64,000 nt of DNA. Source: Podarcis pityusensis (taxonomy: Eukaryota). Position 1 is the stretch's first letter. Each line of letters opens with the position of its first letter. A program made the translations under genes and the position numbers. The notes beneath the pieces were generated by a model. That model did no database searches. It saw only the letters and a program-made list of their open reading frames with translations, and was not told where the DNA came from. The stretch lies in NCBI GenBank assembly GCA_964106645.2, contig OZ067040.1; one strand, 5' to 3'. This document shows, one piece after another, positions 1 to 64,000 of the stretch.

Positions 1-3000
1 TGTTCTAGAGTGTTTTCACAACCAAGACAATACTTACCAATTTGCAACCCTCACTGTCTGTTTCAAACCAGATCCCCACCCCCTGAAATTTGCCTCTGGA
101 CCACAAACAGCCCATGTAATGGTGGGATAGAGTTGAGGAGCTGCCTCCCCAGTATTGGCGTTGCCACAGCATACCTGGATGGAGCTGGGTCAGGACAGGG
201 TGCAGGTGAGGTCAAGGGATGTGTAGGCATGCTTGCAGCACCAGACTGGCAACCACATAGCCATAACCTTACTGCTGCCCGGCTCGCCCCCAGGACACAG
301 GAAGTGTCATGTAGGCACCTCTGCCCTACCACACAAGCTGTTACTGCTTTGACCACCACCGCCCCCCCCCCCAAATCCCACCATGTTATCCAGTGCTTGA
401 ATTATTGGTGGAGGGGGAGAGCTGTGACATTGAGTGCCCTTTAATGTAATTCACATGAACTTTTACCAAAACATGGCCGCCACCAAAGTCTTCTAAAGGC
501 AGTAGATAAAATGGCCAGCACAGAAAAAGGTAATGAACCAGTACCCCTCTGGCTTTCTTGTAATTTGAGCCCTGAAGCCACATCCACCACTACTAAGATG
601 TTATGTCTGACTTCATTCCATTGTGTGTCCAAGCAGATCATTCTATTATTTGCCCAAGTAGATGGGGAGAAAGACTGGGCAGGAAGGACAAAGAAAAGAC
701 TATCTCCATCCGGCTGTGTATTGTATTATCATGCTGAGAGCCTCTTTCTGCATCAGTTTGCACTTAAAGGGGTAGGGGAGCCAACATGAAAATTCATTTT
801 CATGCATGTTTCTCCTCACTTACATATTTTTGTATGCAGTTTCACCTAGGAGACATGTTTTTGCAAGTTGTTTTATCTAATATACACATTCCGTATGTTT
901 TTATTATTATTGGAGAACTGCACTACGCCCAAAAATAGGAAAACACAGATTTTGAAAAATGGCCACATTTCATTTTTTTGTTTGAGAAGTGTAAACTTGG
1001 TATGAAGTGAAGGCCCAAGACAGGTGTTGATCATCATGTGAGCTTCGCACAGGTGGTCTGAAGCGAGCTGCTGCCATTCCTGTGGAGCCTCCTTTTATTG
1101 AGACAAATATGCAAGCCTGGCAAATACATTTTGGGCTGTGACCTTTACACATCTTCCGTCCCAAGATCGTGGGGTGGTACAAAGCTACTTTGGCACCTGT
1201 TCCACAGCATCATTTTCCCCTTGCACAGTGTATGACGAAGAAGACAAAAGGTCTCAGGGAAAAAAGGTCACAGACAGGACACCGCTGACTGCTGAGACCG
1301 CAAAAGGTCAGACATAGGGGACGATGTTCCAACAGCCGTGGCTTGTCTGAGGGGGAGTTTGCCCTGCACCCCAGGGTCATGTGTGCAGGCAGACTATGGC
1401 TGCCTGCTGGTGGAAAGTGTGCTCCCTCCGGACCCCACTGTCCACTCCGCGATATCCCTACATTGGTAGGTTTGTATTAAAATGCATACTGCATTGACTT
1501 TCTCAGCCATCTATTAATTAGCAGGGTGTATTCCTAGTCCTTGCCTTACAGCACCTGCACCTTTAAATGGTTATTCATCCAGAACTTAATGTGGTCACGT
1601 CTTGCTTAGGTAGATCCTAACCAGAGCCTGCATTCAGTGCCAGGGCTCAGTTCAGAAAGGAATTTTGGCTTTTAAAAGAGTTCGGATATTTCTCCCTTCA
1701 TCCTTGCATAGTTGCAACTATTCTGTGCACACCTGGTATCAGGGCAAGATATCCATGACAAAGAGCACTTTTTCAAAGCAGGTTTCATAGGATGAATCAA
1801 ACAATGAATGTACTCAGAGGATGGGGCAGAGATTTAGAAAAACCCTTGGCCAGTGCTACTTAAGTGAATGTGGGCAAAATTTATAATATATGAAAATTAT
1901 ATTTAGTTTTCCGTCATTCCGAGTAGCTTTCAGAATTACACACAAATTTTGATAGTATCACAAATTATTAGAACACTGTTTGAATTTTTCACAAAACTTT
2001 CCTTCATCAAGATAACCTAAGCATACCAATTGTATGTTTAGACTCTGCATTTATGTAATCACTACAGTCTGCAATCAACTACATGCATAAGCATCTGCAG
2101 GTAGGAAAGGGCTCTCTTTTCATAAATAAAATCAACACAGCAGTTAGTTTGTTTTGGGGCTTTTTTACTCAGACTAAAGCACATAGCTGCCATTCATTAG
2201 AATACTGCATGCGTTAGAAGCATAGCCGATATTTATATAACAACTAACAGACACAGATTATGCACTAACAAAAGCTTCTGTATGTCACACATGATTATAT
2301 TAAACTGCAACCCTAAATACTGTTCCTAGGGAGTGGAACCCATGGAACACAGTGGGCCTTCCCTCTGAGTAAGCAAGCATACATCAGATTGTGATGCACA
2401 TGAAAGAAGTCGCTTTCCTCTCCAAAAGCTACACAGGAGTGCATTGGCGGCCTCCAATGTGAACTGGCAAACCCCGCTGAAGATCTAACGTGTTGCTTTA
2501 CTGCATTGCTTCCACTTGGCTACACCAGTCAGCTCAGGTTTGAGTAAAATCATTGACTGAACTGCACAAATAACACATTGACCTGAATTTTCCCAATGCC
2601 TTTTTGGTACTCCCGTAGCCCGGAGCAAAATATTAATGTTTAGGTACAGGGAGGAAAGCTTTTTTAAATGGGTTGGCTGCCATGTCTAACATTTTTCCAA
2701 GTTTCTAGGCAATTGCCTTGCTTTTTCCAAAAAGACAGCCGGGTAAATGGATACAAATATACCCAGAACTGCTGAAAATAGATCACACAACTCAGTGCAG
2801 AAAAAGGGTTTGGCTTTATAACGCTGCATAGCAGATCTCAAAATATTTTTTCCTTTTTTAAAAATCTAGATCAAAGCTGTCAGAACAAGATTCTTGATAG
2901 CTGCTTTAATAAATAGCCAAAAGATGGATTGACTGACATGTTTTTAAAGAAGCAGGTATGAATCACTCTGTCATAGGGCCAGTTCATGTGTGTCCCACTG

Positions 3001-3479
3001 TCAAAATTTTACATGCATCAAGTAATTAAGAGAATAACACATATATGAGAGCATGAGGGCCCAACCTGCAAATTTGTTCTTACAGAATGCATGGGATGGA
3101 CATGGGTGTATACATGACTTCTATATCTCATGGTACATTGAGTTTGCACACAGAAAATCGCAACTGAACTAGTCCCAGCTGGAATGATAATACCTTTGTC
3201 CCATTTGCTCATCCATCCATGCCCAGTCACAGACAACCAATTGGTTTGAATTCTAATAATACATTGGACAACATGTGGTTCCTCTTTGTCCTTAGCGTCT
3301 CTCATCCAGGCAAGTAAAATCATGCCATGCATTTATTTGTGTGGATTCAATTGTTATTTGTGCCGCAAGATTTTTGCCTACTCATGAAAGGCTGTTCTAA
3401 ACAGCAGTATCGAGTAGGTATAGGTGTCTGCAGTGATGGGAAGAAGCCTTTACACATTCAAATTCCATGTGACTTAGAA

Positions 3480-3795
3480 CCCATGAGGCAACTGCCTCAG
3501 GCAGCAGATCTGGCCTCCAAGGAATGCAATGCCCACTGCTGCTGTTGTAGTGGCGGCAACAGCGGCAGCACACTCCGCAGAGGCCGGATCTGCCCCCACA
3601 ATGCCTCCTTTACAGCTGTCTCTTGGCAAATAGGAGGTTTGCTGGCCTCCTCCCGTCCTTGTTCCTGATGTAATCTTTATTCCCCCCCTTGTTTCTGATG
3701 TAGATCTTCACTCGCTCCTTCTTCCCTTGTCGGGATAGTTGGAGGCGCCATTTTGTGGTTAGCCTCAGGTGCCATAATGCCTTGGGCCAGCCCTG
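3480..3795. repeat. Dispersed repeat, probably hAT-derived (CAGGGCYGGC-type end)
   Basis: GCCTCAGGCAG ... CCATTTTGTG...GCCTCAGGTGCCA...GCCAGCCCTG shared with ~6620-6808 and ~38970-39160. Confidence 0.6.
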
Positions 3796-4830
3796 ACCCC
3801 CGTCGTGCAGGTTTTCAAGTCATATGGAAGCCTTTGTGTGTATATGAAAGCTCCTCCCTTGCAGTTATTTGCAACGCACCAGGGGAGGAGGGGCTCCTCT
3901 GTATGCATAATACTGTACTCCTTGTCTGTGCTGGCAGACATATCTTCTGAAGAGGGATTACACAGAAACCGTTTATACTAGCTTGCATGCAAGATCTGGG
4001 AAGTGTGGAGTGGCTGAAAGTAGACAGGACAGAGGATATAGGAGAAAGGAGGGGTTTTATCTTATTATGCAGATGAGAATAAATATATGGAGGAGGAAGC
4101 CTTTGCCCAAGGCCACACAGAAATGCAAATGTCCCAAGGCCCATGCCTCATCAAAAATGTATGAATCCTTTCTATAGTACACCAAAGTATCCCCAAACCT
4201 TTTGCAAACGTAACTATCTTGTAAAAATAACTGCCAGGCACAGCAAAATGAACCCACAAAACAACACTTCAGGGGCTGAAAAACAGAAGAGAATGTTAAG
4301 TGCTATTCATCGAGTAGTAGAAAGTGTGTCAGTTGAGCATGTTCACAAGATCACCCAATAAAGATAAACATATTCAGCAGAAGAAGGGGAGCTGAGTTGG
4401 CAAAGTAGAGAGTACCGCTTCAGTCTGTTGATGACAAATGGCCGTTTCTAATGCTTGCCTACGTAATATCGCTCTGCAAGTTGAGCCCCTAGAAAACCGA
4501 CCACTGAAACTTCAAGCCCATACTGCTCCACACTGCATTGCCTTTCTCATGGCAGAGAGTTTTTAATGGAGGGCAGCAGTAGAAGAAATGTGCCTCTCAC
4601 CTGATTCTAAAACTTCAGCGCACTTTACCTCCTCAACCTGCTGCCTATATTGACTTACAATGTTTTTGAAGGAAGACTTCTATTCCCACCCTTGTTCATC
4701 ATATGCAGCATTGTTTTTGTTCTGCTGCTGTTTGCCTTCCTACAAAAACTACATTTTCCGTCTTGCTGTCTACCGCGGCAGAATTTTAAATAATTAACTG
4801 CAAAATTATGGCTTTTTGTTGTTGTTACCT

Positions 4831-5056
4831 GTTACTAGGCAGAGGGCCTTCTCGGTAGTGGCGCCCGCCCTGTGTAACGCCCTCCCATCAGATGTCAAAG
4901 CGATAAACAACTACCTGACATTCAGAAGACATCTGAAGGCAGCCCTATTCAGGGAAGTTTTTAATATGTGGCATTTTAGTGTATTTTTCATCTTTGTTGG
5001 AAGCCGCCCAGAGTGGCTGGGGAAACCCAGCCAGATGGGCGGGGTACAAATAATAA

Positions 5057-5095
<39 letters not shown>
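4831..5095 (+). mobile_element. 5'-truncated L2-clade LINE: ORF2 C-terminus, 3'UTR stem-loop, (TAT)n tail
   Basis: Encodes RQRAFSVVAPALCNALP...FRRHLKAALF (L2 RAFSxxAPxLWNxLP motif); 3' hairpin; TAT microsatellite tail. Confidence 0.88.
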
Positions 5096-8083
5096 GTTAT
5101 CCTGCAGCATTCACTTCAAAGCAAGGCCATTAAGTTCACTGTAAAGGAAGCACAATGCAAATTGGAGGGGGTGGGGATCATCAATGATGTATCATTTGAG
5201 GTCTCAAAACATCAATAACAGTGAACACTGATTCGGTTCACTGTTTTGGACATGGTGCAATTAAGTGCACACCGGTACTTTCTAATCCCGTTTCCATCAG
5301 AATTCTCTGACTTTCCTAAAGTAGCCTGAATGAATAACCTATTAGCAACTAATAAAAACCATTTAATGAGTCTAATCTTACTGGGTTAAGTCCAGAGTGC
5401 GGCTTCAGTGGACAGACGGACCTTGTTATGTTCACAGAAGGGGCTTTTATCCAGCAGAGACTTCCACTGGAGGAACAAGGACGGGGCAATTTCCAGTGGT
5501 TCTCCCTTATACCCATTTTTTGTAACTCCCACACTGTCCTGTAGCATTACCTAACCCTCCTGGGAAGCCTTTTCTTTAATAGCATAGAGGGGCTGCAGCG
5601 GGAAGGAGGAATCAGAGAAAATTGCCACACACACCCCTCGCTCAGGGGTGAGGGAAGCTGGTGGCTCCAATAGCAGAACTGCTACCAAGGTGTGGTCAAG
5701 GCCTAGTCAGTAGGGTGGCCAGTTATGCATTGCCTAAAAAAAGATCTGTGTTACCCCCCCAAAAAAACCCGAGGCACCAATTTGCATATGGTAACTTATA
5801 TGTATAGGTACAAATATAGAAGTAATTACTATAATTTAAATAGAAACACAGTATCTCTCACCACAGTTGGGAAGAAGCCAGGTGACCGATGTGCTTGCTC
5901 AATCTGCTGCTAACTGTTGATCAACAGCTTGAAGGCTCCTGCTGTACTTCTAGATGGTTCTTTATAGTTAAACCTTGCTTTGGCCTTATCTGCATTATGC
6001 ATTTAAAGCAGCATCATAGCACAGCCATGGCTTCCTTCAAAGATCCCAGGAGAGGCAGTGCTGAGAGTTGTTTAGTAGGCCTCTCATTTCCCTCAGAGAG
6101 CTACAGAGTTCCCTGGGAAGAGGGATTGGTTGTTAAACTTCAGCTTCTGCAGAGTTACTGCGTCATGCATGTTCAGACCATGCACTCTTTAACCTACCAT
6201 TTCTGGTAATCTATCCCCATGAAGAAAGAGTATAAAAATATCATGAATGGTGAGATGTACTATTAATTACCTCACAACATATTTTATCTCTTATGTCTCT
6301 TCTCAGGATAATTTAGAACCATTTATTTTCCCTTCAAGTATTTCTTCCTTTCTTTTTTAAAGAAAATGGTAGTAAAAAGAAACTGTGCTCTTGTGAACAA
6401 CTGCAACAAAGTAATTAAAAGTATTAGGGGAAACACTGATATAATATGAGGTTAGAATGTTTATAGATCTTCAGATTACAAATTTGCTTCAAGTGCCCTA
6501 GGGCAGCCTTTCTCAATTTGGAGTCTCCAGATGTTGTTGGGCTGCAGTTCCCATCATCCCTGAGCACTGGTCCAGCTAGCTAGGGATGATGGGAGTTTAT
6601 TCCCCCGGGAATAAACTAGGCCAGGCCTGCTAATAGGCAGAGTCAGTTGCCTCAGGCAGTCAGTTTTGAGTGTCATAAAAGGGCAGTTAAATTGTTATTT
6701 AATGTAATACTATTGTTTTCTGTTTTGTTTTTTTACTGCCAGGAAAGGAGAGAAGCACTTGTGGCATTTGCTGCCTCAGGTGTCAGAAAATAACTTGACC
6801 GGCCTTGGGTACTTGGCTTCCAAAGGGAGTGTGTCATGGGCTACCCCATTTCAGGCAGCAAAATGTATTGGGCCAGCCCTGGGGGTAGAAGAAAGAAGCC
6901 AGAGTTCTACCAAATGAAGTCAGTGGGCTGCCCAAGTATGATGCAAAGTGAGATGTGTCTACCCTGTGAAGAATGTTAGCAGTACCCTCATTCCCAAAGA
7001 TGGCAGATCTCAGTACAAAACTCAGCACCCTCTTCCCATTTATTGCGGAAGTTTTGCTTTCCTGTAAGGAAAAAGAATAATAGATTGCCATTACTGAGGA
7101 GATATAACTCTCCTTTATTTTCCTTGGAAGAGCAACCACAATAACTCACCCAAGAATAGTTATCTTCCAGTAAATATCTAACTCAAGCAGGGTGGTGGTG
7201 ATGACAAACGATATGAATCTAGCAAAGCAATGTTATAAAGATCAATATTTCCAACCACTTGAGGGGTGTATGTCTCTGTGCGTATCTCTCAGCACGCACC
7301 CCATCCCCTACCAGGTAAAAAAACAATATTTCAAATGTATTCTGCAGCTTCAGACTCTTGTTAATGGTAAGCAAAGAAATGCTACTTTAGTTCACTGAGC
7401 TAAGAGCTAACTAGAATGCTGTGAGCACAAATTTTAATCTGGGACAAAGTCTCAAACATTACAGTATATAATGGGCACATTTTGCATGGCTGGATTTTCC
7501 CCTAAGAGATGAGGAATGGGGTGCTTGCTATTTCTGGGTTTAGGAAAGATGGTAACAAAAACAAAAAAAGTGGCTGCATGCTACTGTTTGTCAGGGAGGA
7601 GGCAGTTGTCTTCTACCTAGGCAATAACAGTATTAGTGAGAGAGTCAAACATTAATTCATGTGTAGTGTTTTCATGTTTGAGATGGCAGTTTGCCTGGAG
7701 GAATTACCCTGTAATTGTTGTCTGTGGTATCAACTGGAAATTTAGATCAATCAGTGATAAGGCATGAGAAACACCGGTATCAGAAATATTCCCTTGCAAC
7801 TTGGCACCAGACTTGAATGTATAGCTTTCTCAATGTAAGGCTGCAAGGAATAATTCACAAAGGAAATCAATAATATTTTAAGAAATTGCCTAATACCTGC
7901 AGCAACTTTAGTAGAATTGTGCTTGCCGACAATGTCTTTCCTGTTCTGTGGACAAATACCTCAGAGAAAAATTCCTGGCTTGTCTCCCAATCCTACATCT
8001 AGTAGCTTATTTTCAAAGCGACTTCAGTGTTGAGTCCAGAAGAAATTGCACTTTTCCCTGCTGCCATGTTCACAAGCAGATGC

Positions 8084-8084
<1 letters not shown>

Positions 8085-8116
<32 letters not shown>
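8085..8116. repeat. (CA)n microsatellite
   Basis: Direct observation. Confidence 0.95.
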
Positions 8117-8119
<3 letters not shown>

Positions 8120-8167
8120 CATCATTCTGTTCAACAAGATACCTGTGAGAAACCTGCAAGCAGGATT

Positions 8168-8335
8168 CGAGCACTCTCCCTTTCTATAGCTTCCAGGAAC
8201 TGGTATTCAGAAGTATTGCTGACTCCAGCTGTGGAGGCAGAGCTTAGCCATCATGGCTGGTAGCTGTCGATAGACCTCTCCTCCCTAAATTTGTCTAACC
8301 CTCTTTTAAAGCCATCTAAGTTGGAGGCCATCCCT
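8168..8335 (-). mobile_element. CR1 LINE fragment
   Basis: AATTTGTCTAACCCTCTTTTAAAGCCATCTAAGTTGG is the reverse of the CR1 ORF2 end (xLDGFKRGLDKFxE). Confidence 0.7.
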
Positions 8336-10659
8336 GCTGCTGCCTCAGAGAGAGAAGGAGAAACTCTGTTTTATTCCAGACATTAAAACAGGGCTTACAT
8401 CAATAACTGCATAATTAACATCACTAATGAACAGAAATTCTGCTTTCTCACACAAAGAGAGGGGATAGATAACATCCCCTGGAAGTTAGACTTAGACCAA
8501 TTCTTTCTTTCTTTTTTTAGACATATGTTCCTAAAGGATCTTGAAATCCCATCCCAAAATTGAATTGACCTATTGCTGCAGCATGTTAATTTACAACTGA
8601 ATATAGCGATAGGGGCATATCTCTATATTGAGGTCAAAAGGGTTGTTCCGAAATGAAAGCATACTCTTGGGCCATCATTATGGGAATTTATGATAATAGC
8701 TAATTAGTACCAGCCTGGAAATTAGCATTTGTTGCCCCCACGAGTGGGGAAAACCAGTGTATGCTCTGAAATTCAAAGGGACTGTCTGAATTCATCCATG
8801 GGCGTGCTGGAAGCTCACATATTTGTTTTATTTATTCCCTGCCTTACACCTTAAACAAGAATGAGATTTGGGGTTTTGCTACTTCAGAATGCGGAACGTG
8901 GTCAGAGAAAGTCATCGTAAAGAAAACTCCCAATGTTAACTAAGTCAGCACATTATGGAGAGGACCACTACCATGTCAGAGATGAGGGGCAAGGTTTACC
9001 TTATTGTCACTGGATATCATTGACTTCATCTACCCAGAGTTCTGTCTCTTGGCCTGGTGCTAGAAGCCGTAGGTCCACATGTTGCTCATGTGTAAGGCAC
9101 TCACAGTTTGAAACAGAGGTGGGTGCCACACACATGCTCCTGTGCCAGCTCTAGCCTCACCCTGTGCTGTGCATAGTCAGCTATGGAGGAACCCCTTACA
9201 TGTGAGCTTCTCTTTACATGCAGGGGGATCCGCATGATCAGGATACCCACACAGCTGCATGGCACCCCAGCTACAATTAGCCCAGGAATGTGGTGTTGGC
9301 AGCCCCGTTCCTGCTTCAAACTGTGCTTTACACATGAGTGATGCATAAATATAGCTGGAGCGTGATGGATTTGGGACTTAAGAGAATGGGAATGTGGCTG
9401 AATGTCAGGAACTGGTTATCCTGGATGTGGATAGCACATTTATGTTTGTGTTATTGCCCTGCTTCCAGTTGGGATGAATCCTATGCATCAGGAGAAACTG
9501 CAAGAGTACATTTTGTGATGCTTCAAAGCCAGCAAAGTATGTTGCCACTAAGTTCCACCCAGAGTAGACTCATTGAAATTAATCACTTTGTCATGTCCAG
9601 TAATGGCAATGGATCTACTCTAAGTAGGACTAGCATAGGATACCTACCCAGTATCTTCTGGTGGACGCTGTCTTATATGGGTGAGCCCTGGTTGCTTTAT
9701 CTAGTTACAGAGGGCAGTGGTACTTTGATCGGCTTAGGTTTTTGATAGCTGCTGTTTTAATTTCCTGTAAGGTCTCTGGTAGTGGGCAAACATGAAGCTT
9801 GTGGAAACTACTTTGGGTTTTTTCCTTGACCCCCCCCCAAAAAAAGTCCCCCAGTTGGGGCCAAGTGGAAGACAGTAGCTTAGAAAGCAGGATACACATA
9901 TACTCTGGGGTGGCTTGATCTAATTTTAAGTGTATCTCAGCCCAGGACTTTGTTTTCAGAATGAGGACTCAGCCAACCATTCTTTGATACAATAATCCAT
10001 TCCAGGTGGGTGGCTATTCCAATTCTGCCTGTTCTGTGAGGATACACAGGCATCTGACTGGACACTGCTGGAGACGAATGTTGCTCTGTATGGGATGTTT
10101 TTATCTTTCTCGTCCAGACTAAGGAAAAGCTATTCATATATTCTGATGTGCTGCCTAAATTAACAGGAGAAAAGGCAATTGAAACACACTCGGCAGCGTC
10201 TATGTTTGTCAATAACCACATAACAAGTATATTAGTTGTAATTCCTCAGCGTTCATCCTGAAATTGATAACTCTGTCAGAACAAGTAAGTAAATTAAAGT
10301 ACAGCATTCACTTATTATATGTCTAGCTCTTAGCCGGAAGAGTCCTTTACAACCCTCACAACATTCATCTTCAAAATGAAACTGTGAGGCAGGCCATTTG
10401 AAAAACACTCATTTTGCACAGAGAATTAACGTGAAAACCAGTGATTTGGGGTTTGAGAAGACACTTACCCAGTGGTGCAGCAGTAAAGTCTGGCGTGCAG
10501 GAGTTCATGACAACATAGCCCCATGGCCACTCATCCAATGAGAGCTCAAAAATGGCAGGCAGCTGTGTTGATTCTTGTAGAATAACTTCCAAAGAGCAGC
10601 ATTAGTGGCGTAATACCCAATTTATTGTCTAATAACAGTCAAAAAACAGTGACCTGACA

Positions 10660-10790
10660 AGGATAGTGGTGCGGTTCACACATTGGACTTCAGCTGGGGA
10701 GACCTGGGTCCACATCCCTGATCACCTGGGGTGTCGTCCCCCCCGGTGACATTGGGGTAGTCACTGAGCCTAGCCTATCTTAGCAAAGGA
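10660..10790 (+). mobile_element. Degraded tRNA-derived SINE (Squam3/MIR-like)
   Basis: TTGGACT...GGGAGACCTGGGTCCACATCCC...GGTGACATTGGGGTAGTCACT core-like sequence. Confidence 0.55.
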
Positions 10791-12824
10791 TCCTGTGCCA
10801 GGACAGATCTGTCCTCCAGCCCACCCACGCCCAGTTAAAACTCCTCCAACAGATGTCATAATTGCTTCTGCTGTGAATAAAGTACCAGAGTTGCACTTTC
10901 CCACATTTGTGGGGCAGGGGGATCACAGCAGTCCATCATCCATCGTTGGTGGAAAGGACCAATACTCCTCTAGCATTGAGGTGGCAAAATAGGCATACAA
11001 CTGAACAGCCATGAAGGAAAACTAGAAAGCTTGCCACATTAGCTATTGTTCTCTGGATGAAGGATGCAGTGCTTCAAAGTGTAGTAGGATAATTCTTACC
11101 ACTCACATATACATTATTATAAATAATCCATGGCTATGCCCCTGTTTTCTGGAGAAGACCACAGCCAACATGTCAGATTTCAATGATAAATGGGGTTTAT
11201 GGCTGCACCGGTCACTGAGAGTCAGAAGCTTTCTGTCAAAAAAGTTAGGTGATATGAGATCCTGTCTACAGCTGGACCTTACCTCCAGACCCATTAAAGT
11301 CATCACCATGCATCATAAATTCACTTTTGCTTGCAACCCTACTGCAGTGCTTTGAAGCCCTGCCAGGAAAGGTTCTTGACTAGAAAGCAACTCTAAGCGA
11401 AGTCACACAGCCTGGATTACGAAAAAGGATTTGTAAAGCTTCTTCCCGGATCCCGAACACCATCTTCTTTCAGTCACAACATGAACATGTTCTTTGTCCA
11501 GTCCAGTGTGAATCATCAAGGGAAGCCAATTTCAGAAGAGCAATTTGGTTTGATTTCTGTAAATGTAGGCAGATCTATGAAAATCCATGTGAATTCATCA
11601 CCATGGTAACTCTGCTTCGGTGGCTCTTTCTCTTTTAAATTGATCAGAGGTCACTAGCTAACTTATTGAGAGCTGGGTTGTTACGATGATGATGATTATT
11701 ATTATTATTAAATGTCCATACACACCCCTTCATAACTTTGAATATAGCAACATTTCTAAGAGCTTAAATTCTAAGACCTAGCCCAAAATAAAAAGGTGGA
11801 AGGAAAGCCGTTATGAAGATTTTAAAGTATGCAACACTCTATTGCCTTAACGGAGCAATCTTAGGGGAAGGAGTGGCAGTAGGCAAAGTGCAAAATCCAA
11901 AGCTTTGTTGGACTTGTGCCAGCTGGGTGGAAGGTAGGGTGGATGTGTTTTCTCCTTAAACTGCTCCCTCCCATTTTTCTGCCTTAAAAAGTCCTTTCTG
12001 TTATGCCCAGTTGGAAAGAAAATGTGTGTGCCAGTTCTGTTCCAAAGGCAAATCCAAAACTTCCCCTCACCCACTGCCCCCCCCCCGAACGCATCTTTTT
12101 TGCCCTTTCTGCTGTCAAAGTGCTGGTGGCTAAGAGTTCCACACTTGCAGCAAAGAGGCCTCCACTGGTAGACTTTCTGCTCCATAAAATCCAGCTCCTG
12201 GGCAGACTTCCTAGAGACAGCCTTCCCAGTGCACTCTAGATCGCACAACACTCAGGTTGAATTATTTATGGAGATGACAATTTGAAAAATGTTTGCATAA
12301 CCTGCTTCAGTTTGTCTTGGAATGTATATTTAAGAGTTTGTGCTTTTGCAGCTGAAGTTGTGCATAAGAGCCCTATTCAGGCATTAAAATGCAATGTTCA
12401 GAAGACTCAAGAGGGATCAGTGTGGATGAGTGTGTTAGCTCTCTCTCTCTCCCTCTCTCTCCCCCCCCCCCCACACTCTTCCCATCACATGGACTAATGG
12501 AACTGCACAAAGTGGGGAGCCCCCTGTATCCTTAAAGGCTCTTCACACAATTTTGAAACCTGATTTCCAGGGTTAGGAGCCCCTCCAAAGTAAATTTGAT
12601 TTATTATGCAAACTATCCATGCGAAAAAGCAATGAAGTACAGAGAGAGAGAATAACGTAAGTGCCGCCTAAATACAGCTGAAATCATTATTATGCATTTA
12701 GCATTTGTCAGTGATACGTTACAAACAAACAGGAGTAACAGTTAAATGTTACAAAATGGAATGCACTTCATTGGTGGCTAGAAAATGGCATGCCATGCAA
12801 CGTGAAATTTAGGGTGTCTTGTAC

Positions 12825-12961
12825 CAGGGGTGGCTAACCTGCACCCTCCAGATGCTGTTGAAGTAGAACTCCAAGCTCCCCAGACCACTGGCCATGCTGG
12901 CTGGGGCTGGTGGCGAATGAGCATTCAACAACATCTGGAGAACCAAAAGTTGGCCACCCTG
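12825..12961. mobile_element. Palindromic ~135-bp hAT-type MITE
   Basis: CAGGGGTGGCTAAC...CCAGATGCTGTTG...CAACAACATCTGG...GTTGGCCACCCTG. Other decayed copies at ~6506-6597, 19130-19200, 21865-21983, 25785-25882, 58715-58828. Confidence 0.75.
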
Positions 12962-13584
12962 ATCCTATATATATAATAATATGTAGCTGTACTGTGGTTA
13001 TATATATATATATATATATATGTTCTGCATATAAACAAAGCCTTGGAGTTTGGTTTCTCCACTCATTATGCTGCATGGGAAGCCAGTTTGGAAATGAGAG
13101 GAGCTTTCAAAAATAGTTTGTGATTATCAAACCCCTGCCTTTCCGGGCGGGGGGGGGGGGACCACTGACCACACCTAAAGTACCTTTTCGTACCTCAGAA
13201 AAGCAGCACATGCCCATTGAGAAATTATTTTTAAGTACAGGGAAGTGTATATCATCAAGAAAATGTGCAGCGTGTACTGAAGTGCATTGAAAGATAATGA
13301 AGTAAAATCAGTTTGTCTTTAAATTGCATGGCACCCCTAAGTTAAAGTCTGGTGAAATGAAAGCCCCGCAACCTTGTATTGATCCAGTTGGCATTTATGA
13401 TGGTGAGATACACAATGCCATGATGGCAAGAAGCACAAAGTGTTTTGCACAGTCATATTTCCAGACTATCACACTGCCTCACTTTAGGCTCTGCAGAACT
13501 TTGTAAGATGTTTGTTTCGTGAGTCTTGTTTTTTCAGTGAGTAGAGTGCTCTAGAATTGCTGGCACATTTACCCCATACAATTA

Positions 13585-14084
13585 CTGTATTTTTCGCTCT
13601 ATAAGACGCACATTTTCCCCTCCAGAAATTAAGGGGAAATGTGTGTGCGTCTTATGGAGCGAATGGAGGCTCCTTGGCTTCAGCGATAGCAACGTGAAGC
13701 CTCTGAAGCACAGTGGGAGCACTCCCGCCGCACTCCGGAGGCTTTGCGTTGCTTTCGCTGAAGCCTGGAGAGCGAGAGGGGTCGGTGCGCACCTCCGGGT
13801 GCGCACCTTCAGGATAGCCGCCTGAAGCCTCCAGAGCGCACCAGGAGCTCCCGCTGTGCTCCGGAGGCTTCAGGTTCCTTTTGCTGAAGGGTAGGTGCCC
13901 CTTCAGCTAAGGCGCAGCACCCCTTCAACTAAGCAGGAGGAGAAATGGAAGGGGATCCATTTCTCCTGCCGCTTTGCTGAAGGGGCGCTGCGCAGAGAGG
14001 GGGAGATCTTTTCCCCCTTGTTCTCCCCCTCTAAAACAAGGTGCATCCTATGTTCGGGTGCGTCCTATAGAGCGAAAAATACGG
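13585..14084. mobile_element. Tc1/mariner-superfamily (pogo/Tc2-like) MITE, 500 bp
   Basis: 27-bp TIRs C(C/T)GTATTTTTCGCTCTATA(A/G)GACGCAC, TA on both sides, GC-rich palindromic interior. Confidence 0.92.
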
Positions 14085-16306
14085 TAATTTGTAGGCAGGC
14101 TTAAGAGAGGTCACATGGAAAGAATAAATAATTATGAACAGGACTGTATCCAATACACCACAGTGACCAGCTCTGACTCATTTTCACGTTTTGCCTCATT
14201 CCCCGCGATGTCTTCATAGTATTTAGGACAGGGATGGGACAACCTGTGGGCTCCATAACGACCATATATTTGAAGCGTCCCCCCCCCCCCAAAAAAGAAT
14301 ACTGGGATCGACAGTTTACCCATAACAGAGGTACAATTCCCAGCACGCTTAACAAGCAACAGTTCCCAGAATTCTTTGGAGGGGGTGCTTTATTTAGTGT
14401 ATGCAACCTAATTCTACAATAACAGATTGAATTTGAATCACTTTCTGAAAAGGTGGGAGTCATTTCAATCCTGCCTTCTCTCCCCTAGATGGAGCTCTGA
14501 AGTCATATTTAGAGAACAGGGTATTTCATTTGGCGGCATTCATTTTATCTTCCCACACTGTTATTTATGATCTCACCCTTCATCGAGAGCAAGAACAAAC
14601 CACCATCTTGGCCGCAGCCCAATTTTATTTTCTTACATGGAGAATCTAACTTGTGTAAGGTGACAAGCTGAAAGCAAACTGATTCTTTGGTGGAATTGCA
14701 GAGACACCTTTTCTAATTGGCTACAAAAATTGTACAAATGTACAAGTATTCTTGATTGAGCTAAACCTTTGCCTTTAAAATTTGCATGGGTGGAAATATT
14801 TAAAAAAGGAAAATCTATTATTTCTATAATTTCTAAATTCTGCAGGCCTAGATCCTAAGATAAGTTAACTTGCCGCCTGCAACTTCTGACAGCCTCTCTC
14901 TGCAGGATTTGGCCAAGGGCTGACTTCTGCGGGACAGAGTGCTGGGGTCTGCTGGGAAGGGGCAAATCACCCAAAATAGGAAAACCCTCTGCCTAATTTT
15001 GGACGATGTCCTGTTAACTATATCACCAGGTGAGACATAACTCAAATCTTTTTGGTTTATGTTTTTATTCCCCCCCCCCGCCCCCATAGTGCTTATGGTT
15101 TTTGGCATTTAGAACATCCTAACATTATGTCTCAATTCTGCCCTGGAGGGATTTTTGCCACTGAATCAAATTAAAGAAAATGCTTTGTTGAATCAAACAT
15201 TCTTTCTACAAATATATAAGACTAGTTTAAAGGACTGCAAGAACTATTGCCTCCATCTGGACACTCTGATGTGTTTGTGTTTCACTTTGCAAACAAAATG
15301 GGTTGTATTCAGATTGACCTCAGGACTGCCGCTTCAAATTTAGAGTTAAGAGCCTGAAGCTCAATCTTTTCCTGCTCATTTGAATTGGTTTCAAACAGTC
15401 GTTGCCCCTAAAGCAAACAATGTACTTGGAGCCTTGTGGGCAATACTTGCAAGCTGACCTTATGCCTATCCATGCTAGTAAGAGGCAGCTGGGAAAGAGG
15501 GTCATTTAGTGGCTATATGCATCCAAGGAAACTCAGAAGCCTATTTGCAGATACTTTGCTCCTCTTCAAAAAAGCAACAACTAACTATCCTGGACGTAGA
15601 TGCCATAGTAAGTTTTTGGAGGGCTGAAAAACACTGAGGACAGCAGTGGCTCTCCTCCAGTTCCACAGGGCTATTTATTTTCTGGACCCTCACACCAATC
15701 TGACTTTTGTCCCAATTATGGCACTCTTACAGCCTTAGTTGACAAGACTTTGCCTAGAGATTGATAGGGTAATTGCACACCATTGATCTCATTAGATCGT
15801 CAGCGCCATTTATCATGAAGTATTGAAGATTGACAGAGATTTGTGGATCTGCTCCAGAACAATGCTGCTCATTTCCGGCATAAAGGTCAGACAGACAGAT
15901 ATGGCAGGCAAATTGTTCATCATCTCCCCTGGGATCTTACACAGTTCTATTTTACCCCTGCTTCAGGTTCTATATGAATAAGTCATCAATAGGCAAGATT
16001 TGACAATAAATTTGGCATGTCTTCCTCGCTGCCATCTAATTCAGCTACAGTGTAACTTTGCTGCTCACAGTGCTTGGCCATGATGAGACTAGATGCAACT
16101 GATATTGAACCCAGACCCGATCTATCATGAGGGAATAGACTGGAATACAAGGTGTCCATTATCTCAAAACTGTAGCTGTAAATAGCCTTGGCTATGCAGC
16201 TGTGCTTGGAACTCCAGGCTACAGGACTGGCATGGACTCCACTCTCTCTTACCAACTCCTATGTTTTAGAAGACCACAAACCTTCTGAACAAGTTCCGGG
16301 GAGAGC

Positions 16307-16600
16307 CTGATGAATGCCTTCCTTGCCTTGAGCCTAGACTACCCACTGGGGTCTTCTGGGACCACCCTTAGTGATGGCCCAGAAGCTTCAGGAGCTACAG
16401 AACATGGCAGCACACATTACATTAAATATGGGTTGCCAAGATCCTGTTGCATTGACTCTTTGGTGCCTGCATTGACTTCCCATTCCTCTCCTGCTTTAAA
16501 AAGGCTTGGACTCTCTTTGAAAACGCTCACAAGACACAGGAGAGTAACCCCTGAACAACCAGAATCGCCTCCTTGACCATACCTTCCAAGTATCAAGTTC
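16307..16600 (+). mobile_element. Old frameshifted L2 ORF2 remnant
   Basis: Ordered motifs MNAFLALSLDY / QKLQELQNMAAH / LH*LPI resemble the L2 motifs HAFVTSRLDY / KLQLVQNAAAR / LHWLPI. Confidence 0.7.
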
Positions 16601-19600
16601 AAAGAGTAAGGCTACACCCCTCACTGCCACCCTTTCCCAATGCCATTTGAGTAATCTGTAGCAATACCAAGGTGGACATGGTGGCCCTGCCCAAGCAGCA
16701 GCCACTACTGAGTGAGTTGGATCAGACGGTGCCCTTCTATGAGTGGGGAACCTCTTTCCACGGGACTTGGAAGCAGAGGAGGGTGGAAGGGTTTTGCTGA
16801 TTTCTCTTCCTTGCTGTAGTAGGGCCCCCCTCCCACGCCATGCTCCATATTCCTTTGGCAAAGCGCCCCCATTCCCTTGGAACAAAATTTTTGGGCCATA
16901 GGGGAGCAGAGACCCAAGGATGTTCCATTTGCTGAGCACAATTCTAGATATAAACCAGTGCATTCACATTTCACCATACACTTTGCTGCATCAACTACAG
17001 CCCCATTCATTTGATTTTTTCCATAGAACGTACCAAGAATTCATCCTAGTGATTTTTTAAAAAATAATCACATCTCTTTTTAGCTGAACTCCTCAGTTTC
17101 TAGAACATGCTTGCGCTACATCAGATTATTCCCATTAATGATTTTGTGTCACTATAACAGATAGGAGGGGGTCTTCCCCTGAGTGTTATTTTTTTCCGTG
17201 TTTTAATTTATTTTTGTTGTGCTTGTCATTCATCAGTCATTATACCCAATATGGCTTTGTTCCTTTTTCCTGTAAAGACAGCAGCTATGCCAGTCAGAAA
17301 TAATACAACTGTTACTTGTTTTAATCCTCTTGCCAAGCCTTTTAGAGAAGCCTCACTTGTTATTGCACTAATGGCTGCTTCTTAATACTAAAAGCCAACC
17401 TACTTGTTTGTGGTTCATTATTTCCCGCACTGTGATCTCAAAAGCCACTCAGGCAAACATAATAAGGTTATGCATTTTAAAATGAGGAGGCAAAGTTTGT
17501 TCTACTCTAGTCGTCTGGAAAAGCTACATTTCCTTACTTTTCAACAGCAGAGTTCATGCACATTAATATTGCACCAGGCAGGTTCTGAGATTCATTTACA
17601 TGTGCCTGCCAACATTCCTTTACATGTACCTTCCATGACTACTCTGCCAGTCAAAGAAAATTTAAAAGCTTCTGTGCATCTGGTCAGTGCTAATGAAATA
17701 TGTAGAGTACACAAGCAACATAGGAGCAGGCATTGCTTGATTATTCTGCAAATATCCTGCTATGAGCCATGCAGGTTACTTCCCCCACCCCAAGAGTGTT
17801 TGGTCCAGTCAAAAGGAACCCTAATTGTCACACCCGTGGCTTGAGACTAGCACAGCCCTTCACTAATTCCAAGCTAAAGCGTGGGTTGCTTTCCATGACT
17901 GTTCATGGCACATCAAGTATTTGTTTTTTTCTTCTTCTTCCCTCTCACTCTTAAAAGTGGGGAGCAAGGGACAGGAAAGGCTACGGGAGAGATCCAACAA
18001 ACTAGTTATGTTAGCACAAGGATTTGTGCTTGGGCAACAGAACTTCCTTTCCCACTTCATTCTCTCAGCGCCTTAAGTCACAGTTATGCATTACCTGAAA
18101 AAATTGTGGAGACTCCAAGGAATAAAAAGTCTGTACTCTTACTGTTTGTACAGAATCATGGAACCAAGTTTAAACAGACATCACGAAATGAGTCTCTCAT
18201 GGAATCACCTTATTTCAAAAAGACACACAAGATATATGACCCTTTCACAGAGTTGGTGGGTGGCTTCCAGTCAAGTTATTTTCTATGACAACAAATGAAG
18301 CCAGAAGACTTCCCAAAGCTTATTCTTTGAAATAAACTTAGAATCTTGGAATTTGTTCTTTGAACAAAACCCTACAAGTTGTTCTTAATGATTTTGTTTC
18401 AGCAGGTATTGTATTGGCTAACTTTGTCCCTATCAAATTTTGATGAGAGAAAAAATGCATATGGAAGGCACTAGCATCTTTTGAAGGTACATATTAACTG
18501 AAATATAGGGTAGGAACACACACACAAATTCAGGGTGATGCTGCTGAAAGATGCAAAAACATTAGAAATCCAATGAATGATGAAGCCTTAGAACCAAGCA
18601 AGCAAACAATAAAAAGAATTAAAGGCTGTTTCACATATTATCTTTGGCTCTCAAAGAAGAAAGCCACTGTTCTAAAAAAAATCTGAAGGATATATTGGGA
18701 GATTGAGGAAGTGGTGGTGGACTCTGCAGTTGCAACTATGCAACAAAACCAGTGTTTTGTAGCAGCAAAGTGAAAGAGAAAAATTTGGACCCATTTGGAA
18801 TTGTGAGCATAGCTCAGATAAATGTCATTTAAGCTTTATACAGGTAAGAAGAACCTAGGAAACTGAGTGTCAGTCATGGAGAGAGAAGCACAGGTATTTT
18901 TAGACCACCTGCAAGTTCATTAGAGAGATACCAAAAGTGTGTAAAGCAGAGAGACTTTGAAGCACAATATACCTCCTGTTCTTTTCAATGGAAAGACCAA
19001 AAAAAGAAAGTTTTCTCCTGAAGTAAATGGGTCATTCTGCATGCAACAGCTTATACAGACCGCTGCATACTTGAGATGCCTATGAATTAAACTTCTTTAA
19101 AAACTCATTGACAGGCAAAACATGAAGCCCTCCCAATTGTCACTGTACCCCAACTCCCATTATACCTGATCACTGGCTATGCTGGCTGTGGCCAAAGGGA
19201 GATAAATCCGGTTATAGAAAGCAAAGCAGCATAGAAAAAGCTGCTTTACTATACTGTGATAAGACAGAAAATTAAAGAGGCTGTGATTTCTCCAAAAGCA
19301 TGCTAAACTCAGCATTTTGCTTTCTTGTAAGCCACTGTTTTGAGAACAGAAAACAACACTTCTATTAACTGGCAATATAAGTACTAACCGGGGTTAAACC
19401 AAAACATCTTAATGTCAAATATTGAAACAATGATCAGCATTAAATATTTCACAAAATATTCACTGAGCCAATATAGAAAAGTGCTGCAGCCAGGAAAACT
19501 AATTCACAAATATTTGGCTTGTTTAACTGCAATCATTTAATGAATGGCAGCTAAGTCAAGGAACAGTAAAGATTACTTATTTTGTAATAACGTTTAGGTT

Positions 19601-19643
19601 ACAAAAATATGGAAAAGATACATGTCAGTAAGATCCCGATTAG

Positions 19644-19649
19644 TTTATT
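19644..19649 (-). terminator. Candidate distal poly(A) signal of LMBRD1 (AATAAA)
   Basis: AATAAA ~1.08 kb after the stop, followed by U-rich sequence (TCTTTTCCATATTTTTGT). Alternatives: ATTAAA 20538-20543, AATAAA 20241-20246. Confidence 0.5.
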
Positions 19650-20732
19650 TTACAAAATGATACAGGAAAAAGTCTTTGCATGATTTTAAATGTTTATGCA
19701 TTGCATTTAGGTATAACTGAACAAAATGGCAAGGGATACAAATTTCAACAGTTATTAATTAAAAAACTACATCAAAATATTTAAGTTAGGGCATAGCAAA
19801 TAATAGTAACTCACTTAGGTGTTTAATTTTTCAACTTATTTTAAAAACTGTTAAGTTTAGACCACGGAGAAAGAATAAAGTTTTGCCCCTCTCCGCTTTT
19901 ACAGAGAAACATCTGGATATATTCATCAAGATAATACTGCTGTCTCCAGCCCACCCCTGCCATGAATAGCAAGATTGAGAGAAACATTGATCCTCTCTCA
20001 CCTGTCTGTATCACTGTGCATAGTAAGAGCTAAACCTGGAGATCCCACATTCATTTGAATGTGGGATTTCGTTAACCCTGTTACAATCCCATTCTTCATA
20101 ACTGGGTTACAGAAAAACCAATGTTTTAATAAGACGAGGCTCTCCCAGGGCACTTGTATTCTACTAGATAATTCTGCAGGAGACAAAGGAGGGAAATGGA
20201 AGCCCAGGTGCTGCTCCCCATCTCACTACATCCTGTTTTTTTTATTATTATTATTTGGCCTCTCACCGAAATCAGCAATAACCCAACATTTGACAATGAT
20301 GATTACAGCTGCTGTTATGTAAAATATTTAGTGTGTTCTAAATATTAATTGTACAATCAAAAAACACTGCACTTTAAACTTGGCGTTCCTGTAAGAAGCA
20401 TTTATCAATTTGATTATATTAACTTTTCAGCACTGTCAAATTGAATCAGGCATAAAGTAATTTAAAGCTCAAGACCAGCAAAAAGGCAACTAACATAATG
20501 ACCGCAGAGTGCATATTGGAAAAAAATTATAGTACTGTTTAATCATTCCTTCATAAAAGTAGCTCCTTTGTGACTATATATGTACATATTAGCTTAACTA
20601 TAATACAATAGTATACTTAAAGATTTCATTTTCCACATTGGCAAATATGTGAACTTTTCCGAGAGTAAAGTCCAATGGTGGCATTTTCACAGTTTTAAAT
20701 TGCATGCTTTAACCTTCAGAACTTATGGGCTG

Positions 20733-20852
20733 TCAACCATAATAGAGGGATGGCTCGTCATCACTTATATCTGAATCATCTTCATCCACTTCACCTTCAA
20801 TAACAGATTTTTTCCCTTTGCAGCATGACACAATTAATCCAATTAAGAAAAC
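20733..20852 (-). CDS. LMBRD1: LMBRD1 exon 16, coding part with TGA stop
   Basis: VFLIGLIVSCCKGKKSVIEGEVDEDDSDISDDEPSLYYG*; tcacag acceptor. Confidence 0.97.
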   Translation of the reverse strand, partial: VFLIGLIVSCCKGKKSVIEGEVDEDDSDISDDEPSLYYG

Positions 20853-21012
20853 CTGTGAATTTAAATCAGTATAATGCATTATTGGTGATCAGTTCAAGGG
20901 AGTAACAGATTTAGAGTCAGTAAACATTGCTGTGTATCAAATGATATGATAATTGCAATTATGTTAAAAGGTTCAGTTGGATTTATAATGACCTACAAAT
21001 AAGTTTACTTAC

Positions 21013-21104
21013 TGCAATGAACGCCCAATTGCCAAAGTAATATGCAGCACTGAAGAACCAAAACTGGTGAAGGAACAGGTAAGTCCGAGTAACAGTGCAT
21101 TCAT
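21013..21104 (-). CDS. LMBRD1: LMBRD1 exon 15 (92 nt)
   Basis: (N)ECTVTRTYLFLHQFWFFSAAYYFGNWAFIA; ttccag / gtaagt. Confidence 0.97.
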
Positions 21105-21550
21105 CTGGAAGAAAAGAAAAGAACAAAACTTAAAAGTGTGTGGCAAAAAAATGTTATTAATTTTAGGGAATACACTGCTTTAAAAAGTCACAACTGCTAA
21201 AAACATGCATGGGTTCTCTTAAAAATAAAAGACAGTTACTTTAAAATTGAAGGTACCACTATCACATAAACTTATTAAGTACTAAGACATTTTTTTTATT
21301 TCAGAGAAGAAATCAATGTTCATATTTTATACCAATACAGACAGTTTTGTTTGATCAAAATCTTAGAATGCATTTACATTTTTCAAAACCTCATATGGAC
21401 TCTTGCACTCTTGTATTTGAAGTGAATATGAAAATTGAATAAAACTCGCCCCTTCCTATGAAAAGTGTTCTGGATTTTTTTTATTGGACATTGCTAGGAG
21501 ATTACAATAAGGCCCAGCTACATCTCACAAGCAAGATTTGGTTTTTAAAA

Positions 21551-21616
21551 AAGGTAAAGGGACCCCTGATCATTAGGTCCAATTGTGACCGACTCTGGGG
21601 TTGCGGCGCTCATCTC
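21551..21616 (-). mobile_element. 5'-truncated Sauria SINE tail
   Basis: AAGGTAAAGGGACCCCTGA...GACTCTGGGGTTGCGGCGCTCATCTC matches 47899-47966. Confidence 0.85.
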
Positions 21617-23559
21617 TACTACCTTCCTAAATTAAAGGGTACAATCAGCAGAACCAAGTGACATCTACCAAGTGTTCTACTTTCTTCTGCTTCCTTCCTT
21701 TACTTACAAATTAAAGATATGCATATTTTCTTACAATGGCTTTCAAAGGCAGTTTACACATACACACTTGTTCCCAATTAAGCCATTATATGGGAAGAAA
21801 AATAACAAACTGTGCTATAAATGAACTTGTGGGGGCTCCCATTTTTAACACACCAACATGATTTCAGACCCCAAGCTATTGTAAAGCTACAACTTCCTCC
21901 ATCTCCGATCATTAGGCATGCTGGCTGGAGCTGATGGAGCCTAGAGTCTAAGAATATCTGGAAGGCATCACATTGACTACCTGTCTTCTACGTTAACCAT
22001 CCTTCAGCACTACTCCAACATGGTTTGTATTAAACTAATATGCACCCAAACTGGTTTCCAAAGCTGTTGGGCAATGTTCAAGGTCATAATGGGTGCAGAT
22101 GGGGGGGGGGGAGTAAGAGAGCAGGATTTGTCATGGAAAACAAGAAAAATTTAACTTGAGAATTTATTTCTCGTTTTTGCCTAGTTTGCATCTCAACATT
22201 GCAGAGGTTTCCCTTAAACTCACCACAACATATTTACTACTAGGATATTTTGCAAAGTACTATTTAGCAGACCTGAACAAGAAGAGGACTTATAATAAGA
22301 CAACCTGAACTGCTGTTGAAGATTATTCTGTGAAACTAGGTCAAAGTACAGATGTGCTTCTCAGACTATGCTGACGCAGTGGAGAGCAAAACCCTATGTC
22401 TACCAAGCCAGGAATCCCAGCAATATCTACAGAGGAAGGTGGGGATGTGTTTTCCAGAAAAAGTTTCTCTGGAGACTTGATGACTTTGAACTACAGGAGC
22501 AAATATGTAGGAATGATCGTTTGACACATCTGGCTTTGAAGTCTCAGTGAAAGAAGACGAATCCAGAAAAGAAATCTGTTAAGGAGGCTTTCGCAAGGAA
22601 TATGGAATGCTTTACATTGGCATGAACCATGCCTGAATGTTGTTAGGGTCTCTTCTTTCAGAAGCGTATTTTAAAATCAGATGTAGAATACCAGATAGGC
22701 AACATTCAAAACAGCATTTAGGAGTTACAGTACTGTCCTGAAATGAGAAGTTCATATATAGGAGCTAAGTCAGAAAGATATGGCACAGCACAATTTCATT
22801 AATACATGGTGGAAACATGCTGAAAAAGACTGTTCTAGATGAGCTGTCACTTACTTTTCACATACTGAAACACACCACAGAAAAGTGAGGCTCTTAACAG
22901 AAGGCTCAATGTAAGAAAGACTGGCATTTCTCCAACATAGATCTTAGACTGCAAGACTAATACCATTCACATATAGTATGTTATTCAAAACATTTCAAGC
23001 TTTCCAATGATTTCTATGTAACGAGCAGTATTAGGCAGAAGAGTGATTTAGTGTAGCAATCACTACAAAGTGGACATTTTCCCAATTAGATCTAATTCAA
23101 CGCTGCAATTAGTTCTAGAGAACAGATTGGGTATCCCCAAGCAGTTCACTAACTCCTATTCTTGGCAATGCTACTTAGAACAAGTGCCCATTTATATTAG
23201 GGAGAATCAAGTTCTCCTGAATTGCAAATTTCCATAACAGAGTAAATTTTAAACACCTTACACTCGGCAGTTGTGTCAGCTAGCCTTATGCTGTCATTCC
23301 CCACCCTCAAGTGAAGAGGGAGATCTGTAATTTTTTTGTGTCTGGTCAATGAACGTGCTGGGCTCCTAATCCAGCTAGCCCCACAAGACCTCATTACTCC
23401 ATTTCCCAGGATACTTTCAGTATCTTTGTGGTAACCGGAGCCTCATCAAACAAAGATTTCTGGCATAGTGGTCCTTTCATGAACATCTCACAACTATTTC
23501 ATCAAATGCAAGCATAAAAATAATACCCAAACGTTCTCGCTACAGAATTTTTGAGGGAT

Positions 23560-23915
23560 GACTAACATAGTAAACTGACCAGGCCTTCTTGGTTGCAGCA
23601 CCCTGGTTGTGGAATTCCAGCCCAAGGGATGTTCAGCTGGCATACATGTGTGTATGTATTTGTGTGTATATGAGAGAGATTTAGGTGAGCAGTTAAACCT
23701 TTTTGTTCTGCCAGGCCTTTGAGCAGCATTAGATTCTTGCCTGCAAAATAGGTTTGGTTTTGCTCTATTTTGTAATGCTCCCCATTTCTTTCCTATTGTA
23801 TCGTATTGTTTATTGTGTATATTGTATTGTATTGTATTATTTGGTTTGCAAGACAAACTGAGAGCCATTTTGAGAGTTGAAAGGTGAAAGACAAGTGATT
23901 TTAAAAATAAAAGAA
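23560..23915 (+). mobile_element. Degraded L2-like 3' end
   Basis: AGGCCTTCTTGGTTGCAGCACCCTGGTTGTGGAATTCC encodes an AFxVAAPxLWNS motif, followed by a TG-rich UTR. Confidence 0.6.
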
Positions 23916-24301
23916 ATCCAGAAAAGACAAAACCAAAATATAGGCATAGATCTAACTGGTCTGTGAAAAAGGTTTCCTACGTTGTCAGCCACTATGGCCA
24001 ATGTGAGAAAAGGAAATAAAACATTTAATTAGTAGATCAGGACAGCACATTTTTAGCACCATCTGCAACCCCTCCAGCTGCTCACCTGAATTAAAGAGTA
24101 ACAAACAGACCTACAGATGGCTCTCTACAGTAATCTGACTAAACAAATTATAGTAGAAATTTTGGACCTGTTTGACCTTCATGAAATATCATAATGAAAC
24201 ATGACACTCGTTCAGTACCTTAGCTCTACACTTGCAATGTCTTTGTTACTTCTCTAGAGCGGCAATAAGATTTGCCAGGCATTATGCAATACAACTCATG
24301 T

Positions 24302-24960
24302 CCTGAATTGAATTGTTTATTATGGTCACACACACCAAGAAAATTAAGTACACAAATTAAAAATACAGCTTGTAAAAACAGATGCATATAAATATACTTC
24401 TCTCTCTGAAGAAGCAGCAGCAGCTAGCAGTAAATTTCTCCTGATCGGCACTGAATGAGAAAAGTTTTTGCAACCCTACTAGCAATACAAAAGTAAGCAT
24501 CCCTTAAGCAGAACAATACAGGCTCTTTGGGAGATTTTCCTGGAAGAGTTCTTCATAAACTGTACTATATACACTCACTATATAAGTTACAGTGCAGAGG
24601 AATATGATCAACAGAATCTATTGCTCCAGCTCCACAAAAACAAAACTGTTCATTAACCAGGATCATGTTGAATTGCCAACTTAACAGTGCAAAAGGCAGT
24701 ACATTAAAATGAGCAAAGATAAATGCTCTCCTAAATGCAGAAACAGTTAATGTATGAAGATTCCATAATGTGAAGTGTATTAAGGTATAAAGGATTTGTT
24801 AGCTGCAATTCTCAGATACTGTGGATCAAGGTCTACTAATCTTTGAACAGAGAAATGGATGTTCTTTAACCTATAATTTCCCAAAACTTCAGGAGAGAGG
24901 CCCAGCCTAAATGTCTTCTTTTCCATCTTTCATCCACTGACTAACAAAAGAGTCTGAGAG
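24302..24960 (-). mobile_element. Non-LTR retrotransposon 3' remnant (RTE-X-like) with C-terminal zinc knuckle
   Basis: Minus frame 24566-24760 reads TLTVSAFRRAFIFAHFNVLPFALLSWQFNMILVNEQFCFCGAGAIDSVDHIPLHCNLY; ends GACCATAATAAA plus (CAATT)n. Clade assignment is tentative. Confidence 0.7.
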
Positions 24961-25075
24961 CAAAAAGGAGAGAAAACTATCAATTTGCAATTTATTATTG
25001 AATGACTCTGAAACTGACAACACATATTTCTGGTAGAAGCACAAGTTCTTCTATGTCATAAATATACCAGTGTTA

Positions 25076-25184
25076 GGGGATTTTATTGTGCGGTGGGAGA
25101 TTATCTTTTTTTTTTTTTTTTTTGGCTTTCTGTCTGTACTTGGGATAGCTGCTCTGTCAAATTCAATAAAAATCATTTGAAAAA
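25076..25184 (+). mobile_element. Short polyadenylated retro-insertion (L1-like 3' end) with degenerate 15-bp TSD
   Basis: AATAAA plus A tail; flanks AATATACCAGTGTTA (25061-25075) and AATATGCAAGTGTTA (25185-25199), 13/15 identical. Confidence 0.65.
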
Positions 25185-26053
25185 AATATGCAAGTGTTAA
25201 GTGTCTAATTTTAGCAATTAATTTTACAGATTGTTAGCTAAGGATAAAGATGCCAAAGAGTCATTATTCCATATTTTTTAGTCTTCAAGTTCTGCTAATG
25301 TTTAAAGAAAATACACTTCAGAGCAGAAGCGAATTGGAGTGGAAGGTGACAAGGGGCGGGACCAGATTAAAAGAGCATACTACGGCTGCCCAGCAGGTAG
25401 AATGAGTAAGAAACCAGAAATGCAGTGCATAGATGAAATAGTGCTCATCACTTTTTCACTCATTTGAATAAAAACATGGCTTTTAGAAACTTAGCTGGTC
25501 AAAGATTCAGCTTAAAAAGGAAAGCCACCAATTCATTGCAATGCCTCATATAGAAAAAAAGAATGGGGTCCACCTAAAACATCTCAAGAACTCCAAAATG
25601 AAATTGCTGATTTTTCAACAACAAATATCAATTTGTCCTCAAGATCAGCCTTAGTACCAGAGGACTAGAGAGCAGCCAAAGTAGCATGGGGGTGCATGAA
25701 ATTTCACGCAAGTTAACTTAATGTCTCAAACTAGTGGAAAGCACTATTAAAGATAAAATTATCAAGCATATGGAACAGTAATGAAACTGTGGTCCTTCAG
25801 GTATTACTAAACTTCAGCTCTCACAATCCCAAATGGTTGACCATGGTGGCTGGAGCTTGAGGGTCAAAGGTTCGCCATCCCCAATACAGGAGAACAATTA
25901 AAATGTGTTTAGACAAATGTATGGTGCCCAGGACTATCAAAGGCTACTAAGTCATGATGGCTGAGCTCCCTCCTCACCTTGGTACCATCTCGCCTCTCCA
26001 GCCAGCTTCTCGGCACTCAGTGACTCAGGAGCTGTTAGCTCACCCAAGACTTA

Positions 26054-26139
26054 CCGTATAAATCCATGTATAAGACAACCTCCAATTTTTGACTTAAAAA
26101 ATGGGGAGGAAACATTGTCTTGTAGACAGAAAAATACAG
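26054..26139. mobile_element. Old 86-bp CCGTA-terminus MITE
   Basis: TA-CCGTATAAATCCATGTATAAGACAA ... TTGTCTTGTAGACAGAAAAATACAG-TA imperfect inverted ends. Confidence 0.6.
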
Positions 26140-26268
26140 TACATTAAAGTCTGTGGAAGACCTTCAAATAGGTATTCAATGTTGCTAAGTTAAATTTCAG
26201 TGGTTCTGATAGAAGTATATTTAAGGTACTTTAACAATGTGTTGGAGTAGAATCCAAAGTTGTCTTAC

Positions 26269-26347
26269 TTGCAGGGGCATCTGCATCACAAACTTTAGGC
26301 ACCCATGTTGTCACATTTGTCAAGTGTCCATCCACTGTCATATTACT
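26269..26347 (-). CDS. LMBRD1: LMBRD1 exon 14 (79 nt)
   Basis: SNMTVDGHLTNVTTWVPKVCDADAPA; acacag / gtaaga. Confidence 0.95.
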
Positions 26348-27044
26348 CTGTGTGGAGAGAAGATTATTTCATTAAACAGTTATAATATGAATACTACAGA
26401 TACATGATTTATTTTGTTTTGGCACAACAGGCTACAATAATTCTTTCCTTAGTTTTGCTTGTGAATGAGGTATTTGGGTTTCATTTACTATCAGAAGAAC
26501 CACAACTAAATTTCAAATTGTTAATGTTATTAGAAGTTTTGTAAAGCAATCTGTAAGCTATTTATTAATTAAGACAGAAACACAAGAATCATCACACAAT
26601 TTCAGGCAAGGTCTGTCCAAAGAGGGTGCCCGTAAAGCAACAAAAAGACAACATTAATATAAAATGCCAACTTAAAATAACCAAACATTTCTAAAATCAA
26701 CTGTCCTGTCAATCAAGACAAGTATCTGCTTTAATTAACTAATCAGGATTCTTACTGTCCCTGGAATGCTAATATATTTTAGACCAGGGCAAAAGAGAGC
26801 TGTGTGAATGCCACAGTTCCATTCAAGAGCAGAACGCCGTATTATGTTGCTGAAGCTAAACAAAAGCAAATACTGCAAGTTCCTAGCCCTTATGATTGCA
26901 AAGATACTCTTGAAAGTGCACAGGCAAAACCTTGTGAAATTGCAACTGACTAAATTGATGAATACAACTACCAGTGTTAGCAGCAAAACATGCTGCGTAT
27001 AGAAAAAGAACAAACTATGCAAAATTATTGCAAAAGTAGTATTC

Positions 27045-27180
27045 CAGACTTGCCCAACCTGGTGACCACCAGATGTTTAGGTCTACAGATCCCCATCAGC
27101 CCCAACTATCACGGTCAATGGTCAGGGATGATGGGAGTTGAAGTCTAACACCATCTGGAGACTAACAGATTGGGAAAGAG
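27045..27180. mobile_element. Palindromic hAT-type MITE copy
   Basis: CCAGATGTT...CCCATCAGCCCC...GGGATGATGGGAG...CATCTGG. Confidence 0.7.
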
Positions 27181-27765
27181 ATAAATATATTGTGGCTCAG
27201 GCCACAGCATTTATTGGAACAGAATGTGAGTTGCTTTACTACAGAAACCAATTAAAATAAAACAAGCAAATAATATACACTACTACCGTGCAATGTCCAA
27301 TACATAGTTGTCATGGCATAGCTTCAGCATGGCCCCAGCTCAACTCAATTAACTGTGCTGCTAGAAGCTGCTAGAAGCCAGTTGAATGATGCTGTGAGCT
27401 TGATCTGTGCTGAAGCAGTTCCATGGCTCCTTCAATCTGTTCCAGACTCAGCCCAAGCTTCCAGCATGTGTCCTTTGTGTTTTGGTATCACTTTTTTTAA
27501 CCAGTGAAAATATTGTTGCTGTCATCCGTCTATCTCAGGACGCAGTGGAAGAGTGCAGGGATCCCTGGGAGTCCTGCCTTCTTCCATTCTGTATACATGA
27601 CCAAGCCCGTGTGGACGTCACTGAGATAGAAGTGTGAACATGATGGGAATGTGGGCTTGGGAGAAAGTAAGATCTTCTATAGACTGAATATAAGACCTAC
27701 TAAAACACTGTATTATTCCCACTTCAAAATGTACCTCATTTCCCCCAACACACAACAATTCTTAC

Positions 27766-27915
27766 CAGAGATTGGTACTTTTGGCTTCCATACATAACAT
27801 ACTGAGGTGCCAAGCTGTATATCATGTAGCTGGTGTGAAGAACAATCAACAGCAGTATCATGCAGAGAAAGAGAAGCGCCTGTGGCCTTGTCCTCCCCCG
27901 TCTGATCTTGTACAG
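27766..27915 (-). CDS. LMBRD1: LMBRD1 exon 13 (150 nt)
   Basis: LYKIRRGRTRPQALLFLCMILLLIVLHTSYMIYSLAPQYVMYGSQKYQSL; tcttag / gtaaga. Confidence 0.97.
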
Positions 27916-28910
27916 CTAAGAGCAAAAACATTAATATGAATTTCACCAACATTATGCCTTGGGCAGACCTGGTCTTTTATTTTAAAATATTTCTGTGACA
28001 CCTTTCCGAGACTTAAAGAGCTTGCAAAACTTTTTAAGAACAGGATTTCTATTACTGAAGTACTAATTTTCTTGATACTAATTTTCTTGATACTTGGTGC
28101 TTCACATTCAGCTTGTACTAATCATTATCATTCCTACTTTTTTATGTAGTGCAATAGGAGAACAGAGGAAGCTGCCTTTACACTGTGTTAAGGCTATTGG
28201 TCCATCTAACCTAGTTTGGCCTATTCTGACGAGCAATGGCTTTCCAAGGACTCAGGAACAAAGGCCTTTCCATTTTCCATTACCTATCTAATTTTTTTCA
28301 TTTTTAAAAAATTGAAGATGCCACAAATTGAATTTGGGATCCTTAACATAGAAAGCAAATGCTGTACCATAAGAAATAATAATAATAATACTACAGCTGA
28401 CACTGTAGTGGGTGGAGGAGTTTAAGAAATGTCAAATTGTTTAAACAACTGCTGTTTACGATCTAAAAACAGCCAAGTAGAGAGAAACAGGGGAAAGAAA
28501 GAATGATGAGAGGCAAGAGAAAACTATGGCAAGGGAGGAATGAAAGCAAATGCTAGTACCTAAAGTTCAAGTTATTGTGGATGGGGAATCTATCAAGGGG
28601 CTAGTTACATCAAATACTTCTCACTTTTATTTATTTTTACAAGAGATGATTGAAAGTGGGGAGGGAAGAGGGACAATTCCACACAGGTGTTTTGGGAGGG
28701 AGTTCAAGACAAAAGCGCAGCAAGGGAAAACTGATGGAAGTCATCTGCAGTAGAGCAAGAGAACTGTGAGGACAAGGGTGGTAGGACTGTAAGAGCAAAC
28801 ACAATTTTTACATGTCATTAGCCAAGCCCACTCAAATGCCTTAGCAATGGACACCACAATCCTTTCCCAACAATGGAGTGTTGTGGTAGAAAGGGGTCTT
28901 GCACTGCAAT

Positions 28911-28991
28911 TCTATAGATGTATACTCAAAAATAAGCCACATTCAATTTGACAGCACTTACTCCCAGGTAAGTCAGTGTATGATTGCAGCC
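28911..28991. repeat. Old palindromic ~80-bp dispersed repeat
   Basis: CTGCAATTCTATA...TATGATTGCAG inverted ends; related copies at ~2304-2395 and ~62300-62380. Confidence 0.5.
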
Positions 28992-29743
28992 TTAAAGTAT
29001 GAATTAGGAGACTTGCCATATAACAAAATTCCCCCATTAGTCCATTTCACCAGCAGAATTAGAATAGCACATTCTACAGACTTAAGGTGGGCACAGAGCT
29101 TCAATCAAAATGAAACAGCATGGTGCTAATAGCTCTCTGGGCGGAAATGAGGCTAGGGCATCAAAATCAGAGAGGCCCTGAAGGAATATGAGCTGGTGAC
29201 TGCTATGCTGGAGCAGGAAGCCTACAACAGACCAATCTATATATAGACACTTATTTTATCTTATATTTTTGCACAGAGCAAATCACTTTCAAACTGGGCA
29301 TTTTTTAAAATTAAAAATCATATTATTAGATTTTACAAGTTCCTTTTATAGCAAGCCTCTCTTTTTAAAAAAATGCCTTGTTTAAGATGAAGTATATGTT
29401 TAATAGAATTAAACATGTTGAAGTGCCTGCAGGTAGTGAGCGTTTGGGCTGAGGCACTCAAGAAGATTAACAGCATAATAAGGCAATCAACTGTTAAAAT
29501 ACAATTTTCTGTATCAGATCCACAACAAGGAAGAATATAATGAGCAATATCCAATGAAGTAGTTCTGTCCACAATGGGGCCTTCTCTCCCTCTCTTTTCC
29601 CTGCTCATCCCCTAAATGTGTTCTGGGGTTTCTCTCACTCTTCCAGAGCTAATTTGGGGAGAGTATATGGGGCATGCAGAGAGAGAGGAGATGTATTTGG
29701 AAGATTTGGTTTTAAACACTGTACACATTAAACATTATACATA

Positions 29744-29904
29744 CAGGGAACCCCAATTTGTGTAGGGGTTGCATTCCTCCCCCCCTCCCCCCACGTAGCA
29801 CGTGTAAGCCTACCCTGCCCCCTTTCCCAACCACTTCCGGATTCCGGCAATGCACGCATGCACATTTTTGCATGTTTGAACATGTACAAAATGGGCATTG
29901 CCTG
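29744..29904. mobile_element. Old CAGG-terminus Tc/pogo-like MITE
   Basis: TA-CAGG...CCTG-TA; shares CGTGTAAGCC and CACTTCCGG with 30902-31083. Confidence 0.65.
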
Positions 29905-30039
29905 TAGTTCTTTACATTCTCCATATAATGTCTCTATTGTATATCTATATACACAATGTGGCAGCACTTCTGCAACACACCAAGTTTATTGAAAGAAGGG
30001 TAGGATACAACTGTAATAAATAAATCTCTCTATATTTAC

Positions 30040-30144
30040 CCTTATCCAGAAGAACCATATTCCCATGTTTCGAATTCCTGCCATTGAGGTGAATATAAAG
30101 TACATGATGATAGTAGTGATGAGGATATAATCAAGGGGGAAGAC
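30040..30144 (-). CDS. LMBRD1: LMBRD1 exon 12 (105 nt)
   Basis: VFPLDYILITTIIMYFIFTSMAGIRNMGIWFFWIR; ttctag / gtaaat. Confidence 0.97.
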
Positions 30145-30731
30145 CTAGAAGACAAAAAATAAATTAGAGTTTAAATTTCATGAAACTCTTCCAGTTTAAA
30201 ACACAATCCCTCCCATAATAAAATGACAGATGGGGAGGGGGCATACCAGGGCTAACTTAATTTTGCCCCAAGATTACATCTAATACACCAGGGGTAAAGA
30301 CTTTCACTGGTACCTGAGACACTATGCTTGCATTATACAAAAAAAAAAGTCTAATCATCCTGGAAGCAAAATTATGAAGTAAATGTGCAGGCACCTTCAA
30401 AGTAATTTATGTGAAATGAGCACTATTATGGTACAGAGGAATGTTCACTTGCTGGTGGGGGTATCCGCCTCAAATTTTGAGTTATGCCTCTGTGGCAGCC
30501 ATTTTCTCACTGGCATCCTCAGCAGTCTCTCAAAATTCAAAATGTGCCCAGTGGCAAGTCCAGTAATATACCCATACCAAAACCCCAAAGGTCTAATTCA
30601 TATGTAATGCCAAAATTAACCATGGCCTGTACGAACGTATTTGCCTCTGTTTAAACAATAACCTTGTTTCACTGGAGAATTCACTGAAGAGTTACCATTG
30701 GCATTACAAGCTTCCATTATCTTTTACTCAC

Positions 30732-30834
30732 AGTTTGTAGAATGGGTAACAGCATATTCAATGGATTGGTCAAATTTGTTCCCAGGATTATAAATCCAGT
30801 GTCGATGCCAGCTGAGTGCAGTGCTTTATCCAAA
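30732..30834 (-). CDS. LMBRD1: LMBRD1 exon 11 (103 nt)
   Basis: LDKALHSAGIDTGFIILGTNLTNPLNMLLPILQT; caacag / gtgagt. Confidence 0.97.
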
Positions 30835-30901
30835 CTGTTGCAATTTCAAAAAAAGAGATTATTTCTTGATTTTTGAAAACACCAGCCCTACATACAGAGT
30901 A

Positions 30902-31083
30902 CAGGAAACTCCCTTGTTTGCACGGGGGTTGTGTTCTGAGGCACCGCACACGTCAGTGGACCGTGTAAGCCCACCCCACCCTGTTCTGCCCTTGTCCCCA
31001 CCCCACTCACTTCCGGGACTGCAAAGGGTGTGCGTGCTAGTGGTCGAGGGCATGCCAAACGCATGCCAACGGGGAGCTGCCTG
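30902..31083. mobile_element. Old CAGG-terminus MITE, second copy
   Basis: TIRs CAGGAAACTCCCTTGTTTGCA / CAGGCAGCTCCCCGTTGGCA, TA flanks; a third, inverted copy lies at ~36106-36286. Confidence 0.7.
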
Positions 31084-32050
31084 TACTTTGTCCGAACTTT
31101 AGTGTCATAATTCATTCTGCAACACTTACTCATATTACCAGACCAACCTGAAATAATCCTGTTTCATCTCTTGAGTTGTATCGGGGTGAAGATTCAAAGT
31201 AAAGAAGTTCTAGCTAATGTGCACATAACTGTAGGCTGCCTCCACGGACAAACATTGCTTTGAAAATAATTCTGGACATTTTGCCAGGACCCTTTCCATT
31301 CTTTCAACCACCGCCCCAAGACCTCAATTCCTTATTAGTGTGGAGAATCACAGGGGAAATATCTTTTGAGGAACCCATAAACTAGGAGTGAGTTTAGACA
31401 ATATTTTTTTCCCATTTCATAGCCCCCCTGACTTCTTTTCATAGGCTCAAATCTAGTTGCAGCATATTAACCATTCCAGCCCACACACATCGACTAGCAG
31501 CCCATATATTTTTTGACAAGGCAGAATTATGCACATTATGCCACTGACATCTGTTTTAAAAACTGAATTTGCTGCAAATTCTAGGTCACCTTTTCATAGG
31601 TAACAGCTGCCTACCTATACATATTCACTACCTGAATATCTCCATATTGCAAGCAAATCAGGAATGGTTCCCTAGAAATCTTTATTCAGTTAAGAGTGTA
31701 TACAGGCATTCTTCTTTTCTTTTAGTTTTTCAAGATCAGTTCGAGCAAGTTTTGCACAATATTTTACTTCAGTGTATATGCTGATCATCAAGAACTAAAA
31801 GATGCAATGCAGCAAGTGCTTGCTTTGAGCGAAACACATTGCAATAAGGGAAAATTCGAAAGAGAGATGTAATATTTAATAAACTGTGTTCACTTCTGGA
31901 TTTAAACCACTGGATTCATATCCACTCTCAATTTTGGGGTGGTAAACGAGAAACATATTCACATGAAAGGTTAGCGTGAATTCCACTTTGCAAGTAATAT
32001 AATTTCACACAGCCTCATTTTTAAATGTAGAAAGCACACTATAAACTTAC

Positions 32051-32115
32051 TTGGACAAGAAGAGTGAAATAACAAACAGCAGGGCCACCAGGATAAAAAA
32101 TATTCCCCAGACAAT
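32051..32115 (-). CDS. LMBRD1: LMBRD1 exon 10 (65 nt)
   Basis: IVWGIFFILVALLFVISLFLS(N); ttttag / gtaagt. Confidence 0.97.
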
Positions 32116-32165
32116 CTAAAAGACAAATTATTTATTTAATAAAAAATAAGTATATATCACTATAG

Positions 32166-32488
32166 CAGGGGTGGCCAACTCCGGAGAGATTGCGATATAC
32201 TTTCAAAATTAAAATCTGGCAGTGATCTACCCTCAAAATTGTTGAGCTTTTTTGGGGACTTTTTTTGCAGCTCTTCTGAGGGAGGGAAGAACAGAAGCAG
32301 CCACTAATCTTACCATCGCTGGCCAGATAACAACCTCCATTTCTAAACTCTGACTTCCCTTCTGTAACAATAGAGGCCGGCGCAAGGAGAGGGGGCGGGG
32401 CCAGAAGGGGGCCAGTGATCGACCACGATCTACCAAAACCTCACAGGGATCGACCAGTAGATCGCAATCGACGTGTTGGACATCCCTG
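32166..32488. mobile_element. hAT (Charlie-like) non-autonomous element, 323 bp, perfect 8-bp TSD
   Basis: TIR CAGGGGTGGCCAAC / CAGGGATGTCCAAC; CACTATAG at 32158-32165 and 32489-32496; subterminal GATCGAC/GATCTAC repeats. Confidence 0.93.
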
Positions 32489-33085
32489 CACTATAGCATA
32501 AAAAATAGCAAACTGCTTCACAGTTATGTACACATATTATAAAAACACATACAAAATTTGAAATCTGACACAATCAACTACGTATTATGGAAAGATGTAT
32601 TCTTAATTGCCTGCATAAGCCTGGCAGAATAGAATAGTTTTCAGCAGAAGTTTAAAGGGTGAAATTGAAGGAGCCTGATGAATTTCTACTGGCAGAGAAT
32701 TCTACAGAGCTGGAATGGGGACACTAAATCCTCTATTTCATGTTGATGTCAAATGAGCACCACCAACTTGGGGAACAACCAACGACACTGCTGCAGATGC
32801 TCTGGAGCTGGGATATAAAGGTTTAGGTGGTCTCCAAGGTACCTTGGACCTAAGTTGTTCATGCTTTGTAAATTCTAAGCTGTCACTGAAACTCGTTTTC
32901 TCAATGGCACCTATGGCTTGTGCTGCATGGGTTCATTTTCAAGTACCATCAGAGAGGGCAATCCAAAAAAGATATTTAAAAATAGATGTTATAAAATGAT
33001 GAATACTTAAAAAAAACAAAACACTGCAATGAGGAAAGCATCCCTAATACAATTTCTTACATGCATCTCATTAAATTGTAGCACA

Positions 33086-33131
33086 TTAGTGTGGCTGGGG
33101 TACAAATAATAAATTATTATTATTATTATTA
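33086..33131 (+). mobile_element. Extremely truncated L2 tail with 7-bp TSD TAGCACA
   Basis: GTGGCTGGGGTACAAATAATAAAT(TAT)n flanked by TAGCACA at 33079-33085 and 33132-33138. Confidence 0.75.
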
Positions 33132-34467
33132 TAGCACACACGTAGCCCTTGCGCAAGCAGCTTTCAAGAACTTGCTAAGCTGTTCTATGGTCTCCACAAT
33201 GGCAGACCCCACAGTACCATGCAGAATGAGCAGGAAGATTTTAGAAAATTACCCCTACCACAACAAGTGTGTGAAAGTGACAAACATTTAAGCAAACATC
33301 AAAATGATGCAGTGTAGCTAAAATATCCCTTCTGTATATCCAAAGGTTCACACACATTGAAATTCAGCTGGCCACTGAATTTAAGAAATTTTACACTGAG
33401 GAGATCTGCTTAAGAGAAGTGTTTTTTCTGAAACTACATAGAAAGAGTGGGAAAGCAACAAGAAGTCAAACCTACACACTTACACAGTAAAATAATGGCG
33501 TGTAATAAAGACTGAAAAGTGTTGCCTGGCTTCTTGGCAATCTTGTTTTTTGTTGTTTTTTTTCAAAGCAATATTCTCTGAGCAATTGAAGCCACAAGAT
33601 AAATATATTCATTTAAAGATTGAGAGCACAATGCAAGACCTTTTTTCAAGATAAATTTTCAGTGGAAGCTCTTAATGAGCTGCAAATACCAAATGTAGAA
33701 CTCCATATGTTCACTGCTATTCTCAAATGTTCACAAACAAAAAGTCACAGTATCTGTTTTGAAATGGGGGGAGGGGGAGAAATCACACAGATCAAATATC
33801 TATAACTCTAGAGAATGACCGCCACTCTCCAAGACAAAGTGTTTGTTTATTGTAGGAATATTCTGGGATGAGTGCATTTTGTGTTACGTGAACTACAGCA
33901 GCATAGTAATAAATGCCATTTTTCCCAATTTGTACTAGCTTTCACTTGCTACCTATCAGTGAAAAAATGAATGTTAACTAAGATCATGGTGCATTCCAAG
34001 CAGTGTGCTGGTTCAATTTTAGATCATGCAATTAAAAGGAAAACAGCATAGGCAGTATCAACGATAACCGGAGGTCACTTTGTAAAACTTTCCTACACAA
34101 ATGTAACTTGTATGTGTCCCAAATTATCATCTACCCTCTATTTTTCCTGCAGGAAGATAGCCTTGAGTGAAGTGGCTCCCAATAGCTAGATGCAAACAGA
34201 TACACAATTTTATTGCAATAAATTACAAAAGGGGATGTGGCAGTTAACAGAAAAGGCTAACAGGTGCCATGAAAATTTACAAGCCCCTGCTATGTGCACT
34301 TTCGCTACACATGGTTACCACAAACTGAGACAGTCACATCGAACCAGTAGGCACACACAGACACCGCCCAATGCTCAAAAAAACCAAACTACTATTACAA
34401 CAGTGGATTAAAGCTCAAGTTTGCATTTGATCAGCTTCTGCATAATTGCAACAGCAAATACCAAATG

Positions 34468-34513
34468 TAATAATAATAATAATTTTATTATTTATACCCC
34501 ACCCATCTGGCTG
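34468..34513 (-). mobile_element. L2 3' tail fragment
   Basis: Reverse complement CCAGCCAGATGGGTGGGGTATAAATAATAAAA(TTA)n matches the 5027-5095 tail. Confidence 0.75.
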
Positions 34514-34655
34514 GTAGTTGGCATGCCAAAGAGAACTATGAAATTAAGTTCTATACGACAACGAAACAGCATAGAAATTTAACAGTCCAGGCTTTTCTAC
34601 AGAACTAAACTTTTGGTGCAAAATCAAACATAATTAGCCTGTATTCTACCTAATT

Positions 34656-35010
34656 AAGGTAAAGGTACCCCTGCCCATACGGGCCAGTCGTGTCCGACTC
34701 TAGGGTTGTGCGCCCATCTCACTTAAGAGGCCGGGGCCAGCGCTGTCCGCAGACACTTCCGGGTCACGTGGCCGGCGTGACAAGCTGCATCTGGCGAGCC
34801 AGCGCAGCACACGGAAACTTTGTTTACCTTCCCGCTAGTAAGTGGTCCCTATTTATCTACTTGCACCCGGGGGTGCTTTCGAACTGCTAGGTTGGCAGGC
34901 GCTGGGCCCAAGCAACGGGAGCGCACCCCGCCGTGAGGATTCGAAGCGCCGACCTGACGATCGGCAAGTCCTAGGCGCTGAGGTTTTACCCACAGCGCCA
35001 CCCGTGTCCC
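34656..35010 (-). mobile_element. Full-length Sauria SINE (Squam1-type), young, 11-bp TSD
   Basis: tRNA head GGGACACGGGTGGCGCTGTGGG (A box) and B-box-like GCTTCGAATCC; ACCTTT tail; CpG-rich; TCTACCTAATT at 34645-34655 and 35017-35027. Confidence 0.93.
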
Positions 35011-35304
35011 TAATTGTCTACCTAATTGCCAATATGCTATTATGTGTTTGTGGTAAAAGCTTTCGTGCTGGAAAAGGTCCTTGAAGGATATAAAGTGCAT
35101 GCTAACTTGTAAGAAGCTACTACTGCATTGTGTATATATACCAGATATCCAGAACACGTTATATGAAAAGAGCTCTAGGGAATGCTGAAGATGCATCCCT
35201 TAACCCTGGGCTTTTGACATTTGAAATGTATATTATTAGGATTCACTCTTTTTAATGTTGTGCTTTAAGTGTTGTAACTTGCCCTAGGACCTAAGAGTGA
35301 ACGG

Positions 35305-35307
<3 letters not shown>

Positions 35308-35334
<27 letters not shown>
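35308..35334. repeat. (GAT)9 microsatellite, probable LINE tail
   Basis: Direct observation; follows an L2-like 3' sequence. Confidence 0.9.
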
Positions 35335-35335
<1 letters not shown>

Positions 35336-36878
35336 GGAATAATTTATTAGGTCTGACCTCCAAACTAAACACATGACAAGTGTATACTCCTAAAAACTGG
35401 AAATACTATGCAGTTTCTATTTATCTTCAGTATTTTAAACAATCAGGATATTGCAAGGTCATTTTCTGATTGATTTGCATGTAACTTTTGTGTCTTTAGA
35501 TATGAAGAGGGTATTTTTAAGATGAAATAATACTTTTCTGGTGACAATTCAACCCAGATATGCTGAAAGGATCTCTGGTAGAAAGCATGCATATTGAAAA
35601 CCAGAAGTACTTTCAGCAGTATTCAGGTGTAATCCTGTTTATTTAAGTTCAAAATCCCCAGTGTCTTCAGGCTTTTGCTTCTACTTCTGCTACATACCTT
35701 CATTTCTCCACATTCGTGCCCTGATGCTTTTCTAACTCTAAATTCAATTTGTTGCTTATTTGTTCATCCTACAAGTCTGTTCACACATTTCTCCACCTGT
35801 CTACCCATCTTAATTTGATCCACTATTTGTCCAATTTTATCAGTAACTTCAACCATAAATCTTGCTCCTGCTTCCAACTTAGTTTATATAGTTGCTAAAT
35901 AGATTGTGACCTTGTGGCACTGCAAAACTGTCAATGGCTACAGTCCTAAGCATATTTCAAAGGAACCTCATTTCCAAGTAAATCAACAGAACTTTTTTAA
36001 AAATCAACTTTTTTAAAAAAAGAACTGATGTCACAATTATCTAGTGCTTATATAGTATAAATTCATCTATCTTCTACATCTTGCTTTTACTTTTGAATCA
36101 TAATACAGGCAGCAAGTGATTCAGGCATGTCCAAATGATGCGTGATCACACACACGTCACCAAACCCAAAAGTAGCCCCCTGATGTCTAAAGACATAATG
36201 AAAAGGGGCAGGGTGGGCTTACGTGCACTCAGCTGATGTCTGTGGGGGTTTGGAATGTAACCCCTGTACAAAACAAGGATTGCTTGTATTCTTTTAACTA
36301 TAAAAAGGCAGAAATAGTTGAAAACTGTGCATATAATGAATTGGCAGGTTCACAAGAGACCTGACCAGATTGATTTGTAAACAGTATGTTGTGCAAACAC
36401 ATTTGACAAAGACACATTACTGTTAATGTTACAAAATATTGCAAGTATTTATTTATTGAGTTTACTAAGTTGATTCTTTGTTCCAACCTAGTGTTAAAAT
36501 GGAAGTCCATCCAAGTAACATCACTGCCTATTTCCCCCTACATCTTGGCAACATAAGCACCATTTTCTATCGTAACGGACCATTTCTGTCATTCTTAAAG
36601 ACTTATTTGAACTTTAATTAGTATAATCTGCCCCAGAATCTTTGGTCTATAGAGTTCTAGTCTTATCCTGCTTACCAACAACCTGGGAAACTAAAAGTAT
36701 TGATTTTTGTTTGTTTGATTTGTTCTAAAGATGGATAGTGTGAAAACATGCGTAAAACGTCTCAGATGCAAAGAGCTGCTTTAAGGGAGCCCAAGGTGAG
36801 CAGGCCACATTTACCCACAGATACAGCAGATTTTGAAAGCCATATCACAAATGGGCTATCAGGGTGAGCAAACTGTTA

Positions 36879-37146
36879 CAGTGGTACCTCGGTTTTTGAA
36901 CTGAATCCGTTCCGGAAGATTGTTCCTAAATGTTCAAAAACCAAAAACTCAATACAGGAGTCTCAAAATGGAAAAGTCAATATGGAAGCCGCATGGCATG
37001 CTCGACTTCCGATGTGCATTCAAAAACCGAAGCATTTACTACCAGGTTTACAGCATTCGAAAACTGAAGCATTTACTACCGGGTTTACGGCATTCGAAAA
37101 CCGAAATATTCATCAACTGAGATATTCAAAAACCAAGGTACCACTG
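36879..37146. mobile_element. Tigger/pogo-like MITE, 268 bp
   Basis: 22-bp TIR CAGTGGTACCT(C/T)GGTTTTTGAA, TA TSD. Confidence 0.92.
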
Positions 37147-37157
37147 TACTGCAATTA

Positions 37158-37340
37158 CCGTATTTTTCGCACCACAGGACGCACTTTTTCCTCCTAAAAA
37201 GCAAGGGAAAATGTGTGTGCGTCCTATGGAGCGAATGCAGGGGGGAGGCAGGCGGGGAAAGCCCCCAAGAGCTGCACACAAGCTCCGTGCGCTCTTCCGG
37301 GCTTTTCCACAGGAGGGAGAAGGGACTGACTGGCCGCATC
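37158..37340. mobile_element. Truncated relative of the 13585-14084 MITE
   Basis: TA-CCGTATTTTTCGC...GGAAAATGTGTGTGCGTCCTATGGAGCGAATG matches its left ~80 bp; no right TIR found. Confidence 0.8.
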
Positions 37341-37585
37341 AACCTATAGCCTTAGAGCTTTCATGGGGCCCTCAGTCCAAATCTCATGTTGGTGGCAAGG
37401 AGCGGAAAAAGCACGGAGGAAGAGAAGGGGAGAGATAAAAAGGAATGATCTATCTACCTCAGGCTCTGGGACCACCCATTACTGGCATGCATTGTCAAAA
37501 AAGGACTTTAAATTTGTGCTCTAACCAGTTAGTGGTTTTACATAATACAGGTATACATTAAAAAAAATTACGTGCTATACTTTAC

Positions 37586-37738
37586 TTTTAGTGGCCTCAT
37601 GGCTCCACAGAATCTTGTCCAGCAGCTCTTCTCAATATATTCCAGACGCCTCCCTCTCCTTCGAAGGGCTCTTAGCTTGTCCTCAAGCTGTTGCAGTGTC
37701 CGCCTATCCCGAGTTGGTAGAGGCCGACCATCTTTGCA
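37586..37738 (-). CDS. LMBRD1: LMBRD1 exon 9 (153 nt)
   Basis: CKDGRPLPTRDRRTLQQLEDKLRALRRRGRRLEYIEKSCWTRFCGAMRPLK; cattag / gtaaag. Confidence 0.96.
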
Positions 37739-38832
37739 CTAATGGGGGTTGTAAGGGGGAGAACAAAAGATGTAAATCTTGAAGTTTGAGTTTGTATTTT
37801 TCCATGGTTGTTTGTGTTCTTAATTCAAAGATATCCAGTATCTCATTTTAGCAGCTATGCCATTTAAAAAGGGTTCCACTCAGTGGTTTGTTTCTGTCCA
37901 GTATGTAATACCAGAAGCTTTGCTTCCCCCTGCTATTCCCCTCAGACAAGCCTTCTTTGCCCATGCTGGGGCTTGCTTTTAAAAAAATGGCGGGAAAAGG
38001 AACACAAAAGAGTGTGTATGTGCGTGCGAAAGATAAGTGTACTGTGGCCACATTGAATTATTTTCCCTGCTGCCAGGAAATGCTCTCTGTAATCAGACAA
38101 TAGCATTGTTTTGCATGTAGGAAAAATCAATATTGTGTGGTCTCCACAATCAGAATCAGTACTTGGCTGACTCCGTATGGCAAGCATAAGGTGGGGGGGG
38201 GGGGGGGGCACAGCAATGGCTGTACTCTAATTTTGTACTATGCCACATCCTCATGGTCACCATTTTGTGCTATGCCATGCCCCCACAGCAGCAATTTAGC
38301 TCAATTTTTAGTTATTTGACACTCAATAAACATATTTATTATGTATTCTTGATTTATTATCATCAACCTTCTAATAAAAAATGATCACAAATACAATAAA
38401 GACGTGGGAGAGGGTGCAGGAAGTGGCGGAGCGGAAGAGGTATTTTACCATTTATCATGATATAAGTACCAGCACCACATTTAAAAAACAACAACAACAA
38501 CCAGAAAAGCACTAATTCTACTCAATAAATCACTTGTTCTAGTAAGCATATGTGGAGAGATATTTTTCTGATCTAAGAGTATCAATCCAATTATAAAGTC
38601 TCAAAAATGTCCTCTCTGCAAGTGCCTCACTGAAAAGTGTGTGTGCTTAGTACTCATATTTTTAGAAGTGTGAAAATTATTGAAACTTGTAATACCACTG
38701 CCACAGTTAAATCAAAAGAACAGTATATAGCAGGAGAGGAGAGCTAATAGTTACCGTTATATACAACTGTGAAGATTCATTTTGGTTATTTCAATCTCAC
38801 TAGATATACATTACAGTATATACTTTTTAAAA

Positions 38833-38945
38833 ATTAACAACAACAACAATAATAATAAATATTTATACCCACCCTCCCCAGGCCGGGCCGGGCTCAGGGC
38901 GGCTAACACCAAATATGAATTACAATAAAACATAATAGAAGAAAA
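38833..38945 (-). mobile_element. L2-like 3' tail, different subfamily
   Basis: Reverse: TTAGCCGCCCTGAGCCCGGCCCGGCCTGGGGAGGGTGGGTATAAAT plus (TAT/TGT)n tail. Confidence 0.65.
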
Positions 38946-39387
38946 ACCACCACCACCACCACCAAACAATTGAGGTAAGGTGAGGCGACCACCTCGGGCG
39001 GCAGGATGCACAGGGGCATCAGATCCCAATGGATATATTTATTCCCTCCTTGTTCCTGATGCAGACCTTCACTCACTCCTCCTTCTCTGGTGGGAAGGGG
39101 AAGGAAGGGGCACCATTTTGTGCTTTGCCTCAGGTGCCAAAATGTCTTGAGCCAGCTCTGCCCTCTACCCAATCTAAACATATATTTCTAAAGATTTTAA
39201 ACTGCTCACATTGTTAAATATCAGAGCAGGGTACAGAAAGCAAAAGATAAGATACATATAAGAGAAAATACAGGTCAAGTCACAACAGTACAACACCTAA
39301 TAAATGGATGAAAATTAAGAGAGCCTGTTTGACCAGAGAGCTAAAGCTGTTAAAAAGCAATATTTTAAGACAGAAACCCAACCAAAC

Positions 39388-39513
39388 CTTTGATTTAATC
39401 CTTTGTATACTTTGCTCAACCTCTTCAATATCTTCAGTGTTTTCCAAGCGTTCATAACTAGCATTTCTTGTCCCCTTTATCAGGTTCAGAGGCAAAGCGG
39501 ACATGCCATAAGC
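39388..39513 (-). CDS. LMBRD1: LMBRD1 exon 8 (126 nt)
   Basis: AYGMSALPLNLIKGTRNASYERLENTEDIEEVEQSIQRIKSK; ccccag / gtttgg; contains the YERL sorting motif. Confidence 0.97.
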
Positions 39514-40204
39514 CTGGGGGGAGGAAATGCAAAGATGGTTTTAATTCTCAATTGTAAGTGATCACCTTGACACAAAACATTGATCAGTATCCTAGAACCA
39601 ACACAGAAAGTAGTTGTTTTATTCATATTCTGCCCATCAGACCAATCTCAGCACGATATAATGAATATGGTATTGGACAACTAGTGGGTGCTTAGTTAGT
39701 CAAACAAATTATATACCTCTTAACTGCAACAATCTCTACCTCAATCATCTTAGAGATCAATGGAGGATGGAGGAGAAACTTAGCATTTGGAAGACAATTA
39801 ACTATAGCTGGTATGAAAAACTGTAGCTACTTATTCAGACGTGCTGTAAATTTTGAGAAAGGAAGGTTACATGCTCAGCTGTAGTCCAATTTTAGAGGCT
39901 GAGGAACTTGGCAAGCAATAAAGCTGCAAAGGGATACAGTACAAGACTGGCAGTAGTCCATAAGAAAAATGGAAAATCTTATAAACAAAAAAAAGGAGAC
40001 TGCAAAATTATAAAAAGCAATAAAAATGAGGACTCTGTACATCTAAGGAAAGGGGAGAAAATAAAAAAACTGGCAGTTTGACAAACATAGATAAAGTATA
40101 CAAGTTTCTAGAGCAACAATTCTTTTTTTAAAAGTTGTAGGAGACGAGGAAGGAGAAATGAAAGACAGGAATGAGAGAATAGAAATTCCTTGTGGAATGG
40201 TTTG

Positions 40205-40765
40205 ATCGTTTTCATATTTTTTTTTACTATATATAACAATAACACGAACAATAAAATCGGCAACATAAAAATTCAGTAGTCAGCAACGTAAAAATTCAGT
40301 ACAACCTTCTGCTTATGAGAGCAAAGAAGTAGATAGGTAAATGGGTCTGTTGTGGGGTACAGGCAGGCAGTTGAGGTAATGAGCAGAAGAGAATAAAGGT
40401 CTTATCACTCTACACTGCTAGGGGTTTGTTCTCATTTGTTAGTTTATAAATGGCTAGTATCTCCATGAACACCTCATAAAATAGGTATAGATTCCAGAAG
40501 CGGACATGCTATTTTGGCACTTGTGCATCTACATAATCCTTATCAATAAAGGAAAGAGTCTTGCCAAGTTTTATGAAAGGAGTCTGCGGCTTTGTGGTTT
40601 CTTGATGTCCTCAAATGGTTTGTTAGTTCTTCCATAATAGTTAGGTTTTGGGGGTTTTAAAACTAAAGTTGGATGGTGAGTTTCCCAATGGTCAGTAATC
40701 GTGAGATAGTGCTGCCATCAACATTTCTTTAGAGGGAGCCTCTCTGTTGCCCCCCCGAGAAAATA
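40205..40765 (-). mobile_element. Degraded L1/Tx1-type LINE 3' end
   Basis: Frameshifted LTITDHW...IMEELTNHLRTSRNHKAADSFHKTWQDSFLY resembles the L1 ORF2 C-terminus; A-rich tail near 40217. Confidence 0.55.
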
Positions 40766-41420
40766 GAAAGTAATGCCTATATTTTAAAAACTAATTATTT
40801 GTAACCCACCGTTAATTCCTATCTACATGCCACTTTTCAGCAAAAGCAACATCATTAAGACGTCGTTAAAAAATAAAAACTGTAAAAACAATTAGTTCAC
40901 ACCCCAGATAAAACAGAAACCACAGCATTATTCACTAAAAGCCTGGGCAAATAAGTTTTGAGCTGGCATACAGAGCTCAGTTGCCTAGCACCTATGTAAC
41001 TATTTGTAGGGAATGTGTTCCACCACAGATAAAGCCTTGCTCTTAATCTTCCTCTAAAGAAGAATTTAAGAACTGGAGCAAAGGAATACCTAGTAATTTA
41101 GAAAGCACATAAAATAAAGCCTGTGAAATGGAAAGAAAATGTTTAATATACCCTTCCCACCCCCACCCCCCAAAAGACAGTAACCTATAAAGCAATTCCA
41201 GTTATGACAGGAAGGGGTGGAAGAATTAAATTGAAGCGCAGGTGTTTTGTTCAAGATGAGTGACATGACAGTATATAGGGAGGGGAGAAGCTAACTTATA
41301 TTGGTCTTTAAAAAAGAAAATAACCATATATTTGAAAATACAGTATATTCCCAAGCATTAAAAAAATATAATACAGAAAGGATGAGTAAAAACAGACTAT
41401 GAAGCTTATAATAATCTCAA

Positions 41421-41458
41421 GTATCTGAAGAAGTATGCATGCACATGAAAGCTTATAC
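41421..41458 (+). ncRNA. Minimal type I hammerhead ribozyme motif (partly decayed)
   Basis: Stem I GUAU/AUAC, CUGAAGA, stem II GUAUG-CAUG-CACAU, GAAA, palindromic stem III AGCU, UH site. Confidence 0.7.
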
Positions 41459-41551
41459 CAAGAACAAACTTAGTTGGTCTCTAAGGTGCTACTAGGAAAT
41501 TTTAAAATATATTTTGACTGTGTCAGACCAACACGGCTACCTACCTGAATC
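41422..41551 (+). mobile_element. Penelope-like element pseudo-LTR piece with 12-bp TSD
   Basis: AATAATCTCAAG at 41410-41421 and 41552-41563. The interior (CTGAAGAAGT...GAAAGCT...GTTGGTCTCTAAGGTGCTAC...AACACGGCTAC) has the vertebrate PLE pLTR layout. Confidence 0.85.
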
Positions 41552-41599
41552 AATAATCTCAAGGGTTATTCAAAATCTGTTAGCATTTGGTCACGAGTA

Positions 41600-41825
41600 C
41601 AGTGGTACCTCGGGTTAAGTACTTAATTGGTTCCGGAGGTCCGTTCTTAACCTGAAACTGTTCTTAACCTGAAGCACCACTTTAGCTAATGGGACCTCCC
41701 GCTGCTGCCACGCCGCCGGAGCACGATTTCTGTTTTCAGCCTGAAGCAAAGTTCTTAATCTGAGGTACTATTTCTGGGTTAGCGGAGTCTGTAACCTGAA
41801 GCGTATGTAACCCGAGGTACCACTG
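41600..41825. mobile_element. Tigger/pogo-like MITE, 226 bp
   Basis: Perfect 18-bp TIR CAGTGGTACCTCGGGTTA, TA TSD, repeated TAACCTGA motifs. Confidence 0.93.
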
Positions 41826-44800
41826 TATGGGGCTTAATATTATTTAAGATGAGGTGGCAACAGGTTGCTTTTCCTCTTTAGACAAGAGAAAAGGCTTTGC
41901 TTCTTCAACTCTCAGAGCAGCCTGGTGGTGTTCCCATTTGCTGCAGAGTGGCCCCAAGAGCAGGATGCTATGTCATGATGTAGAATCATTCCCAAGAGAT
42001 TATTTTCCATTTTGGTGCTGGTGGTGGAATATTGTAAGAGGTGAAACCCAACGATACCAGGTATTAATATCAGTCGAAAGTAGAGTGACAAAAATGTGTG
42101 AAAATAGGTTGCAGTTTGGGAGGGGGGTTAATAGCATTTCTAAATTATACTGAAGGGGAAAAACTTGGAACTGTTTATCAGACAGTAAAGATATACAGCC
42201 ATAAACTGTACAACCCTCCAAGGGTAACTGAGGAATGGAGGCTGTTTATCCAGAAAGCAAAAGCTATAAAAATGCCAGAAGCAAAGATGGCATGTATGTG
42301 CACACACATTATTGAAAACTAAAAAAAGAGGAAACGGTGTAACAGAAATGAGATCATGGTGATAAATCCTGATACGAATTATGTAAGTAAATAACAATAA
42401 GGCACTGGGGCATTTCCCACTCAAAGAAAAATTTCTTTGGACTATCTCAAATTCTCAATTGACTCAAATTTTATCAGCCAATTGCATCTCCCTCTTTTCA
42501 GTTTCGTTTTTGAAAATAAATTTTCCACTTACCCAGGATCAACTGCACTGCTGTGGAAATTCAAAAAGAGATAAATGGCGTATCACAGCTGTATATGAGC
42601 TCCATTTTACCATCTATATCTTACAACAGTATTGCTCCTTGACTCCAGCTAAGCCTATTGAATTGGCAGAGTTTAAGGCCAAAATATAAGTAACTCCTTT
42701 ACTCTCATACAAGCAGCATCCAACAAAACTGCCTTTATTCACGGAACAGCAGCTCTCCAGAGCCATACTCCCATAGCTTGTGAAATGCCAATTTCAAGCA
42801 GAATATTGCAAAAGGGATCTGGCCAAAACTATTGATCTTCTCCATCATCAGTTAAGCTAGGGCCTTAAAACTTTGCATGAGAAATTGGTAGTGATGGACA
42901 ACCTGTTTTTTCAGGAAAACTTGAATACCATTTTCTCAAAGTCCGCCTTTCATCTAAAACTGGCTGCCCAAGATGCTTACAACAATTAAAAATCCATTAT
43001 TAAGATAAAAAAAAAACAAGGACTAAGGAATATATGTGCATAAGGCTCTTTATGGCAGTCCATATTCCAGGCCTTGCCCTATGAAGAGGGGGCAGAAGGA
43101 GCTGAAGGGTAGACTCAGGCACTGGCTGAAAATAAACACGCCAACCTATGGAAGCAGCCCTTTCCTTGGCTTGGTCCCTTCCTCACAGAAGCTGGGCTGC
43201 AATCTCAGATGGAAAACCTCTGATTTAGAGCACAAGAAAATATACTGGCAGCCACCGCTTAGTTTTGATTAAAGGTGCAATGCTTGTGCTTTTTGTTCCA
43301 GTACTAGTAAATATCATAACCATTAAGTCCCAACAGCTACTAATAATGCCCATTTTCCAAATGTGTGGCAGTCACTGAAAGTGCCACTTGTTAATTAAAC
43401 CTGTAACTTCAAGTACAATTACTGCTTGGCAATAACTGTTGTGTTTTGAAATGAATACAAACTATTTGTTAGGTTTTTTTAGAATGCATAACATGCAATT
43501 TTAGACTATATAAAGCACTAAACTGAACACAAAATACTTTCAAGATGCAATTCCTGCCCTGCAATATATTTACTGCCCACATCTGCCCTCTAGCGAAGCT
43601 GCACACAATACACAAGTAGCACAGGAAGGTGGTGAATAAAATCCCTGTTACATTGAAGTTGATGCAAGCTGTGTCCATTTTTTGAATATGTAAAGAGCGT
43701 TTCTAAATAGAAAATGCTGCCTTTTGTCTCTTAATCTCTTCAGTAGGAAAATGATTCCATTTCTGAATGGCTATAAGCTAACCTGTAGTGAAGACGACAA
43801 TTCTCAAAAGGTGAGAACTATGCAGTCCATCATTTGCACATCTTCTCTATTAATTTTTTCTAGCAGAATGACAGCAAAAAAATGAAGGGGCTCAGCTTTC
43901 CTATGTAACAAATATGCACTAATGTGAACATTTAGAGGAAGGATCATTTGGATCATAAATTTAGCAAATGCATAAATAAAAAAGAAAGAGTACAGTACAT
44001 AGAAAATAAGCCTTCCGAAATGTGGCAAGGCAGTTGATGCAGGGGGGAAACAGAACAGCCTTAGACAGCCCTGTATGAAGGAATTGCTCAATTCTGGCAT
44101 GCTCGGCATAACAAAAAATATTTGCTGCTAAGAGAACTTGTTCCAAAGAATAGAAAGACATTTCACCTGTGCTTCTCTACCACATGTGTTGTGAAGGCAG
44201 TAGCAGAATCCAGACTTCCCTTGACTGTTATCTATTGTGTCTACCTTAAGGTTTCCTACCTTAAAAGTGTCTGTTCATGATCATGATACAACACACTGTG
44301 TTCATACACATTGACAGTCCCTACATCTTAACCAAGGACATTTTCTCAATACATGTCAGATTCCTTCAACAACAAAAATCTAAATCCTTCTCCATTGTTT
44401 TCCTTGGATCTCTGTGCCCTCCATTCCCCCCCCCCACTCTCCACAATGTATTTTCATTTAGACCACAAGCCTATGATCAGTTTCCGAAGTTATTTGTATT
44501 ATCTTTTTCCTGATTAAATAATTATTAATTTAAGCAAATGTATTGCACGTTTTGGTAGCATAGTTGTGAACATGCACAGTATGATTAGAGCACAGGACAA
44601 TAGTAGTAAAATAATGTATCTTGCTGTAGTCTACAGTCTCTCGTTTCCTCACATGGTACCACCAGCTCCTTGAGAGATCAGGCACTAGAAAGGATGGGAG
44701 GGGATTCTACCTGAATTTACACTGCTATACAGAAGAAATAATATAATGAGAATATGTTAAGAGTCCAAAGATCAAGTTCAGTTTAAGTAGAAGATATGCA

Positions 44801-46406
44801 TTACGAAAGTCATACTAGTTTACTAGCAATATTATCCTATACTTGGCAGACAAAACATTCAATTACAGTGCAATTACACGCCCATGCCTGCCTATTGTAT
44901 TTCTGTAGCCTTTCAGGGAGAAATATCAATTGAAAGAAACCCCACTAGATATTAGGGCATCCCCAGAGCTATGCAGAATGTACATGTCCTCCCCAAACTT
45001 AGTTTGCCCAAAAGGACAATGATACAATTTAATATTCTAATAATTTTAAACTATGCTGACATTTACAAAATGAATGATACATTTTGTAGAATAATTTAAG
45101 GCAAGTAAAGTATTGGCTATCACAAAGTTTTTGTGAACTAGTAATAACGGAAAAGGTCACTTAAAAGTTGCAGCCTACATATTCAAATGTATCTTTTGTA
45201 TTTTTGCATCTTTTTAATCAGCACTGGAGTGCTTACCTACAGTGACATTTTCATAGAGATGCAAACATTATTAAATGTTTTGGAAAAACTAAAGCCACTT
45301 ACATGTACCCTTCAAGAACAAAGAAGCAGGGGAAAGAATCAATCACGTTCATCACAGCAAAAGCTATACTGTTTTACCTTGACTTCAAATAGCAGCACAA
45401 AGCTGGTGAGAGGTTCACTACTAATACCCAAGGTTATCTAAAATCATTTAAATGCAGAATATATTTAAAGCAAGCAATGTTTGTGATACAGCTTCTAACA
45501 AAGGGTAACAGGTAGCCATGTTAGCCCATAAGAAGAAAAAGAAGCAAAATCCATATGATTTATTAGGACAAACAAAATGTCACAAAATATACAAGCTTTT
45601 GAGTTCTCCAGCAAACAAGGTATTAAAAAAGAGAAGAAAAACAAAGATTGTTTGTTGTCAAGCCATCTATGTCTGCATCTGCTCCCTCCTCCCACACTCT
45701 TAAGACTCTTGTATTTTAACCATCTGGCCTGTTGAAGAGTTCTGGAGTAACTGCAAGCTTGCACCCTACTTCATGACATTTTGGTTGGCCTAATTAGCCG
45801 ATGGGGTTTCTAGCCAGCCCTTATTTATCATTTATGGTGAGGCTCCATGTTTAGAGGTGGTTAACGTGAGTACAAGTTAAGGGCAGATTTGTGGAGTGTC
45901 TACCCTTCCGTATCCCAAATATAAGGAAAATATTGCTACCGTTCAATCAAAATATGAGAGAGATTCAATTTTGGCTGTGAAAGAAATCAAAGTAACATAT
46001 ATCCTGTTAAACACTGCAATGAACAACACACCAGGCCAAGCAGTAAACGTTTTTTCTAAAAACGTTTACACTTGCACAGAGATTCCTTGCGAAGAATACA
46101 ACCTAGCTCAACTGGATGGTTTGCTGGATTTCAGAAGTTTGCACAGGAAGGCCCCAAGCTTAACAGTGTTTCAAAATGGTCCCTTAAGATCACTCACATC
46201 TCATAAAGTGTTTTGAACAATAGCATAAAAGGCCTGCAAAATCAGACCAATGGTCCTCCTAGTCCAGCAATGTACACCTTAACTCTGACGGTAAGGAGAC
46301 CACAAGAAAAAAATAATCTGTGTTCATAAATGAGGCTCAAAAACAAGCAAGCGAAACCTTTGCACACATAAGCCCTACCACCACAACCATTGAATGAACA
46401 CACACA

Positions 46407-46440
46407 CAAACAAACAAACAAACAAACAAACAAACAAACA
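46407..46440. repeat. (CAAA)n microsatellite
   Basis: Direct observation. Confidence 0.95.
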
Positions 46441-47729
46441 GCAAACCGATAGGTGAGCACAAAGGCACCCTTCCCACACAGAAAAGCCACTTCTCAATAA
46501 CGCAATCCCATGGCACTGGGGAGTTTTTGTGCTGTGTGTGTATTTATTAAACAATCATGTGGGTGGATCCAACTGCAGGGGTCTTACTTCCTCAGGTGGC
46601 GAATACATCAAATGAAAAATGCTTTTTAAACGCTAGGATTTTGTATGCATTCATGTGCTTACACACATTTTCTCCATAAAACTCTTAAAAGCGCTGCAAA
46701 TGTAAGGCAGCATATGTTTATTTCCATCACACAGACAGGGAGTATGGTAGAACTGGAAGAAGCATAATTGCCACTCACCGATTGTATTTTGTTTTTGTTT
46801 TTTTAATAATGCAGCTTGCAGTGGACGTGTGCTGCTGGCCAATGAGACTGGTATAAAGTTCTCTAAATTGTTCTTTGCTTGACGAAGGAACAGTTACCAG
46901 AATAAACTGTTTATATAAGTATTAAAAGATTACTTTGTGAAACAGAGCTTGCTATAGTGAAAGCTTTTAATCAGTAAAGACTTTGGCCAAGATGCTGAGA
47001 AGGTCAATATTCAGAATACAGAGATCTATAACCGTAATCCCACTTCATACCCTCAGCTCTGACACATTGACTTAGGGATGGCATCAAAATTCTGCTGACT
47101 ATAGTGTTGAGTCAGGAAGACATCACATCTGCACAATTCATTTTAAAACCTTTCTCTGCCAAGGTACTAACTTTTGAGAAACTGCAACCATAGTTTACTA
47201 CCATTTTAAGGCAAGGAACAAAACTTATTCACACATGAACATATATATTTAGAAGAATTTAGATCATTCTTTTATCATCTATCACCGTTTCTGTCATCTA
47301 GAAACTCTAAAACAAGAGTTTACTATTTAACAGATTATAATCTCCACAAAATTCTTAGGTTCATCAATACTTCTGACAGGAATCGTAAAGCTCAATCATG
47401 CTCAACTAAATCAGGCTTCATGGTAAAAAGCTGCCACTATGCACAATGTTAAGAAAAGTGTTTTAAACAGTTTTGAAAGGGAAAGTATTTAATGGGGGGG
47501 GGGTTCCAGAGTCTAGACATTTTCTTTTGAAGGCTAAAGCATAATAGAGACACGAACTAAACTCGAAAACATTTACCTGCAACTCAACTATTCCAAGTCA
47601 CATTTGTTACTCCAACACAACTGAAAGCATTGGCTTTCAGTATAGATTAAGGTCTGCGAAAAGACTTCCAAGTTGTTGCAGCTGAAGCAAACCTCAAAAT
47701 GAACACAAGACAAAAAGATGAATACTTAC

Positions 47730-47803
47730 TGTATATGTAACAGCTGCCACCATTCCAATAAGGGTCAAAGAACTTATAGAGAAGGATAAGGCTGCCAAAC
47801 CAT
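47730..47803 (-). CDS. LMBRD1: LMBRD1 exon 7 (74 nt)
   Basis: (H)GLAALSFSISSLTLIGMVAAVTYT; ttacag / gtaagt. Confidence 0.97.
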
Positions 47804-47898
47804 CTGTAAGACAAATGGGAAATGCTTTGCTGAAATTCACATTAAGGAACATTTGTTCCCTCCCCCCCCCCCCCCTTTTTCACTGTGTGTGTCATCTT

Positions 47899-48262
47899 TA
47901 AACGTAAAGGACCCCTGACAGTTGAGTCCAGTCGCAAACAACTCTGGGGTTGCGGTGCTCATCTCGCTCTACTGGCCAAGGGAGCCGACGCTTGTCCACA
48001 GACAGTTTTTCCGGCTCATGTGGCCAGCATGACTAAGCCGCTTCTGGCGAAACCAGAGCAGTGCACGGAAACGCCGTTTACCTTCCCGCCAGAGCGGTAC
48101 CTATTTATCTACTTGCACTTTGACATGCTTTTGAACTGGTAGGTGGGCAGGAGCTGGGACCGAGCAACGGGAGCTCACCCCATCGAGGGGATTTGAACCG
48201 CCGACCTTCCGATCGGCAAGCCCAAGGCTGTGTGGTTTACACTACAGCGCCACCCGCGTCCC
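47899..48262 (-). mobile_element. Full-length Sauria SINE, second subfamily
   Basis: Head GGGACGCGGGTGGCGCTGTAGT, B box GGTTCAAATCC; body collinear with 34656-35010. Confidence 0.92.
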
Positions 48263-48732
48263 TAGGAAACAGCATAAACAGATATAGAAACATATGCACA
48301 GATCAAAAATAAAATTTCAGCTGCAAGGTTATTCTAGACACAGGACTTACAATATAAATGCTTTTACCATCGTCCAACACAATGGAATGACAGCCTAAGT
48401 AAGCAAAACGAAGAGTACACCGTCATGACGTTAAGAGTTTAGAAAATCAATGTCAGCAGTTGTTTCTGGCTGCAGGTTTTTGCCTTAAAATTTGGCATTC
48501 CCTGCATCTAGCCTTTCTGGGGTCATGAATGTGGTCCATGTGGGCACAGTGAAAAAGTGACCAATGGGGATAGTGCCCAGGACACTCTCAACATTCCAAA
48601 CATGTAACTCCTTGGAGCAACACTATAACTTACAAGATTCTTAAAGATGAATGGAATAGTCCAATGAAAACTTAATGTCTTATTTGGAGTAAGGTTATAC
48701 AAAATTATTCACTTCTTAGGTCTCTAACTTAC

Positions 48733-48821
48733 GGCTGCTTCCAAGCTCTTCAAACAAAAGTTTCACTTTCTCCCATTCCGTTGTATTTTTTTGGTTAGGA
48801 ATATTCAATGGAACAAAGGCT
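48733..48821 (-). CDS. LMBRD1: LMBRD1 exon 6 (89 nt)
   Basis: AFVPLNIPNQKNTTEWEKVKLLFEELGSS; tgttag / gtaagt. Confidence 0.97.
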
Positions 48822-50692
48822 CTAACAAGGAGGAAAAAATAAAAATGTTATTCTCTGATAGTTACTTTGCAAAATACACTACATCAAGAATACAAATGGT
48901 CTTTACAATACTAGGATGGTGACAGGGCTGATCCACATTACCATGGAAATTTTTACAGCCTTCTGCACTACATTTCGGTGTTCCTAACAAAAATGGTTTG
49001 AAAAGATTAACTCCATATTGATTTCACAATATCTGGTGACCAAAGCAGAGGTTTCTGAAAAGCCAGTCAAATACAGAGAGAGTGAACATTTCAGAACATC
49101 AACTATTTATTGAAACTGAGCTTTGCTACAGTTTGTGACAAATACAAAGAGATACTCAACTAATGCTTACTAAGAGGAAACCTTCTGAAATCATTAATTT
49201 AAGTTACTTGTGCACACTAATTTCAATGAGTGAGAACGGCCAACATTGGCTATCAACTAAAAACACTTAAAAAGACTATGAAGACCAAACCCTTCCCAAT
49301 AACCCCCCTCCCAAGCTTTGAAGGCATTCCTAAATTAAATACAGAAAACAATCTACAAAGCTAAAATGAGGGAATTTTATGTCAAAGAAGGATGCACACA
49401 TCTGCGTGGCACTGAAAGCAAGCATTTTAGCTGACAAACAACAGCTGCGCCACCAACACCCACAGACTTTACAATAATGAGCTGCTACTGCTAGCGAGGG
49501 AGCCTAACTTTGTCCCAGCACACTTCAATCTAAGTGGCGGTACAGGGATGAGGAGAGTTTAACTATTTTAACAATATTGGAAAAGTAGCTGATGCAGCAC
49601 AATGGACACTGTTACTGGAGTTCTTGAGAATACCTAGCATGCTAGAAGAATTACTGCATCCAGTGATAACCAGCAGCATCAGTTGCCTTCCCTTGAAACA
49701 CTGATTGATTGGATGCTCATGATCTTGGCTCATTAAAACGAAATATGAGCCTTTGACCACCATGTAGCCTCGTCGCAAAAGCAAGAAAACAAACCAGGAG
49801 GTCTTCCCTTAACCAAAGCTTTCCATGTCAACTGAACCGGGGGGGGGGGGGCGGGGAACCAGCTTCAGAACAAGACAGGAACTTAAACCATTGGAGGTAG
49901 CTTAATATCCAAAGCCAGGCAGGACTCAAATTCTTCTAAGATCCCTACTGTCAAGGGTGATGATTAAAAATCATTGAGATTAGTAAATGGAGGAGAGAGA
50001 AAAGAAAAACCCTGCTCACCATTCTCTTTATGATGAGAGTACATTTCCTTTTCCATGACAGCATGAAAAGCCGTCTCGCCTCCAAGCTCAGGAAGGGGGC
50101 AGAACCTCGTCCATGCCATGACATTAAGCATAAGGTTGGTAAGCTGCAGACTACCTGCTGAACTTTGAAATAGGCAGCACCAACTTACTGCTGCACTTCG
50201 GACGTGCTTTAAACATCTCAAAAGTTCAGTGTGAACAGATTCATGCCACTAAGGGAGGAGCAAGGTCTGGAAAGCAGAGATTTTGGCTGGCTACCAAGAC
50301 CAAACAACCTTGGTAAATTCCTGAGCAAGACATGGTATTTTAGATACTGCTTGTATTAGGAGGGGAGAAATAGACACACAAATACATGGATGGAATATGC
50401 ATTAAAAATATTTAAAAGTTTCGTAAGAGGGATGAAGTGCAAGTTCAAAGCTGAAAGAGAAGCAGCAGAGAGCACATATAAGAAACAAGAAATTTGGAGA
50501 AACAAAGAGACAGAGCATGAGACATAGATTAGGGAAGAGATAAGAGGCAAGATTATAAAGAGCTTTAAAATGAGAATTGGTTAAATACAGATTTATGGGG
50601 GCTGATATATGAGAGGCAGGTGGTGGTCATTTCAGCAAGCTTGAAAACTACAACATCTTGTGGTATTAGAATGCAGAAACATAACCACTTAC

Positions 50693-50760
50693 CCAATTAG
50701 TAGAAGAGCAGAACAAACCAGAAGAAATCCTAGAGTATACTTGACTGCAATTTTAACCTG
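50693..50760 (-). CDS. LMBRD1: LMBRD1 exon 5 (68 nt)
   Basis: QVKIAVKYTLGFLLVCSALLLI(G); ttacag / gtaagt; tandem CAGCAG acceptor. Confidence 0.95.
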
Positions 50761-51907
50761 CTGTAAAATTAGAACAAAAAGTAAGAATATGTAGAAACTA
50801 ACAATATCTTCAAGCTAATTCTGCCTACTGCATCTGTCTGGATGCCCCACAAAACAGATTTTTTGAAAATTTATATTGAAAATTTAAAAAATTCTCAAGG
50901 ATCTTGATTTCTTCCTGTATATCATTAAATTAAGGTTAATTATGAACTTTTATAAGCTCTGCAGTTCAAGGACAAGATTCAACTAATGGGTCCCACCAGC
51001 TTCTGCTTGCACATTGGGGTTTTCCTCTCCTCCTCCTCCCACCCACTGCCCAAAACTGTCTCTGGAGGGGTTGGGAGAACCCCTGGAACAGCACACGGAG
51101 GAGGGGGGAATTGTTTCCTCTGGAAAGCCAAAATGCTTTCCTGACAGAACAGTAAGAAAAGTGTGACTTTGAATGTCCAATATGCATTAGGCATGCTGTT
51201 TCATGCAGCAAGCACATCAAATGGTACCAATCTTCGCTGCCACTATTTCAGCACAGTTTCTTTAAAAATGAGTAATCTGCACTGCAAATATCTACTACAT
51301 AACAATGGAAAATGAAGAAAGAAAGCTCATTACTGGAAGAGCCTTCTGGATATTTTCCATTAAAATGAAAATGAAAGTTTCCACAGTATTTAGGTTCTCA
51401 TCAATAAAAGAGGATTATATTTTACTTCCAGCTGTTAATTCCTGTTTTCTTGCTTAAGACAATATATAGTTTCTTTAAACTAGAATCTCTCTGTCCCCAC
51501 CATTTAAATAGGGATGTTTTGGTCCCATTTACTTTTTGGCGCCACAAAGGCACTGTTGTCAAGTCAAAGAGGAGAAAAACACAATATTATTTAATGCAAT
51601 AAATTATTCTCACCCTTTAAACTGATTAAATACATTCACATGTAGCTTCTAGAGAAGCACATAAACAGGTCACTCTGTGGTGGCCAAAACTGCTTTCTGT
51701 AGAAATAATTTTTGAAAGCACTTTATCAATGAAAAATTTACTGCATTAATTACTATCCTGCCTCAAAAGTCACGATCGCCAAGCATTTTATAGAAGTACT
51801 GTGGTTACTGCTGCATCTATTCACAAACAGACTTCATGAGCATTTATATACACACAAGTCAATCTCCCTTCACTGACTGTGTTTAGACATGATACTAAAC
51901 CATTGTT

Positions 51908-52064
51908 AAACATAATGTAAGAAGAGTCTTGTTGGGTCAAACCAAAGATGTATCTAGTTCAGCAGTCTGTTCTCACAATAACCAACCAGATGCCTGTGGG
52001 TAGTCCATAAACAGGACCTGAGTGCAATAGCACTCTCCTTCTTGCATTCCCTAGCAACCTATTA
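51908..52064 (-). mobile_element. CR1 LINE 3'UTR fragment
   Basis: AAGAAGAGTCTTGTTGGGTCAAACCAAAGATGTATCTAGTTCAGCA resembles the squamate CR1 3' tail; related pieces at ~28155-28260 and ~46215-46272. Confidence 0.6.
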
Positions 52065-52676
52065 CAAGGTGTTGAGATGGTGACCATCTCAACACCTTGA
52101 AATAGCAAATGCCACGCAGTACATTTTTGCTTCATTTTCCAATACTGCACAGGAGAGAAACAGCAGGTCTAAGCAACCAATCTAAAACTATCTGCTGTGC
52201 AGTTGTACTTCCTTTTGCCTGTACTGAATTTTCAGATATTAAAATTCACTGTATTTTGAACCAGCTAGAGTTCACATACCCTCTTCCTCTGGCATGGCTG
52301 CAAGGAGATTAGAAACGTTCTCTTTCATTTTAGTTTAGCGTGTCACTTAAATTCTAAGCTGTGGTTAATCTTAACAATGGTCAGCTGAAAACAACCAACT
52401 TCATACACTATGTGTTAAGGGTTTACAATGGGAGTTCTCAAAAAGCCAGCACATTTCTTAGCTCAGGATCTACCTGGTGAGCCTCTAAGTAGGTTAACTG
52501 ACAGATTAAGTCAATACAATTCCCAGTACTGGCTTCAAGCATCAGCACTGTATTTTACTTTTAACACTGGACAGCATTTAATAAGATTTTTTTTCAGCTG
52601 TCAGTAGAATAAACCAGAACCTCTTTATTCACTAGATGTCCAAGTCAAGCAATCAGAAGTCCTATAATCATCTTAC

Positions 52677-52774
52677 TGAGCATGTGTTGCCATCATCTTC
52701 ATCCTTCTCCTCGTAGTAGAAGTAGACAAAGGGGATCCATAAGAACACACAAAATAATATGATGGAATAGAGTG
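52677..52774 (-). CDS. LMBRD1: LMBRD1 exon 4 (98 nt)
   Basis: (T)LYSIILFCVFLWIPFVYFYYEEKDEDDGNTCS; ttctag / gtaaga. Confidence 0.97.
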
Positions 52775-55219
52775 CTAGAAGTGAAAGGATGGAAAAATAA
52801 TCATTCTCCCCAAAAATGATGTTAAAGGAACATGTTAACACACTTCAAACTCTCATTTACTACTACAATATTGGTCTACTGAGGCAATACACTATATATT
52901 ATATTGCAAGTTATATGAAACCCGAAGGACAAAGTACTGAAAGAAAATCTTAGAGCCGATTGCCATCTTTGCGACATCAACAAAATTAAACATCTGCCGT
53001 TTAGCAGGGCTGAGCTTGTTATGTTCAATACAACTATGGTTACTGAAAAAGCTTCCCAACTCAAGTAAGCCTACGAAACTAGCCTTCACAGCTTGAGGTA
53101 TATGCCACATGTGAATGTATGCTTTACATATTATATGTGCTTCATCTCATGTGCTTTATTGTCTATGCTTGGTTGCTAAAACTTCTTTGCTTGTTTTTTT
53201 GGCTGTAGCCTGGTTGACCAATTAAAATTTGCTGATGATTGACAAAAGCATGTGACTGATCTTATCATAGTTTTAATATATATATTGTTGGTGCCTCATT
53301 TGCTTTCCAGGCTCACGTGGGCAAGAGGTAGCAACCCCTGTTCCGAGGAGCTTAGTATGAATTTAAATGGAAAGGTAAAGGGTTGGGAAACAGTGGAAAA
53401 AAGTCAAGAGTAACAAGCAAACACTGACAAACTTGGGTCAATCCCATTTTCAAGTGTTTTATGTCACAATAGCTATGGGCAGGAAGCCTTTATCATTTGT
53501 TCTCAGACCAAAATCATATTTTATATCTTCCCTTACTGTGTCACTATTTTGTACAAAAATTGCCAGAACTAAAAATTCAGGAATGGTAGAAAATAATTCT
53601 TTACTATAACTGTCAGTACTAAACAGAAAGAGCCCTATAACTAGTACTTACTGCCACAGTCCTTTTATGCTATCAGCAAGAAACAAGAATGGTGAATTTA
53701 CTCCAGAAAAGATATGTACAAATCATACAGTCAAAAGGGATCTCTTCCTTACGTTTTCTTATTGAAAAATTGCAAGTTACAAAAACAAGACTTCAGCCCA
53801 ATCTTCGGCAAGTATAAAACTTTGTCACAGTGCGTTTTTTAAAGATAAACATTGGTGAGCAAACAAGAAATCCTAATGTGGTTCATACATGGAAGAAAAC
53901 ATGCTTTTCTCTGCGGTCATTTTGGCTCACCTCTACCAAAATCTCTCCCCAAAATACGCATCGAAATCACATTATCAAAGATCCTTCAGTGACCATGTGA
54001 CTACCAGTGTCATCTTCTATTCTCAAAGCATCCCATCCTTCTACTTTTATTTCCAGGCAAATACATCCATCTTTCAGCAAGAGGAATGACAACATACTTC
54101 CTAATATCCTATCACAGCCTACAGGCTGCAAAATGGCTTGCCAACACTTTCTTGATCTGTTAACACACCCACAGGCAACCTTAGACTAAAACTGAATCAA
54201 GAAAGATCAAACGACTGACCAGTATGCAGTCTTTAATAAAAAGTCCTGCAGACTCATCTAAACATCAAAATGTTTTATTTAAAGATTACAGAGGAAACTG
54301 TCCACAAAAGTGGTCAGGCTACAGTGTCCAAATAAAAAAATTGTGTGATATTCTGGGTATTTTTTTCTACCTTGGGTGGGGGGAGAGAGATTTGCTTTCA
54401 GCTTTATCTATGATAGGAACTATTTGGTTTGATTTACATTTAGTACCATTTATACCTTTGTACATTTTGGTAGCCATTTTGTGAAGTCATGGTTCCGCTC
54501 ATACAGAATGCCTGGGCACCTGGTGCCTACCTCATTAATCTGACACATTTAGAATTGCTTTCTATTTATACTTAAATCATTAGCTCCATCTGGAGGTTGG
54601 TCTGTGCAACAGCATCAAGCCTACAGACTACAAAATATTTCCCTCAAGATGGGGACACTTAACTTTATTATCTAAAATAAAAGTGTGTGTGATAATGCTT
54701 CTAGAGTAGGAAATATACGGCTTTCTTGAAGCAGCTTCAAGTACTCACTAGAAACTTAGTTTTATTTCCCTTACTTGTATTCCATTATTTCAATAGCTTA
54801 AAAGCCTCAAGAGTCAGCACTTTAGAGTCTCAAATGAATAGGCTTTCCACAAGAGTTTCACATTACCAGTGACTAAAGGTGGCTGAGTACTTTACATTTT
54901 TAGCCTATTAGCTTTATGCTAGATACATTAAGTATTACACTGGAAAATTAGGAAGGCTTCTCCTACTAATCCACAGGTCACGCTTCTGTCTGGAGACATG
55001 CAACACATTATCTGTACAGCTATGGCTCTGACAGATCATGCAGCACACACAAGCCATTTCCCAGGTATACAAGCTTCAGCAGTGAAAATATTTTCAAGTT
55101 TAGAGAAAACAGCTTTGTTAAGAATGGCAAAAGACTACGGTTCTGAATTTATCCTGCTAGGAGGGGGAATCTAGAATGGAAAAAAGATTACCTCTGTTGG
55201 GGAAATCAATCGATCGATC

Positions 55220-55395
55220 AATTGATTGATTATATTAGACTTGCATACCACCCTTCATCATAAGATCTCAGGGTGGTTTACAAGATAAAAATACAAGGTA
55301 AAAGCATAAATAAACAGTTAAAACAAAAACAACAACACAGTAAGAAGGGAAGCCTCTTAACTTCCATCTGAAGAATGTTATGGTTAACCTTATTG
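55220..55395 (-). mobile_element. L2-like 3' end
   Basis: Reverse: TGTAAACCACCCTGAGATCTTATGATGAAGGGTGGTATGC plus (AATC)n tail. Confidence 0.6.
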
Positions 55396-56051
55396 CATCA
55401 TTTACTCCTGTAAGTAAAAAACTGTTGTGCCATGTTATGCTTAAGCTGAAAGGTGAATAGAATTTAGGTAAGACATCCTTTTCCAACAATAACCAGCTAC
55501 TGACATGTAATGAATTCATAGTACAGCAGAATAATATTTTTTCTTCATGTTCAGGAAGGGAACCACAGTTCTTTCATCATGCTCCCATAAAGAAACCCTA
55601 TCAAAGTCACATTATGCAAACTGGAACATGTCTTTCGTTGAAGAATTCTCCCCTTACTGTGGGATGTCATTTCCTTAACTAGAAAGGGGTATTTTTAATA
55701 AATTCTTCTCCTAGCAGGGGACCAAAATGCAGACATCTGCAAAGCGAGGCCAAGATTAAATCAAGGATGCTGATATCCAGAAGCAACTCTACTAAACTAT
55801 TTGGCAGCATATGAGCAAGCATCCTGCTGAGCACATGTTAGAATGAAATAACAATGTTTGAAAATATTTTTCTACATTCTATAATTTAACATGCCATCAG
55901 CTTTTTCTGAACTTTAGTAAAAGTAACACAAAATAATATCTCATTGCAAGCTACTACTTGGGAGGTTAATATGCCATTTCAGAAATTTTAACCAAATGAC
56001 GTTAAGACTGCTATCTAAGGAAAGAGATAATTTGAATACTGCACATCAGAG

Positions 56052-56183
56052 ACAGTTGATGTGGTGTCCTCCATATTAATGGACTACAAGTTCCATCACC
56101 CCTGACCACTGGCTATGCTGGCTTGGATTGCTGGGAGCCGGGAGCCCAACAACATCTAGAGAGCACCACTATGGCAACCTCTG
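56052..56183. mobile_element. Palindromic hAT-type MITE copy
   Basis: GGACTACAAGTTCCATCACCCCTGACCACTGG...CAACAACATCTAGA. Confidence 0.65.
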
Positions 56184-57602
56184 ATGTAACTTTTCTGCCT
56201 TTCCTAAATAATACCATATGGCAGCCCAATGCACTACAATTCTGAAACTAAGAGGAGAGAGAAGACACGAGTGGCAGAATGTTATGTATAAAGAATCAAG
56301 TTCAATATCTGTCATTTTCAGCTAAAGATCTCAGGAAGCAAGGCCTCTCAAGATCTTTTAATGAGATACTGGAAGTCTTGAAGAAAGTCAGTGTTTAACG
56401 TTCTAAATTTTATGAATAATTGATCTGATTAAGGGACCAATCAGAACTCCCAATGCATGTTTCTAGAAGCGGGTTAGGAGGCCAACAGAAATACATACAT
56501 ACATAATTTTATTTGTATGCTGCATTTCCATAGTTAAAACCATATTCAAGGTTGCCTACAACACGGGGGAAAGAACCCTTAATTACAAACATAACAAAAT
56601 CTGACATAAACAAAACACGTAGTATCAAACAGTACACAACTAAATAAATCATAATAAGATCTAAAATTAATATACAAAAAATTAATATCAATAACAGCAA
56701 CACCCCCCCACCGCCAAAAAAACCCCACACCCATAAACAATACCCCAACCCTGTCCACAGGCCTCCACAGGGGCTCGGCTGCCACAGAGGAAACAAGGAA
56801 ACAAGGTGTTTCAGGGAGTATGGTAGCGTTGGTTCAGTCAAGGATCTGCTGGATCCTAGGCCATTAAAGTTCCAATAAAGGAGTTCAACATGGGCTCTTC
56901 TGCTACACCAGATGGATCAGGAGAAAACAAGAACGAACTGCCTCCCTTCTGCCCTGGCCAGAATTAAGTTTCGGATGGAGTGATTGGCCATATGCAAAGC
57001 AATCCTATTACATCCTCTGTTGATGTTATGTTCCTCTGAACCTATTCAAAGCCTTTAGTATAGCACTGATCTGCACTATCATTGTATAATTTTGTACCAA
57101 ATACAACTTGCCACATTTCAGTCATTGCTTTTCTTCTGAATTTGTGCACTGAGCAGAGCATGCTATCACTGCTACACCAATATGAATGGAACTGTTTCAT
57201 TAGAATAGTTTCTTTATTAACTATGCTGGATCCACGGATCTCACTTTTATAGTACAGGGAGACAACTTCCTGTGATTTCACTTGTAGCATCTGAAATCTG
57301 TTGATACCTCCAGAATGGTAGGAGAGGTGACACAGAAAGCTGGAGAGGTAAGGGGCAAAATCACTGCAAATTGTTTCTCCTATTCCAAGAGTGGAAGCCT
57401 CTAGGGATCACAGCCCCTTTGGCTAATAGAAGACCTTTAGAGAACAAAAGCACTCCTGTTCACAAGATAGCCAGAAAAAAATAATGTGAAGTAGCAGAAC
57501 ATAGCAAGAACCACAATTTAAAATTAAAAACTAGTATACACATGAAATACACCACAAAACTACATGATCGGAACATAAAGAGTGTTATTTTATAATACTT
57601 AC

Positions 57603-57663
57603 TGTAATATGCATATAATACTGTGTCTTCAATTTGCCTTGTAACATTTGGATCTGCCCAAGC
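57603..57663 (-). CDS. LMBRD1: LMBRD1 exon 3 (61 nt)
   Basis: AWADPNVTRQIEDTVLYAYY; ttccag / gtaagt. Confidence 0.97.
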
Positions 57664-58109
57664 CTGGAAATGTTGATGGAGGAAGAAAAACAACAATATT
57701 ACATTAAATAGCAATTTGTGTAAGCTGTATACAATAACTACTTTCAAATATCAACTTCTGCTGCTTCGCATACATGTAGATGGGCGACTGAACTTGAAAG
57801 AATCACCTCAACAAATGAAATTAAGACCCTTCATTCTACTTTCCCTCTCCTCTGAAGAGTGGCGCTACAGAGACGACAGCTGAACTTGGTGTATCTTACT
57901 GAAGAAGAACCATTCAGTACAAACAGATTACTTTTCAGCCATAGTAGTTGTGATCTTCCACACCCAAAGCAATTAAATAACTTATTACTAAATATCTTTA
58001 TTTCCTTTTAAGGCTCAGTCAGACACCCATAGACATTTACAATGTAAAGCAATATGGCTTGCAGTTCCCAGATAAGTTCCCACATAATGCATGCATAAAT
58101 ATATTTATA

Positions 58110-58406
58110 CAGTGGTGCCCCGCAAGACGAATGCCTCGCAAGACGAAAAACTCACTAGATGAAAGAGTTTTCCGGTTTTTGAGTCATTCCGCAAGACGAA
58201 TTTCCCTATGGGCTTGCTTCGCAAGACGAAACGTCTTGCGAGTTCTTGCGAGTTTGTTTCCTTTTTCTTAAAGCCGCTAAGCCGTTAATAGCTGCTAAGC
58301 CGCTAATAGCCGCTAAGCCACTAATAGCCGTGCTTCGCAAGACGAAAAAACCGCAAGACGAAGAGACTCGCGGAATGGATTAATTTCGTCTTGCGAGGCA
58401 CCACTG
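58110..58406. mobile_element. Tigger/pogo-like MITE, 297 bp
   Basis: 22-bp TIR CAGTGGTGCC(C/T)CGCAAGACGAA, TA TSD. Confidence 0.93.
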
Positions 58407-61124
58407 TACGTAGTTGCTGATCTCTTCAACTTTCTGCTGACCTCTTCAACTTTCAAATAATCTATCTCGTAATGAATCAAATGTTGCTACATTAGCAAGA
58501 ACTCAATGAAATTCCATTTCTAAAGCAGTCACTGTTATGACCCGAGGAGGGGTGAGTAAGTCTAACAGCAACAAAAAATCACTCTAACCACTAGAACCCT
58601 ATTTATCTAAAACCTTGCACTGGAGTCATTCCAGGGAAGTAATAATCTTATCTGAAATGATAAAAATAGACCAAAAAACCCCCACAACCGTATCTATTAA
58701 TTTACACTGGTTTGCCCTCATTCCTCTCATCCAGTTGACAGGGATGTGGTCTATCCCCCAAACTAGGCTGGGTGGAGCTGATGAAAGCTGTAGCTCACAA
58801 CAACATCACATTGACTATCCCCCTGCCCCAAATGTTCATCTCAACAATGGCTGTCAAATCTGTTAAGGCCAGAGCAGCACATGTGCAGCACACATCCAGC
58901 TACTAATAGAGGGAGAATGATTTTGAATACTGCACATTATTACCCTTCCAAGCTCCAGTACTGCCCGAAAAAACCAGGGTCCACAAACAGAAGCTTGGCT
59001 GGCAGTCTGCCTCCATCTGTCCTCACTACCAACCCAGTCAAACCAAATCCACTAACATGTGCAGAGACAAGGATTCTCTCATTTGCACACCACTATGGAG
59101 AAGGATAGAAAAAGCAGGACTCTGGCAGAAATGGCTTACATGTCCAAACTGCTGAACAAATGAGAGAAGACTTCATCTCTTCTTCTGGCAAGCATAGAGA
59201 AGCAGAGCATGCTTCTCTTGCACAGGGGTATGGAAAGATTCCTGTGGCTTATCTTATCTTATCCAAACCACTGGTCAGAAATCCTCACCTTTCTGCCATG
59301 CCTTTTGGATTTGAGGAAGAACTCTTCTCAAAAATTTGGAGAATGATAAAACAGCAGAAATTTCCCTATTTCTTTCCTTCTCTGAACACCCATGCAAAAG
59401 ACACAAGACTACCTTTCTTCCAAGCTCTGAAATAAGCACAGACTTTTCTCTCAACTGTCTTGCAGTTTGGAAAAAGGTGCAGGGACAGGACCCGCCGGTC
59501 ACATTCCAGCTGTGTCATCCCTTCTCCAAATTGCAGTTGCAGAGGCTGTCAGAGGCTGCTTGCAAACGTCCATGGGCACTTGCCCCTGATGACTTTTAAC
59601 TGTGGATGCCTGCCAAAAGTGTTTAAGTAGATCACTTGCTCAGAAGAATGTGGACAGGTATGCTTAATTTGAGCTCTTTCTGAATAAACAAAATACTTAA
59701 AACACGCACGTCTACTTTCCACCTCCATTCCACAGTCTGTAAGGCATAAGACACTGGAGAATCCTGGTTTCAACATCTCACTTGGTGCCTGAAAAAGCCA
59801 TACCCAACATTACTAGATACAGCACTATGGCTGTTAAGTAAACAAAATGTGTACTTAATGTGGCACTGGGAGGCAACATTCTACTTTTAATTTGTACCCT
59901 TTATTCAGAGCCTCTTTGCACCCTTTATTCAGAGTCACTTCATATCTTTACATCAAGTTTACAAGGCCCTGTTTCCAATGAAATGAGGGTTCTGAAAGTA
60001 ACCTTGACAAACACAGCATTTGACACAGGAGTGACCATACAGGTTTCTGTTGATTCAGCCAGAGAGACTGCTATAGCTAATGGGGGGGGGGGATGCTAGT
60101 GTTAGAAGCAGAACTGCTCAGGAGTTAGAAAAGAACTGTTGTGTACTATGTTAGGGAAGAAGGGATGTGTTTATTCCACTATGTACCTTCTACTACCTCC
60201 AAGTGCAAAGTGAAGCCACACTAAGAACATGGCACAACAAAAATTTCTCCATAACAGAAAGAAGCAGGACACAGTATTTTCCTTAGGGAAAAGACACCTG
60301 TCATTCTCCATCATCACTCCAACATGAGCTTCCACTACTACAGCAGGTATGTTAATCAAACTTCTTCTTTTTTTAAAGTAACATATTGAGTAGTTTATTC
60401 CCTTTTAGAGAAGGGGGATTACTTCTGGGGGGTGATTTTAATAGGATTCACATTAAAAAGCTAGACTGAATGTGCTTACAGGAATGGAAGAAATAAGATG
60501 ACCTAGGAGAATGGAAGGGACTATTGCAACAGTTTAAACTTAACAGATGGGAACTGGAATTTATATCCTTTCCCGCACAATCCATTCTTACTCCAGGCTG
60601 GATAACACTTTAAGAGACCCATTGCTTTTCCATAATGCAACTGTGGCTATAATTGAACCACAGAAAAATTCAAATTACAACTTGCCCTTAAAAGATTTGA
60701 GGTGGGCATCCATGCAGGACAAATATGTAAATATGTGTATATCTATATCTGTGTTGGGCCGCTAGTCTTTCAAAGATGTATTTCAGGTGCTATGGCTATA
60801 GGCACAGAGACTGAATGCAGAAGTTTTGTAACAACCCAAAGACATTTTTCCCCCCTTACTGCAATTTTTAACACAATCTAGAATTTAGTATGTTAAAGGC
60901 ATCAGAATTTAGCATCTTAAGTTTCAGATGCTTCTAAAATTCATAAAGGGGGGAAATGAGTTTATAATAATTGTACATACAGCACAGCAACTGAAGTCCC
61001 AGAGTGGGCTAGATCACAAATAATCCGATGATGACTTTCCATGTCATATGCACCTCCTTAATCCTTTCTCAAGACAAATTCCCTTCCTTCTACCCTTACC
61101 TATCCAAAAATTCATATTTCCAAT

Positions 61125-61223
61125 CATCTAAAGGCAACTCTGTTTACGGAAGTTTTTAATGTTTGATGCTTTATCATGTTTTCAATATTCTGTTGGGAGC
61201 TGCCCAGAATGGCTGGGGTATAA

Positions 61224-61256
<33 letters not shown>
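61125..61256 (+). mobile_element. L2 LINE 3' end, same family as 4831-5095
   Basis: CATCTAAAGGCA...GGAAGTTTTTAAT...GCCCAGAATGGCTGGGG plus (TAT)n aligns with the 4.9-kb copy. Confidence 0.85.
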
Positions 61257-62426
61257 GGAAGAAACATGGATCTTGGAATTCACATTAGGAAAAATAAGCC
61301 ACTACACAACTTAACTTGCAAGGAGTGTAATTCATATAGCCCAGGTTATAACCTGGAAGATGTATGTATCTTAGATAAAAATATATCCTGTCACAGTGAA
61401 TAGGTACAAATGAGCAACACATGCAGTAATACTCCAACAATGGACAAACCATGCCAATTTAAGATTAGTCATATGTGATATGCAAGTTATCGTCACTTCA
61501 ATAAGTTATTTCTGCCTTTTTAACAAGCAGTACCATTTCTATTTATTAATTTATGGTTTTAATATATACATATGGAAAACAAACACACACAAAAAGAAAT
61601 AAGTTTATATAACCCACTGCCTTTAAAAACAAATTCAGAACATTACTGCCATTAATCCTGTTTTTAACCAAACTCAGGTAATAAAACATACAAAATTCCA
61701 ATGCTGAATCAGTGCCAAACACTAACTGATCCTTCTGCTTCAGCTCTCCTAACATGCATTACTTGTATGTACAAGGCTGGAAAGAGAAGCAATTGTTTTT
61801 ACATTCAGTGACACTGCACATTTTGTAATACAGCTGCCCTCTTCCTGTTGAAAATGTAGTTTTATGATATTTGACATGTGGGCCTGGTTCAGAGATAACA
61901 TTGCACAATCTGCTGATTATGGTTAGGAGGCTGAAAGCTCATGCCTTGTTTATCCCTCAGCTCAAGTTTGTACGTAACTCCTTCCCCACCCTTTCGTGTT
62001 AGAACTAACTATAGTGCACTGTTGTGTCTGCGCCAGCGTTAAAATAATTACCAATAGTTAAATCAAACAGCTTCCTGGTTTCAATATTTAAGAAGCTAAC
62101 AAACATTAGTGTAGCTATTGGCATGCCAATGCAGACATAACACTGCACAAGGTAATGTTCAAAAGGGAAGGGAAGAGTAAACAGTGTGCAAGCTCAAAGG
62201 AGATGGAGTAGTCACACTTGATAGAATGCCTGATCTTCTAGCCATACGTTACGAGACTGAATAATAATTAGAAGATACAATATTGCCCAATCAACAGACC
62301 AATCCTGTTCATTTGTCTTTGTTGTTGGTCTCATTTTTCATGGGGCTTATCCCCTACTAAGTGTGTTTATCATTGCAGCCCACTTGAATATATTTTAAGT
62401 AGCTGGAAGGGGTAATCAATACATAC

Positions 62427-62603
62427 CTTGAATGTCCCATTTTGGTTTTTCACATAAGAAACCAGAAAAATGTCAACTGGCAGAAGTGCTGATGTAATAA
62501 GTGCTATTGCAAGAGCAAAAATAGCTGTTATAGTAGAGATTACTTCACTTTCACGTCTGCTCTGGTACTTGCGGACATAAACCCAGCAGAATATCAGGAT
62601 AAC
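62427..62603 (-). CDS. LMBRD1: LMBRD1 exon 2 (177 nt)
   Basis: VILIFCWVYVRKYQSRRESEVISTITAIFALAIALITSALLPVDIFLVSYVKNQNGTFK; ttttag acceptor, gtatgt donor. Confidence 0.97.
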
Positions 62604-63156
62604 CTAAAAATAATAATACAGAAGTTACTACAACCCAGTAAAAGAATCATATTCTTGCCATAATCCTATTTCTCAATACAAAAACAAAATCCATGCAAAG
62701 GTATGTACTCTCTATGGACAGATTTTTAATTGTGTTTCTTTTGAGATTTTCCCTTTCACCAGGTCAGCATTTCATCCCCCCAACAAGATGCAGCAGTGGG
62801 TTAGAAAATTACAAAGCCATTATTTTTAAGTGCAGATTCAACACTTGTAAGGCTTCTATTTTAAGCAGCTTCATATCTTATCTGAATGTTAATGTAATGA
62901 GTCAGTTCTTACAACTGGTAACTGAATACCTCAGGACTCTATTTTACCTTGTAACAGCAAGTTTCCCATTTGTTACCAGGATTGTTACCAATAAGGTAAC
63001 ACACATAAGGCTACCCTGAACTCCTAAAACATTTGTAAATTTATTAACAGATTGGTAAACTTTCAGCCAAATTGAAACCAACATGATCTTAATCTAGTTC
63101 AGGGTGACTTATGTAGGGTTATCCCATTGTTTACAAATCTATGATGTAACAATGAT

Positions 63157-63242
63157 TGGTTGCCCAAGGTTAGCTAAGGGCAGCGAGTCAAGTCTCACTT
63201 GTCTAAATCGAATATCCTATCCATTACACCAGACTGGCTCTC
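63157..63242 (-). mobile_element. Degraded Squam3/MIR-like SINE head
   Basis: Reverse GAGAGCCAGTCTGGTGTAATGGATAG...AACCTTGGGCAACC. Confidence 0.55.
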
Positions 63243-64000
63243 CCACTTGCTCTTTTGGACTGTCCAGAGTTCTACTTATTTGGGTCATAGGAAGCTTTAT
63301 GACTGCAGGAAATGCATTTTTTAAGGGGGTACTCAAAGGTACACAGTACCAACATCTCTTTTCTGTTGTTAAAAAGTGTGGCACTTACTGTAACAACTTC
63401 ATGGTGAGTACTGACACCTATTTTTCGGGGCGGGGGGGAGCACTTACTGCAGGTCCTCTGTCACAGTCATAAAACAAAACTGTGAGATCCCAGACACCCC
63501 AAACAAAGCCTGACCCATGCATGTGTGGTTGCCCATTCTGTCCACTAAATCTAGACTCCCCAAATCTGCTACTACCATCTACAGTGCTTCCTACTTCTCT
63601 CTCAGATACACACACAGACCTCTTCACATTCACACAGGGATTGTGCATGCGTAGCCCAGTTTTTTAAGGCACCTGTTGTTCAAACATACATTTGCAGAAA
63701 TGTAATGTTCTATGTAGATGCTTGCCACACCGAAATGGTTAATGTAATCCTAGTATGTCCTCTCAATATTCACTGAAGATCTGTAGAGAGGTTTGGCAAT
63801 AAAAAGCCATGTAATGCATGCTGAAGGGCAGAGTGGGCATCTTAGACTGTATTAGCAATGGAAATTATTGAGCCATGGGGTGCTATTTAGTTTGGACATC
63901 TGCATATGCGATATACACAAGCCTTAAGCAGGTACAAAAAGTTCGTTCATCAGTTCCACACTCCCTCATTGCAAGCCAAGGTAGGGATTATTTATTTCAT

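Follow-up and report, generated by a model that had tools for sequence, protein, structure and literature searches.

The insert and its genomic context

The window, i.e. the whole 64-kb stretch of Podarcis pityusensis DNA that was analysed, harbours the gene LMBRD1 on its minus strand and, in one of the introns, a short insertion on the plus strand. The features of the locus are as follows.

27766..52772, minus strand: host gene LMBRD1, delimited by the outermost exons tested; the insert is intronic and antisense to it
41410..41421, plus strand: left target-site duplication (TSD), 12 bp, the most frequent TSD length in the family; its last G is also element position +1
41421..41551, plus strand: short insertion of Penelope-like type that spans element positions +1 to +131 (older subfamily A)
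41421..41458, plus strand: minimal type I hammerhead motif, assigned by sequence, fold and the definition in PMC4209133
41497..41515, plus strand: variable A/T tract
41512..41551, plus strand: 'tail' of ~40 nt, between the two start regions found in the family
41552..41563, plus strand: right TSD, 12 bp

The 12-mer at 41410–41421 is repeated exactly at 41552–41563, with a spacing of 142 nt. It occurs twice in the window, and its composition-based chance per site is 1.9e-7. The initial annotation had described a perfect 12-bp TSD around a 130-bp insert (41422–41551). The exact repeat confirms this description with one refinement, namely that hammerhead stem I and the left TSD overlap by 1 nt, the G at 41421 being both the first base of the former and the last of the latter. 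We numbered the element from this G, such that 41421 is +1 and the insert ends at +131. The proposal that the sequence arrived as a short unit, flanked by a TSD of its own, and is not the remnant of a deletion also holds.

Three exons (52677–52772, 48734–48820 and 27766–27828) match human LMBD1 and flank the insert on both sides. They are located on the minus strand and the insert on the plus strand, as expected from its described antisense orientation. Pfam did not recognise the LMBRD1 exon, which was recognised via PDB sequences.

An empty orthologous site had been suggested as a check. Contigs from four runs, carrying three organism labels, pass from the unique flank into the insert and reach 16–46 nt into it, and one of them satisfies the 31-nt bridging rule (>31 nt into the insert). 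The entry of these contigs into the insert suggests that the insertion predates the split of the three organism labels. Among 15 listed joints of 99 there was no empty allele and no joint that skips the insert.

Another very high-copy repeat, MITE-like, is located at 41596–41827, 33 bp downstream of the insert. It has 25-nt inverted ends that are 92% complementary and internal repeats of 17–23 nt. Repeats of this type also adjoin several other copies of the family (loci L022, L037 and L169).

The hammerhead motif of the window copy

The motif comprises a 4-bp stem I (41421–41424 paired with 41455–41458), the core CUGAAGA (41425–41431) followed by one extra A, stem II (41433–41446) and GAAA with a loopless, self-complementary AGCU that forms stem III (41447–41453). 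Ribozyme cleavage is predicted between 41454 and 41455. This is the anatomy first described for the insert, and the core motifs, stem I, the extra base and the palindromic stem III are those of a minimal, dimer-type type I hammerhead, with cleavage as a prediction. The short stem I, the extra base before stem II and the loopless palindromic stem III are likewise found in the minimal hammerheads of metazoan Penelope-like elements (PLEs), mostly dispersed single motifs attributed in that report to truncated elements (PMC4209133). In contrast with those hammerheads, the window copy has lost the conserved G10.1–C11.1 pair (PMC4209133). Stem II had been described as weakened, and it is: with a G–U closing pair and an A–C mismatch, it does not fold alone (0.0 kcal/mol, versus −4.1 kcal/mol for two intact copies). 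The lack of a stable stem II concerns the window copy only, since stem II is intact in most of its relatives. The numbering applied to the window copy follows general usage and PMC4209133.

Scanning the insert with Rfam, a check proposed at the outset, gave no hammerhead match at E<=10, and neither the hammerhead region nor the whole insert folded better than shuffled sequences (z +0.7 to +1.6). In view of these two results, the identification of a ribozyme rests on the motif match and on the family context.

Two observations concern stem II. A promoter-linked arm at G000:C3:67321116 shares both stem II changes with the window copy; instead of being private decay, these changes may thus have been inherited or have recurred. 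The 14 nt of stem II form a perfect palindrome in subfamily A (e.g. locus L045), and computed dimers pair via stem II and not via stem III (−32.8 kcal/mol). Such pairing could compete with the active form.

The parent element

A search of the same genome with the insert yielded 2199 candidates, of which 40 were scored. As this first set, obtained with the full-length query, was biased, the statistics on copy ends come from 3'-anchored samples instead. The last 26 nt of the insert, present exactly at 471 places in the genome, served as the anchor for subfamily A, and a 30-nt anchor with 2013 exact matches defined subfamily B. The A sample comprises the first 90 listed places (91 arms) and is blind to the 5' end, and the B sample comprises the first 90 of the 2013 matches. 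Both therefore represent the first listed places, on chromosomes C1–C3, each anchored on one exact 3' motif.

A reverse transcriptase (RT) fragment beside one copy led to 309 candidates, and 20 loci were examined. The full unit of the element, from the young subfamily B, is 3010 bp long. Two of the 20 loci have a stop-to-stop frame of 951 aa and four more have frames of 921–944 aa; the intact frame corresponds to 910 codons from the first in-frame ATG. In this single ORF, Pfam identifies RVT_1 and, at the C terminus, a GIY-YIG domain, the latter with a score of 21.8 bits, just below the cut-off of 22.6. The window unit is 86% identical to positions +1 to +125 of young subfamily B. The tail of subfamily A enters the same reading frame, as seen at 10 genome-wide exact-pattern matches, and one subfamily A copy extends to +471 at 87%; we found no intact subfamily A element. 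The Penelope origin first proposed for the insert is thus borne out by the match of +1 to +131 to an element whose sister subfamily has an RT and GIY-YIG frame. Altogether, the family displays the pseudo-LTRs (pLTRs), the inverted 5' arm, the one-ended tail of 30–40 nt and the TSD of EN+ PLEs.

The translation of the element contains a CX4CxxC motif in the linker, which fits the combination of CX2-5CxxC in the RT–EN linker and CCHH in EN that characterises the Neptune clade (PMC8557442). The CX2-5CxxC linker motif is described for Neptune and Nematis and not for Poseidon (PMC8557442). Judging from this motif, the element would be of the Neptune type, although the motif also occurs in Nematis. 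The label 'Poseidon' was considered and dropped, because the linker zinc-finger motif, whose absence marks the Penelope/Poseidon clade, is present.

Positions at which the copies begin and end

For 67 of the 90 subfamily B copies, the 3' end of the anchored arm falls at +129–131. The inverted arm that lies outermost starts at +78–98 in 57 of 61. In the window copy, this second start region (~+78 to +98) lies at and just 3' of the A/T tract (41497–41515). The tail (41512–41551) runs on into the reading frame in ORF-linked copies. The B sample comprises 53 short copies with an inverted arm, 13 short simple, 22 promoter-linked and 2 ORF-linked copies (n=90), the corresponding numbers for A being 53, 25, 11 and 2 (n=91 arms).

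The 5' ends pile up at the first bases of the hammerhead, ~30 nt 3' of a TATA box. The furthest 5' point falls between −5 and +5 in 45 of 88 B copies (two ORF-linked copies being outside the filter) and in 37 of 91 A arms. Among segments that end between −24 and +60, the same interval holds 73 of 126 in B and 40 of 124 in A, an excess over a uniform distribution with p values of 6e-35 and 2e-9, respectively. TATA-like motifs start at −33 in both subfamilies and at −31 in A only. A T precedes 22 of the 23 ends at −2, and for many of these a partner arm or microhomology provides an explanation. Subfamily A, with both TATA registers, has mostly +1 ends (e.g. locus L056) and subfamily B, with the −33 register only, has more ends at −2 to −4 (e.g. 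locus L142), the numbers being small.

The initial annotation had offered a choice between a retrozyme and truncation, with 5' ends scattered into the ORFs as the sign of the latter. We found no such scatter but a sharp cluster at the inferred RNA start, and copy ends located at the RNA start of an autonomous element represent a third option.

Ordinary 5' truncation, in which reverse transcription from the 3' repeat stalls or is joined at the hammerhead and +1 is a structural stop, nevertheless has to be considered. Copies that extend from the 3' repeat as far as the promoter region, or further, do occur: 22 of 90 in B, primed at the 3' repeat and running through the promoter, and 11 of 91 in A. 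Other ends are scattered over +6 to +60. Nevertheless, the pile-up comes after the whole structure has been copied and not at its 3' foot, the ends lie ~30 nt after the TATA motifs, and some copies join +1 to internal ORF positions, which is what jumps from the end of an RNA should yield. An excess of G specific to +1 (see below) also argues against a structural stop, even if snap-back on stem I could account for the extra base. We regard truncation as unlikely.

It is very unlikely that the insert is a solo repeat produced by recombination or deletion, or a copy of a spliced RNA with its acceptor just before the hammerhead. Solo pLTRs derived from recombination are known in rotifers (PMC3846280), but the promoter part would then remain, and the window copy has none. 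As for splicing, a pyrimidine tract and CAG precede −1, and the intron of Drosophila virilis Penelope ends at helix I (PMC4209133). A constant upstream exon would, however, be expected at −1, whereas ends at −1 are rare (3 of 157 and 4 of 168 segments) and have unrelated sequences upstream. A splice acceptor as the origin of the 5' boundary was rejected on these grounds.

Some less frequent arrangements were also observed. Where copies continue past the tail, most of them end at +167 to +210 (loci L185, L208, L233 and L161–L170), often followed by another unit start, as if a cDNA that had arrived at the RNA end had jumped back to this region. RT-coding fragments are joined directly to unit +1 at different points (loci L005, L015 and L021), which is consistent with template jumps. 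A second class of short copies runs from +1 to ~+90 with its own TSD (loci L270, L287 and L288) and matches the second start region.

An extra G often precedes position +1

Genome-wide, 1150 arms start exactly at +1 after a non-element base. An extra G precedes +1 in 677 of them, compared with 31% expected from flank composition. There is no such excess at −3, where a hand count gave ~25 among the first 100 of 259 arms. An extra G at the 5' junctions of full-length L1 copies has been read as copying of the cap (PMC11702581), and by analogy the extra G at +1 likely stems from cap copying. The base is also complementary to +39, and several junctions are compatible with microhomology. Its source could thus also be a snap-back of one base on stem I, or else microhomology with the target or with the partner arm; for these reasons, we grade cap copying as likely and no higher.

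Short and long copies belong to the same family

A TSD of at least 8 bp was detected for 66 of 82 scorable B insertions, with a mode of 12 bp (8 insertions that extend past the fetched DNA were left out), and for 29 of 91 A arms, the shifted control giving 2 in each case. In subfamily B, TSDs flank short, inverted and promoter-linked long insertions alike. The 12-bp TSD is the usual footprint of the family and not the mark of a separate element. The tabulation of boundaries and TSDs proposed in the initial annotation reveals fixed ends, and TSDs that are shared with the long copies.

We compared haplotypes using distances and a permutation test on the 115 of 181 sampled arms that are long enough to be aligned with the window copy. 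The main B haplotype is common to 24 short and 16 long copies. Variants of the window copy are also found in promoter- and ORF-linked copies, and a hand count of the first 100 among 329 promoter-linked arms found its block of variants in ~19. The distance between short and long copies is in excess in both subfamilies (p=0.0055 in A, p=0.03 in B), and the two nearest copies to the window copy are both short. Such a skew would be expected if several source elements differed in their output ratios; a cryptic lineage of short copies keeps a low probability. Haplotypes being shared, with a small skew remaining, we found no lineage of short copies apart from the autonomous partner. A deletion variant considered as a short-only sub-lineage was rejected, since the first 30 of its 92 matches contain 26 insertions, of which 3 are promoter- or ORF-linked.

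These data bear on the proposal that the insert is an independent ribozyme retroelement of retrozyme or SINE type, whose transcription and mobilisation would both concern a 130-nt unit. It would account for the fixed ends, the own TSD, the absence of an ORF and the dominance of short forms (78/91 in A, 66/90 in B), and the slight haplotype skew is in its favour. A preprint, moreover, derives animal retrozymes from Penelope pLTRs (10.64898/2026.07.22.740005). If the ribozyme made the ends, they should coincide with its cut site, but no segment starts at +34 to +36 (0/157 and 0/168, i.e. 0/325, for ~7 expected if starts were uniform). The window locus holds a single unit and no head-to-tail array, and the sampled copies contain only short local repeats: two offset forward arms including ORF sequence in 3 of 90 B copies, and three short tandem inverted arms in one. 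The sharing of haplotypes with long copies, and the promoter- and ORF-linked members of the seemingly short-only variant, argue in the same direction. Finally, no promoter is evident in the unit: the TATA region lies upstream, outside of it. An internal promoter is described in D. virilis Penelope (PMC2377424), and one may likewise exist in this unit. With ends unrelated to the cut, no array, the TSD of the family, shared variants and no TATA region, we consider a non-autonomous retrozyme- or SINE-like element to be quite improbable and this part of the initial annotation to be unsupported.

A possible origin by run-off of cDNA at a capped RNA end

We propose with good confidence that the insert, which is likely immobile, represents the first 131 nt of a Penelope-like unit, and that its likely template was the 5' end of an uncut, capped RNA. 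We infer from the DNA that the RNA starts, and carries its cap, at the first bases of the hammerhead. The insert would then span the interval from the RNA start to an internal start of reverse transcription. The element protein would bind near the 5' end of the RNA and cut the target with a 12-nt stagger. Reverse transcription would be primed inside the RNA at ~+130, and the cDNA would terminate by running off the cap, located at +1 (or −3). The second strand would usually be primed as well, at ~+90, giving the head-to-head inverted form; a single arm would have been kept in the window copy. Priming at the 3' repeat would generate the long copies, and by stalling it could also produce the same 131 nt. 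Since the hammerhead begins at the RNA start, it would be carried along as a passenger, and the ends would not be defined by the ribozyme. Devoid of the TATA region and of sequence past +131, the stub was probably dead on arrival and is probably not remobilised.

This scheme is modelled on the anole Poseidon element PAc. In vitro, the two strands of the target are each cleaved and extended, and reverse transcription begins at two RNA-internal sites that bound the tail. The reaction requires RNA beyond these sites and uses mainly uncleaved RNA as its template (PMC11167929). The ends in subfamily B (+129–131 and +78–98) match two internal starts bounding a 30–40 nt tail (PMC11167929). The run-off model would thereby be transferred, by analogy, from a Poseidon-clade element studied in vitro to an element with a Neptune/Nematis-type linker.

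A more specific reading, to which we give an even chance, is that the capped RNA starts at hammerhead base 1, that an enzyme dimer, with uncut sense RNA as template, primes both target strands at two fixed and different sites (~+130 and ~+90), and that both cDNAs run off the cap. The head-to-head inverted pLTR would in this joint reading be built without an antisense template, a point on which our confidence is equally divided. If this is true, the ribozyme would be a switch that removes the cap together with 34 nt rather than the maker of the ends, and the Penelope cycle would have left its fossil record across the genome in these stubs.

Comparison with known systems

As in anole PAc, the hammerhead is located at the junction between repeat and ORF, two internal starts would bound a tail of 30–40 nt, both target strands would be extended on an uncleaved RNA template, and no ends occur at the cut site (PMC11167929). 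The lizard element differs from PAc by its CX4CxxC linker of the Neptune/Nematis type and by its first in-frame ATG, at +98 or later and not in stem II (PMC11167929). The 5' pile-up, the extra G and the arm asymmetry are not described in the text of that report, but its Fig. S2 may show part of them.

With EN+ PLEs, including Adineta Pen2a, the family shares pLTRs with a TATA and an Inr-like motif, an inverted arm that is shorter by approximately one tail length, TSDs and head-to-head junctions (PMC8557442, PMC3846280). Head-to-head junctions are ascribed in PMC3846280 to self-priming on an antisense template, whereas both arms end here at the start of the sense RNA. Unlike the forms with inverted pLTRs, the window copy has a single arm.

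Non-LTR retrozymes are similarly small, devoid of ORFs, equipped with a type I hammerhead and related to PLE repeats (PMC7229834; 10.64898/2026.07.22.740005). Their tandem repeats give rise to linear and circular RNAs that extend from cut to cut (same two sources), and the hammerheads in PMC7229834 are canonical. In contrast, the window copy is a dispersed single unit, with ends unrelated to the cut.

PLE structure, the tail, the inverted arm and dispersed single hammerheads have already been described (PMC8557442, PMC3846280, PMC2377424, PMC6765202). We found no report of a +1 pile-up, an extra G or a short unit in PLEs in a search that covered sources other than subscription journals and Repbase. 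How PLEs build their pseudo-LTRs, tails and head-to-head inversions is described as undefined (PMC8557442). The thousands of ends, together with the G excess seen at +1 and the intact young element, lend support in vivo to the view that priming is internal and takes place on uncut RNA, and this support reaches beyond the single clade tested in vitro. Autonomous elements can generate dispersed, TSD-flanked hammerhead 'monomers' as by-products, and these features do not suffice for counting such copies as retrozymes.

The feature of the window is real and of an ordinary class. Taken singly, the insert is of little weight, being a decayed, antisense, intronic copy among thousands; the family data, with the family-wide map of ends, weigh more. 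The presence of intact young elements in the same genome makes the joint reading of run-off at the cap testable in a Neptune-type element. Young members of subfamily B include L142 (G000 C6, ~98.95 Mb) and L151 (C1, ~39.18 Mb). The RT-bearing copies of this subfamily are 98–99% alike and several have an intact frame; subfamily B has possibly been active recently.
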